Assembly (NCBI GenBank): GCA_031316235.1
Contig: JALDRA010000001.1
Coordinates: forward strand, 2,610,001 to 2,642,000
Direction of reading: 5' to 3'
From: Candidatus Scalindua sp.
Lineage (GTDB): Bacteria; Planctomycetota; Brocadiia; Brocadiales; Scalinduaceae
Length of the DNA: 32,000 nt
The translations under genes were made by a program, and so were the position numbers. Numbering within the stretch: the stretch's first letter is position 1; every line of letters starts with the position of its first letter. Of this stretch, positions 1-32,000 are shown piece after piece. The notes beneath the pieces were generated by a model. That model saw nothing but the letters and a program-made list of their open reading frames with translations, had not been told where the DNA came from and searched no databases.

Positions 1-1
1 T

Positions 2-472
2 GTGATCAGGTATGATAATAAAGAGATAGGTGATTTGAATCAGTTGCGGAATATGGTCGCTCAGACTGCGGTTGGTAATGAGGTAGAGATTAAAGTGCTG
101 CGGAGTGGTGAAGAGAAAATGCTGAAAGTCACGATTGGAGAACAACCTGCAGACATGTTTGCAGGAGGACTATCTCCGGCAGGTAAAGATTTAGGGCTGA
201 CGGTTCAGGATTTGACAGAAGCGTTGGCTGGTAGCATGGGTTATGAAGGAGAAAGTGGTGTCCTTGTCTCGTCTGTCGAGCCGGGAAGTGCAGCCGCTCA
301 AGCTGATATTAAAGAGGGGGACTTGATTAAGGAAACTAATCGAGAAAAAATTGCTAATGTAAAAGAGTTTAAAGATGCTTTAAGCAAAATTGAAAAGGGC
401 AAGGATATCTTGTTTCTTGTACGAAGAGGCATGCATACAAGGTTTGTGATAATCAAAGAGGATAGTAAATAA
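2..472 (+). CDS. HtrA/DegP-family serine protease, C-terminal PDZ part (5' end outside window)
   Basis: ORF is open to the window edge. It is collinear and highly similar by eye to the C-terminal PDZ region of the complete HtrA at 19128..20639 (shared strings DN.EI.DLNQLRN, EQPAD.FAGG, ADIKEGDLI, DILFLV.RGM). Confidence 0.85.
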   Translation: MIRYDNKEIGDLNQLRNMVAQTAVGNEVEIKVLRSGEEKMLKVTIGEQPADMFAGGLSPAGKDLGLTVQDLTEALAGSMGYEGESGVLVSSVEPGSAAAQADIKEGDLIKETNREKIANVKEFKDALSKIEKGKDILFLVRRGMHTRFVIIKEDSK

Positions 473-494
473 ATGATATGTGGGCGAGAGGGAT

Positions 495-527
495 GAGAGA
501 GCTAACAGGACTGGCTGTGGCTCTCTC
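495..527 (+). terminator. Stem-loop 3' of the htrA fragment (possible terminator, no U-tract)
   Basis: GAGAGAGC (495-502) pairs with GCTCTCTC (520-527), with inner ACAG/CTGT. It starts 23 nt after the stop at 470-472. The following sequence is not T-rich. Confidence 0.3.
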
Positions 528-752
528 AATCCCTCAAAACCAAAGTGAGTGTGGGTCTGTTAGAAAAATAATTCATATTTTTTTCCTTTGTAACGTAAAC
601 ACACCATGTATGGATTTTCTGCTTCAGCTGTTATATAATCCGTTTGATAGGAGGCTTATGTTTGTTACGCCAGTTGTGTCTATGAAAATACCCGCTGCTG
701 CTCAGCTTTTTGTTGATGCAATGCTTTGTCTCTTCCGTAAAAAGGAAATCTC

Positions 753-780
753 TTGACGAAACCCCGAATTTCTATATAAT
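753..780 (+). promoter_or_regulatory. Sigma70-like promoter candidate upstream of 913..1263
   Basis: TTGACG (753-758), 16-nt spacer, TATAAT (775-780), about 130 nt upstream of the ATG at 913. Confidence 0.4.
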
Positions 781-912
781 CTAGCAGTAAAATTCTTTTA
801 CGGGTTATTAAGCTTTTCATGGTGAGAGGGGGTGGTGTTAGGCTCATAGAAGAAGGTACAAATGTATTTTACTGTTTGATTAAGATTTTAATTTGTAGGA
901 AGGGAGAAAACG

Positions 913-1263
913 ATGTTAAGTAAGTTTAAATATTTGTTTGTTGCAATAGTTGCTGTTGGTATTGTTTTTTGTTTAAGCAATCTGGGGTCTGCATATGAAG
1001 AAAAACCTGCTAGTATCCAAGTGGTAGTAACAGGCCTTGGTTATGCGGTCGAAGACGCTGAGGTAACTTGTGGAGAAGATTCTTCTACAACAGGTAAAAA
1101 CGGAATTGCGACCTTTCAAGTTAAAAAGGGATTTTATACTTTGTCAGCTGCCGGTCCACATGGGGGAGAGGCTAGCCAGGATGTTCGCGTAAGCCCTGGT
1201 GAAATAGTACAAGTAACATTTGAATTAGGTGCAGGAGCTCTTAAGGTTTCTGGAGGCCACTGA
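913..1263 (+). CDS. Small exported protein, carboxypeptidase-regulatory-like beta-sandwich domain (tentative)
   Basis: ATG preceded by GGAAGGGAG. N-terminal hydrophobic signal/anchor (YLFVAIVAVGIVFCLSNLGSA). GKNGIATFQVKKGFYTLSA...VRVSPGEIVQVTFEL resembles CarboxypepD_reg-type domains. Confidence 0.65.
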   Translation: MLSKFKYLFVAIVAVGIVFCLSNLGSAYEEKPASIQVVVTGLGYAVEDAEVTCGEDSSTTGKNGIATFQVKKGFYTLSAAGPHGGEASQDVRVSPGEIVQVTFELGAGALKVSGGH

Positions 1264-1279
1264 TTACAAAAAGTACCTA

Positions 1280-1318
1280 TTATGGACTTTAGGGTAAAAA
1301 CAGCCCTGAAGTCCATAA
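1280..1318 (+). terminator. Stem-loop terminator candidate after 913..1263
   Basis: TTATGGACTT (1280-1289) pairs with AAGTCCATAA (1309-1318), with inner AGGG/CCCT. It is followed by TTGCTTTCC and lies 17 nt after the stop. Confidence 0.5.
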
Positions 1319-1532
1319 TTGCTTTCCACTACTTGAGTGCGTTTATAAGCCATACTGCACCTCCTGCACCTATTCATTTCAACTCATTCCCGCCATGTCT
1401 GCATTAGTTAGATAATTGTTGCCGATTTACTACAAGCAATATTGTTTTTGAGTTGGTTTTGCTCTTTCCCCTCTTTTTTTTGTACAATAGGTCCGAAGCT
1501 TTTCTAAGAAAATTGTTCACAGAATTGTTATC

Positions 1533-2105
1533 ATGGCTGGAAAACTGGATGTCGATACCGTTAAAGCTGAAATCCGTAGTATGAATGAGGCTAACTTGAG
1601 ATCAATCATGGACATTTTGGCATTGGAGATATCGAAGAGTTCCCATGATAGTGGTCCGGAAAGTAACATTCTGATCTCAGAAAACACATTAGCGGAATAC
1701 ATTTCTGAAAAGTTCAGCAGTATGGATGAATTTCATGAGAGGGTATTGCAAAATGACAAAGGGATCAGAGGGATTCAGGCTTTTGCGGAAGCTGTTTATC
1801 AATACTTTAATCAGAAAGATCACTTAAGTTTTCACCTGGTAAAAGAGAGTATAAGCAGTAAAAAAGATATTATATTGAAAACAATAACTGACTTGGTAGC
1901 ATATAAAATTTCTCAGAGCTCAAATGACAAAGGTCCTGAGATGAATTTTATCACAGCAGAAACGTTCGTTGCTGAATACATATCGAAGTTTTTCAAAAGC
2001 AGGCGAGAGCTTGAAAACAGGATTTCAAAATTGGGCAATGATATGAAAGGATTAGGAATTTTTTCTGATACCGTATATAGCTTTTTCGTTGATGGTGAAG
2101 AATGA
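1533..2105 (+). CDS. Hypothetical protein made of two tandem ~75-aa repeats
   Basis: ATG start. Internal duplication is visible: DILALEISKSSHDSGPESNILISENTLAEYISEKF...GIRGIQAFAEAVYQYF versus DLVAYKISQSSNDKGPEMNFITAETFVAEYISKFF...GLGIFSDTVYSFF. The stop overlaps the next start (ATGA at 2102-2105). Confidence 0.7.
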   Translation: MAGKLDVDTVKAEIRSMNEANLRSIMDILALEISKSSHDSGPESNILISENTLAEYISEKFSSMDEFHERVLQNDKGIRGIQAFAEAVYQYFNQKDHLSFHLVKESISSKKDIILKTITDLVAYKISQSSNDKGPEMNFITAETFVAEYISKFFKSRRELENRISKLGNDMKGLGIFSDTVYSFFVDGEE

Positions 2106-3454
2106 AGGCAATATTTGTTTATCTGTCCGGAAGTAAGAGAGGTAAAACAGAGTTTTTTACTGATAAGCAGATCAGCATCGGTACAGATCCTTCCTGCAAT
2201 GCACGATTTGAACCGTCTCTTGATAGAAATACCTCACCTCTCCATGCGGAAATACACTTTGAAAAATGTACTTATATACTTAAGGATTTGGATAGTACAG
2301 AGGGTACATTTGTTAACAACAGGCTGATCAAAGAAGTAGTTCTGCAGGATAGTGATCTCATTGAATTTGGTGACAATGGGCCAAGAGTACGTTTCAGGAT
2401 TAAGGCTGAAGAGGGTGACGTGTGTAAACCCTTCAGGGAGATGTTAGCAGACTCTATGGATCTTGCAAGGGAAACTCACAAGGGCAGGAGACTGACGACA
2501 GCGACACTCTTTTTTAAAACATTATTGTATGAAGCTTACACCCAATCCTCTTTACAGTTTAAGGTATTGAGTTTCATAATTTTTGTCATCATTTTCGGAG
2601 GTGTTGTTGCTCTCTCTCATACTATATATACGACGCTGGCCGAGACAACGAAAAGGATTGAGGTTTTAGAGTTAAAAAGTACTGTTGCCGAAAAAATCAT
2701 TAGAAACTTTAGTGGTGGTGTATGTCTCATTCAATGTTCCTTTTCGTTGATTGATGAATTAACGGGAGAACCATTAAAATCCTGGAGCGATGGAAGTTTG
2801 CTGACAAACGATTATACGGGAACAGGGTTTTTGGTCAGCAAAGACGGTATGGTATTAACGAATCATCATATTGCAGAGCCGTGGTGGGGGAAAAGTGCTC
2901 AATTTGTCTCAATACGAAAAGGCTTTAAGCCCAGATTTGAGGTGTTCAGGGCGTTTTTTCCAAATGTAAAGGAACCATTTCCTCTTAAAATTGAGAGAGT
3001 ATCTGAAGAAGCTGATGTTGCGCTGCTGAGTTTTGATCCAAGGGGTATTGCTATTCCGGTACTTGAATTAGACGCTGGACAAATAGAGGCTATAGAGGGA
3101 GAGCCAGTTGTGTTAATAGGCTATCCCGCAGGATTGAGTGCACTTTTTGCAAAAACGGATCCGGACCTTGCACGGGAGATTTCTCAATTACCTTTTATTC
3201 AAGCGGCACAGGAACTGTCAGACAGGGCTTTGATAAGGCCAATAACTACTCAAGGTCATATCAGTGATGTTTTAAAGGAGAGGATTATTTATGATGCGCA
3301 GACAACTGTCGGTGGTAGCGGTGGCCCTCTCTTCAACAATAAAGGCAGGGTTGTTGCGGTCAATTACGGTATATTTCGTGGTTTTGGTGGGGCAAACTTC
3401 GGGGTTCCGATAAAACATGCCCTGGTGCTGATCGAAGAGGGAAGGCGTGAATAG
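2102..3454 (+). CDS. FHA domain - transmembrane helix - trypsin-like serine protease fusion
   Basis: N-terminal FHA pattern (ISIGTDPSC...SPLHAEI...YILKDLDSTEGTFVNN...LQDSDLIEFG). TM segment LSFIIFVIIFGGVVALSHTIY. Protease triad contexts are GTGFLVSKDGMVLTNHHIAEP (His), EADVALLSF (Asp) and TTVGGSGGPLFN (Ser). No PDZ domain. Confidence 0.85.
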   Translation: MKAIFVYLSGSKRGKTEFFTDKQISIGTDPSCNARFEPSLDRNTSPLHAEIHFEKCTYILKDLDSTEGTFVNNRLIKEVVLQDSDLIEFGDNGPRVRFRIKAEEGDVCKPFREMLADSMDLARETHKGRRLTTATLFFKTLLYEAYTQSSLQFKVLSFIIFVIIFGGVVALSHTIYTTLAETTKRIEVLELKSTVAEKIIRNFSGGVCLIQCSFSLIDELTGEPLKSWSDGSLLTNDYTGTGFLVSKDGMVLTNHHIAEPWWGKSAQFVSIRKGFKPRFEVFRAFFPNVKEPFPLKIERVSEEADVALLSFDPRGIAIPVLELDAGQIEAIEGEPVVLIGYPAGLSALFAKTDPDLAREISQLPFIQAAQELSDRALIRPITTQGHISDVLKERIIYDAQTTVGGSGGPLFNNKGRVVAVNYGIFRGFGGANFGVPIKHALVLIEEGRRE

Positions 3455-3578
3455 CATAGTGCCGTGCCTCAGACTCATTTTATAAGGTTCCTGTATTCCA
3501 TGGGACTACATGCAGGTAGGATTTGATATTTGGCTAATCGGTAATTCATTCTGGCTCAATCTGTTTAGGAGTAAATTG

Positions 3579-4145
3579 ATGAAAAAAGTTAATTTTATTT
3601 TGTGGTCGGTTATATCGGTTATTTCTTTTGCTCTCGTATCTGAAGCTTCACAAGTTGATTTAAGTTGGAGCGTCCCTGAAAACATTTCATACAAAAAGGA
3701 TTCAGAAGAGGGGAAGGAATTCATAATCTGGTTTTATTCAATCAAAAATACCACCGACAAAGAAATTTTAGTGCCTGTGGAGACATTCTTAACCACTGAT
3801 ACTCAGAAAAATTATGCTGATATATTTATTGAGGAGGTTGTTTCAACGGTTGCAGAAGGAGATAAAGAATATATGCCTGCCCTTGAGATGAAAGGTGAGT
3901 TCGGGCCGGGAGTTGCCAAACAAGGTGTTGCCTTGTTCGAAGACGTTGATCCTTATGCCCGGAAAATAGATATCTTTGTAACGGGGTTGTCTCATTTTTT
4001 TTTCTGGAGATGGCGGATGGTAGACTGTTCATACAAAATTACGTATGAAAAAGCAGGCAAAAAATGGAGACTGGTGGAGCATGGATTTTCTAAGGACTCA
4101 TCACACAGGAATTTCTCCGATTGGACGAACAATCTGGATAACTAG
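3579..4145 (+). CDS. Exported hypothetical protein
   Basis: The internal ATG at 3579 is preceded by AGGAG (3567-3571) and yields a signal peptide MKKVNFILWSVISVISFALVSEASQ. The longer ORF from 3510 lacks both. No recognisable domain. Confidence 0.65.
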   Translation: MKKVNFILWSVISVISFALVSEASQVDLSWSVPENISYKKDSEEGKEFIIWFYSIKNTTDKEILVPVETFLTTDTQKNYADIFIEEVVSTVAEGDKEYMPALEMKGEFGPGVAKQGVALFEDVDPYARKIDIFVTGLSHFFFWRWRMVDCSYKITYEKAGKKWRLVEHGFSKDSSHRNFSDWTNNLDN

Positions 4146-4199
4146 GGTACCGAAAATTTCTCAAACGGAAATATTGATTTTGCGGCAATTTTTTTTAAT

Positions 4200-5336
4200 A
4201 TGAAATTTACTGAATTCATCAGCAAATCTAATAAATATAACCAGTTGGCATTCTACATACTAAGTGGATCTGAATGCTTTCTCAAGCGGAAGGTTCTCTC
4301 AGAAATAAAAAAAAGTTTCTTCGGTAATGGAGGTGAAGAGCAAGGATTAATCGTGTTTCACGGTAAAGAGCCTCAGAAAAAGAAAAGTGGTGAGCATCTT
4401 GATGGTTTTTCCCCGGGAAATAGAGTCGATACTGGTACGTCATATTGTGATATCTTTGAGGAGATTGGAACCGTTTCCATGTTTGGCAGAGGTAAACTGA
4501 TTATTGTGGAAAATGCCGATAATTTTTTGAATGCAAATCAGCAGAAGCTTTTGGAATTAATGGAAAGTTCATTTAATTCTCATTGCTTAGTTTTGAATGT
4601 TGAGTCTCTAGATAAGAGGAAAAAAATCGTAAAGGTTTTAAGTGATAATCGAGGTATTCATATCGAGTGTCATAAACTTTATGATAGTCCCTCACCATGG
4701 GAAAGGGGTAGGCCTGAGTATGACAGCGAGTTGACAAAGTGGATTGTTTTACATGCCAAAGAGTATAAAAAGGTTATGAATCAAAAAACCGCATACTCTC
4801 TCGTGAAAAAGACAGGAAGTGAATTGGCTATTATTGATAAGCAATTAGAGATCTTGTCGCTTTATATGGGCGACAGAGAGCTGATAACCGAAGAAGATAT
4901 TCAGAATGTATTAGGGGTTGGGCAGAGGGAAAAGATCTATCATCTGCTTGATGCGGTTGGTAAAAAAGATTTTGTCTCTGCCATGAAGGCGGTAAACCTG
5001 ATGTTTGATACTGGTATGGAAAACGAGCGGAAGCATGTCATATTTGATGATAAGGTGATCGCCATAGCGATGATAAGTGCATTGCATAAAAGGATGAAAG
5101 AGTTATGGAAGACGCTGAGAGTTCTGGATAAAGGAGGTGGAGAGAACGATGTCCTGGAAAAAACATCTCAAAAAAGGGCGTTTGTTAGTAAGATAATGAA
5201 ACAAGCGAGAAATTTTATTGAAGAAGAGATGCCTGATAAATGGAAATGTATGCTTGAGGCAGATTTGTTGTGTAAAACAAGTAAACTGGCACCACCTGTT
5301 ATAATAGAACAGTTAATGGTAAAATTGTGTAGGTGA
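4200..5336 (+). CDS. holA: DNA polymerase III delta subunit
   Basis: N-terminus of HolA type (...QLAFYILSGSECFLKRKVLSEIKK), KLIIVENADNFL box, C-terminal helical domain (LLDAVGKKDF..A......L; LEADLLCKTSK....IIEQLMVKL). Size 378 aa. Confidence 0.7.
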   Translation: MKFTEFISKSNKYNQLAFYILSGSECFLKRKVLSEIKKSFFGNGGEEQGLIVFHGKEPQKKKSGEHLDGFSPGNRVDTGTSYCDIFEEIGTVSMFGRGKLIIVENADNFLNANQQKLLELMESSFNSHCLVLNVESLDKRKKIVKVLSDNRGIHIECHKLYDSPSPWERGRPEYDSELTKWIVLHAKEYKKVMNQKTAYSLVKKTGSELAIIDKQLEILSLYMGDRELITEEDIQNVLGVGQREKIYHLLDAVGKKDFVSAMKAVNLMFDTGMENERKHVIFDDKVIAIAMISALHKRMKELWKTLRVLDKGGGENDVLEKTSQKRAFVSKIMKQARNFIEEEMPDKWKCMLEADLLCKTSKLAPPVIIEQLMVKLCR

Positions 5337-5487
5337 AAGCCGTTTATTAATTCCTGTCTGGTTCTGGCTTGTCCAGGATCGGTCTTAAGCTATTATAAAA
5401 CGGGGCATATGTACGTTGTTCTTTTCCGGTCTACAGGACAGAATGTGGTAGTAATCTTGAAAGAGTGTATTTCTTGTGTGTGTATTG

Positions 5488-5534
5488 AGTACCAGCCTTA
5501 TGAAAATATTGTTATTTTTCAGAAGGCTGGTACT
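5488..5534. terminator. 12-bp stem-loop between convergent holA and lipoprotein gene
   Basis: AGTACCAGCCTT (5488-5499) pairs with AAGGCTGGTACT (5523-5534), with a 23-nt AT-rich loop. The T-rich stretch TCTCGTTTATCGTCTTTT follows on the + strand. It lies 17 nt from the minus-strand stop at 5551. Confidence 0.5.
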
Positions 5535-5550
5535 TCTCGTTTATCGTCTT

Positions 5551-6225
5551 TTATTGTCCAAGACCCTTTAATTTATCTGTAATGCTCTCTTTTAGACCAT
5601 CAGCTTCAGATGAAGTTGATGATTCTATCTCTTCTTTGGTTTTTTCCGTAACAAGTTCTTTCAGTTTTTCCTTAGCCTTTGAAATAATACCCATGGCTTC
5701 CTGCGAATCGCTGTCGTGATTATTCAAGACATCCTCTGCGGTTGTAATGGCCTCTTTATACTTGCCTTGGTCAAAAAACCTCTTGGCTTTTTCAATAAGT
5801 TCTTTTATGATTGAAGATGTTTTGTCTTTCATTGAATCAATTTTAGAGCTTTCCTCGGTTCCTGCTTCATCACCGAGCTCAGAAATAGATTCTTCCTCCT
5901 TGTCTTTGTCAAAAACTGCTTTGGCCTTGTCAACCTGATCGCTGATGACCGAAGAAGTCTTCTCTTTTATTTTTTCTGCTTCAGATTTTACTTTTTCTAT
6001 TATTCCACTACCCTTGGTTTCCGTTTCATCTGTCTGTTTAACTACAGATTCCGTTGTCTCAGCTGTTTTTTCTTTAACCTCTTCCAGTATGCTATTTTCA
6101 TGGTCGGTAATGTTTCTTTCCTCACTTGTCAAACCCTCTCTGGGGCGCTCTTGATCCTGCCCACATCCAACAATGAAAAAACTTAAGGCTAAAATGCACA
6201 TGAAAAAATTCTTCGAAAATGCCAT
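5551..6225 (-). CDS. Lipoprotein, Glu/Lys/Ser-rich low-complexity with C-terminal TPR-like helix pair
   Basis: ATG with GGAGG about 8 nt upstream. Lipobox FFIVGC in MAFSKNFFMCILALSFFIVGCGQ. Repeated segments KEKTSSVISDQVDKAKAVFD and KDKTSSIIKELIEKAKRFFD, then FFDQGKYKEAITTAEDVL. Confidence 0.75.
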   Translation of the reverse strand: MAFSKNFFMCILALSFFIVGCGQDQERPREGLTSEERNITDHENSILEEVKEKTAETTESVVKQTDETETKGSGIIEKVKSEAEKIKEKTSSVISDQVDKAKAVFDKDKEEESISELGDEAGTEESSKIDSMKDKTSSIIKELIEKAKRFFDQGKYKEAITTAEDVLNNHDSDSQEAMGIISKAKEKLKELVTEKTKEEIESSTSSEADGLKESITDKLKGLGQ

Positions 6226-6338
6226 TTATCATTCCTCCCCTTTTAATAGTTAGTTCCAAAATAATGTAAGAAAGAGTTGTTTTATATTTCAAACTCTCTA
6301 AAACAGGAGCGATAAAAAAATATACTGAAACTGTAACT

Positions 6339-6962
6339 TTACTTGAGAGTGCGTACCGGGCGAACGTAACGTGAACCTATACGTCTCCAGAATACGCAGC
6401 CACAGCCGTAGTGTACAAGCCAGGCACCGCCAGATATATAACTGTCACCAGTCCAGACCCATATTTGTTTCCTGTCAAAAACAGGGTCGATAAACAGGTC
6501 GCCATTCATCTGTTTTGATTCCAGCAAAGATGCAGCTTCTTCCATGGTAGGTAATCTCCAATCAGTATATCCAGCATAACCTTGAATATCTAGATTGCTT
6601 ACCCATTTCTTTGAATTTTCCCAACTGAGACACTGGTTAGAACCTGACTGGTGCCACATTAGACCAGTGGCATGGTCGATAACAACGCTATCTCCACCAA
6701 TAATCTTTAGTTCATAATCATTAGCAAAATCACCATCTTTATTATCAAATTTATCATAGAAATTGTATTTCTTTACCATCGAATCATCAGCAAAATTTCC
6801 ACAGGTAGAGCGTAGTTTTACCTGCTGTTCCCCTTTTTCTTCTGCTGGTGCCAGACTGCAACGTAAAGAGACAAGCAGTGTGATAAGAAAAAAGATAAAC
6901 AGAAGTACAGCTGTTTGTTTTCTGGACGTGTGAAAAACGGATTGAAGTTTCATGTATCGCAT
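6339..6962 (-). CDS. Exported DUF1566 (Lcl C-terminal-like) domain protein
   Basis: DHATGLMWHQ...W..SKKWVSNL...GYTDWRLPTMEEAASLL...YVRPVRT matches the DUF1566 pattern as I remember it. A signal-like N-terminus begins at the MRYMKLQ... methionines (6962/6953). The ORF is open up to an ATG at 7076, so the start is uncertain. Confidence 0.7.
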   Translation of the reverse strand: MRYMKLQSVFHTSRKQTAVLLFIFFLITLLVSLRCSLAPAEEKGEQQVKLRSTCGNFADDSMVKKYNFYDKFDNKDGDFANDYELKIIGGDSVVIDHATGLMWHQSGSNQCLSWENSKKWVSNLDIQGYAGYTDWRLPTMEEAASLLESKQMNGDLFIDPVFDRKQIWVWTGDSYISGGAWLVHYGCGCVFWRRIGSRYVRPVRTLK

Positions 6963-7185
6963 ATTTGTGTGTAAAGGTATAAATATTCCCCGAACAAAAG
7001 AAATAGTGAAAACTTCCCTTGTATACTCCCGGATCATATGGCAGAATAACAGATACATATTACCGAAATCAAGCATAATAAACGTAAATGAATAAAATCT
7101 GTAGATATATACTCATCTCATAATGGTTTTCGGATAAAATCCGAGATAAAATTGAGCGAGTATACCTTCACCAAGATCTGGTATA

Positions 7186-7222
7186 CTAAAACCAGTTTGG
7201 TTTTAGATTTTTCTAAAAACCA
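7186..7222. promoter_or_regulatory. Palindromic operator-like element, three copies of CTAAAACCA
   Basis: CTAAAACCA (7186-7194), GTT, TGGTTTTAG (7198-7206) form a perfect 9-bp inverted repeat. A third direct copy CTAAAAACCA lies at 7213-7222. This allows two mutually exclusive hairpins, or a dimer binding site. Confidence 0.35.
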
Positions 7223-7909
7223 AAGACTGATTGCTGCTATCCCCGGACAAAAAGCGCCAAGGGCTTTATTCGTCCCGGTTTTTTCAGATTGTATCCTAAG
7301 CTCAATATGAGTCAGGTATATCGTATCTACCAGATATTTCTTCCCATGTCAAATAGAATTTTCATATCCTTGTGGATCTGTTTGTTGTCTGGTCATTCTC
7401 ATCCAGCCGCCAATGGCCTGGAAAGGTATGAGGAAAACCGGCAAGGTGCTGTTGAAGAAGAACCAGAGACAACTTTATTGACTGCATGAAAAAAATAATT
7501 CTGGTGTGCCGCGAAATACAACATGATATCGTCGCAGCGGGAGAAATTTGTGAACAAAAGATCCGAAAAAACCATGAACCTTTTTTATAGGGTTACGATG
7601 CACTCTAAACAGGCGAAAGAAAGCCCATTCAGGGTAAAGATAGAGTTTAAACGCCAGATTGAGAATGCTGTAGAATCAATGAGCGGCGACTATGTCAAGA
7701 TCACTTTTGCACCGTACTGAGAGTGGAGCCGAAAATAACCCGAAATTCACACCTGTACCAGCCAGCCTGACAGTTGTCCATCCTCTGCCGCCACCCATGT
7801 CCAGGTTTCTTCATACAGATTCTATGAAGAAATATAATTTTTATGGGAATTTCCGGTAGTACCAATCAGTTGTGAATCCTGAATGTTTTGTGCGAACTTG
7901 ATTATGAAT

Positions 7910-7954
7910 ACGAGCCAGGCTCGCAGCTTTATCTAAACTGCGAGCCTGGCTCGT
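7910..7954. repeat. Perfect 17-bp inverted repeat (stem-loop), about 190 nt downstream of the lipid operon
   Basis: ACGAGCCAGGCTCGCAG (7910-7926), 11-nt loop, CTGCGAGCCTGGCTCGT (7938-7954). Each arm is itself internally palindromic (GAGCC.GGCTC). There is no flanking U-tract on either strand. Confidence 0.6.
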
Positions 7955-8143
7955 GAGAAGTTGATACAGCAAGAATAGAGAAATTGTAACAGCTCTGATG
8001 TTTTCAATAGAGATGTCAAAAATGCCTGCTCCATTTATACCGAGTGTATAAGAAAATACAGAGTATCCGTGTTAACCCTTGACACCATGCTGCTCGCTGG
8101 TAACGGTACAAACCTGTGGAGACAGAAATACTGTGTAGAGTCT

Positions 8144-9610
8144 TTAACTTACCGAAACTTCTTTTTCTGAGGGCACAGTTACTGCACTGCTCTTATACCA
8201 ATCCTGGTAATAATCTCCTGAATCATAAAGCTTATGGAGATTATCTAAAACCTGCTCAAATACCTGCTGCCAATCAGACCCTACTCGAAAGCCAAACATG
8301 GCATTTCGTTTCCCGTGCATTGTGCTGCCAATGGTTTTTGCGGATTTCCTAAAACGGTGCCTCAGATTATCACCGGCATAAAGATTATCGTACATGTACT
8401 GCATGCCATCAATAAAGTCTTCCAGCGTCATATCAACGAATCTGTGTACAACATGTGCAGTGTCATAATATTTCCAGTCTTCAGGATAATTTTTGCGGAA
8501 AATCCTTTTTTCCGCGTCGAGTCTATGATAAAGGGCGGTTTGCGGGAATGGACAATTAATACCAAAAGTAAGGACATCAATATTGTTTTCGAGGACAAAT
8601 TCTGTCATCGTTTTGAATGAATCTTTATTGTCTCCATCTGCTCCCAAGACGATAGAGCCCCAGACTATGAGACCGTGATCATGAACCTTTTGAATGCAAT
8701 CGTAATAACTGTCAGTTCCCAGTCTGAGATTGACCTTTTTATTCATCTTCTCAAGAACTGCCTCGTTCGTCGATTCTATTCCGCAGAGAAATCCAAAATT
8801 ACCGCTCTTGGCCATTAGATCCAGAGCCTCTGCGTCCTGTGAAATATTAAGAGCGGTAAACCCAAGCCAATCCTTTTTTATGCCCCTGTCAATCATACCA
8901 CGCCAGAGGGCCTTTGCCCTGTTTGCGGAGTTCTTACTGTGGCCATAAAAATTGTCCTCGGCAAACATCAATCCCTTGTAATCAGTGGCTTCCATCTCAT
9001 CTAAGACATCTTCATATGGTCTTTCACGGTATTTTTTCCCCTGGAAGGTGGGTACGCTGCAAAAATCACAGTAATTCGGACATCCCTTGGTTGTCACAAT
9101 AGAAGAAAACTTATAATCATATTTTTTCTTCAAAAATTCCCTGTCGGGGAATACGTGTTTCATTTCTGATAAGGCCGGCAGCCCTCCATTGTAGATTTTT
9201 TTGAGTTCACCGTTTTCAAAATCTTTAATTACCTGCGGCCAGAGAGCTTCAGCCTCACCGGTAAATATGGCATCAACATATTGAGCCGATTCATTTGGCA
9301 TAACGGATACATGAATTCCTCCCATGATTACGGTCATACCTCGGTTTCTACAGGCTTCCGCAATTTTGTATGCCCTTGCCACCTGGTAGGTGACAGAGGT
9401 GATACATACCAGATCAACGGGCTCAAACGTTATTTTTCCGTTTTCATCGATTGCCAGCTCCATATTTTCATCGATTAAGTCAAATTCCCAATCTCCGGGA
9501 GTCAAAGCTGCGATATAAGCAAGGTTTAAAGGCATTTGTACGATAACAGAGATACTTTCTTCACCATGTCTTCCTGGTGGGTGTGGATTGATGAGCATCA
9601 TTTTTCTCAT
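8144..9610 (-). CDS. B12-binding-domain radical SAM enzyme (class B type)
   Basis: CX3CX2C motif in TTKGCPNYCDFCSVP. N-terminal Rossmann-like B12-binding region (MMLINPHPP...DLVCITSVTYQVARAYKIAEA...TVIMGGIHVS). AGGAGG lies 7 nt upstream of the ATG. Confidence 0.85.
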   Translation of the reverse strand: MRKMMLINPHPPGRHGEESISVIVQMPLNLAYIAALTPGDWEFDLIDENMELAIDENGKITFEPVDLVCITSVTYQVARAYKIAEACRNRGMTVIMGGIHVSVMPNESAQYVDAIFTGEAEALWPQVIKDFENGELKKIYNGGLPALSEMKHVFPDREFLKKKYDYKFSSIVTTKGCPNYCDFCSVPTFQGKKYRERPYEDVLDEMEATDYKGLMFAEDNFYGHSKNSANRAKALWRGMIDRGIKKDWLGFTALNISQDAEALDLMAKSGNFGFLCGIESTNEAVLEKMNKKVNLRLGTDSYYDCIQKVHDHGLIVWGSIVLGADGDNKDSFKTMTEFVLENNIDVLTFGINCPFPQTALYHRLDAEKRIFRKNYPEDWKYYDTAHVVHRFVDMTLEDFIDGMQYMYDNLYAGDNLRHRFRKSAKTIGSTMHGKRNAMFGFRVGSDWQQVFEQVLDNLHKLYDSGDYYQDWYKSSAVTVPSEKEVSVS

Positions 9611-9622
9611 TTTCTTGTCCTC

Positions 9623-11035
9623 CTAATTATTTAAAATCATATTAGCCACCCCCCAGCCTGAGGAGACAACGGCACAGATCCCTGGACCAGGATTTGTCCA
9701 GTGCCCTGCTAGAAAAAGATTCTTGAAAGGTGTAGTGTGCGGAAGCCTGTTCGACCAGGTTTGGTCAACGGTGACTGCCCAACCATATGCCGCACCCTTT
9801 GAATTAAGGGTGTAGCGTTTTAAAGTCCTGGGTGTACCGGTCTCAATTACATCAACGTGGTTCCGGATATCTGGAACAAGAGTTTCAAGAAAATTCATCG
9901 TGTGTTTTGTCATCTTTTCCTTAAAAGCATCAAAATTTCCTATTTCATCAAAATGCTCACTTAGGGACACCACAACGGTAATTATCTGCTTGCCGTCAGG
10001 TGCAAGGTTTGCATCCACTTTGGTTGGTACAGATATATAGAACCACTCACTCTCAGAACAACTCGTGCCTCCCGATGTATGATAGAAGCCTCTCTTTAAA
10101 TCTTTTAAATCAATTTTATTGCCAAGGCCCAGATATAACAGAAAGAACGATGTGCTTTCCTTCATGGTTCTTATTTTTTGAAGGTACGCCGCGTCAATCT
10201 CTTGATTATCGAGTAATGTAAAAAAAGTCTGTCCAGGATCTATATTTGAAACGAACTGATCAGCGTGGTATTTTTCCCCTCTGTCCGTTATAACTCCTTT
10301 TACAAGCATATCTTTCGTCAAGATCTTCTCGACCTTAGAAGATAACATAATACGGCCACCATAGTCAATAAATTTTTGAGTAATTGCGTCCGCAAAATTC
10401 TGGGTGCTCCCCAGTGGATAAAAAGCACCATCTTTGAGATAATTAACCAACATCTGGCACATACCAATAGCAGAAGCTTCATGAGGTGGAGAACCGATAT
10501 AACCCCATTGAGCGGACAGCACCATTTTAAGACGTTCATCAGTAAAAAAAATATCCAGCATTTCCTTATAAGTCAGGTCTTTGTACTTTGCCAATATTTG
10601 GCTCTCCTTTGTGCGAACCGTTGACCGGTATAATCCTACAAATTCCTTGAAGAACGCTGAAATATTGTTGCTTTCAGAGACAAAATTATTTTGGAGTACT
10701 TTTACGTAATCATCAAGATCCGCTGGTACATCTACCGAAAAGGTCGGGAAGTTTAAACTATCCATCGGATCCAGCTGTACAAACCTGATGTCTATTCCAA
10801 GTTCCTTGAGACATCTGCCAACGATGCTCCATGTTCCGCATCCGCCAATGTGGTGAACTGCGGCATCAAAAGTAAAACCTTTTCTTTTAAAAGAGGTGCA
10901 ATAGCCCCCCGGCAGGTAATGTTGTTCAATTAACAGTGTTTTTTTTCCGTTTTTTGCCAGGAATGCCCCGCAGATTAAACCTCCAATTCCTGCTCCGAGA
11001 ATGATTACATCGTATTTTGGCTCTTTCAGATTCAT
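9623..11035 (-). CDS. FAD-dependent phytoene-desaturase-family (CrtI/CrtN-like) oxidoreductase
   Basis: Dinucleotide fold YDVIILGAGIGGLICGAFLAKNGKKTLLIEQHYLPGG. C-terminal family motif NLFLAGHWTNPGPGICAVVSSG. The ATG at 11035 is preferred over the GTG at 11080 that opens the track ORF. Confidence 0.85.
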   Translation of the reverse strand: MNLKEPKYDVIILGAGIGGLICGAFLAKNGKKTLLIEQHYLPGGYCTSFKRKGFTFDAAVHHIGGCGTWSIVGRCLKELGIDIRFVQLDPMDSLNFPTFSVDVPADLDDYVKVLQNNFVSESNNISAFFKEFVGLYRSTVRTKESQILAKYKDLTYKEMLDIFFTDERLKMVLSAQWGYIGSPPHEASAIGMCQMLVNYLKDGAFYPLGSTQNFADAITQKFIDYGGRIMLSSKVEKILTKDMLVKGVITDRGEKYHADQFVSNIDPGQTFFTLLDNQEIDAAYLQKIRTMKESTSFFLLYLGLGNKIDLKDLKRGFYHTSGGTSCSESEWFYISVPTKVDANLAPDGKQIITVVVSLSEHFDEIGNFDAFKEKMTKHTMNFLETLVPDIRNHVDVIETGTPRTLKRYTLNSKGAAYGWAVTVDQTWSNRLPHTTPFKNLFLAGHWTNPGPGICAVVSSGWGVANMILNN

Positions 11036-11145
11036 GGGAATTGTACCAGTTGTGATTTTACTTATCGAACGAAATAACACTTATGAACTGCTGACAGATG
11101 AAACTCTAATAGCAGAGAGTGTATCTTAAATGGTGATTTTACTGA

Positions 11146-12384
11146 CTAATTTGAATATTTTGAGATGATGATAGATGAAATGTTGCCGGTATCAGAAAAA
11201 GCGTTGATAAGAACATTGTTTACCTCCGATGCTCTCTTTTTGTTCGGGACATAATCCAGGTCGCACGTGTCATCTTTTTCCTGATAATTTATCGTGGGCG
11301 GGATAACGCTAGTGTTGATTGCCATGATAGCTGCAACACACTGCATAGCGCCAGATGCATCGAGGCATTCACCAGTCATAGATTTTATGGCACTTATTGG
11401 AACTTTTGCTGCGATATTTCCAAAGTAATCCTTAATAACCCTGGTTTCCATCATGTCTCCGGTTTTACTTGAGTTTGCACATGCAGAAATATAGGAAATA
11501 TCGTCAATATTGAGCTCTGCTTCTCTCATTGCCAAAGAAATACACCTTACGCCTTCCTCGGTATTAAGTACTTCATGGTCTATTTTCTTCGGATTAAAGG
11601 TGTTTCCGTACCCCTTTATTTCAGCGTAAATTTTTGCATCTCTTTGTTGTGCGTCTTCCAGCCTTTCAATAACAAGCAGTGCTGCAGATTCCCCTATGAT
11701 AAATCCGTTCCTCCTCTTATCGAATGGTGCAGAGATTTCCACGGATTCTCCCCTGCTGCCAGAGAGTATGCCTGATCTGTACGCACCCCAGAAAATGTCC
11801 GGGGCTAACCCGTATACGCCGCCGGCTAATACTGCTTTTACTCGATTCAGCCGCAGGAAATCTGAAGCGTAAATTATTGCGTCCAGTCCGCTTGTGACGC
11901 CAGTTGATATTGTGGAGTTAAGACCTGTTGCCTTACAAAATATTGAAGCCCGGCTTGCAGGGGCATTTAATACAGTATTGGGGAATTCCATGGGATTTAC
12001 AAAACTCGGCCCCTCTTTGAGTGCTTCCAGATCAAATGAACTGATACTATCGATGCTGCCGTACGTTGAACCTATTACTATCCCTAAATCTTCTTCTCGA
12101 TAGATTTCATGGGTGATCTCGGCATCGTCCATGACCAATTTTGCAGCGGAAGAGGCCAGAAGAGAAGTTCTGTCAATATGCCTGATTCCTTTTTTGCCGA
12201 GAAATTCCCTTGCGTCAAATTCTGATATCTCACCTGCCTTTTTGCTTTTATACCGGGAAACATCAAAGAGGGTGATATCCTTTATACCGGAAACGCCGTT
12301 TGTTAAATTATTCCAGAAATCGTCTTTGTTCAGTCCCAGCGGAGATAAAATGCTGATTCCTGTTATTACCAAGCGTGTACTCAT
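11146..12384 (-). CDS. Ketosynthase-like protein lacking the catalytic triad (KS-beta / CLF-like partner)
   Basis: Full-length FabF/KAS II fold (VITGISILSPLG..., PPTINY...CDLDYVPN). Aligned against FabF motifs: TACxSG is TGVTSG (Cys to Val), AHGTST is ACANSS (His to Cys), KSMTGH is KSMTGE (His to Glu). Confidence 0.85.
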   Translation of the reverse strand: MSTRLVITGISILSPLGLNKDDFWNNLTNGVSGIKDITLFDVSRYKSKKAGEISEFDAREFLGKKGIRHIDRTSLLASSAAKLVMDDAEITHEIYREEDLGIVIGSTYGSIDSISSFDLEALKEGPSFVNPMEFPNTVLNAPASRASIFCKATGLNSTISTGVTSGLDAIIYASDFLRLNRVKAVLAGGVYGLAPDIFWGAYRSGILSGSRGESVEISAPFDKRRNGFIIGESAALLVIERLEDAQQRDAKIYAEIKGYGNTFNPKKIDHEVLNTEEGVRCISLAMREAELNIDDISYISACANSSKTGDMMETRVIKDYFGNIAAKVPISAIKSMTGECLDASGAMQCVAAIMAINTSVIPPTINYQEKDDTCDLDYVPNKKRASEVNNVLINAFSDTGNISSIIISKYSN

Positions 12385-12437
12385 AGTTATCGTTAATCCA
12401 TCAGAAAAATAATTTCTCTAAAACAAAAAAAATAGCT

Positions 12438-13658
12438 TTACCCTGAATACTTTTTTAACACGAGGCAACTATTGTTACCACCAAAGGCATATGCGTTATT
12501 TAACGCTATGGTAATTTCCATTTCGCGTTTAACATTTGGAACGAAATCCAGATCACATTCAGGGTCCATGGTTTCATAGTTTATCGTAGGCGGAACCACA
12601 TCTCCTTTGATAGCCAGGGCACATGCAATGGCCTCTATAGCACTTGCCGCTCCCATAGTATGACCTAACATCGATTTAATAGAACTTATCGCCAGCCGCT
12701 TTGCATGTTCTCCAAAAACCTTTTTAATCGATATTGTTTCAGCTTTGTCATTTGCCAAAGTTCCCGTTCCATGCGCACTTATGTATTGAACATCTTCAGG
12801 TTTTATATTTGCATCTTTTAATGCTTTTTCCATCGCTGAGACAACACCGTTCCCATCCGGGTGGGGGATGGTGATGTGATAACTGTCACAACTTAAACCG
12901 TAACCTAGAATTTCTGCGTAGATATTTGCGTTTCTGGCCAGTGCATCTTCCAGGGACTCCAGCACAAGCATTCCAGCACCTTCGCCAATCAGCATACCCT
13001 TCCTGTTTTTATCAAAAGGCTGGCAGATTTTCGGTGCAATAGCATTAAGCCTGCCAAATCCAACATACGCGACTTTTGAAAAAGGGTCAGAACCACCGGC
13101 TAACATTATGTCTGCTCTGCCTAATCTTATTAAGTCACAGGCATAACCTATAGCATAATTCCCTGCCGCACAGGCTGTCGGAATAATAGTAGTTGGCCCC
13201 TTGAAACCAAATTCGATAGATACGTTAGAAGGTATATTGATGCAGGGGTGGCTCAAGAAAAGATATGGATCTACGCTATCATCTCCGTTTTCATGCCGTA
13301 AAAGATTTACCCTTTCAAGGATCTGGATTTCCCCTGCGGTTGTGCCGATAGAGACACCTATGTTTTCAGGTGCAATGTCCTTTATCTGTAACCTGGAGTC
13401 ATCTAAAGCAAGCTTGGTAGCAGCGATCGCGAATTGTGACCCTTTGCCAATTTTGCGGTTTGAACCATTGCTAACATAATCTTCATACGTGAAGTCTTTG
13501 ACTTCACAGCCTCTGTGAACCTTGAAAAGGGAGGTATCGAAGGACTTCACTTCAGACACTCCGGATTTCCCAGCAATTAAAGCATTCCAAAATACGTCTT
13601 TGCCACATCCTATAGGGGAAATTGCTCCCACACCAGTTATTACAATTCTTTTGTTCAT
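12438..13658 (-). CDS. 3-oxoacyl-ACP synthase II-type ketosynthase (catalytically intact)
   Basis: FabF-like throughout. Active-site Cys in [13 protein letters not shown], His in YISAHGTGT, Lys/His in [16 protein letters not shown], then PPTINYE...CDLDFVPN. Confidence 0.9.
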
Positions 13659-13784
13659 AGAACTTCTAGCTCTTCTTTTACAATCTCACCTTATTTTAGA
13701 GGTACAAAAAAGCAACCCTTTGAATAAATTTTCCAGGAAATGCTTATTCTTTAAAGGACTTCCGGCTGTGAATAAACCGGAATT

Positions 13785-14234
13785 TTAAAGCAGTATAGTA
13801 TTTTTATCTGCGACTCCAAAACTCAATGTTGCTTTTGTAACTATCTTTTCTCCCACTTTAGCTACACCCTTAACTATTGCAGCGCTGGAAACAATTTTTT
13901 CGCTGTTTATTTCTAATATCAGCTGATCTCCAGGGAATACAGGTTTTGAAAAACGAACATTGGCTGAAGCCAAAAGAAACACCTTGTCTTTCACTGTATC
14001 CGTATTAAAGCTCTTCTGGAAGAGAATTATTGATGCTTGTGCCAGGGCCTCTATGATCAAAACTCCCGGCATGATGGCAAAATCAGGAAAGTGTCCGGCA
14101 AAAAACGCTTCATTGCCCGTAACGTTTTTCAAACAGACAATTCTGCTCTCTTTTTGGAATTCAATAACCCTATCGATAAACAGGAACGGAAATTTTTGAG
14201 GAACTAACTCCCTCACTTCCTCAAAGCTCAACAT
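13785..14234 (-). CDS. fabZ: 3-hydroxyacyl-ACP dehydratase FabZ-like
   Basis: VPQKFPFLFIDRV, GHFPDFAIMPGVLIIEALAQ (catalytic His and Glu contexts), PVFPGDQL. The ATG at 14234 (150 aa, AAAGG upstream) is preferred. An alternative ATG lies at 14303. Confidence 0.85.
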   Translation of the reverse strand: MLSFEEVRELVPQKFPFLFIDRVIEFQKESRIVCLKNVTGNEAFFAGHFPDFAIMPGVLIIEALAQASIILFQKSFNTDTVKDKVFLLASANVRFSKPVFPGDQLILEINSEKIVSSAAIVKGVAKVGEKIVTKATLSFGVADKNTILL

Positions 14235-14416
14235 TGTCAGGCGCCTTTCAGCTTTAAAAATACCCTCCACACGAATCACTGTTTTCAGGGTGCAGACAGG
14301 CATCCTGAAAAAGGTATCGCATGTATTCTTGCATGATTGGTACCGTAAAACCCGTCACCGTCTGAAGTTTTACACCCAAACTTGGAGAGTTGACTGTGTC
14401 AGTTAAAACTTAGCTA

Positions 14417-14677
14417 TCAGTTTCCCTCAATTGTTGATTTTGTCATCTTAATTGTAGCATTCAGGGAAGTTATATCTACCAGCTTTTCTTCTGGAATCTG
14501 AATTTTGAATTTTTTCTCAATAAGGGCTAAAATTTCCAGTGCTAAAAGAGAATCTATTTCCAGATCCTTGAAAAAATCAGCATCTCTTTTTTCCCATATT
14601 TCACTCTCTTCTAGTTCGGTTACTTCCGCTACAATCGCCGTAACCTCTTTTTCTATAGTATCATCAGCCAATATCAT
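14417..14677 (-). CDS. Acyl carrier protein
   Basis: 86 aa, acidic, with the phosphopantetheine Ser context DLEIDSLLALEILALIE. A G-rich SD lies directly upstream of the ATG. First gene of the operon. Confidence 0.85.
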   Translation of the reverse strand: MILADDTIEKEVTAIVAEVTELEESEIWEKRDADFFKDLEIDSLLALEILALIEKKFKIQIPEEKLVDITSLNATIKMTKSTIEGN

Positions 14678-14795
14678 ACCCCCTTACAAAACAGCAACCA
14701 TGGAAATTTATAATAAAACAAAATTAACTTTCAAATTGAAATACCAGATATGAATAAAAGTTGTTATGAGACTCGCTATGAATTAAACTACACCG

Positions 14796-14824
14796 ATTAT
14801 AAATCATTAAATTCAAGGTCTCAA
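14796..14824 (-). promoter_or_regulatory. Sigma70-like promoter candidate for the ACP-led operon
   Basis: On the minus strand: TTGAGA (14824-14819), 17-nt spacer, TATAAT (14801-14796), about 120 nt upstream of the ACP ATG, in a very AT-rich leader. Confidence 0.35.
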
Positions 14825-15352
14825 ACTGCAAACTGAAATTTGAAGGAAAAATAACAAACTTACTGTGAGATGTCAATAACAATCTTAATATGAAACGACA
14901 ATTTTACCGCTGATCCAGATAAGACGAAAGGGTTTTGAAGTTTTACCTGGTAGCACCTGTCACAGCTTTTCCCATCATTAGGATGCCCTGGCGTTCAGGA
15001 AAAAGCGACCTGGCATTCTGACGGGGACGGGGTCGCATTTCTGACCGTCTTCGTCCGCTCTTTGCTTGATCAGGCCCTCAATACAGTTCGGGTTACATCT
15101 GCGGTTCAGATCGGTCCCACCTTACCTGAAACTGAACACGATACAATACCAAGGTATTTTTTTCTGGACCCCCGAGGGAAGGGGTGCCTGAAAAACTATC
15201 TGCATTTGTACCACAATGTTAATACAATTACAGGCTTAATCCATGAATATTCTGTTGAGATGAATTCACCTGATTCGTCAAAAGGAAATCTGATTTCCCT
15301 TATCTCTCCTTCATTAACCAGGAGATATGAGAAAAATCCATGAACTTGTGTG

Positions 15353-16192
15353 CTATGCATTCTTTCTGCTCTGTTTCGAAAAGTTCCTGCCCAATTTTTT
15401 TGATTTTCTCGTTGCTGCCTCGACTGCATCCATAAATGCATTTCTGATGCTATTTTTTTCTAATTTATGAACACCCTCTATTGTTGTTCCTCCAGGAGAG
15501 GTGACAAAGTCCTTGAGTTCAGCGGCATGTATTCCTGATTCGAGGACCATCTTTGCTGCGCCAAGAACTGTTTGCGCTGCAAGAGTTGTTGCCGTAGCCC
15601 TTGGCAGCCCCATCTTTACTCCTCCGTCTGACAGCGCTTCAATAACTATATAGATAAAAGCAGGTCCGCTTCCACTCAGACCGGTAACGGCATCAAGAAG
15701 GTGCTCTTCCACCAGGTAACCTTTGCCGACAGCATTAAGGACTTCATGTACGAACATTCTGTCATCTTGTATTGCATGCGTTCCTAAAGAGTAACCGGCA
15801 GCAGTTTCACCTACGAGACAGGGTGTGTTCGGCATTATCCGGATAATCCGGCACTCTGTGTTTAAATTTGATTCTATGAAACTTATAGGGATTCCGGCTG
15901 CGATAGAGATAACAAGATGTCTCGGGGTGATCACATCATTCAATTCTTCAAGGATGTTTCCCATTACGTTGGGTTTAACAGCCAGAAAAAGAATATCTGT
16001 GCCGGTTACAATTTTTCTGTTTTCCCGGAGAGTTTTTATTCCTGTTGATTTTTCCAGTAACCGGCATCGATCAAGGTCTATATCGCTGGCCATGATCCTG
16101 TCGTGGTCAGAAAGATCAGCATGCAGGATACCCTTTATCAATGCCTCTGCCATCTTTCCGCAACCAATAAAACCGATTCTCTCTTTACGCAT
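15353..16192 (-). CDS. proC: Pyrroline-5-carboxylate reductase
   Basis: RIGFIGCGKMAEALIKGIL NAD(P) fold, RIMPNTPCLVGE, GSGPAFIYIVIEALSDGGVKMGLPR, VTSPGGTT. Confidence 0.9.
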   Translation of the reverse strand: MRKERIGFIGCGKMAEALIKGILHADLSDHDRIMASDIDLDRCRLLEKSTGIKTLRENRKIVTGTDILFLAVKPNVMGNILEELNDVITPRHLVISIAAGIPISFIESNLNTECRIIRIMPNTPCLVGETAAGYSLGTHAIQDDRMFVHEVLNAVGKGYLVEEHLLDAVTGLSGSGPAFIYIVIEALSDGGVKMGLPRATATTLAAQTVLGAAKMVLESGIHAAELKDFVTSPGGTTIEGVHKLEKNSIRNAFMDAVEAATRKSKKLGRNFSKQSRKNA

Positions 16193-16337
16193 GTTCTCTT
16201 TCGTTCAAGTGACAGGAAAGGGTTTCCTCTTGATTTATTTGATTGATTTATTTGAGGTATTTGTTTATTTTATATCTCACTGGCCGTCAACTGGATTTTA
16301 CTGTGGCCTGAGATGTGTGTCAACCGTTTATTTGGTT

Positions 16338-16952
16338 ATGAGGGCTAAATATTTTAGATGGATACCACTTCTTTATTTCAAAATATTTCACAGGGTGAAG
16401 TTTTACGGATATGAAAATATCCCCGATTCCGGACCGGTTGTCATTGCCCCGAACCATGTTAGTTTTTATGATCCGATACTGGTTGGTATCGGGATAAAAA
16501 GGGACTTAAGATACATGGCCTGGGAAAGACTTTTCTCTATTCCTGTTCTCAAGGGAATAATACGGTTTTTCGGTGCATTTCCCGTAAATATTACTAAATT
16601 TGATAAGGCTGCATATGTGAATGCCCTTAAGGCATTGAGTGAAGGGGAGGCACTGGTGATCTTTCCAGAGGGGGGAAGGAGTGCTGACGGAAAGATGAAA
16701 GACTGCAAACTCGGATTTGCCCGGATTGCCTGTAAAACAAAAGCCCCGATTATTCCTGTCACAATTGTCGGTGCTTATGAAGCGTGGCCAAGGCAGAGAA
16801 AACTACCTCGTCCAAGACAGATTCTTGTCTATTATCATAACCCTGTTCGCATGAAAATGGGTGAGTTTGCAGATATGAAAGCCAGGAATGAGTTTTTTAC
16901 TGAAGTGACAAACAGGGTAGCGGGTGCAATCAGCAGCAAGCTGCCGGTATAA
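16338..16952 (+). CDS. plsC: 1-acyl-sn-glycerol-3-phosphate acyltransferase (PlsC family)
   Basis: Acyltransferase motifs APNHVSFYDP (NHxxxxD) and VIFPEGGRS. Start taken at the in-frame ATG at 16338. The upstream part of the 375-aa track ORF is antisense to proC. Confidence 0.8.
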   Translation: MRAKYFRWIPLLYFKIFHRVKFYGYENIPDSGPVVIAPNHVSFYDPILVGIGIKRDLRYMAWERLFSIPVLKGIIRFFGAFPVNITKFDKAAYVNALKALSEGEALVIFPEGGRSADGKMKDCKLGFARIACKTKAPIIPVTIVGAYEAWPRQRKLPRPRQILVYYHNPVRMKMGEFADMKARNEFFTEVTNRVAGAISSKLPV

Positions 16953-16969
16953 AAAGAGAGTGAAACAGA

Positions 16970-17803
16970 ATGGTTACTATGAATAAACAAAAGAACAGGT
17001 TTACTATTGCTGCAGTTCAATTTTGTGCAACTGAAGATAAAAAAGAGAATCTAACATTACTCAACCAGTTTATCCAGAGCGCCATTAAAAAAAATGCTGA
17101 TATTGTAGTTTTGCCGGAAGTTTCTAACTGTTGTGGGAGAAAGGAAGTTATGGTAGAAAATGCCGAGCAGATACCCGGTTACACGACAGATTTTTTTTCT
17201 GACATAGCTAAAAAAAGTGGGATCTCTATTGTGTGTGGAAGCATATTTGAAAAGGCTGAAAAGAACAAGGTTTTTAACACTTCGGTAATAGTTGGCAGCG
17301 ATGGAGAAATTCTGGCTAAATATAGAAAGATCCATCTTTTTGATGTTGATATTTCAGGCGGGATACGATATAAAGAATCCGGCCATGTTACCGCAGGAGA
17401 CGAGATTGTTTCCGTAAACCTGGGTAATTTTGATGCCGGTCTGGTTATCTGTTACGACCTGCGTTTCTGTGAGATCTTTCGAGTTCTCGCATTGAGGGGA
17501 GCTAAGATAATCTTTCTTCCTGCAGCGTTTACTTTAGCTACGGGAAAATACCATTGGGAACCGTTGATTAAGGCCCGCGCTATTGAAAATCAGGTATTTA
17601 TCGTTGCTGCAAATCAGATAGGAACAAGCCAGAACAATATTACCTGTTATGGTAAAAGCATGATAGTTGATCCGTGGGGCAGGGTGCTGGCAGAGGCTGA
17701 AGATGATGAGAATATTATCTGTGCAGAGATAGATCTTGCTGTGTTGGATACTGTGAGGGCTGAAATCCCGACGTTTAATCATCGGCGCATTGATTTATAT
17801 TGA
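16970..17803 (+). CDS. Carbon-nitrogen hydrolase family protein (Nit/omega-amidase-like)
   Basis: Glu-Lys-Cys triad contexts: VVLPEV, YRKIHLFDVDI, VICYDLRFCEIF. It follows plsC by 17 nt. Confidence 0.85.
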   Translation: MVTMNKQKNRFTIAAVQFCATEDKKENLTLLNQFIQSAIKKNADIVVLPEVSNCCGRKEVMVENAEQIPGYTTDFFSDIAKKSGISIVCGSIFEKAEKNKVFNTSVIVGSDGEILAKYRKIHLFDVDISGGIRYKESGHVTAGDEIVSVNLGNFDAGLVICYDLRFCEIFRVLALRGAKIIFLPAAFTLATGKYHWEPLIKARAIENQVFIVAANQIGTSQNNITCYGKSMIVDPWGRVLAEAEDDENIICAEIDLAVLDTVRAEIPTFNHRRIDLY

Positions 17804-17814
17804 ATTTGGAGATT

Positions 17815-18990
17815 ATGATGAAATTAGTGTACGTGGATAATAATGCCACAACTCAGGTTGATGGTAGTGTCCTTGAAGAAATGCTGCCATATTTCAGAGA
17901 ATTTTATGGGAACCCTTCAAGTTTGCATACATTTGGGAGACAAGTTGCCGGTAAAATAGAAATTGCCAGGGAAAGGGTTGCCGATCTCTTAGGTGCTAAT
18001 TCATCTGAAATTGTATTCACAAGCTGTGGAACTGAAAGTAATAACAACGCAATACACTCTTCTCTGGAGGCAAATCCTCAAAAAAGACATGTTGTTACTA
18101 CCAAGGTAGAACATCCTGCTGTCTTAAATTTATGCAGATATTTCGGAAAAAATGGTTATGAAGTCACAGAATTGAGTGTTGATGAAAATGGAATGATTGA
18201 TCTGGATAATTTAAGGGAGGCAATACGAGAAAATACGGCTATCGTTTCCATAATGCATGCAAATAATGAAACGGGTATAGTTCTTCCTATCGAAGAGATT
18301 GGTAAAATAGTGAAAGAAAAAGGGGTTCTCTTTCACTGCGATGCTGTGCAGGCGATTGGCAAAATACCGGTTGATTTAAGAAACAGTCATATTGATCTCC
18401 TGTCGCTTTCGGGTCATAAGCTGCATGCACCTAAAGGTGTTGGTGTCCTCTATATTAGAAAAGGGGTAAGGGTCAACCCGCTGATTATTGGTGGACATCA
18501 AGAAAACAACAGACGCAGTGGTACAGAAAATGTACCATCTATCATAGGTTTGGGAAAAGCTTGCGAATTAGCCAAAATATCAAGAGACGAATATTCAAAC
18601 CGGGTAAAGGGTCTCCGGGATAAGCTGGAGCAAGGTATTAAGGAGACCATTACAAAGGTAACAATAAATGGAGAAAAGAGTAACCGCCTTCCCAATACGA
18701 GTAATATTGCCTTTGAATATGTTGAAGGGGAAGCTATCTTGTTATTACTTGACATGGTGGGAATCGCAGCCTCATCCGGCTCAGCATGTACTACGGGCTC
18801 AACAGAACCCTCTCATGTTTTGCAGGCAATGGGCGCTCCCGTCTCTCAGAGCAGGGGTGCAATCAGGTTTAGTCTGAGCAGGTATAGCACAGATGATGAA
18901 ATTAATTATATCCTTGAAAAACTACCGCCCATCATTAAGAAACTGCAGGACCTTTCACCGATTTTTGATGATTCACTGGGGATTGGTTGA
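17815..18990 (+). CDS. nifS: Cysteine desulfurase, NifS/IscS class
   Basis: VYVDNNATT, GNPSSLH, PLP-lysine context LSLSGHKLHAPKGVGVLYIRKG, RSGTENVP, catalytic Cys loop SSGSACTTGS. ATG at 17815 (or 17818) after GGAG. The track ORF opens at a TTG at 17800. Confidence 0.9.
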   Translation: MMKLVYVDNNATTQVDGSVLEEMLPYFREFYGNPSSLHTFGRQVAGKIEIARERVADLLGANSSEIVFTSCGTESNNNAIHSSLEANPQKRHVVTTKVEHPAVLNLCRYFGKNGYEVTELSVDENGMIDLDNLREAIRENTAIVSIMHANNETGIVLPIEEIGKIVKEKGVLFHCDAVQAIGKIPVDLRNSHIDLLSLSGHKLHAPKGVGVLYIRKGVRVNPLIIGGHQENNRRSGTENVPSIIGLGKACELAKISRDEYSNRVKGLRDKLEQGIKETITKVTINGEKSNRLPNTSNIAFEYVEGEAILLLLDMVGIAASSGSACTTGSTEPSHVLQAMGAPVSQSRGAIRFSLSRYSTDDEINYILEKLPPIIKKLQDLSPIFDDSLGIG

Positions 18991-19076
18991 TGTAAAGTTA
19001 ATTTCTTCCGGAAACCCTGCTCTCTGAGATCGATAGATTCAGCCATTGGATGTATGTGGATAGAAAAATCTCCTTA

Positions 19077-19118
19077 TTTTTAGAGGGATAGGCGTCAGCA
19101 CCTATCCCTCTAAAAAAG
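19077..19118. terminator. Long perfect stem-loop between convergent nifS and htrA
   Basis: TAGAGGGATAGG (19081-19092), 8-nt loop, CCTATCCCTCTA (19101-19112), extended by a flanking T-run on the 5' side and an A-run on the 3' side. The U-tract therefore precedes the stem on both strands, which is atypical for an intrinsic terminator. Confidence 0.4.
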
Positions 19119-19127
19119 AGTTAACGA

Positions 19128-20639
19128 CTATTTGCTTTTTACAATCACAAATTGCGTCAGCATACCTCTTTGTACGAGAAACAATATATCATTATTTTTG
19201 TCTGTTTTCTGTAAGGCTTTATTGAACTCTTCCACAGTACTAATTTTTTTCCTGTTCACCTCTATAATCAAGTCTCCTTCTTTTATGTCAGCCTGATCTG
19301 CCGGGCTCTCAGGCTCAATCGACGAAACGATAACGCCATTTTCATCCTCATACCCTAAACTATCCGCAAGCTCTTTTGTTAACTCCTGAACTGCCAGCCC
19401 CAGAGCATTGCCTTTTGACGAAGGCTGGCCTCCGGCAAACAGATCTGCAGGTTGCTCATCGATCGTGACGGTTAACGCTTTTTCTTTGCCTCCTCTCAAG
19501 ACTCTGACTTCGACCTTTTTATCAACCTCTGTCTGGGCTACAACATTTCGTAATTGATTGAGATCTTTTATTTCTCTGTTGTCATACCATATTATGATAT
19601 CACCGCTTTCTATGCCGGCCTCTTCTGCAGGCGAGTCTTTCTGTACGTCACTGACCAGCACGCCTTCTGTTACGTCTACATTAAATTGTTTTGCAAGTGC
19701 AGGATCAAGATCCTGAATAACAACTCCCAGCCAGCCACGGGTGACTTTCCCCTTATCTATCAAATCTCTCAGTACGCTTTTTGCCATGTTTATGGGTATC
19801 GCGAATCCAATACCCTGATACCCTCCGGAGCGTGTAGCGATTACGGTATTTATGCCAATGACCTCACCTTTTATGTTAACCAGAGGTCCTCCGCTGTTAC
19901 CAGGGTTAATGGCAGCGTCAGTCTGAAGAAAATCCTCATATTGTGCAATACCAACTCCAGACCTCTTCGTTGCGCTTATAACACCCAATGAAACGGTCTG
20001 GTTAAATCCAAACGGGTTCCCTACTGCTATTGCCCACTGGCCAGGTCTCATTTCATCGGAATTGCCCATTTTGGCAGGAATCAAATTTTCTCCTTCAATT
20101 TTCACTACCGCCAGATCTGTTTGCGGGTCGGTTCCGATAATTACGGCATCAAACTCTCTTTTATCACCAAGCGTCACCTTTAATTCATCGGTATCCTCAA
20201 CAACATGGTTATTGGTTAATATATATCCCCTTTTATCAACAATTACCCCGGACCCAAGGCTTTGTGACTTGTATTCCCCTTCGGGTTTCCGGGGGGAAAA
20301 TTTTTCGAAAAAATCATCTCCAAAGAAATCACGGAATGGGTCTCTGCCTCTTTCTTGTCTGTCGCCGTGGTAATTACCTGTCGGATGCTTGAAGACTTTT
20401 ACTGTCGTGACGGAGACAACTGAGGGTTTTACAAATTCAGCCACAAGCTCTAATGATTTTTCCAGGGTATTTGCTACACTATGCAGTTTTTCAATCTTTT
20501 TTGACAGGTTTTCGTTTTCCTCTCTGGCCGATGCATGAACCGTGTTTGATGAAGAGGTGCATTCGCCTAGCAACGCCAAGATTAAGACTAGTAATAGGAT
20601 AAAAGAGTATTTTTTTATGCTCCAGTTTTTCATATACAA
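19128..20639 (-). CDS. htrA: Periplasmic serine endoprotease HtrA/DegP with two PDZ domains
   Basis: Signal peptide. Triad contexts LTNNHVV, TDLAVVKI, GNSGGPLVN. Two PDZ-like regions. The track ORF opens at a TTG at 20639 (AGGAGG 5 nt upstream). The first ATG is at 20633. Confidence 0.9.
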   Translation of the reverse strand: MYMKNWSIKKYSFILLLVLILALLGECTSSSNTVHASAREENENLSKKIEKLHSVANTLEKSLELVAEFVKPSVVSVTTVKVFKHPTGNYHGDRQERGRDPFRDFFGDDFFEKFSPRKPEGEYKSQSLGSGVIVDKRGYILTNNHVVEDTDELKVTLGDKREFDAVIIGTDPQTDLAVVKIEGENLIPAKMGNSDEMRPGQWAIAVGNPFGFNQTVSLGVISATKRSGVGIAQYEDFLQTDAAINPGNSGGPLVNIKGEVIGINTVIATRSGGYQGIGFAIPINMAKSVLRDLIDKGKVTRGWLGVVIQDLDPALAKQFNVDVTEGVLVSDVQKDSPAEEAGIESGDIIIWYDNREIKDLNQLRNVVAQTEVDKKVEVRVLRGGKEKALTVTIDEQPADLFAGGQPSSKGNALGLAVQELTKELADSLGYEDENGVIVSSIEPESPADQADIKEGDLIIEVNRKKISTVEEFNKALQKTDKNNDILFLVQRGMLTQFVIVKSK

Positions 20640-20860
20640 AGCTGCCTCCTTACTGATTTTTAGAAATTGTTTAAAAACTTTCTCAACTGCAATAAATGAT
20701 ATCCGCCCTATTAATCAAACGCTCCATATAGAAAAGGTCATGCGGGCAGCATGGAGTGGACGCCTTTCTACCCACACCATCAGCCAGAATATACGTCTGG
20801 CCGGAACGAAACGTGATCGGAAATGCGTGACCGACTGGTGAGTCAGCAGCAGCCAATCAT

Positions 20861-23482
20861 TCACAATTCTTTCTCAATGCTTTTTACTCGATCTTTCGCC
20901 TGTTCGGTTCGTATATAAGTGAGATCACGTATGGAACCAAACAATTCGATTGACTTCTTTTCGTCTATAATGCACCAATACGCCTCTTTTGCCCTGTCAT
21001 AATAGATCTTTTGTTCCTCCTCAAACAACAAGGCCAGCTCTTCATAGAGATTGCCGATCCGATACTGTGCATTTACGGGTGTGATTCCCTTAAATTTTTC
21101 TATTATCTCCTGAAACCTATTGATTGCCCGATTATAATAAATCTTTGAACCGTCCCCGTCTCCCACATCATAAAGTGCCAGGCCAACATAATGGTAGGCT
21201 TCTGCTACCGCATAAGAATGCTCTTGAGCCTCATCTTTGTATCCCTCTCTGAGCTCTTCCAATATATTTTTATACCTCTGTTCCATCGCTTCCACAAGAC
21301 TTATGCTCAGGGGGATCTCGGAATCGTCTATTTCATTACGGCTCGCCACTTTTACCCGGGGGAAGAGAAGTTTGGTCAGGCAATTGCAATTCAGCCCCTT
21401 TACAAAATAGAGTTCTTCCAGAGAACCGAATTTTGCATTGTTTTTTCTATACTGTAAAATAATCTCTGTTTCTTCTTTATCTATTCGAAATCCATTATTG
21501 AGTAAAGTTGAGAGATCGTTATCATTTGCCCTGCAGAGTGCCTTGTATAATCTGAGGAGGGTAATCAGGATTGCCAGTTTCTGAGAAGGTGTTTCTCCAT
21601 GCAATACCGTTCTCCTGAAAAATATCAGCCAGGGATTTTTACAGGAAAATCTTACAGATTCCGGTCTGGTGTAAAAAACTTCAAGGGCGGTAGTAAGTTT
21701 GCGGCAATTCCAATCTTTAGACTCTTCATAGCCTGAATCCTGATATATTCTGTCAATTCGATGAAAGTATTCTGCTATTATGTGTCTCATCTCTATAGCG
21801 TTAACCTTTCGGTGCAGTTTCAATTCATGGGGCCTGTATTTTAAGGCCTCTCTGTAACAACAGAGCGCATCATTAAATTTTTTTGCATGACTGTTTTTGT
21901 CTCCCATGAATTCATAAAACCTTTTAAACATTTTCTTGTCTCTCAAGGCTTCCTTCTCCTCTTTATCCAGGCATTCCGACTTTGCAAAGTGCTCTATGAT
22001 TTCTCTTGGGGTCTGCAGTGATGCTTTTGTAAGGAACTCAAGTCCGGAAATATATTCGTAAACGGAATGACATTTTAAAGTTAAGTCGTTATCTGGCGGG
22101 AACTGTTTTCTTGCTTTTTGCACACAGCCCCGCGCCTCTTCAAACAGACCGAACTCAGCATATGCCTTTCCTAATTGGAGCAGTAAGCCTGCACCTGTTT
22201 TCTCGTTTGTCTGCTGCGCACGTTCATATTCGTTCCTATATTTACCAATCGTTGTCTTGTAGATAATGGGAATAATTTCAATAGTATTGCAGGCAATACG
22301 AATTACCTGTACTTTGACATCACCCGTTTCTGAATCAATCATAACCCCTGGGACTTCGCTCCCATCAGGGAATTGTATCCGGGGATTCTTTTTTATCACG
22401 CCGGCAGTAAAAACAGAGCTCTTTCCTTTTACCAGGTCTTTTGAGGTCAGGATCCTGTTCCAGGGCATTTCCTCCCTTTTTTCTGTGCAGGGCCGCACAA
22501 TTTTGAAATTTCTCAGGGTGTCTATTTCATTTTTTCTAAAAAGTTCCCAATTCTCTTGTTTTCTCAGCAACTCCTCATCCAGAGCAACTTCTGAGGGTAA
22601 TATCCTCAATGTTATTTCGCCTCCTAAATGTGCAACTATTATTCCACTCAACACAGCTTCAGGAACGCCTCCTACTCCCAGAATAAGGTCTATTTCGTTT
22701 CTCACTGCAGCGAAAGTCGGAGTGAGGTCATCGTCTTTAACAAGAATTGCAGTGGCACCCATGTTTGATATGGTTTCTGCAAGTTTTTTATGCCTCGATC
22801 TCTCCAGAGTCAGAATCCTCATCTTTTTGATTTCTGCCCGGATATTATCCGGGCTTTGTTCTTCGTTCCTGTTTTTCAGTGTATGCTGGGCCATTAATGT
22901 CAGATTCTGCGTAACAGGCAGGTCTGCACGTACACCTGCTCCCTTATATTTGTTTCCGACAATAGTCTTCATTCCGTACATATCTGGTGAATTGAACAAT
23001 CCGCCCCTGTTACTATATCCAACGGCAAAAATTGAACCTCCTTCAGAATCCGGATCAACGATGCACCGATCGTTCTCAAAGGCGCTGAGCGCAATATCAG
23101 CCTCCTCTCTCTTGTATCCTGTTGCAGAGCCGAATCTCTCTCCTATGTACAACATGGGCATATCCTTGCGTTCTCCCTCGGCATTTACCACATAAGCCTG
23201 CCACCAGTTAAAACTATTGTATATGTGTCTCAGCCACCAGACTGCCATACCCCGTGTACGAAATATGTTGAAATCTTCCCCATTGGTGCTGAAATATTTC
23301 AAGGAGCGAGCGGCAACAACCCCTACAGCATGTAGTAATTCATTTCTGTTTTCCAGTTGAAGAGTAGTGCCGGAAGTCTTCAGGTCATATTCTTTGGGAA
23401 TATACGCTTCTGTTATGTGGGGTTCGTACAGCATCTTGGGTTCAAACTTTTCGTCCTTTATAAATGAGAAATTGTTTTCCAT
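20861..23482 (-). CDS. Fusion protein: class II fructose-1,6-bisphosphatase (GlpX)-like domain + TPR-like helical repeats with embedded ComEA-like HhH module
   Basis: GlpX signatures from memory: AEGERKDMPMLYIGE, VDPDSEGG, SPDMYGMK, VKDDDL, GVGGVPEAV (aa ~45-410). TPR-like pairs include LGKAYAEFGLFEEARGCVQKA, FNDALCCYREALKYRP, AEAYHYVGLALYD...YYNRAINRFQ and YRIGNLYEE. HhH-like segment at aa ~652-708. Confidence 0.8.
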   Translation of the reverse strand: MENNFSFIKDEKFEPKMLYEPHITEAYIPKEYDLKTSGTTLQLENRNELLHAVGVVAARSLKYFSTNGEDFNIFRTRGMAVWWLRHIYNSFNWWQAYVVNAEGERKDMPMLYIGERFGSATGYKREEADIALSAFENDRCIVDPDSEGGSIFAVGYSNRGGLFNSPDMYGMKTIVGNKYKGAGVRADLPVTQNLTLMAQHTLKNRNEEQSPDNIRAEIKKMRILTLERSRHKKLAETISNMGATAILVKDDDLTPTFAAVRNEIDLILGVGGVPEAVLSGIIVAHLGGEITLRILPSEVALDEELLRKQENWELFRKNEIDTLRNFKIVRPCTEKREEMPWNRILTSKDLVKGKSSVFTAGVIKKNPRIQFPDGSEVPGVMIDSETGDVKVQVIRIACNTIEIIPIIYKTTIGKYRNEYERAQQTNEKTGAGLLLQLGKAYAEFGLFEEARGCVQKARKQFPPDNDLTLKCHSVYEYISGLEFLTKASLQTPREIIEHFAKSECLDKEEKEALRDKKMFKRFYEFMGDKNSHAKKFNDALCCYREALKYRPHELKLHRKVNAIEMRHIIAEYFHRIDRIYQDSGYEESKDWNCRKLTTALEVFYTRPESVRFSCKNPWLIFFRRTVLHGETPSQKLAILITLLRLYKALCRANDNDLSTLLNNGFRIDKEETEIILQYRKNNAKFGSLEELYFVKGLNCNCLTKLLFPRVKVASRNEIDDSEIPLSISLVEAMEQRYKNILEELREGYKDEAQEHSYAVAEAYHYVGLALYDVGDGDGSKIYYNRAINRFQEIIEKFKGITPVNAQYRIGNLYEELALLFEEEQKIYYDRAKEAYWCIIDEKKSIELFGSIRDLTYIRTEQAKDRVKSIEKEL

Positions 23483-23490
23483 TTTCTGTT

Positions 23491-24255
23491 TTAACGGATA
23501 CCGTTATGTCCCGATTGGGTGATAGCATCGTCTGCGGTTACCAGATACTTTAAACCCGGCTTTTTTCCATCGGAGATCTCTTTCCTCAGCCATTCGATCG
23601 CATAGACCCTGAATTTTCTTCCGTACTTATGAGTCATACTCCAAAAACTGCATGGTATCGTGCAGCCACGAGGGGTCTCAACGATATCAAGTAGTTTAAC
23701 TCCAGACGCATACCCTTGCCGGATTTGGTTTTTCCTTTCCGGCAAGGCTGCTTTTGTAAGATCTTCAAGGGATCCCGGTTGGTTATGGACGAAAACGCCG
23801 TCTTGACTGAATGATAATCCCATCACATCTCTGTATGCGGTTTTATTTTCAAGAGCATTGACGGGCTCCCCGAAGCTGAGGCCGTTATCACCCCGAAGAA
23901 TAAAATCGAATGGGCCGGGCACCTCATCTTCTTCAATCTCTTTATGCATGAGTTCCCCATGGCAACTACCTGTCACAAATTTGATAGTGCTATCAAGGTT
24001 TTTGATGAAGGAGACAATACGTCTGGCAGTGCGCAACAGAAAGCTCATTGCACTGATACCGATAAGTTCAGGTATGACTGCAGGGAGGGTGTTTTTAATA
24101 ACCGGGGTGAGTTTTTGTAGAACGGGGAGCTGCTCTGCCAGGTAGATGCCACACCCCATGAGATTTCCGGTAAGGGAAGATATGGCCGGATTGGGAAGTC
24201 TCCGCCCCTTTAATGGCGGCACCGTATCCGGCATGGGAAAAAGTGCAATCCTCAT
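23491..24255 (-). CDS. Truncated B12-binding/radical-SAM-like protein with degenerate cluster motif (possible pseudogene)
   Basis: The N-terminal two-thirds resembles the B12-binding domain of class B rSAM enzymes (ELIGISAMSF...IKFVTGSCHG...DFILRGDNG...GLSF..DG). The rSAM core begins ETPRGCTIPCSFWS, so CX3CX2C has become CX3CX2W. The ORF stops about 45 aa later (254 aa versus about 450-500 expected). The stop is 8 nt from the next ATG. Confidence 0.6.
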   Translation of the reverse strand: MRIALFPMPDTVPPLKGRRLPNPAISSLTGNLMGCGIYLAEQLPVLQKLTPVIKNTLPAVIPELIGISAMSFLLRTARRIVSFIKNLDSTIKFVTGSCHGELMHKEIEEDEVPGPFDFILRGDNGLSFGEPVNALENKTAYRDVMGLSFSQDGVFVHNQPGSLEDLTKAALPERKNQIRQGYASGVKLLDIVETPRGCTIPCSFWSMTHKYGRKFRVYAIEWLRKEISDGKKPGLKYLVTADDAITQSGHNGIR

Positions 24256-24450
24256 AGCTTATTCTTTATACCTTTTAAGAGGATGATGTATGGGTAATTC
24301 AATCAATAGTGCAAAAATTCTGATGAGTACCGATCATAGTATTTTATCACTTTCAAACTGAAAAAAGTGTATCTGTTACTTATACCAAACATTATGTATG
24401 TTGTAAAATAAATTTACATTTTAAGGATACGGGATCTGGATGGTCACAAT

Positions 24451-24479
24451 TTGACATTTAAAACCTGCTTTGATACTAT
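24451..24479 (+). promoter_or_regulatory. Extended -10 sigma70-like promoter candidate for cooS
   Basis: TTGACA (24451-24456), 17-nt spacer whose last 3 nt are TGa (24471-24473), TACTAT (24474-24479). It lies about 210 nt upstream of the GTG start, in a 430-nt AT-rich divergent intergenic region. Confidence 0.4.
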
Positions 24480-24687
24480 TTATAATTAAAATTTGTGGGA
24501 AGCTGCTTTTGCCGTATCAGGGCAATGACTGCCTCAGGAAACATCATAACAATTTCACGATAAAGCGAATCCATTCTTAAAAGGGGGATCGTTTTCTTAT
24601 AAAATTTTTTAAGCAATCTGATATCTCTTCTGCAGGTACTGTTGAATTATCAATTGGGACAACAGAGAGTGAGAAAAGGAGTGGACT

Positions 24688-26664
24688 GTGCGGAAATGGC
24701 TGGAAAAGGAAAAAGAGTTACGTAAAAAGGGATTTGCTGATAAGCAAATTGAAGAAACCGTTGCTTTTTTGCGGAAAAAAGGTGTTCAAACCGTTTGGGA
24801 TGTGCAGGATGCTTATGATTCGACTCTTTTTGGTTTGGGAGATAGATGTTCATTTGGAAGCCATGGTCTCTGTTGCCGGAACTGCAATCTCGGGCCATGC
24901 AGGCTCGGAAGTGAAGAGTTGCCCCTGCACCTGAAGTTTTCCGTACCAGGGGTGAATCGGAGCTCTTGTGGCAAGACAGCGGATAGCATGGTTGCCGGTA
25001 TGTTCCTCCAGACGGTATTGCGGGGGACAAGTTCACACATTGGCCATGCACTGCATGTAGCACGGGCATTCGTGAAGGCGGCGGAAGGTTCTGACCATTT
25101 TCCCATCAAGGATGCTCAAAAACTGCTGGCTGTTGCAAAAAGCCTGGGTATTAATACTGATCAAAAACAGGACCTTGCAATTGCAAAAGAGATAGGGCAG
25201 AAGGCAATGGAAGATCTTGCTGGACCGGGTGAAGGTCCAATGAGTTTCGCACTCGCCCTTGCACCGAAAAAAATAGAGAATCTTCTCGAAGCTGGACTGA
25301 TACCTCAGAAGGGAGCTGCGGAGGCAATCGTCCAGGGCGTGCATAGCACCGCACAGGGGATGATGAGCAGCGCCAAGCATCTGCTCCTCTCCTGTTTGAG
25401 GTTCGGTGTGATTGATATGATGGCCCTCTACATTTCCACACAACTGCAGGATATCCTGCTCGGAGTTCCAACTCCGAAACCGGGTAAAATCGGAATAGAT
25501 GTTTTAGAAAAAGACAAAGTGAATATCCTTGTTCATGGCCATGTGCCGGTACTATCAGAGATGGTGATTGCACAGGCAGACAAATTGACGGGAAAGGCAA
25601 TGGGAGCGGGTGCTAAAGGCATCAATGTGGTAGGCACCTGTTGTACGGGTACCGAGGTCTTAGTCAGGCTCGGGATCCCGATGGCCGGCAGCACGATCAT
25701 GCAGGAACTTATTGTCGGTACGGGTCTGGTTGATGCCGTGTGTGTAGATGTTCAGTGTGTCTATCCGTCACTCTCAACTATTACACAAGGGCTCCATACC
25801 CGTTTAATTACGACCATGCCGGAACTCAGAATGGACAACGATATCTATATAGAATTCACGCCGGACAATGCTCACGAGGCTGCAGGCCGAATCGTTGAAG
25901 AAGCAATTGCTGCATATAAAGAGCGTTCACCGGAGCGGACATTTTTGCCGAAGGCAAAAGGTCATGACCTGATGGGAGGATTTTCTGTAGAAGCTCTCAT
26001 GGGTGTGCTTGAAACCTTAAACCCGGAAAAACCACTCAAACCGCTGGTAGATTTAATTATTGATGGATCTATCCAGGGGGTAGCGGTTCTTGCCGGCTGC
26101 CTCTCTTCAAAGATTCAGACCGACATGAGTTTTGTTACCATAGCAAAGGAACTTCTCAGGAACAATATTCTGGTCCTTGCCACAGGGTGCGCAGCTACCG
26201 CATGTGCAAGGCACGGGCTGCTGATGGGTGAGGCAAAGAGTATCGTTGGTGAATCATTACGTGGTGTTCTGGATACGATCGGCAAGGCAGCAGGCCTGAA
26301 TGGTTCAATGCCGCCTATCCTCCATTTTGGTTCATGCGTTGACAACTCACGGTGTGCGGTACTGGCCTCCTCAATTGCAGATTATCTGGATACCTCCATA
26401 GATAAACTTCCGCTCATTGCAAGTGCTGCCGAACACGTTGTGGAAAAAGCGGCTGCCATTTACATGGGAGTGATCGCCCTCGGTATTACAACTCACATAG
26501 GGGTGACACCAAAACTGAGCGGATCACCGTACGTAATTAATATGCTTACCCGGGAGCTGGAGCATATTACCGGGAGTACTCTCCTCATCGAGATTGACCC
26601 AAACGATTCAGCAAAGGCGATGATCGAACATATTCGGAAAAAGAGAGCAGGGCTGGGTATTTAA
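24688..26664 (+). CDS. cooS: Anaerobic Ni-Fe carbon monoxide dehydrogenase catalytic subunit
   Basis: N-terminal Cys pattern CSFGSHGLCCRNCNLGPCRLG. Cluster-ligand contexts VHGHVP, VVGTCCTG, VDVQCVYP, LATGCAA, HFGSCVDNSR. 658 aa. GTG start with AAGGAG 6 nt upstream. Confidence 0.85.
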   Translation: MRKWLEKEKELRKKGFADKQIEETVAFLRKKGVQTVWDVQDAYDSTLFGLGDRCSFGSHGLCCRNCNLGPCRLGSEELPLHLKFSVPGVNRSSCGKTADSMVAGMFLQTVLRGTSSHIGHALHVARAFVKAAEGSDHFPIKDAQKLLAVAKSLGINTDQKQDLAIAKEIGQKAMEDLAGPGEGPMSFALALAPKKIENLLEAGLIPQKGAAEAIVQGVHSTAQGMMSSAKHLLLSCLRFGVIDMMALYISTQLQDILLGVPTPKPGKIGIDVLEKDKVNILVHGHVPVLSEMVIAQADKLTGKAMGAGAKGINVVGTCCTGTEVLVRLGIPMAGSTIMQELIVGTGLVDAVCVDVQCVYPSLSTITQGLHTRLITTMPELRMDNDIYIEFTPDNAHEAAGRIVEEAIAAYKERSPERTFLPKAKGHDLMGGFSVEALMGVLETLNPEKPLKPLVDLIIDGSIQGVAVLAGCLSSKIQTDMSFVTIAKELLRNNILVLATGCAATACARHGLLMGEAKSIVGESLRGVLDTIGKAAGLNGSMPPILHFGSCVDNSRCAVLASSIADYLDTSIDKLPLIASAAEHVVEKAAAIYMGVIALGITTHIGVTPKLSGSPYVINMLTRELEHITGSTLLIEIDPNDSAKAMIEHIRKKRAGLGI

Positions 26665-26688
26665 TTCAGGTATTATCCTCTCTATCTT

Positions 26689-26928
26689 TTACGCTATTGT
26701 GTATTGGCAATCCATGAAATCAAGCGGATTGGAAAGGGTAACATGGTCCGGGCTGTCGAGCTTCCCCCAGTTCAGTTTCTCACAGGAAAGGGTTTCAGGC
26801 AGCCACGCCATGGTTATATGTGCGTGCGGAGGTATCCTTCCTTTCTCAGGTAGAGGGGCGATCGTTGCGATTATGTCTCCCTCCCGGACAGTCTCTCCCC
26901 TCTCTCTGTACGGACTTGCCTCTCCTCT
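26689..26928 (-). pseudogene. Possible remnant of an M23-family metallopeptidase C-terminus
   Basis: A minus-strand open frame without a usable start reads ...GETVREGDIIATIAPLPEKGRIPPHAHITMAWLPE.... This resembles the V.(K/E)GD.IA..G....PH.H (HxH) end of M23 peptidases. The only in-frame ATG is late (26811), and the upstream HxxxD part is absent. Confidence 0.25.
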
Positions 26929-26979
26929 TTAAAAGAAATAAGGATGAACTGTCCAATCAGGTAAAACCTGTTTCTTGGC

Positions 26980-27762
26980 TCAGATCTTCCATTCGTTTTC
27001 CTGTCCTTCAAGGATTCCCATGTTGCTGCAGATTTCAGAAATTACTCCATCAGATGCAACTCTCTTTTCTGTTGAGCACCGCCCCCAGACATACACCCGG
27101 CCGTCATTCCATACAGGTTCACCTTCTTCACTCAGTTTGCCATGGAGAAATTTTGAAACATGGAGCCATTCTGAAATCTTTTGCTGTTCTCCTCTGCTGT
27201 TCTCAATGTCTCGTACATAATTTTCCAGTTCTTCAATCCTGTCATCTATATGGACCTGGTTTTTCTCGTTCGTCTCCTCGGAGATCTCTTCATCAGCCAG
27301 CATGAGTCTGCTGAAATTCTCCTCTCCCTTTAATTCTCCGATCTTTTGCCTGATCTCTTTCACGGCCTTTTCTCTTCCTCTATCCAGGACACTCTCTTTG
27401 CGAGACCTTATCTTCTCATGAATTTTCAGGTTGTGAAGGTCGGGGATATTAATATGGTATTTGTACAGGTTTTCTATCTCCTCTATTATCTCGCAGCTTT
27501 CGTCACTTTTAATTGACGCTATTAACGAACTGGTACGTTCCAGGATCTCTCTCTCCGCATATCTATCCTTCCGGCCGCTTTTAATGATTCCTTCCATGAG
27601 CGAAGAGACGAAACCAAGGACATCACGTTCTAAAGTGAGCTCTTTCTTTTCATCCGTAAAAAGCCTTTCCATTACTGAACTGATGCATCCCAAGACTTCA
27701 TTTTCCACAAATCTTTCCTGGATGGCCTGATTCTTGGCTGATTTATAAGCATTTGTACTCAT
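26980..27762 (-). CDS. Acidic coiled-coil hypothetical protein with three N-terminal ~25-aa repeats
   Basis: ATG at 27762 (GAAGGTG upstream). The track ORF opens at a GTG at 27768. Repeats: ENEVLGCISSVMERLFTDEKKE, ERDVLGFVSSLMEGIIKSGRKD, EREILERTSSLIASIKSDES. Then an E/K-rich helical middle and a globular C-terminal ~60 aa (ISEWLHVSKFLHGKLSEEGEPVWNDGRVYVWGRCSTEKRVASDGVISEI). Confidence 0.65.
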   Translation of the reverse strand: MSTNAYKSAKNQAIQERFVENEVLGCISSVMERLFTDEKKELTLERDVLGFVSSLMEGIIKSGRKDRYAEREILERTSSLIASIKSDESCEIIEEIENLYKYHINIPDLHNLKIHEKIRSRKESVLDRGREKAVKEIRQKIGELKGEENFSRLMLADEEISEETNEKNQVHIDDRIEELENYVRDIENSRGEQQKISEWLHVSKFLHGKLSEEGEPVWNDGRVYVWGRCSTEKRVASDGVISEICSNMGILEGQENEWKI

Positions 27763-28071
27763 ATACACCTTCTTTCCACTATATGATCATGGCGGCCTTG
27801 CCGGTCGTTATGGTGTTATACTAAAACCGTTATAAGATGAGTATATCCCCATTTTCTCTGTTTTCTGAGAGATGTCCACTCTTTTTCCGGTAAAGGGAAA
27901 AATCTGGATTGATACCTGTAACGGTTTTCCCTGGCCAGATCAAGCGGAAAATGTCAGACGGTGTTTAAAAGGAAATTCTGCCGTTGAACCGAAACAGCAA
28001 GTTATTCTTTCCTGGGCCCTAAGGTAAAGAGCTACTTTATCTAAACGGAACTTAATTTTACCGTTGTCACA

Positions 28072-28414
28072 ATACCCTGAGAGATGGGATGGATTACCTG
28101 CACCGCATTTGATCTCACCGGGGCTGCTTCCCCGATTAAAGGGCAGAAAGAAGGTCTTTTCCCCCTTTAATTGCGTTGTCATATACACCTCATTCACATC
28201 AGCGGCAAAATGGACCAGAGCCCTCCTTTTAAAGGAAAAGAGCGGAGCATTCGGACTGCGCGTAGCGCGGTACTGCCTCACCGCATCATGCCACGTCTGC
28301 CCGGTGCCCGGGTTCTTCAGCTCGCAGGTGGCCACCGGCAGGCAGAGCCTCTCTCATGAAAGCGATAATTTCAGAGGGAAACAGCGCCAGCCTGTTTTCA
28401 ATATCTTTATCAAG
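28072..28414 (-). pseudogene. hsdR: Decayed N-terminal fragment of a type I restriction enzyme R subunit (HsdR)
   Basis: LPVATCELKNPGTGQTWHDAVRQYRATRSPNAPLFSFKRRALVHFAADVNEVYMTTQLKGEKTFFLPFNRGS...GAGNP matches the HsdR N-terminal nuclease-domain pattern as I remember it. A stop lies immediately upstream. A shifted frame upstream reads DKDIENRLALFPSEIIAFMREA, like an HsdR extreme N-terminus. There is no helicase part downstream. Confidence 0.5.
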
Positions 28415-28431
28415 GCCTCGTGAAGTTATAA

Positions 28432-31400
28432 TTACAATTGCTTTCTTACACGTTCCGGTAATGCGGACAGGGCCATCAAGAGGTCATCATTTCCGGGTTT
28501 TGTTTTGACAAATGATGCAAAGAGGCAGGCGGCTTTCGCATGGATATCATGCACTGTTTTCCCAATGCCTGAACCTGTAATCCTGTTTGTTGTCAGTACC
28601 TTTTCCAGGTTGGATAACAGGGTGACGAGTGTCCAGTAATCGAGCGGTATTTTCATCATTAAATCATCGCATAAATATGTCAGCTGTCCCTGCATGGTAA
28701 AGAGTATCTCTTCGGTCAAGGCGGCACCACTGGTAATCATATTTGCAATTTCTTTTGAGAGTTCAGCAACGGCAACCCTCCCGATTGCCATAATGGAAGC
28801 TGCCGTCCTCATTTCAATCTTGAGTTCCTGAGAGATCTTCATGATGTCATCAAAGACCGTGCAGACGTTATCCTCAAGTAAACCGTTAATTTTTTTTAAG
28901 TCCCAACGCTCATTCCTGAGATTCTGGACCCATTCGAGATAGGAGACAAAGACACCACCCAGGTTGGTGCTTATGTCAGGTGTGACAAAGGTTCCTTTTC
29001 TGGTTACGATTTTATCTCCTTGCGGGGTGACCGGACCATTTGCACCTTCCACGATGATCCTGGCCTTTACGTTGTATGCATTCGTATCGATAGCGTTTTC
29101 AAGTGCAGCGAGAATGAGGAAGTCGACGTCCAGACCGAAAAGGCCCTCGTTTGTTATGTATCTCCCCCCGGGGAACCCCTTCAGGAATCCAGTGCCTTTT
29201 GAGCCGGCATAGGTGAATACAGCTTCTACATCCAGGCCGTTCGGATTATAGATACCACCGCTGGCATCGGTAAGAGCAACCACTTTTACCCCCGCATCAT
29301 GCAGAAATCTTGCGGGAGGACGTCCCACATTACCAAATCCCTGTATGGCAGCAGTGGAGCCCTTCAGCTTTATGTTCTTATATTTTGCCGCTTTCTGTAA
29401 GGCAATAAATACTCCCCGCCCTGTTGATTCAGCCCTTCCAAGAGATCCGCCCTGGGTATCCGGTTTGCCGGTAACAACCGCTAACGCCTTGCATTGCAGT
29501 CCCGGATGGTTTTTTACTATTTTCAGGCAGGTATCAAGGTAGGGAGTTTCCAGAGAGGTCGCGGGCACAGAGCCTAACGAACGGAATTCATCAACAATTT
29601 TCTCCAAGGAGCTAGTGCCGTTCAGCTGCCAGTCAGACATGTCTTCATTTTCGATGGATGTCTTGATGTATTCATCAACAAACCAGGCCATCTTGGTGGC
29701 ATTGGTGTTGACGTCAGGGGCAGGGATATCCAGGTGAGGTCCGCATGCATTTCTGTTCTTCAATTCACGGCTGTATTCCCTGATTATTACTGCATCTTTT
29801 TTATCCAGGATATTTCCTGGATTTATGATAATGCCTCCTTTTGAACCCCCATAAGGGATTCCAGCGACAGCACACTTCCATGTCATCCAGATGGCAAGGG
29901 CCCTCACCTCATCAAGTGTTACTTCGGGGTGTTCTCTGAAACCTCCCTTGGCAGGACCGCGTGCAGTGTTATGGTGTACGCGATACGCATTTACTTCGCC
30001 ATCCAGAAGGCGTAATGTCTCTATCCTCTCGGGTGTGAGCAATTTCCGTTTGAGAAATATCGGAAGCTTGAGGATATCTGCAACGACGGCGAATTGACTT
30101 TCTGCAACTTCAAGGGGGCTTGGCATGGCAACAGCATGCTCCCGCATTTTTGCATAGTCTAGAAGGGTAAGATTCGGGACTGAAAACAGTTGACTCACCC
30201 TCTCAAACTCACCGATCTCTTCTTTGTAACTGACAATATTCGTTGCAATGTCATCCTTGAGGTTGAGGAATCCCTCTAACTCCTCAACATTAGCGGCATT
30301 CAGGTTGATCCTCTCCAGTAAGGGTTCTTTCGGTTTTTCCTGTATACCTCCAGGAAGGTCGTCGAGATGATCCAGAGCTGTCAAATCCTCACCGGCAAGG
30401 AGCTTTAAACCTGTTTCTCCCATGGTGGAAAGATATGTCCTTCCGGGAGGTACTTTTGTGCCAAGCCTTTTTTGAGCCGCAGTAACGCTGTGAAGTCCCA
30501 GGATGATCTTGGATTCCACTTCATAGGAAAAAACAAGATCCAGGATCTGATTCGTACCGTTAGAGAACAGCTCATCTTCGTATTTTCCCGCAATCCCGTT
30601 GAATACGATGGTTTTAGAGTCCCGCATCTTTTTCTTGATAAGGGCGATCGTCTCGTTGCCGATGTCATAGGCCTTCATCTTCGAAAAACGTCCCTTGATT
30701 TCTTTTACCTTAACGTTTATCGGATCAAGGCCCGTAAGCTTTGCCATCATGTGGTCAACCGGAAGCGTTATATCAACTGAGTATCCCCTTGCCAGTTCAA
30801 GTACCACTATTGCATTACGAAGCGCCTGTGTCTGCAGATCAGGGTCTTTTTCAAGCATGCAGTTGTCTACATTATAACCCTGTACCTTGAGGAAGGGAAA
30901 TGCGATGCCGCCAATGATGATGAGTCGGTCAATTTTTCCATGGACGATAAGGTTTCTCATTGCCTCAACCTTGGCTGAGACGTTGGCACCTCCAATAATG
31001 GCTGTTACCGGTTTATGAGGGTTTCTCATAAAATTTTCCAGTGCCGTTAATTCCTGTGTGAGGAGAAATCCTGCCACTTTTGGGCCCGGGATGAGCCTGG
31101 TTATCTGGCCGAGTGACGCATGCTGGCCCATGTGGGCAGAAACCGGATCTGCATTAACATAGAAATCACAATGGGTGGTATCATGGAGTTGTCCTGCAAA
31201 CGCCATAACCTCATTATCATCTTCGGATGTCTCGCCGCTCCAGAACATCACATTCTCTAACAGAAAGATACCCTTTTTATCTATCAGGGATTTTGTTTTT
31301 TCCCCGATGCAGTGGTCTGCCATGAGGACTTCACAGCCATCCGGCAGAAGGCGTTTCTCTCTCAAAATCTCTGTGAGCCGTCTGGCAACAGGTCTCAGAC

Positions 31401-31704
31401 TGAAACCCGAATGGATCTCCCCATCCGATGCTATACCCACCGAGGTCTTTTTTTCCTTAAAGAAATTCTCCCGTTTTCCGTTGTGGGAGACAATAATAAC
31501 CGTGTCTGCACCACTTTTAAGGATATGACGGATGTCCATGACAGTCGCCCTGATGCGTCTATCGTCAACAATCTTTCCGTCCCTTACAATATCATAGTTG
31601 ACTCTGAGAAAAACCCTCTTTCCCTGTAAGGCAGATTTGTGAAGAGTACGTATGGGGGTTTTGTGGGCGTAGGGATACCATTCTAATGTTTCATTACTAT
31701 CCAT
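28432..31704 (-). CDS. Tri-partite fusion: divergent phosphoglycerate kinase-like domain - ComEA-like HhH module - Glu/Leu/Phe/Val-family (glutamate) dehydrogenase + ~110-aa C-terminal tail
   Basis: PGK fold: GKRVFLRVNYDIV.DGKI.DD.RIRA, VSHNGKR, FLLENVMF, YVNADPVSAHM, AIIGGANVSAK, IIIGGIAFPF, YDIGNET, IVFNGIAGKYE, YLSTMGETGL. HhH: INLNAANVEELEGF...IATNIVSYKEEIGEFERVSQLFSVPNL. GDH: YRVHHNTARGPAKGGFR, PYGGSKGGI, IPAPDVNT, TGKP..QGGS.GR.ESTGRGV, AIQGFGNVG, EGANGPVTP, PDISTNLGGVFVSYLEWVQN. ATG at 31704 (AAGGAG 9 nt upstream) is preferred over the ATG at 31779. Confidence 0.85.
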   Translation of the reverse strand: MDSNETLEWYPYAHKTPIRTLHKSALQGKRVFLRVNYDIVRDGKIVDDRRIRATVMDIRHILKSGADTVIIVSHNGKRENFFKEKKTSVGIASDGEIHSGFSLRPVARRLTEILREKRLLPDGCEVLMADHCIGEKTKSLIDKKGIFLLENVMFWSGETSEDDNEVMAFAGQLHDTTHCDFYVNADPVSAHMGQHASLGQITRLIPGPKVAGFLLTQELTALENFMRNPHKPVTAIIGGANVSAKVEAMRNLIVHGKIDRLIIIGGIAFPFLKVQGYNVDNCMLEKDPDLQTQALRNAIVVLELARGYSVDITLPVDHMMAKLTGLDPINVKVKEIKGRFSKMKAYDIGNETIALIKKKMRDSKTIVFNGIAGKYEDELFSNGTNQILDLVFSYEVESKIILGLHSVTAAQKRLGTKVPPGRTYLSTMGETGLKLLAGEDLTALDHLDDLPGGIQEKPKEPLLERINLNAANVEELEGFLNLKDDIATNIVSYKEEIGEFERVSQLFSVPNLTLLDYAKMREHAVAMPSPLEVAESQFAVVADILKLPIFLKRKLLTPERIETLRLLDGEVNAYRVHHNTARGPAKGGFREHPEVTLDEVRALAIWMTWKCAVAGIPYGGSKGGIIINPGNILDKKDAVIIREYSRELKNRNACGPHLDIPAPDVNTNATKMAWFVDEYIKTSIENEDMSDWQLNGTSSLEKIVDEFRSLGSVPATSLETPYLDTCLKIVKNHPGLQCKALAVVTGKPDTQGGSLGRAESTGRGVFIALQKAAKYKNIKLKGSTAAIQGFGNVGRPPARFLHDAGVKVVALTDASGGIYNPNGLDVEAVFTYAGSKGTGFLKGFPGGRYITNEGLFGLDVDFLILAALENAIDTNAYNVKARIIVEGANGPVTPQGDKIVTRKGTFVTPDISTNLGGVFVSYLEWVQNLRNERWDLKKINGLLEDNVCTVFDDIMKISQELKIEMRTAASIMAIGRVAVAELSKEIANMITSGAALTEEILFTMQGQLTYLCDDLMMKIPLDYWTLVTLLSNLEKVLTTNRITGSGIGKTVHDIHAKAACLFASFVKTKPGNDDLLMALSALPERVRKQL

Positions 31705-32000
31705 TGTCTCTTTCTCCTTCTGTTTTTTCAGCTGCAAAACATTGCGTTCAGCAGGTTCGAAACCAAACTGACATGTCATATGGACCAGTGAAACGTATCC
31801 GTTGCGTTGCGTGTACTGTTTCCGCCCATGATACCTTTATAAACCGAATTATCAATGCCTATTTTTCCTGGAATCACAGGCATGGAAATGTTCTGTATGG
31901 GGCCTTATACGAAGGAGAGAATTTTGACCCCTGTCGCTGCTGTTGCGGTTGGAATGGAAATGGAGACCGGCTGGTAAAATTGCTCTTGACTTAATCATCT

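What the first reader, a model, noticed from the sequence alone, without database searches (positions are those of the whole stretch)
8144..14824. Dedicated ACP-FabZ-KS-KS'-CrtI-like desaturase-B12 radical SAM operon: candidate ladderane-type lipid pathway
Seen in sequence:
- Six co-directional minus-strand genes follow an AT-rich leader with a promoter-like TTGAGA-17-TATAAT.
- Intergenic gaps are short: 182 nt between ACP and FabZ (113 nt if FabZ starts at 14303), then 126, 53, 110 and 12 nt.
- The genes encode a stand-alone ACP, a FabZ-type dehydratase, an intact FabF-type KS, a triad-less KS partner, an FAD phytoene-desaturase homologue and a B12-binding radical SAM enzyme.
- There is no ketoreductase, enoyl reductase or acyltransferase in the operon.
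- A PlsC acyltransferase operon lies 1.6 kb upstream, divergent.

Established knowledge, from memory and not checked here:
- Comparative genomics of 'Candidatus Kuenenia stuttgartiensis' (Rattray et al. 2009) proposed exactly this gene combination for making concatenated-cyclobutane ladderane lipids.
- Heterologous expression attempts (Javidpour et al. 2016) did not yield ladderanes, so the enzymology remains unresolved.

Inference: this window carries that cluster or an ortholog. A desaturase that makes a polyene, plus a radical enzyme that cyclises it on an ACP-bound chain, is the attractive unproven mechanism.
Basis: partly seen in the sequence, partly recalled or inferred. Interest (0 to 1): 0.85.

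Follow-up and report, generated by a model that had tools for sequence, protein, structure and literature searches.

The report
Known anammox ladderane-candidate lipid operon
This is a Scalindua-family anammox bacterium's copy of the well-studied six-gene "Cluster I", long suspected but never shown to make ladderane lipids; the same operon also turns up in DNA assigned to soil Acidobacteria, Myxococcota and other Planctomycetota, so it is not unique to ladderane producers.

Summary
Six co-directional minus-strand genes (8144-14677) encode an ACP, a FabZ-type dehydratase, an intact ketosynthase, a triad-less ketosynthase partner, a CrtI-like flavoenzyme and a B12-domain radical SAM enzyme.

It is the ortholog of Kuenenia stuttgartiensis Cluster I (KustE3603-3608), from a Scalinduaceae-like anammox bacterium. 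Four of the six proteins match solved amxACP, amxFabZ and amxFabF structures and carry their signature residues. The cluster and the ladderane hypothesis are already published, and the function is still unproven.

Three refinements:
- **Promoter.** It is TTGACA-17-TGT-TATTTT, 52 nt upstream (14876-14848), and it is present in all 34 anammox loci compared.
- **Distribution.** The same six-gene order, with a triad-less KS partner and in most loci the bulky FabZ tunnel residue, occurs in high-GC contigs labelled Acidobacteriota, Myxococcota and non-anammox Planctomycetota.
- **Fused modules.** In several of these loci a second rSAM-KS-KS' module follows directly. It matches the separate anammox kuste2803-2805 cluster.

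The parts
14848..14876 (-). Conserved sigma-70-type promoter: TTGACA (14876-14871), 17-nt spacer ending in TGT (extended -10), TATTTT (14853-14848)
   Evidence: Found (10 of 12 matches, with TG before the -10). TATTGAC(A/T)-17/18-TGnTAnnnN is present in all 34 upstream regions (28 distinct) of anammox loci.
14796..14824 (-). It may be a second promoter or a chance match.
   Evidence: Best consensus score in the region. It lies in a segment that aligns to gaps in the 33 other anammox loci.
14678..14847 (-). AT-rich leader / 5' UTR, about 165 nt if transcription starts after the conserved -10. AAGGGGG Shine-Dalgarno sequence before the ACP ATG.
   Evidence: Sequence read. No Rfam family. No excess folding energy, z = +1.67.
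14417..14677 (-). amxACP-type acyl carrier protein, 86 aa, with a DSL phosphopantetheine attachment site
   Evidence: PF00550. E = 1.8e-40 to PDB 7qv0_D, 1.7e-35 to 7auf and 9e-35 to 9s5i_E (amxACPs). The best remaining ACP chains in the PDB score about 6e-07.
13785..14234 (-). amxFabZ-type 3-hydroxyacyl-ACP dehydratase, 149 aa from Met24 of the 172-aa ORF
   Evidence: PF07977. E = 1.9e-77 to 7qv0_A. His48, Glu62, Ile69, Ser96 and Val115 match the published amxFabZ signature.
12438..13658 (-). amxFabF2-type ketosynthase with an intact Cys163-His296-His333 triad
   Evidence: meets the FabF subfamily NF005589 cutoff, 455 vs 387 bits. Triad read.
11146..12384 (-). amxFabFmut-type ketosynthase partner (chain-length-factor-like), with Val/Cys/Glu in place of Cys/His/His
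   Evidence: E = 1.2e-174 to PDB 9s5h_C. The alignment to B. subtilis FabF 4ls6 shows the three substitutions.
9623..11035 (-). CrtI/CrtISO-superfamily FAD flavoenzyme ('PDH'), 470 aa from the ATG. An alternative GTG start lies at 11080.
   Evidence: PF01593 and PF13450. Below every NCBIfam cutoff, e.g. crtI_fam 152.7 vs 238.1 bits. Best PDB match is CrtI 4dgk at only 1e-22. The 470-aa form is the gene called in an identical public contig.
8144..9610 (-). B12-binding-domain radical SAM enzyme, 488 aa, CxxxCxxC motif = C177/C181/C184
   Evidence: PF02310 and PF04055. The three cysteines are invariant in alignment A1. AF2 model has pLDDT 82.9. Nearest folds are AprD4, MgmA, TsrM, TokK, CysS and OxsB.

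Best explanation
**What it is (near certain).** This is the Scalinduaceae ortholog of anammox 'Cluster I' (KustE3603-3608). It is a self-contained operon, apparently driven by a conserved sigma-70 promoter with an extended -10, and it encodes a private, ACP-tethered fatty-acid/polyketide-like module.

**How it most likely works.**
- Steps shown for orthologs in the literature:
  - The intact KS and the triad-less KS' form a KS/chain-length-factor-like heterodimer. It decarboxylates malonyl-amxACP and favours C6-C8 acyl chains.
  - amxFabZ dehydrates short (C6, then C8) 3-hydroxyacyl chains. It converted substrate on amxACP but not on the canonical ACP of the same organism.
- Steps inferred here:
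  - Ketoreduction is borrowed from a FabG encoded elsewhere. In the non-anammox relatives a FabG-like KR sits in the operon.
  - No enoyl reductase was seen in any of the annotated loci. The chain therefore probably stays unsaturated as a short enoyl- or polyenoyl-amxACP.
  - The CrtI/CrtISO-like flavoenzyme (isomerase, saturase or desaturase) and the radical SAM enzyme then act on that short ACP-bound chain, by C-C bond formation or methyl transfer.
  - The product is handed to a second rSAM-KS-KS' module (kuste2803-2805 type). That module is encoded elsewhere in anammox genomes but directly downstream in the non-anammox relatives.

In anammox bacteria the end product is most plausibly the ladderane lipid or part of it. 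This remains unproven.
For: **Identity.**
- Order, lengths and 60-77% identity to Kuenenia locus L096.
- About 88-90% identity (read by eye from the printed alignments) to the 7qv0 amxFabZ/amxACP chains, which I take to be the Scalindua brodae complex named in the paper's methods headings; the tool does not give the source organism.
- The nearest rSAM clusters (89% and 86% identity) include members named Candidatus Scalindua or Scalinduaceae.
- amxFabZ residues I69, S96 and V115, and the KS' triad Val/Cys/Glu.

**Operon unit.**
- All 74 metagenome loci keep the order ACP-FabZ-KS-KS'-PDH-rSAM as far as each contig reaches.
- Flanking genes are not conserved.
- The promoter is conserved in 34 of 34 anammox loci.

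**Biochemistry of orthologs.** Granatino 2026 and Dietl 2023.

**No ER but KR present in relatives.**

**Second module contiguous in L088, L094 and L092.** Its KS groups with the anammox kuste2804-type KS at 91% bootstrap.

**Ladderane link.** The cluster is conserved across anammox lineages. [quoted passage not shown]
Against: - No experiment links any Cluster I protein to ladderanes. kuste3603-3608 expressed in E. coli gave no new fatty acids.
- Orthologous operons exist in contigs labelled Acidobacteriota, Myxococcota and Planctomycetota, groups not known to make ladderanes. This removes the 'exclusive to ladderane producers' argument.
- amxFabZ's poor activity above C8 does not fit a role in every round of an iterative ring-building scheme.
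- Isotope labelling did not match the published ring-by-ring scheme either.
- The fold closest to the rSAM model is AprD4. From my own knowledge, not checked here, AprD4 has a B12-like domain but does not use cobalamin, so cobalamin use by this enzyme is itself unproven.
- The trees are neighbour-joining only, and support for the KS' and KS4 groups is weak (33% and 53%).
Confidence: 0.55

Rival explanations
1. 'Type b' reading (favoured by Dietl 2023 and Granatino 2026). Cluster I builds only the linear C6-C8 stretch of the ladderane fatty acid on amxACP. The cyclobutane block is made elsewhere, and a radical SAM enzyme joins the two.
For: The chain-length preference of amxFabZ and of the KS/KS' heterodimer equals the length of the linear part. 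Labelling of the linear part fits canonical elongation.
Against: It leaves the conserved flavoenzyme without a role. No ER is encoded to saturate the linear chain in any of the annotated loci. No separate pathway for the ring block is known. The same core occurs in bacteria with no known ladderane.
Confidence: 0.2
2. The operon is not a ladderane pathway. It makes another specialised lipid or polyketide, or a cofactor-like short acyl unit, that is shared by anammox bacteria, Acidobacteriota, Myxococcota and Planctomycetota. Ladderanes come from other genes, for example the kuste3335-3352 region.
For: Orthologous six-gene operons with triad-less KS' partners, and in most loci a bulky FabZ tunnel residue, occur in high-GC non-anammox contigs. 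About 90 distinct non-anammox ACP clusters rank ahead of the anammox ones in a profile search. Heterologous expression of kuste3603-3608 gave no ladderane.
Against: Conservation in the anammox lineages sampled and the very high expression reported suit a bulk membrane lipid. Anammox proteins form their own clade (200/200 bootstraps), so function may have diverged. The lipids of the non-anammox carriers are unknown; all named carriers are MAGs.
Confidence: 0.2
3. The CrtI-like enzyme desaturates a long ACP-bound chain to a polyene, and the radical SAM enzyme triggers a cascade cyclisation to the ladder.
For: The gene content (flavoenzyme plus rSAM) allows it on paper. It was the original proposal.
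Against: Neither polyunsaturated nor cyclopropyl fatty acids have been found in anammox bacteria. The labelling pattern does not fit. The cascade is computed to be unfavourable. amxFabZ and the KS/KS' pair disfavour chains longer than C8. Kuste3607 makes no lycopene.
Confidence: 0.05

Closest known systems
Anammox 'Cluster I' (Kuenenia stuttgartiensis KustE3603-3608; orthologs in Scalindua brodae and Brocadia fulgida)
   Same: Same six genes, order and strand. Same protein lengths as Kuenenia, 60-77% identity. The amxACP, amxFabZ (I69/S96/V115) and amxFabFmut (triad lost) signatures are present. Same conserved promoter.
   Different: Different species, Scalinduaceae-like. Longer intergenic spacers than in Kuenenia (182/126/53/110/12 nt here, against 48/18/98/5/4 nt between the called genes of L096). 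The KS' has His->Cys where Kuenenia has Asn. Flanking genes are unrelated.
Orthologous operons in non-anammox bacteria (contigs labelled Acidobacteria 13_1_40CM_2_60_7, Terriglobales, Blastocatellia, Vicinamibacteria-type, Myxococcota, Planctomycetota); not found described in the held literature
   Same: Same six-gene order. CHH KS plus triad-less KS'. FabZ with Ile, Leu or Ala at the tunnel position and no basic residue at 96/115. ACP with the ELWEKR motif. 33-60% identity to the window proteins.
   Different: GC of 54-76% in the loci I class as non-anammox-type. Overlapping or tightly packed genes. Extra in-operon FabG-like KR, and FabH in the Acidobacteriota loci. Often a second rSAM-KS-KS' module. 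Hosts are not known to perform anammox or to make ladderanes.
Type II polyketide KS/CLF systems, especially highly reducing ones (ishigamide Iga11/Iga12; actinorhodin ActA/ActB)
   Same: An active KS paired with an inactive homolog encoded next to it, a dedicated ACP and a separate dehydratase. Heterodimer formation is shown for the anammox pair.
   Different: The KS is closer to FabF than to PKS ketosynthases (TIGR03150 471 bits; actinorhodin KS only 6e-48 to the KS'). The KS' does not carry the catalytic Gln that I recall as typical of aromatic-PKS CLFs (from memory, not tested here). The operon adds a flavoenzyme and an rSAM.
Anammox cluster kuste2802-2805 (PPTase, rSAM, FabF, non-canonical KS)
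   Same: Related rSAM (50-51% identity) followed by a KS and a triad-less KS (loci L010, L011). The corresponding module is contiguous with the Cluster I core in L088, L094 and L092.
   Different: Not in this window. Lacks ACP, FabZ and the flavoenzyme. Its rSAM forms a separate deep clade.
kuste3335-3352 / Desulfotalea psychrophila lipid clusters, and NCBIfam TIGR04072 'rSAM_ladder_B12'
   Same: Also combine FAS-like genes, amine-oxidase-type flavoenzymes and B12-domain rSAM enzymes.
   Different: The window rSAM scores 86 bits against a cutoff of 360 for TIGR04072, so it is a different rSAM family. Desulfotalea makes no ladderanes.

Membership tests
Anammox Cluster I (KustE3603-3608 type) | Six co-directional genes in the order ACP, FabZ, KS, KS', CrtI-like flavoenzyme, B12-domain rSAM | tested here: met
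   Same order in Kuenenia L096 and in all 74 metagenome loci as far as each contig reaches.
Anammox Cluster I (KustE3603-3608 type) | amx-type ACP, distinct from the canonical ACP | tested here: met
   E = 1.8e-40 to 9e-35 against the three amxACP chains in the PDB, and about 6e-07 or weaker against all other ACP chains. Below all NCBIfam ACP cutoffs. The 3-10 helix described in the literature was not examined.
Anammox Cluster I (KustE3603-3608 type) | amxFabZ signature: Ile at the tunnel Gly position (69), Ser/Thr at 96, Val/Ile at 115, catalytic His/Glu kept | tested here: met
   H48, E62, I69, S96, V115. Criteria taken from Dietl 2023.
Anammox Cluster I (KustE3603-3608 type) | One KS with Cys-His-His. 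The partner has Cys replaced by Val/Thr and the two His by Asn/Glu/Cys. | tested here: met
   KS = CHH, KS' = V/C/E. Criteria from Granatino 2026.
Anammox Cluster I (KustE3603-3608 type) | Host is an anammox (ladderane-producing) bacterium | tested here: inconclusive
   The closest protein clusters are named Candidatus Scalindua or Scalinduaceae, and GC is 42%. No hydrazine synthase or other anammox marker gene lies in the window.
Anammox Cluster I (KustE3603-3608 type) | Makes ladderane lipids | not testable with these tools
   Unproven even for the type cluster.
Claim that the cluster is 'exclusive to ladderane producers' (Dietl 2023) | No orthologous operon outside anammox bacteria | tested here: not met
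   Loci L004-6, L095, L088/89, L094, L092, L145-148 and L150. MAG labels are Acidobacteria, Terriglobales, Blastocatellia, Myxococcota and Planctomycetota.
NCBIfam TIGR04072 rSAM_ladder_B12 | Score at or above the curated cutoff of 360 bits | tested here: not met
   86.3 bits.
Phytoene desaturase family (TIGR02734 crtI_fam) | Score at or above the curated cutoff of 238.1 bits | tested here: not met
   152.7 bits. Carotenoid isomerase TIGR02730 scores marginally better at 155.9 bits against a cutoff of 586.9. Kuste3607 makes no lycopene.
Canonical FabF (TIGR03150) and FabZ (TIGR01750) equivalogs | Scores at or above the curated equivalog cutoffs | tested here: not met
   KS 471.3 vs 493.75 bits, KS' 343.8 vs 493.75, FabZ 148.2 vs 155.15. 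The KS does meet the broader FabF subfamily NF005589, and the FabZ meets NF000582.
Cobalamin-dependent (class B) radical SAM enzymes | N-terminal B12-binding domain plus a CxxxCxxC radical SAM core; actual cobalamin use | tested here: inconclusive
   Both domains and the motif are present. The fold matches class B enzymes, but the top hit is AprD4, which I recall as cobalamin-independent (from memory, not checked here). Cofactor binding is not testable here.

The most novel reading that the evidence does not exclude
Cluster I is one branch of a wider operon family that I did not find described. The family occurs in soil and sediment Acidobacteriota, Myxococcota and Planctomycetota, and in it the two separate anammox clusters (kuste3603-3608 and kuste2803-2805) plus a ketoreductase form a single operon. 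The most novel reading is that this roughly 10-gene operon is the minimal machine for strained-ring (ladderane-like) acyl chains, and that such lipids are made outside anammox bacteria.
Probability: 0.15. Interest if true: 0.9.

Novelty: already known. Interest (0 to 1): 0.45.

Why it matters
How ladderanes are made is a long-standing open problem. No in vitro activity and no genetic system exist for any producer, and the case for Cluster I rests largely on conservation, expression and supposed exclusivity.

The window itself adds only one more ortholog. The comparison made here changes the framing in three ways:
- Exclusivity does not hold, so it can no longer be used as an argument for the ladderane role.
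- The non-anammox operons show which extra genes travel with the core: a KR, sometimes FabH, and a second rSAM-KS/KS' module. An enoyl reductase was never among them. This gives a concrete gene set for reconstitution.
- High-GC versions from other phyla offer alternative enzyme sources for the rSAM, which has so far not been obtainable from heterologous expression of the anammox cluster.

Tried and rejected
- **Genome-contig scan with the rSAM alignment.** It returned mostly unrelated rSAM families at 27-37% identity, so it is not a census. Only L008-L011 were useful.
- **Rfam on the whole window.** No match.
- **RNA folding of the 182-nt ACP-FabZ spacer and of the leader.** z = -0.57 and +1.67, so there is no sign of a structured RNA element.
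- **Flank synteny with three other anammox loci.** None found. The nearby PlsC and proC genes are therefore not part of the unit.
- **NCBIfam naming of the rSAM enzymes and of the non-anammox cluster proteins.** Nothing reaches a curated cutoff except the FabH family models, one FabG subfamily model (NF009466) for the KR, and a crotonase model for the ECH of L094.
- **Structure prediction and Foldseek for the rSAM.** The result confirms the class B fold but cannot separate methyltransferase from cyclase or other chemistry.
- **Taxonomy of the divergent loci L139 and L161 from flanking genes.** Not resolved.
- **Pairing of rSAM2 in L088, L094 and L092 with the anammox kuste2803-type rSAM.** The rSAM tree and identities do not support it. 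Only the KS trees link the second module.
- **Search for a cultured carrier of the non-anammox operon.** Every source name shown is a MAG label (one row, P0436, carries no MAG tag), and none belongs to a named cultured species.
- **Rejected reading: the cluster is aryl-polyene, PUFA or carotenoid machinery.** No such family reaches its threshold.

Full report
**1. What is in the sequence**

Six ORFs lie head to tail on the minus strand:

| Gene | Coordinates | Length |
|---|---|---|
| ACP | 14417-14677 | 86 aa |
| FabZ-like | 13785-14303 | 172 aa (149 aa from 14234) |
| KS | 12438-13658 | 406 aa |
| KS' | 11146-12384 | 412 aa |
| CrtI-like flavoenzyme | 9623-11080 (GTG) or 9623-11035 (ATG) | 485 or 470 aa |
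| B12-domain radical SAM | 8144-9610 | 488 aa |

- The 470-aa form of the flavoenzyme is the gene called in an identical public contig.
- Solved amxFabZ chains align only from residue 26 of the FabZ ORF. Its real start is therefore Met24 at 14234.
- Pfam and NCBIfam confirm each domain call. They show no ketoreductase, enoyl reductase or acyltransferase.
- The KS has Cys163/His296/His333. The KS' has Val, Cys and Glu at those positions.
- The rSAM has C177-x3-C181-x2-C184, invariant in a 13-sequence alignment.

**2. Promoter and surroundings**

I aligned 260 nt upstream of the ACP gene from 33 related anammox loci. That stretch of the window falls opposite gaps in the other sequences. An element 52 nt further upstream is present in all 34 sequences (28 of them distinct). 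It reads TATTGAC(A/T), a 17-nt spacer (18 nt in two loci) ending in TGn, then TAnnnN. In the window this is TTGACA at 14876-14871 and TGT-TATTTT ending at 14848. It is a sigma-70-type promoter with an extended -10, and it is the better candidate for the operon promoter.

- The leader and the long ACP-FabZ spacer show no Rfam match and no excess folding energy.
- Upstream of the leader lies proC (15353-16192, same strand as the cluster). The PlsC-type acyltransferase on the other strand comes only after that.
- No flanking gene is shared with the three related anammox loci compared. L008 ends within FabZ, so its upstream side could not be checked. The six genes plus promoter are the unit, and the PlsC neighbourhood is incidental.

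**3. Identity**

The cluster is the one called 'Cluster I' (KustE3603-3608) in the ladderane literature.

- The Kuenenia stuttgartiensis locus (L096, CP049055.1) has the same order and nearly the same lengths (86/149/406/412/489/486 aa). Identity to the window is 77, 64, 75, 62, 60 and 76%.
- Four of the six proteins have solved orthologs:
  - ACP: 7qv0_D, 7auf, 9s5i_E.
  - FabZ: 7qv0_A, 8ayb, 8ayc, 8ayd, 8ayi.
  - KS and KS': 9s5h, 9s5i.
- The published amx signatures are all present. FabZ has Ile69 in place of the tunnel glycine, plus Ser96 and Val115. The KS' triad is lost in the published way.
- The window is not from Kuenenia. Its FabZ and ACP are about 88-90% identical (read by eye from the printed alignments) to the 7qv0 chains. 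I take 7qv0 to be the Scalindua brodae amxACP-amxFabZ complex named in the paper's methods headings; the search tool does not give the source organism.
- Its rSAM is 89% and 86% identical to protein clusters whose members are named Candidatus Scalindua or Scalinduaceae.
- Its rSAM is 91% identical to the one in a Hainich groundwater MAG (L008).
- No anammox marker gene lies in the window itself.

**4. State of knowledge**

As of 2026 no protein of this cluster has been tied experimentally to ladderanes.

- Expression of kuste3603-3608 in E. coli gave transcripts and proteins but no new fatty acids. Kuste3607 did not replace CrtI.
- amxFabZ dehydrates C6 much faster than C8 and hardly touches C10-C12. 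It converted substrate on amxACP but not on the canonical ACP.
- The two KS homologs form a KS/chain-length-factor-like heterodimer. It decarboxylates malonyl-amxACP and prefers C6/C8 in crosslinking.

**5. Distribution: the new element**

Dietl 2023 states that the cluster is 'encountered exclusively' in ladderane producers. That does not hold in the data searched here.

An rSAM homolog at 55% identity sits in a 39.5-kb contig with 60% GC. Its protein is labelled 'Acidobacteria bacterium 13_1_40CM_2_60_7'. The operon there is ACP, FabZ-like, KS, KS', flavoenzyme, rSAM. A FabG-like KR and a divergent FabH follow, and glycoside-hydrolase genes flank it.

The same core order occurs in these loci:

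| Locus | Label or source | GC |
|---|---|---|
| L095 | JGI soil-type contig; its rSAM shares a 90% cluster with a protein labelled 'Terriglobales bacterium' | 58% |
| L088 | Planctomycetota MAG contig, 479 kb | 57% |
| L094 | Myxococcota MAG contig | 69% |
| L092 | Unlabelled contig, two extra genes inserted; related proteins labelled Blastocatellia | 66% |

- Identities to the window proteins are 33-60%.
- In all five loci tabulated (L004, L088, L092, L094, L095) the first KS is Cys-His-His and the second has lost the triad.
- The FabZ has Ile at position 69 (Leu or Ala in two loci) and no basic residue at 96/115.
- The ACP carries the same ELWEKR...DSxLALE core.

A metagenome scan with a flavoenzyme alignment returned 74 loci.

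- Every one keeps the gene order as far as its contig reaches. By my count from the listing, 40 loci show all six genes.
- In one locus (L139) the flavoenzyme is followed by an unrelated gene instead of the rSAM.
- 59 loci group with the anammox references (GC 0.35-0.55).
- 15 loci group with the non-anammox references (GC 0.54-0.76).

Two further searches agree:
- With the acidobacterial KS' as query, by my reading of the table about 47 clusters at roughly 49% identity or more come first. The anammox amxFabFmut proteins follow at 35-42%, and I saw no ordinary FabF ranked between them.
- A profile of the non-anammox ACPs finds about 90 clusters before the first anammox ACPs.

Every organism name shown for these carriers is a MAG label, and no cultured species is named among them.

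In a concatenated neighbour-joining tree the three anammox operons separate from the five non-anammox ones in 200 of 200 bootstraps. The anammox set is therefore a distinct branch of a wider family, not the whole family.

I did not find this distribution described in the held literature. There, 'ladderane' clusters outside anammox appear only as loose antiSMASH calls.

**6. A second module**

In L088, L094 and L092 the core is followed directly by a second rSAM, a third KS (Cys-His-His), a short triad-less KS homolog and a KR.

In a KS tree the third KS groups with the anammox kuste2804-type KS at 91% bootstrap. The short partner groups with the kuste2805 type at 53%. In anammox genomes that module is a separate locus of rSAM-KS-KS' (L010, L011).

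The rSAM tree does not show the same pairing, so the link rests on the KS proteins. If it holds, the two anammox clusters are halves of one pathway.

**7. Mechanism**

Shown for orthologs:
- a private ACP;
- KS/CLF priming and elongation;
- dehydration limited to short chains.

Inferred here:
- A KR travels with the core in every non-anammox locus where the downstream region is in view. No ER appears in any annotated locus. The chain therefore probably stays unsaturated.
- The flavoenzyme scores slightly better against carotenoid isomerase than against CrtI, and below both cutoffs. An isomerase or saturase role is as likely as a desaturase role.
- The rSAM has the class B fold. Its nearest solved structures are AprD4, then the methylases MgmA, TsrM, TokK and CysS, and the ring-contracting OxsB. 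I recall AprD4 as not using cobalamin. That is from memory and was not checked here.

Chemistry cannot be assigned from these data. I favour action of both tailoring enzymes on a short unsaturated acyl-amxACP, followed by hand-over to the second module. In anammox bacteria the end product is most plausibly a ladderane lipid. Confidence is moderate.

The main rivals are:
- the 'linear part only' model;
- a non-ladderane product shared with the other phyla.

**8. Verdict**

The orthology claim is correct. The cluster and its hypothesis are already published.

The added value is threefold:
- the conserved promoter;
- the Scalinduaceae assignment;
- the finding that the operon family extends beyond anammox bacteria.

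The third point weakens the exclusivity argument and defines a fuller gene set to test.

**Limits of this work**

- Taxonomy of the carriers rests on MAG labels, GC content and flanking genes.
- The trees are neighbour-joining.
- The genome-collection scan was not a census.

Noticed in passing
window 28432-31779 (-): A single 1115-aa ORF combines phosphoglycerate kinase (residues 49-464), a helix-hairpin-helix motif (489-547) and a Glu/Leu/Phe/Val dehydrogenase (596-1006). This looks like an unusual fusion. Whether it is real or a frameshift or assembly join was not checked.
   Followed up: no
window 20861-23482 (-): An 873-aa ORF has a GlpX-type fructose-1,6-bisphosphatase domain in residues 79-364 followed by a long tail with a weak TPR match. 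That is far longer than a usual GlpX.
   Followed up: no
window 24688-26664 (+): A 658-aa prismane/CO-dehydrogenase family protein, i.e. hybrid-cluster protein or CooS-like.
   Followed up: no
window 15353-16952: The longest PlsC ORF (GTG at 15825) overlaps proC (15353-16192, opposite strand) by 368 nt. The acyltransferase domain starts at residue 190, so the true start is probably downstream of proC, near 16314 by my estimate from the translation.
   Followed up: partly
L094 (Myxococcota GCA_964649065.1, CAZYOL010000003.1) 1-21425: A large cluster. Two further B12-domain rSAM genes and an enoyl-CoA hydratase lie divergently upstream. Then comes the six-gene core, then rSAM2-KS-KS'-KR, a metallo-beta-lactamase-fold protein, inositol-1-phosphate synthase, a PaaK/DVU_1553-type CoA ligase and an Asp/Arg hydroxylase. 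The CoA ligase recalls kuste3344 of the third Kuenenia cluster.
   Followed up: partly
L092 (JGI 3300082212) 4101-21437: A variant with an FGE-sulfatase/EgtB-like gene and an SRPBCC polyketide-cyclase-like gene inserted between FabZ and KS. Further downstream are a muconolactone-isomerase-like gene, a ferredoxin, an ECH, a KR, two more KS homologs and a FabH/CHS-like gene.
   Followed up: partly
L091 (Planctomycetota GCA_004295085.1, SHNF01000009.1), GC 72%: A reduced KS-KS'-rSAM trio without ACP, FabZ or flavoenzyme. An amx-like ACP and a second KS' are listed with the same longest-contig length of 884,128 bp (P0382, P0270), which suggests that a fuller copy lies elsewhere on the same contig.
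   Followed up: no
L139 (Ga0209172_10000939) 6459-12613: A divergent locus (GC 54%) in which ACP-FabZ-KS-KS'-flavoenzyme is followed by a ROK-family gene on the other strand instead of the rSAM. It is the only exception found to the six-gene rule.
   Followed up: partly
L093 (Brocadiales GCA_024451685.1) 3080-4516: Anammox genomes hold a third, stand-alone paralog of this rSAM (57% identity) with no fatty-acid genes nearby. It lies a few kb from COX1- and FixO-family genes, which suggest a cbb3-type oxidase.
   Followed up: no
ACP-FabZ spacers in L097-L170: Anammox loci keep a long ACP-FabZ spacer (median about 100-135 nt; 182 nt in the window). In the non-anammox loci the genes abut or overlap (median 14 nt). 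The gaps are approximate because gene starts were extrapolated from tblastn hits. The window's spacer shows no sign of RNA structure.
   Followed up: partly

Follow-up and report, generated by a model that had tools for sequence, protein, structure and literature searches.

The 873-aa protein described here is cytoplasmic and is found across anammox bacteria. With moderate confidence, we explain it best as a pseudo-phosphatase that senses a metabolite and has a regulatory or scaffold role, and not as a gluconeogenic fructose-bisphosphatase (FBPase); in this view the GlpX catalytic machinery has been lost and the binding pocket has been kept. Its reading frame lies in the window, i.e. the whole 32 kb stretch of Scalindua DNA that was analyzed, and is intact, without interruption (Table 1). 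The N-terminus is not hydrophobic and the chain carries one enzyme-like domain only. More than 120 homologs of matching full length, with 52-89% identity, were found in independent assemblies, contigs of 2-5 Mb among them, and 70 loci of this GlpX-like/TPR family were found in genomes of Brocadiales species (the anammox order). An alignment of 48 members, from which all residue counts for the family were taken, had a mean column identity of 64%, with 123 invariant columns distributed over every module. The fusion of a GlpX-like domain to a TPR tail with an embedded HhH module, as proposed in a preliminary description of this DNA, is therefore real and kept across Brocadiales.

Table 1. Modules and active-site segments of the 873-aa protein, with positions in the window.
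Feature	Position	Strand	Remarks
Complete ORF, 873 aa + stop	20861..23482	(-)	Module order: GlpX-like domain, TPR block, HhH module, linker, TPR block
N-terminal extension, aa 1-45	23348..23482	(-)	Not in canonical GlpX; 2 short strands in model
GlpX-fold (class II FBPase-like) domain, aa 46-410	22253..23347	(-)	Pfam PF03320, PDB sequence matches, Foldseek
R77, at catalytic Asp33 position	23252..23254	(-)	Arg 48/48; ungapped alignment
E102-GERKDMPMLYIGE115, Glu57/Glu59-equivalent segment	23138..23179	(-)	Retained; top-conserved 15-mer of protein, mean 0.95
S133-A-F-E-N-D138, counterpart of D-P-x-E-G-T	23069..23086	(-)	HMMER and MAFFT alignments
V142-DPDSEGG149, variable loop	23036..23059	(-)	D 12/48, P 17/48, E 11/48; conserved part is GG only
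R228-S-R230, phosphate-binding pair (E. coli K164 and R166)	22793..22801	(-)	Retained
D250-D-D252 (D186-G-D188)	22727..22735	(-)	Gly187 to invariant Asp, an extra acidic residue in pocket
First TPR-like helical block, aa 411-651	21530..22252	(-)	About 13 helices; DSSP of model, Pfam
HHH_3-like (HhH)2 module, aa 652-708	21359..21529	(-)	Degenerate hairpins (NGF.., VKGLN)
Linker, aa 709-728 (..IPLSIS..)	21299..21358	(-)	Disorder predicted, but conservation high
Second TPR-like block, aa 729-873	20864..21298	(-)	7 helices; holds conserved YAVAEAYHYVG segment

The GlpX-like domain and its active site

The N-terminal ~410 residues had been assigned to GlpX from motifs, and both the profile score and the predicted fold agree with this. 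Pfam FBPase_glpX (PF03320) matched the N-domain with E=8.6e-37 (127.1 bits against a cutoff of 27) and matched all 48 family members, and the PDB sequence matches of the domain include 7js3 and 3d1r. The AlphaFold2 full-chain model had a pLDDT of 81 and a pTM of 0.80, with low confidence at the active-site loops (aa 64-82, 103-109 and 119-124), and a Foldseek search with this model returned GlpX and FBP/SBPase first, with E values down to 3.5e-16 and target TM scores of 0.75-0.81; the best 24 matches were GlpX or F/SBPase without exception. The protein thus has a known fold, that of GlpX, in a new variant found in anammox bacteria. The NCBIfam equivalog model TIGR00330 scored 112.8 bits against its cutoff of 259.3, which does not place the protein among isofunctional relatives of characterized GlpX. 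The N-terminal extension was moderately conserved (mean top-residue frequency 0.68). Conservation within the protein peaked in residues 46-300, where 24% of the columns are invariant, and the GlpX-like pocket is flanked by six of the ten best-conserved 15-mers. Such constraint on the pocket would be expected of a sensor and of a re-tooled enzyme alike.

Ten catalytic residues have been defined in E. coli GlpX, together with what D33, D85 and T90 do, Asp33 being a metal-2 ligand whose interaction with Thr90 is needed for catalysis (PMC5892879). The metal motif of class II FBPases is DPLEGTT, and Thr-to-Ala mutants of the nucleophile in the F. tularensis and M. tuberculosis enzymes were completely inactive (PMC10289334). 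Three of the ten literature-defined residues (D33, D85 and T90) were replaced throughout the anammox family. The position of Asp33, which is Asp in every canonical and Omnitrophota sequence aligned, is Arg77 in 48/48 members. The position of Asp85, the ligand of the metal at the scissile phosphate, is S133, also in 48/48, and the Thr90 nucleophile position is Asp, Ala or Asn in 45, 2 and 1 members, respectively, with Ala in the closest ortholog (P0003, 85% identical). In the SAFEND segment that contains the latter two positions, each of the first five residues is found in 48/48 members and the only DPxEGT residue retained is the Glu. The other seven residues of the set (E57, E88, Y119, K/R164, R166, D188 and E213) were retained; E102, Y169, R228 and D252 are present in 48/48 members, and R230 and E275 in 47/48. 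Within the acidic cluster, D251 and D252 are invariant, while position 250 is Asp in 35, Glu in 11 and Asn in 2 members. Each of the remodelled proteins compared (those of the window-type family, P0142, P0130, P0145/P0273, P0146 and P0192) has Asp in place of G187, a change absent from all canonical and Omnitrophota sequences in the comparison.

Several motifs named in the preliminary description, i.e. EGE..PMLYIGE (aa 102-115), SPDMYGMK (Y169 = E. coli Y119), DDD instead of DGD (aa 250-252) and GVGGVPEAV (E275 = E213), indeed lie at homologous positions. It had also taken VDPD.EGG (aa 142-149) as the VDPxEGT homolog; this is a variable loop in which the match is specific to this one Scalindua species, and both HMMER and MAFFT put the motif at SAFEND. 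Because VDPDSEGG is not the motif and SAFEND is, the claim that the metal-ligand acidic positions are retained is wrong for D33 and D85.

Since D33, D85 and T90 have been replaced, the protein probably binds sugar phosphates as a regulator or scaffold rather than being the enzyme that the databases name, and FBPase catalysis by its GlpX-like domain is unlikely on the residue evidence. A separate FBPase is known in this group from Kuenenia, the sequence analyzed here being 32 kb of Scalindua: K. stuttgartiensis has a class I fbp (KSMBR1_1273, Q1PYS0) that adjoins fba and was seen in the proteome. A search by annotation name in part of the published proteome supplements did not find the Kuenenia ortholog of the 873-aa protein. 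The idea that a working gluconeogenic or Calvin-type phosphatase had been recruited into the fusion is not borne out by the three replacements, the TIGR00330 score or the class I FBPase of Kuenenia.

In the strongest alternative, the active site has been re-built and the protein works as a phosphatase, with FBP, SBP or a different sugar phosphate as its substrate; D138, D251 and Ser133 would then take over from the lost Asp and Thr residues, and the TPR tail would serve only to localize or oligomerize the protein. The seven retained catalytic residues include four carboxylates and all of the phosphate-binding ones, acidic groups have been gained in the pocket (the invariant G187-to-D change and T90-to-D in 45/48), the pocket is the most conserved region, the Pfam GlpX score is far over its cutoff, and Omnitrophota relatives with the identical GlpX+TPR junction appear to be catalytically intact. 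However, the nucleophile position varies, even in an ortholog as close as 85% identity, and includes Ala, a change that kills the characterized enzymes (PMC10289334); D33, the activator of Thr90, is a cationic Arg in every member; the equivalog HMM score is under half of its cutoff; and Kuenenia expresses a canonical class I FBPase. We therefore consider a re-built phosphatase unlikely, if still deserving of serious attention. D138, present in most members, and the invariant D251 could rebuild a metal site, and some phosphatase or other activity may be possible.

For the pseudo-phosphatase that we prefer, the GlpX-like domain would bind a sugar (bis)phosphate, e.g. FBP or SBP, without hydrolyzing it, with Arg77 and Ser133 predicted to touch the 1-phosphate directly in place of the metal ions; alternatively, the domain may have at most a re-tooled, non-canonical chemistry. 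The state of the ligand would be relayed to a rigidly attached TPR solenoid, so that partner proteins are recruited or released, and the (HhH)2 module with its conserved disordered linker would be more likely to contact protein than to bind DNA. The scaffold or regulator role is an inference.

The TPR tail and the HhH module

The C-terminal ~460 residues had been described as TPR-like helix pairs, and family profiles together with Foldseek back a solenoid of two blocks. In the model the tail is entirely helical, with about 20 helices of TPR length. Pfam placed TPR_2 and TPR_14 at aa 433-467 and TPR_1 at aa 533-552 in the first block, and TPR_12 and TPR_10 at aa 759-795 in the second. TPR_2 scored 26.8 bits in the 873-aa protein against a cutoff of 27, and over the family it matched 46/48 members (best E=3.1e-11), with TPR_1 matching 41/48 and TPR_12 39/48. 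Foldseek matched the tail to a consensus TPR and to the TPRs of OGT, SPY, LGN and the BBSome, with E values from 1e-4 to 2e-3 and a probability close to 1.0. The second block has 16% invariant columns and a pLDDT mostly of 82-95, which is lower in its first ~30 residues. The full-chain pTM of the model suggests that the GlpX domain and the tail have a fixed relative arrangement.

A ComEA/HhH_3 pattern had been noted at aa 652-708, and fold and profile homology support this assignment; the hairpins, however, are degenerate and the Pfam score is below the cutoff (HHH_3, PF12836: E=0.034, 14.7 bits against 27). HHH_3 matched 19/48 members at E<=0.1 (best 1.4e-4), and hhalign against the bona fide HHH_3 of a neighboring ORF gave a probability of 88% with E=2.8e-6. 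A PDB profile search with the module returned EEPD1 (1.3e-3) and ComEA (3.8e-3) as the only matches at E<0.01. The module modelled in isolation had a pLDDT of 87, with helices at 15-25, 30-43, 49-54 and 60-67, and its best Foldseek matches were the HhH domains of KIF22 and TEFM, with E values of only 0.16 and 1.8. Its helix pattern (..LN.A....L..[hairpin]....II.YR....F.S..EL..V.G[hairpin]...L.KL.) is like that of ComEA-type HHH_3 domains (PF12836; ComEA 8DSS, EEPD1 9YI2). Unlike these, the anammox module is degenerate in GhG, is not basic, and is placed between two TPR blocks.

The next alternative concerns this module. ComEA-type HhH domains are known to bind DNA without sequence specificity, and the HHH_3/ComEA-type fold is backed by four independent tests, so that the protein might be a metabolite-responsive DNA-binding regulator: FBP sensed by the GlpX-like domain would then act, through DNA bound at the HhH module, on genes of carbon metabolism. 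Against this, the HhH is the least conserved of the modules (4% invariant), and its net charge, with a median of -1, ranges from -7 to +3. The GhG signature is lacking from the first hairpin, which reads F-[G/R/K]-[M/I]-S. The Gly of the second hairpin (G696) is kept in 36/48 members and is Glu or Asp in 12/48, and some members have as many as about 58 aa inserted in the central loop. Thus, the module does not show the conserved G-h-G hairpins and basic surface that one binding the DNA backbone would be expected to have. Furthermore, a Pfam scan of the 873-aa protein found no sequence-specific DNA-binding domain. The DNA-binding context suggested earlier is accordingly doubtful; canonical DNA binding is not expected from a module of this composition, and we regard a DNA-binding regulator as very improbable. 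The linker that follows the module has a pLDDT below 50 at aa 715-729 and a conservation of 0.80-0.86, with P724, S726 and I727 invariant.

Finally, a chimeric assembly, a wrongly called fusion or a functionless pseudogene in decay might be suspected from an architecture that is unusual for GlpX and from TPR and HhH Pfam scores under their cutoffs in this single sequence, but the uninterrupted frame, the same-length orthologs in independent assemblies, including contigs of several Mb from Brocadiales, the 70 loci and the invariant columns throughout the protein make the chance of this practically negligible.

Genomic context and significance

A conserved neighbor was sought by tblastn of the proteins of the window against the 70 loci and by de novo clustering of all flanking ORFs, and none was present in more than 14 of 68 loci; thus, no operon partner can be inferred. 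The neighbor seen most often, a divergent CooS gene, was confined to the Scalindua clade. In the region 20400-24800 of the window, 17 promoter-like sites were counted versus 9.2 ± 3.6 in shuffled sequences, about 2 sd above, and 4 terminators versus 3.8, i.e. at chance level; the scan gave no signal that could be used. In Scalindua, a PGK-HHH_3-GDH fusion ORF is encoded 5 kb from the 873-aa ORF.

A broader proposal may be built on the pseudo-phosphatase reading, i.e. an anammox-wide flux sensor in which the dead FBPase pocket reads FBP or SBP and the tail, by way of the TPR solenoid, the conserved disordered linker and the degenerate (HhH)2 module, assembles or regulates a complex of central-carbon enzymes. 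In Scalindua, this could involve HhH-HhH pairing with the PGK-HHH_3-GDH protein, both proteins being remnants of an Omnitrophota-like lineage of multi-enzyme fusions. The (HhH)2 domains of ERCC1 and XPF heterodimerize, and the proposed pairing would be of this kind. We give the proposal as a whole a slim chance.

A literature search found nothing on this anammox GlpX-like/TPR family. PGAP and IMG annotate it as 'fructose-bisphosphatase class II', which on the sequence evidence is probably a mis-annotation, and metabolic reconstructions of anammox bacteria may therefore count as a gluconeogenic enzyme a family that, by its residues, is probably not one. Should the protein prove to be a scaffold or a sensor of sugar bisphosphates, the GlpX fold would have its first non-catalytic member, and anammox bacteria, which matter to both wastewater treatment and the global nitrogen cycle, would have a candidate regulator of carbon flux.

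Comparison with related and known systems

The 873-aa protein shares the fold of class II FBPases (GlpX; PF03320, TIGR00330), with about 20-24% identity in Foldseek alignments; examples of such structures are those from E. coli (3D1R), F. tularensis (7JS3) and M. tuberculosis (6AYY) and that of the Synechocystis F/SBPase (3ROJ). Enzymes of this class (EC 3.1.3.11) convert FBP to F6P with Mn2+ or Mg2+ and are homotetramers of 222 symmetry. The 873-aa protein keeps the GGxPE and PMLYIGE segments of canonical GlpX and, unlike it, is extended by 45 aa at the N-terminus and by a TPR/HhH tail of 460 aa. In a neighbor-joining tree of GlpX domains the anammox family formed a single clade with a long stem, the deep branching of this tree being unreliable. 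GlpX proteins do in general consist of a single domain, as the preliminary description says; Omnitrophota, however, also have long multi-domain forms.

The closest sequences outside the family were FBPase+TPR modules of Omnitrophota, with phmmer E values of 1e-59 to 1e-33 versus about 1e-19 for canonical GlpX, and the similarity spans the C-terminal subdomain of GlpX into the first TPRs, to about aa 552-567. In contrast to the anammox protein, these modules keep all ten catalytic residues and the motif D[VT]xE[LQ]T. Because the catalytic residues are intact in all of the long-form Omnitrophota relatives, their loss is specific to the anammox clade. Giant multi-enzyme proteins of the 'Archaeovorin' type have been described in Candidatus Omnitrophota (bioRxiv 10.1101/2023.11.21.568195). 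The Omnitrophota hosts of these modules differ from the 873-aa protein in their length of 550-4950 aa, their PGK, aldolase, TIM, PPDK, GDH or starch-synthase domains and their signal-peptide-like N-termini, and have no recognizable HhH after the GlpX domain. The joining of glycolysis-type domains in one chain resembles the PGK-HhH-GDH ORF of the window. The homology of the 873-aa protein is limited to the GlpX+TPR module, which sets it apart from the giants themselves. As judged by these similarities, it most likely descends from a 'long' GlpX+TPR lineage whose intact members are found inside Omnitrophota giant proteins. The Omnitrophota FBPase+TPR link provides an evolutionary origin for the architecture, and the intact Omnitrophota and remodelled anammox modules form a natural pair for structure-function work.

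A second Scalindua family of GlpX-like/TPR/HhH paralogs (e.g. S. brodae KHE91016.1, 986 aa, annotated as 'putative fructose 1,6-bisphosphatase') has the same overall architecture, the D33-to-R change, the loss of D85 and T90, and G187-to-D. It differs in being only about 27% identical and in having E213 changed to Gly, D186 changed to Tyr and the motif NILESE, and its sequence makes catalysis even less likely than for the 873-aa protein.

The glucokinase regulatory protein (GKRP) has a sugar-isomerase fold and binds F6P or F1P without catalysis. It differs from the anammox protein, which is known from its sequence and a model, in fold and lineage; the logic proposed here is alike, in that substrate-binding residues are kept, catalytic residues are lost, and the binding domain is coupled to protein-protein interaction.

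The GlpX-like domain and its remodelled pocket

The 873-aa minus-strand frame of the GlpX-TPR protein is uninterrupted. Pfam placed an FBPase_glpX domain at aa 79-364 (E = 8.6e-37; 127 bits, cutoff 27), and the only significant sequence matches in the PDB were class II FBPases (7JS3, 3D1R, 3ROJ and 6AYY; E = 3e-20 to 2e-14). The score for the NCBIfam GlpX equivalog model TIGR00330 was 112.8 bits versus a cutoff of 259.3. An AlphaFold2 model was built from the 48-sequence family alignment (mean pLDDT 81, pTM 0.80). Foldseek comparison of this model with the PDB ranked 24 GlpX and F/SBPase chains first (E = 3.5e-16 to 7e-12, target TM 0.70-0.81), followed by TPR solenoids (consensus TPR, OGT, SPINDLY, LGN and BBSome; E = 1e-4 to 2e-3). 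Although the window protein alone gave weak TPR matches (TPR_2 at 26.8 bits, just under the cutoff of 27), TPR_2 was matched by 46 of the 48 family members (best 3e-11). These results confirmed both the GlpX fold and the TPR tail of the preliminary description.

Features of the GlpX-TPR protein and its neighbours
Feature	Residues (aa)	Window position (strand)	Basis
GlpX-TPR protein	873 in total	20861-23482 (-)
GlpX-fold domain, including 45-aa N-terminal extension	1-410		AlphaFold2 model
First helical repeat block	411-651		AlphaFold2 model
Four short helices	654-706		AlphaFold2 model
Linker, low confidence	709-728	21299-21358 (-)	AlphaFold2 model
Second helical repeat block	729-872		AlphaFold2 model
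ORF of 254 aa		23491-24255 (-)
CooS/prismane-family CO dehydrogenase-like gene		24688-26664 (+)
PGK-HHH_3-GDH fusion	1115 in total	28432-31779 (-)
Phosphoglycerate kinase domain of fusion	49-464
HHH_3 module of fusion, bona fide	489-547		Pfam, E = 1.3e-9, above cutoff
Glu/Leu/Phe/Val dehydrogenase domain of fusion	596-1006
Radical SAM/FabF/FabA-like gene run		8144-14303 (-)
FHA-protease ORF	450 in total	2102-3454 (+)

The class II FBPase site comprises ten catalytic residues (E. coli D33, E57, D85, E88, T90, Y119, K164, R166, D188 and E213); the metal at the scissile phosphate is held by D85 and E213, the second metal by D33 and E57, and the D33-T90 interaction is "required for catalysis" (PMC5892879). 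The contiguous DPLEGTT motif is the high-affinity metal site, and changing the Thr to Ala abolishes activity completely in the enzymes of F. tularensis and M. tuberculosis alike (PMC10289334). In the family, D33 is replaced by R77, D85-P-I-E88-G by S133-A-F-E-N and G187 by D251 (48/48 each), while position 138, equivalent to T90, is Asp in 45 members, Ala in two and Asn in one; the nucleophile position is Ala even in an 85%-identical ortholog. Retained are E57 (E102), Y119 (Y169), K164 (R228, Arg as in M. tuberculosis), R166 (R230), D188 (D252) and E213 (E275). The earlier proposal that the metal-ligand acidic positions are kept therefore holds for E57, E88, D188 and E213 and fails for D33 and D85. 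VDPD.EGG, previously read as an FBPase motif, was rejected as such: it is a variable loop at aa 142-149 (D 12/48, P 17/48, E 11/48), and the equivalent of the catalytic motif is S133-A-F-E-N-D138.

With 24% invariant columns across aa 46-300, the remodelled pocket is better conserved than any other part of the protein, and it is bordered by six of the ten 15-mers with the highest conservation. Such conservation marks it as a functional site under constraint and not as one in decay. The main rival reading, plausible though less likely, is a re-tooled active phosphatase, since seven of the ten catalytic residues are present and the pocket has two new acidic side chains. We favor a GlpX-like domain that would bind a sugar (bis)phosphate but not hydrolyse it in the canonical way; Arg77 and Ser133 may take over the metal-mediated contacts to the 1-phosphate, and binding would be coupled to the TPR scaffold. 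The database label of the family, "fructose-bisphosphatase class II", is probably a mis-annotation. K. stuttgartiensis has a class I fbp (KSMBR1_1273, Q1PYS0, 37 kDa) to which the gluconeogenic step is assigned; its gene lies beside fba, and the protein was detected in the proteome (PMC8027424 supplements; Kuenenia genome only).

The HhH module and the conserved linker

Four independent tests agreed on an HHH_3-type (HhH)2 fold, upholding the embedded HhH module described earlier. The Pfam HHH_3 match was weak in the window protein (aa 675-704, E = 0.034), and 19 of the 48 members matched at E<=0.1 (best 1.4e-4). With hhalign, the family profile of aa 645-712 aligned to the HHH_3 of the neighbouring 1115-aa ORF (88% probability, E = 2.8e-6), and among all PDB sequences only EEPD1 (1.3e-3) and ComEA (3.8e-3) scored below 0.01 in a profile search. 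The isolated aa 640-715 model (pLDDT 87) had the HhH domains of KIF22 and TEFM as its two best fold matches, with weak E (0.16 and 1.8).

Of all modules, this one shows the lowest conservation (4% invariant columns), and its median net charge is -1. Its first hairpin is without GhG, the second-hairpin Gly is replaced by Glu or Asp in 12/48 members, and some Brocadia-type orthologs have about 10-58 aa inserted in the central loop, between window-protein aa 688 and 689; Scalindua-type proteins are without such insertions. These features make canonical DNA-backbone binding, and with it the DNA-binding context previously considered possible, look doubtful, and a DNA-binding regulator is unlikely despite the HhH fold.

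The linker joining this module to the last TPR block is predicted to be disordered (pLDDT below 50) yet ranks with the best-conserved stretches (IPLSIS; P724, S726 and I727 invariant), and may be a linear docking motif.

Distribution and gene neighbourhood

A search of 5.8 billion proteins found >120 full-length homologs (about 870-930 aa, 52-89% identity) under the source names Candidatus Scalindua, Brocadia, Loosdrechtia, Brocadiaceae and Brocadiales, several on 2-5 Mb contigs. Scanning one genome per GTDB species gave 70 loci, nearly all in Brocadiales (Scalindua, Brocadia, Jettenia, Loosdrechtia, Anammoxibacter, Wunengus and Subterrananammoxibius), with two or three copies in some genomes. 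The few loci labelled otherwise lie on short MAG contigs with identities typical of Scalindua and are therefore probably mis-binned. This spread over Brocadiales genomes excludes an assembly chimera or artefact, which the preliminary description had raised, and the ORF is genuine. It also points to a Scalindua-like anammox bacterium as the source of the window.

No flanking gene was shared by more than 14 of 68 GlpX-TPR loci. Only 8 nt separate the GlpX-TPR start codon from the stop of the uncharacterised 254-aa ORF that precedes it, which had no Pfam match and is conserved in six close Scalindua-type loci only; its stretch around ..ETPRGCTIPCSFWS.. is like a radical-SAM cluster motif minus the third Cys. 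The CooS/prismane-family gene, divergent from the GlpX-TPR operon, is present in 14 Scalindua-clade loci and absent beside the gene in other anammox genera. For the PGK-HHH_3-GDH fusion, about 40 homolog clusters were found, all named ones from Scalindua, Brocadiia/Brocadiales or unclassified Planctomycetes, and annotated merely "phosphoglycerate kinase" or "glutamate dehydrogenase". Elsewhere in the window, a B12-binding radical SAM enzyme, an amine-oxidase/desaturase-like flavoprotein, two FabF-type ketoacyl synthases and a FabA-like dehydratase are encoded in a run whose composition would fit the gene cluster proposed for ladderane-lipid biosynthesis in anammox bacteria, and the 450-aa ORF has an FHA domain at its N terminus together with a trypsin-like serine protease domain.

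Relatives of the GlpX-TPR family

When 1.84 billion representatives were searched exhaustively with phmmer, 688 matches were obtained. Canonical ~320-aa GlpX proteins appeared at E about 1e-19, and between them and the family lay long proteins (550-4950 aa, E = 1e-59 to 1e-20) that join a GlpX domain and TPRs to PGK, class II aldolase, TIM, PEP-utilising/PPDK, GDH, glucosamine-6-P isomerase-like or starch-synthase domains. Both taxon-named proteins among ten long relatives looked up were from Candidatus Omnitrophota. Two giant multi-enzyme relatives of Omnitrophota-type architecture from outside the window, P0133 and P0156, carry many short G-A-R-[LMI]-A motif copies between enzyme-like domains; these copies may serve as linkers or as sites of processing.

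Another, more degenerate group of the same architecture (P0145/P0273 from Scalindua brodae and rubra, P0146 and P0192) has the D33-to-R and G187-to-D replacements of the family and has likewise lost D85 and T90. The P0145/P0273 paralogs (about 27% identical; GlpX-like, TPR, HhH-like, TPR) have an active site more eroded than that of the window family (motif NILESE, E213 to G). In contrast, the Omnitrophota-type long relatives keep all ten catalytic residues, with the motif D[VT]xE[LQ]T, whereas the family is without D33, D85 and T90. Taken together, these comparisons indicate that catalytic loss defines a clade and that the GlpX+TPR junction is older than this loss.

Our literature search found no description of the GlpX-TPR family, nor of any non-catalytic GlpX, and the family appears to be a new variation on the known GlpX fold. 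Its long GlpX+TPR relatives fit the published description of the "Archaeovorin" giant proteins, which contain TIM, FBPase, aldolase and PPDK domains and for which post-translational cleavage has been proposed (bioRxiv 10.1101/2023.11.21.568195).

Follow-up and report, generated by a model that had tools for sequence, protein, structure and literature searches.

Organization of the fusion gene

The 32,000-nucleotide stretch of Candidatus Scalindua DNA that was analyzed (the window) possesses a single uninterrupted open reading frame (ORF) on the reverse strand at positions 28432..31779 that encodes 1115 residues with zero internal stop codons, as had been described from the sequence originally. 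The frame is open in the 5' direction as far as an ATG at 31779. The start codon probably is the ATG at 31704 (ORF residue 26), as the motif AAGGAG is located 9 nt upstream and the resulting length of 1090 residues agrees with that of the database protein and its homologs. The encoded protein is 100% identical to P0001 (MDR4505334.1, 1090 aa). It comprises a phosphoglycerate kinase (PGK)-like module, a helix-hairpin-helix (HhH) module and a glutamate dehydrogenase (GDH), and GC and GC3 contents are even from module to module. The features are as follows, with ORF residue numbers.

31828..31855, reverse strand: sigma-70-like promoter candidate TTGATA-16-TATCAT, 10/12 matches (consensus match only)
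31714..31719, reverse strand: Shine-Dalgarno sequence AAGGAG, 9 nt 5' of the ATG at 31704 (direct sequence reading)
28432..31704, reverse strand: coding sequence of the 1090-aa PGK-like/HhH/GDH protein, including the stop codon (ORF, start-site reading and database match)
31636..31704, reverse strand: family-specific N-terminal extension, residues 26-48, with a near-invariant EWYPYA motif
30388..31635, reverse strand: PGK-derived two-lobe module, residues 49-464 (Pfam, alignments, dN/dS 0.07-0.10)
30316..30387, reverse strand: linker rich in Pro, Lys and Glu, residues 465-488, poorly conserved
30139..30315, reverse strand: ComEA-type HhH, residues 489-547, both G-phi-G hairpins degenerate (Pfam; dN/dS 0.07-0.17)
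29665..30126, reverse strand: GDH domain I, residues 552-705, aligning to Thermotoga maritima GDH 6-160, with the catalytic lysines and PAPD intact
29488..29664, reverse strand: GDH insertion, residues 706-764, with the motif TPYLD (alignment; dN/dS 0.20-0.39)
28759..29487, reverse strand: remainder of GDH with the NAD(P)-binding domain, residues 765-1007, aligning to T. maritima GDH 167-409
28435..28758, reverse strand: family-specific, all-helical C-terminal tail, residues 1008-1115, with an invariant PLDYW motif (tail model pLDDT 88.6)

The fusion is genuine and confined to two anammox lineages

Pfam assigned PGK, HHH_3, ELFV_dehydrog_N and ELFV_dehydrog domains to the protein, and this four-domain architecture is common to ~39 database proteins. 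When 1.84 billion protein representatives were searched, the PGK-GDH architecture formed one 50%-identity cluster confined to Candidatus Scalinduaceae and Ca. Subterrananammoxibius, which are anammox Brocadiales, and other PGK-GDH architectures were not found among these representatives. Literature searches by organism and enzyme names and by accession numbers also revealed no paper on this protein among the papers covered. The database label of the protein is "phosphoglycerate kinase" in >20 anammox genomes.

A small number of database entries are fragmented or lack internal segments: P0192 is frameshifted in the HhH module, and P0198 and P0201 are in-frame chimeras. These might suggest that two separate genes had been merged through a frameshift or an assembly join. 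However, 19 independent assemblies, with contigs of 2.3-4.1 Mb among them, harbor the same intact ORF of 1090-1121 residues, and both selection and GC3 are consistent over the domain junctions. The probability of an artifact is negligible and this reading is refuted for practical purposes: the fusion is genuine, conserved and a single gene.

Comparison of neighborhoods revealed no conserved gene neighbor that points to a pathway. The sole neighbors in common were the divergent Hsp20-DnaJ genes, which recurred in just the three closest genomes and beyond which synteny was clade-local and involved unrelated genes; the fusion gene therefore comes with no operon clue. A second pgk or gdh gene was not found in the window and ~260 kb of Scalindua loci, which is far too small a genome fraction for this result to be meaningful.

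The GDH half retains its catalytic motifs

The GDH half aligns to residues 6-409 of the 415 in T. maritima GDH (2TMG), a hexameric enzyme of the ~50-kDa ELFV class, with ~44% identity. Matches to ELFV_dehydrog_N (PF02812; residues 596-704, 138.2 bits) and ELFV_dehydrog (PF00208; residues 777-1006, 219.2 bits) both were above gathering scores. The KGGFR, GGSKGG, PAPDV, GFGNVG, EGANGP and GGVFVSYLEWVQN motifs noted originally all are present, and KGG, MTWK, GGxKGG, PAPD and GGVxVS together with the GxGxxG dinucleotide fold are identical or conservatively substituted compared to 2TMG. The two proteins thus share catalytic and glutamate-specificity motifs in addition to GFGNVG. The alignment indicates that the catalytic set is intact, and the GDH is predicted to be competent and of the hexamer type. 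The NCBIfam equivalog GdhA_Arch (NF040817) matched with 387.9 bits, under its cutoff of 750, and the match was split in two by the insertion. There was no real match to Bac_GDH (PF05088; E = 0.094, 11.7 bits versus a cutoff of 22.8). A hexameric fusion protein would form a complex of ~730 kDa.

In contrast to 2TMG, the window protein possesses a ~55-residue insertion that separates domain I from the TGKP strand, a helical tail of 108 residues and an N-terminal extension of 550 residues. The insertion had been estimated at ~45 residues; instead, it amounts to a net ~53-59 residues, with 65 residues separating MAWFVDEY from TGKP compared to ~10 in T. maritima GDH. A few GDHs outside the family also carry it. 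Pfam searches with the tail alone and with the insertion alone returned nothing significant. The tail-only model was confident (pLDDT 88.6), and no significant neighbor was detected for it by Foldseek against the PDB (best E 0.88), so that the tail fold yields no functional clue. The full-length AlphaFold2 model, which was built from a 28-sequence family alignment, had a mean pLDDT of 49 and a pTM of 0.33, values too poor for interdomain contacts, and domain packing therefore was not drawn from it.

The PGK-like module has lost residues required for phosphotransfer

The PGK family (PF00162) profile matched residues 49-464 over positions 4-379 of 379 (E = 1.7e-74; 251.5 bits versus a cutoff of 27). 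Homology to canonical PGKs (EC 2.7.2.3; T. maritima 1VPE, human PGK1) is full-length, covering both lobes and the C-terminal strap with 32-36% identity. Unlike these enzymes, the window module is fused to other modules, has an additional insertion of ~15 residues after SHNG and differs at numerous active site positions. The altered motif strings reported originally all were located: SHNGKR (98-103), ENVMF (175-179), ADPVSAHM (210-217), GGANVSAK (263-270), FNGIAGKYE (393-401), LGLHS (427-431) and STMGET (451-456).

Residues were compared in an alignment with 108 canonical PGKs. Within the 3-phosphoglycerate basic patch (Arg38, His62, Arg65, Arg122 and Arg170), the window protein keeps only Arg38 and His62: Arg65 is replaced by Lys, at a position that is variable in the family, and both Arg122 and Arg170 by Met. 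Asp23 and Asn25 also are changed at this site, to Asn and Asp, respectively. The catalytic and closure motif GGAKVSDK reads GGANVSAK, from which the Asp218 to Ala change is read directly, and Lys215 is replaced by Asn in 88% of the family. In the phosphate/Mg loop, GGGD(T/S) at 371-375 became LGLHS, with Leu in place of Gly371 and Gly373 and an invariant His in place of Asp374. The STGGGA turn is STMGET, with Gly394 and Gly396 replaced by Met and Glu, respectively. The roles of Lys215 and of the 371-375 loop are those established for human PGK1. Arg65, Arg122 and Arg170 bind the 3-phosphate, and salt bridges of Arg65 and Arg170 with Asp218 stabilize the active closed form (reviewed in PMC7729029). 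By established PGK enzymology, the aligned module lacks residues that are essential to phosphotransfer and domain closure, and most likely has no kinase activity.

The original prediction that the 3-phosphoglycerate-binding arginines and nucleotide-binding residues are lost holds for Lys215, Asp218, Arg122, Arg170 and the GGGD loop, but was overstated. In addition to Arg38 and His62, the nucleotide contacts Lys219, Asn336 and Glu343 are kept in 100, 94 and 85% of the family, respectively, and the adenosine-pocket glycines Gly213, Gly237 and Gly340 all are conserved in 100%; moreover, the basic patch is whole in two relatives, P0033 and P0034. Substitutions were not statistically concentrated at ligand sites: 12/24 invariant ligand-site columns were kept compared to 51/74 elsewhere (Fisher p = 0.14, not significant), and this proposal was rejected.

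The residues and pocket glycines that are retained, along with conservation of the new residues His430 and Asn266, might indicate that the module still is catalytic, either as an altered PGK or in phosphorylation of another carboxylate, and that the protein is bifunctional. A stand-alone relative described below, which looks catalytically competent and adjoins a GAPDH-like gene, favors the same view. However, Lys215, Asp218 and Asp374 all disappeared together, two glycines are gone from the N-terminus of the phosphate-binding helix and two from the STGGGA turn, phosphate-binding places now are occupied by bulky Leu and Met, and in Scalindua Met has replaced both Arg122 and Arg170. Residual or novel catalysis by the module is improbable on this evidence, and we infer that the module is enzymatically dead.

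Stepwise loss of PGK sites

P0090, the nearest stand-alone relative of the module, shares with it 42% identity, the derived features SHNG, AFPF, NGxAGxY and IILG, and the insertions. In contrast to the window protein, most catalytic residues are kept in P0090, including Lys215, Asp374, Arg122, Arg170 and STGGGA. In the Subterrananammoxibius proteins P0033 and P0034 the C-lobe phosphate site is gone while the basic patch is still complete, and in Scalindua both are lost. These sequences indicate that the PGK sites were lost in steps along the lineage. Insertion-bearing GDHs are represented by P0043, P0053 and P0056, and the TPYLD insertion is common to P0043, P0056 and the window protein. Unlike the latter, P0090 and the insertion-bearing GDHs either are unfused or are fused to other domains (GNAT and HD; a 300-residue C-terminal extension); the N-termini of P0090 and P0043 are hydrophobic and signal-like, a feature that is absent from the window protein.

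The possibility that the P0090 and P0043 contigs are adjacent was rejected: they do not overlap, and a terminator-like hairpin follows P0090. A metagenome scan seeded with P0090 recovered ordinary PGKs only (31-44% identity) and did not enlarge the divergent clade.

Selection on the modules

The PGK-like module is under purifying selection (dN/dS 0.07-0.10) almost as strong as that on the GDH core (0.05-0.08). Values for the HhH module were 0.07-0.17, and those for the insertion and tail 0.2-0.39. The selection on the PGK-like module implies that it functions, although probably not as a kinase.

One such function would be as a pure scaffold, in which the PGK-like domain has no small-molecule ligand and instead builds or positions a large complex, for example through docking or localization. 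The ex-ligand positions are conserved within the family to no higher extent (22/33) than other positions (225/360), the basic patch differs between lineages, and interface-like features are present at both ends of the protein, in the form of the family-specific EWYPYA motif at the N-terminus and the helical tail bearing the invariant PLDYW. However, constraint is strong in both lobes (~38-43% invariant columns; omega ~0.08) and exceeds what a spacer usually needs, the remodeled cleft residues (His at 374, Leu at 371 and 373 and Asn at 215) are near-invariant, and a conserved partner gene was not found among the neighborhoods. A purely architectural role thus is rather doubtful.

The HhH module and nucleic acid binding

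The ComEA-type HhH placed originally at residues ~488-548 is supported by a match of HHH_3 (PF12836) to residues 489-547 (E = 1.3e-9; 38.5 bits versus a gathering score of 27), although TIGR00426 and comE matches were under their cutoffs and both G-phi-G hairpins, the elements with which such modules contact the DNA backbone, are degenerate. These read NLK and NLT in the window protein compared to GVG and GIG in Bacillus subtilis ComEA; across the family, the consensus reads IKxG and GVT. Binding of DNA by this module might place the enzyme on the nucleoid or confer a moonlighting DNA function, for which the HHH_3 score and weak matches to the HhH domains of ComEA and TEFM speak. As neither hairpin has its glycines, the suggestion of nucleic acid association is weakened; in most homologs a single glycine is left (GVT), and DNA-related neighbors were not found in the neighborhood comparison. 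The module also is acidic (net charge -6, pI 4.4), but the ComEA reference fragment itself has a net charge of -2 and this argument was dropped as weak. Tethering of the GDH to nucleic acid is very unlikely overall.

A GDH with a probable pseudoenzyme accessory

The explanation that we favor, to which we assign a probability of ~0.5, is that the protein is a competent GDH of the hexamer type bearing at its N-terminus a PGK-derived two-lobe domain that no longer would transfer phosphate and that has been kept as a non-catalytic accessory. Most likely the module would sense a ligand or conformational state and modulate the GDH. The degenerate HhH would act as a structured link, and the helical tail would add a further family-specific interface. 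We infer that the module regulates the GDH rather than merely acting as a scaffold. More specifically, but tentatively, the PGK module may be a hinge-closing, Venus-flytrap-like metabolite sensor whose ancestral ligand was 3-phosphoglycerate, which was retuned in Scalindua to another ligand or an adenine nucleotide, and which allosterically gates the hexameric GDH. As the basic patch is unlike in Scalindua and Subterrananammoxibius, no one ligand stands out as conserved. Also counting against the favored explanation are the lack of concentration of substitutions at ligand sites, the ex-ligand positions that are no better conserved than others, and the absence of a conserved gene neighbor.

Large bacterial NAD-GDHs (~115 and 180 kDa; PF05088) and mammalian GDH, which carries an antenna, also attach large non-catalytic regulatory modules to a GDH core. 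The window protein shares this concept, but the catalytic family (PF05088 is unmatched) and the regulatory folds differ, and we know of no PGK-like part in those enzymes. In the PGK-TIM fusion of Thermotoga (fus gene), PGK likewise makes up the N-terminal part of a larger metabolic protein. However, both halves of that protein are active glycolytic enzymes, whereas the PGK part of the window protein is degenerate and there is no TIM domain: the PGK-TIM profile NF010569 scored 238.7 bits versus a cutoff of 883, with the match limited to profile positions 4-392 in the PGK half. Kinetoplastids possess PGK domains that are catalytically dead and joined to sensor and HTH modules: their PGKL proteins combine PGK-like, cyclic-nucleotide-binding, HTH-like and transmembrane domains, and other dead PGK-like proteins are covered by the same review (PMC7729029). 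PGKL resembles the window protein in carrying a substrate-site-substituted PGK fold beside a relict DNA-binding-type module in a multidomain protein, but is eukaryotic and flagellar, has other partner domains and no GDH, and arose independently. This precedent was counted in favor of an accessory role.

Small hexameric bacterial GDHs generally are considered unregulated, and a conserved N-terminal module of 550 residues would be a new way of regulating or building such an enzyme. In automated pathway reconstructions, a PGK domain that probably is inactive may be taken for pgk, and the GDH may be overlooked or wrongly placed. The family outlines a stepwise and biochemically testable route from enzyme to pseudoenzyme, from a competent-looking stand-alone protein, through loss of the C-lobe site, to loss of both sites. 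If the module is a sensor, it would exemplify in bacteria the reuse of a glycolytic enzyme as a regulatory pseudoenzyme. Marine anammox bacteria then would have a previously unknown means of linking both ammonium assimilation and production of glutamate as an osmolyte to their carbon and energy status.

A single gene encodes the fusion protein

The reverse-strand interval 28432..31779 is a single open frame of 1115 codons with one stop at its end, as the original prediction of an uninterrupted ORF had it, and all of the motif strings quoted in that prediction are present in the protein at the positions assigned to them. The ATG at 31779 probably is not the start. An AAGGAG sequence precedes the ATG at 31704 with a 9-nt spacing, and initiation there gives a product of 1090 aa with 100% identity to the deposited protein P0001 (MDR4505334.1), recorded as 'phosphoglycerate kinase [Candidatus Scalindua sp.]'.

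Fusion gene and Pfam domains of its product (residues of the 1115-codon ORF)
28432..31704 (-), fusion gene
31855..31828 (-), promoter-like TTGATA-16-TATCAT, consensus match only
Residues 49-464, PGK, E 1.7e-74
Residues 489-547, HHH_3, E 1.3e-9
Residues 596-704, ELFV_dehydrog_N, E 1.7e-40
Residues 777-1006, ELFV_dehydrog, E 8.8e-65

A frameshift or assembly join had been raised as a possible source of the fusion. The same intact ORF of 1090-1121 aa is found in 19 independent assemblies, and GC and GC3 are even from module to module within the gene, which leaves a negligible probability that the fusion is an artefact and not one real gene. Thus, the fusion is one gene. G+C is 0.46-0.50 at 25001-32000 vs 0.38-0.44 across most of the window. 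Among database variants of the fusion, P0192 carries a frameshift within the helix-hairpin-helix (HhH), and P0198 and P0201 are in-frame chimeras with large internal deletions, one joined at a shared DGIF microhomology; these exceptions in the family probably are metagenome assembly or sequencing artefacts.

The architecture is restricted to one lineage

When 5.8 billion proteins were searched through a word index, the four Pfam domains recurred in ~39 full-length or partial proteins that are 67-100% identical; every one of these comes from Candidatus Scalindua, Scalinduaceae or Brocadiia. This search is sensitive to relatives far under 67% identity, and it produced no orthologue in Kuenenia, Brocadia or Jettenia. 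Across 185,579 species genomes, the phosphoglycerate kinase (PGK)-like part was located in 22 loci. These belong to Scalindua spp., to Scalinduaceae and to Ca. Subterrananammoxibius californiae, which represents a separate family within Brocadiales; two short contigs with this part under other taxa probably are mis-binned or mislabelled. The 1090-aa query was also searched exhaustively by phmmer against 1.84 billion representatives, with each 50%-identity cluster represented once. P0008 (1865 bits) was the sole full-length match, and therefore the fusion constitutes a single lineage-restricted family. The second-best match was a plain glutamate dehydrogenase (GDH; 364 bits), and no other long GDH-containing representative among the best 150 matches had a PGK domain. 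No paper on the fusion protein was found in the literature searched. The architecture is real, conserved, lineage-restricted and uncharacterised.

The PGK-like module has lost catalytic residues

The PGK-like module was compared in an alignment with 108 canonical PGKs; human PGK1 was included for numbering only. Arg38, His62 and Lys219 are kept, as are Asn336 and Glu343 in 94% and 85% of the family, respectively, and the glycines Gly213, Gly237, Gly340 and Gly372. Lys215, which with the N-terminus of the 371-375 helix functions in phosphotransfer and Mg-phosphate binding in PGK, is replaced by Asn, and Gly371-Gly-Gly-Asp-Thr by Leu-Gly-Leu-His-Ser in which the His is invariant. The remaining changes are Asp23 to Asn, Asn25 to Asp, Arg65 to Lys or Val (variable), Arg122 and Arg170 to Met, Asp218 to Ala, Gly394 to Met and Gly396 to Glu. 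In PGK, Arg65, Arg122 and Arg170 bind the 3-phosphate; His62, Asp23 and Asn25 bind substrate; and salt bridges between Arg65/Arg170 and Asp218 stabilise the catalytically active closed form (PMC7729029). The predicted loss of ligand-binding signatures consequently holds for Lys215, Asp218, Arg122, Arg170 and the GGGD loop, but not for Arg38, His62, Lys219, Asn336 and Glu343. Residual or new catalysis by the module is quite unlikely.

Of 85 near-invariant canonical columns, 53 are kept. Ligand-site columns are kept in 12/24 cases vs 51/74 elsewhere (p = 0.14), so that losses show no statistical enrichment at ligand sites, and conservation within the family is no higher at ex-ligand positions (22/33) than at others (225/360). 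The case for inactivity accordingly rests on the identity of the lost residues and not on an enrichment statistic. The protein passed PGK homology tests but failed PGK catalytic-site tests, and therefore phosphoglycerate kinase is the wrong class for it. In contrast, it passed the ELFV GDH Pfam and active-site tests, in agreement with the claim of an intact GDH, and therefore can be classified as a GDH that carries accessory domains. Its identification as a PGK-TIM fusion was rejected.

Selection was assessed per region of the gene as dN/dS by the Nei-Gojobori method.

dN/dS by region
PGK-like module, 0.07-0.10
HhH, 0.07-0.17
GDH core, 0.05-0.08
GDH insertion, 0.20-0.39
Tail, 0.20-0.30

Mean family identity is 0.77-0.79 in the PGK lobes and 0.82-0.87 in the GDH domains, and the replacement residues His430, Leu427, Leu429 and Asn61 are essentially invariant. 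Judged from its dN/dS and sequence conservation, the PGK-like module is functional despite the lost PGK sites. That it acts as a pure scaffold is a less probable reading.

HhH, GDH insertion and tail

The HhH scores above the Pfam cutoff, whereas ComEA TIGRFAM matches fall under theirs. The ComEA-type assignment thus stands, but the suggested association with nucleic acid fares poorly: the GVG and GIG hairpins of Bacillus subtilis ComEA (8DFK) align with NLK and NLT in the fusion protein, and most homologues have IKxG and GVT, and therefore canonical backbone-phosphate contacts are unlikely. Tethering of the protein to DNA through these hairpins is very improbable, and we read the HhH as a putative structured connector.

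The GDH half aligned with residues 6-160 and 167-409 of the 415 in Thermotoga maritima GDH (2TMG). As this alignment breaks between residues 160 and 167, the limits of the GDH insertion are placed at ~706-764, a net length of ~53-59 aa; an insertion was correctly predicted, but not its length of 45 aa. The same alignment places the start of the tail at ~1008. The tail alone was modelled confidently by AlphaFold2 as six helices (pLDDT 88.6, pTM 0.83) and contains an invariant PLDYW motif. The model has no significant PDB neighbour (best E 0.88), and no relative of the tail was found outside the family.

Origin and stepwise decay

Even the nearest canonical PGKs share no more than 32-36% identity with the PGK-like module, and they lack taxonomic affinity. 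Closer to the module, at 42% identity, is P0090, a stand-alone protein of 481 aa identified by exhaustive searching. P0090 has in common with the module the derived features SHNG, insertions, AFPF, NGxAGxY and IILG, and it retains Asp23, Asn25, Arg122, Arg170, Lys215, Asp374 and STGGGA. In P0033 and P0034, from the Subterrananammoxibius lineage, the basic patch of Arg38, His62, Arg65, Arg122 and Arg170 is complete, LGLH already is present and Lys215 is gone. In Scalindua proper both the 3-phosphoglycerate (3-PG) patch and the C-lobe phosphate site are gone. From these graded residue sets, the module arose from a divergent PGK paralogue, followed by fusion with loss of the C-lobe phosphate site and then by loss of the 3-PG patch.

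In L004 (genes at 90-2000 and 2059-3504), P0090 lies directly 3' of the gene for a 636-aa protein with remote similarity to archaeal-type GAPDH (2CZC, E 2.3e-6) and a retained SCNTT motif. Both N-termini are hydrophobic and signal-like, and the two may form a GAPDH-like/PGK-like pair that is exported or anchored in the membrane. Separately, P0168 (797 aa) is a tandem of two complete canonical PGK domains.

The nearest plain GDHs are 44% identical and lack the insertion, which was found outside the family in P0056 (E 2.5e-8), P0043 (E 6.6e-6) and, marginally, P0053, each with a TPYLD motif. P0056 (1583 aa) has added GNAT and HD domains, P0053 (800 aa) is extended at its C-terminus by 300 aa that include a P-loop-like GPETSGKQ, and P0043 (L005, 105-1589) has a signal-like N-terminus. 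Domain accretion seems frequent in insertion-bearing GDHs.

Genomic context

The fusion gene looks monocistronic. Divergent Hsp20, DnaJ and helicase genes lie upstream, an arrangement conserved in the three closest genomes only, and the downstream genes vary between related loci.

Other features of the window
2102-3454 (+), 450-aa protein with FHA and trypsin-like peptidase domains
8144-13658 (-), four genes: B12-binding radical SAM enzyme, flavin amine-oxidase/phytoene-desaturase-like protein, two beta-ketoacyl synthases
20861-23482 (-), 873-aa protein with divergent class II FBPase (GlpX)-like domain and C-terminal TPR repeats
24688-26664 (+), hybrid-cluster (prismane) protein, E 5e-129
26980-27768 (-), 262-aa ORF without a family
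27940-28335 (-), feature missing, like the 262-aa ORF, from all related loci

The four-gene run presumably resembles clusters proposed for anammox ladderane lipid biosynthesis. The GlpX-like domain (residues 79-364) matches the profile only over positions 33-271 of 307, shares ~20-25% identity with solved GlpX and has some altered metal/substrate motifs (DIALDPLEGT to DIALSAFEND). This GlpX-TPR protein, 5 kb from the PGK-GDH gene, is a second unusual fusion with a gluconeogenic-enzyme-like domain.

Proposed function and consequences

The fusion protein would be an active GDH in which the N-terminal PGK-derived module no longer catalyses and serves as an accessory. Its most probable role is regulation in response to a ligand or state by means of the two-lobe hinge architecture; we infer this function with a probability of roughly 0.5. 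Kinetoplastid PGKL, which combines a dead PGK with sensor and HTH-like modules, would work similarly but is of unrelated origin, and GDHs with large regulatory appendages are a conceptual likeness.

Such a fusion is surprising for GDH and pseudoenzyme specialists and, while its function still is inferred, the consequence for annotation is immediate. NCBI and UniRef name the family 'phosphoglycerate kinase' or occasionally 'glutamate dehydrogenase' (MDR4505334.1, GAX61509.1/WP_096894904.1, KHE92432.1, TWU34760.1, MBS1258951.1). Scalindua genomes are stated to have complete gluconeogenesis (PMC12213060, PMC9723696), but these statements are no evidence for a separate canonical pgk because the fusion protein itself is annotated as PGK. 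KEGG-style pathway completeness for Scalindua therefore may count the fusion protein as pgk.
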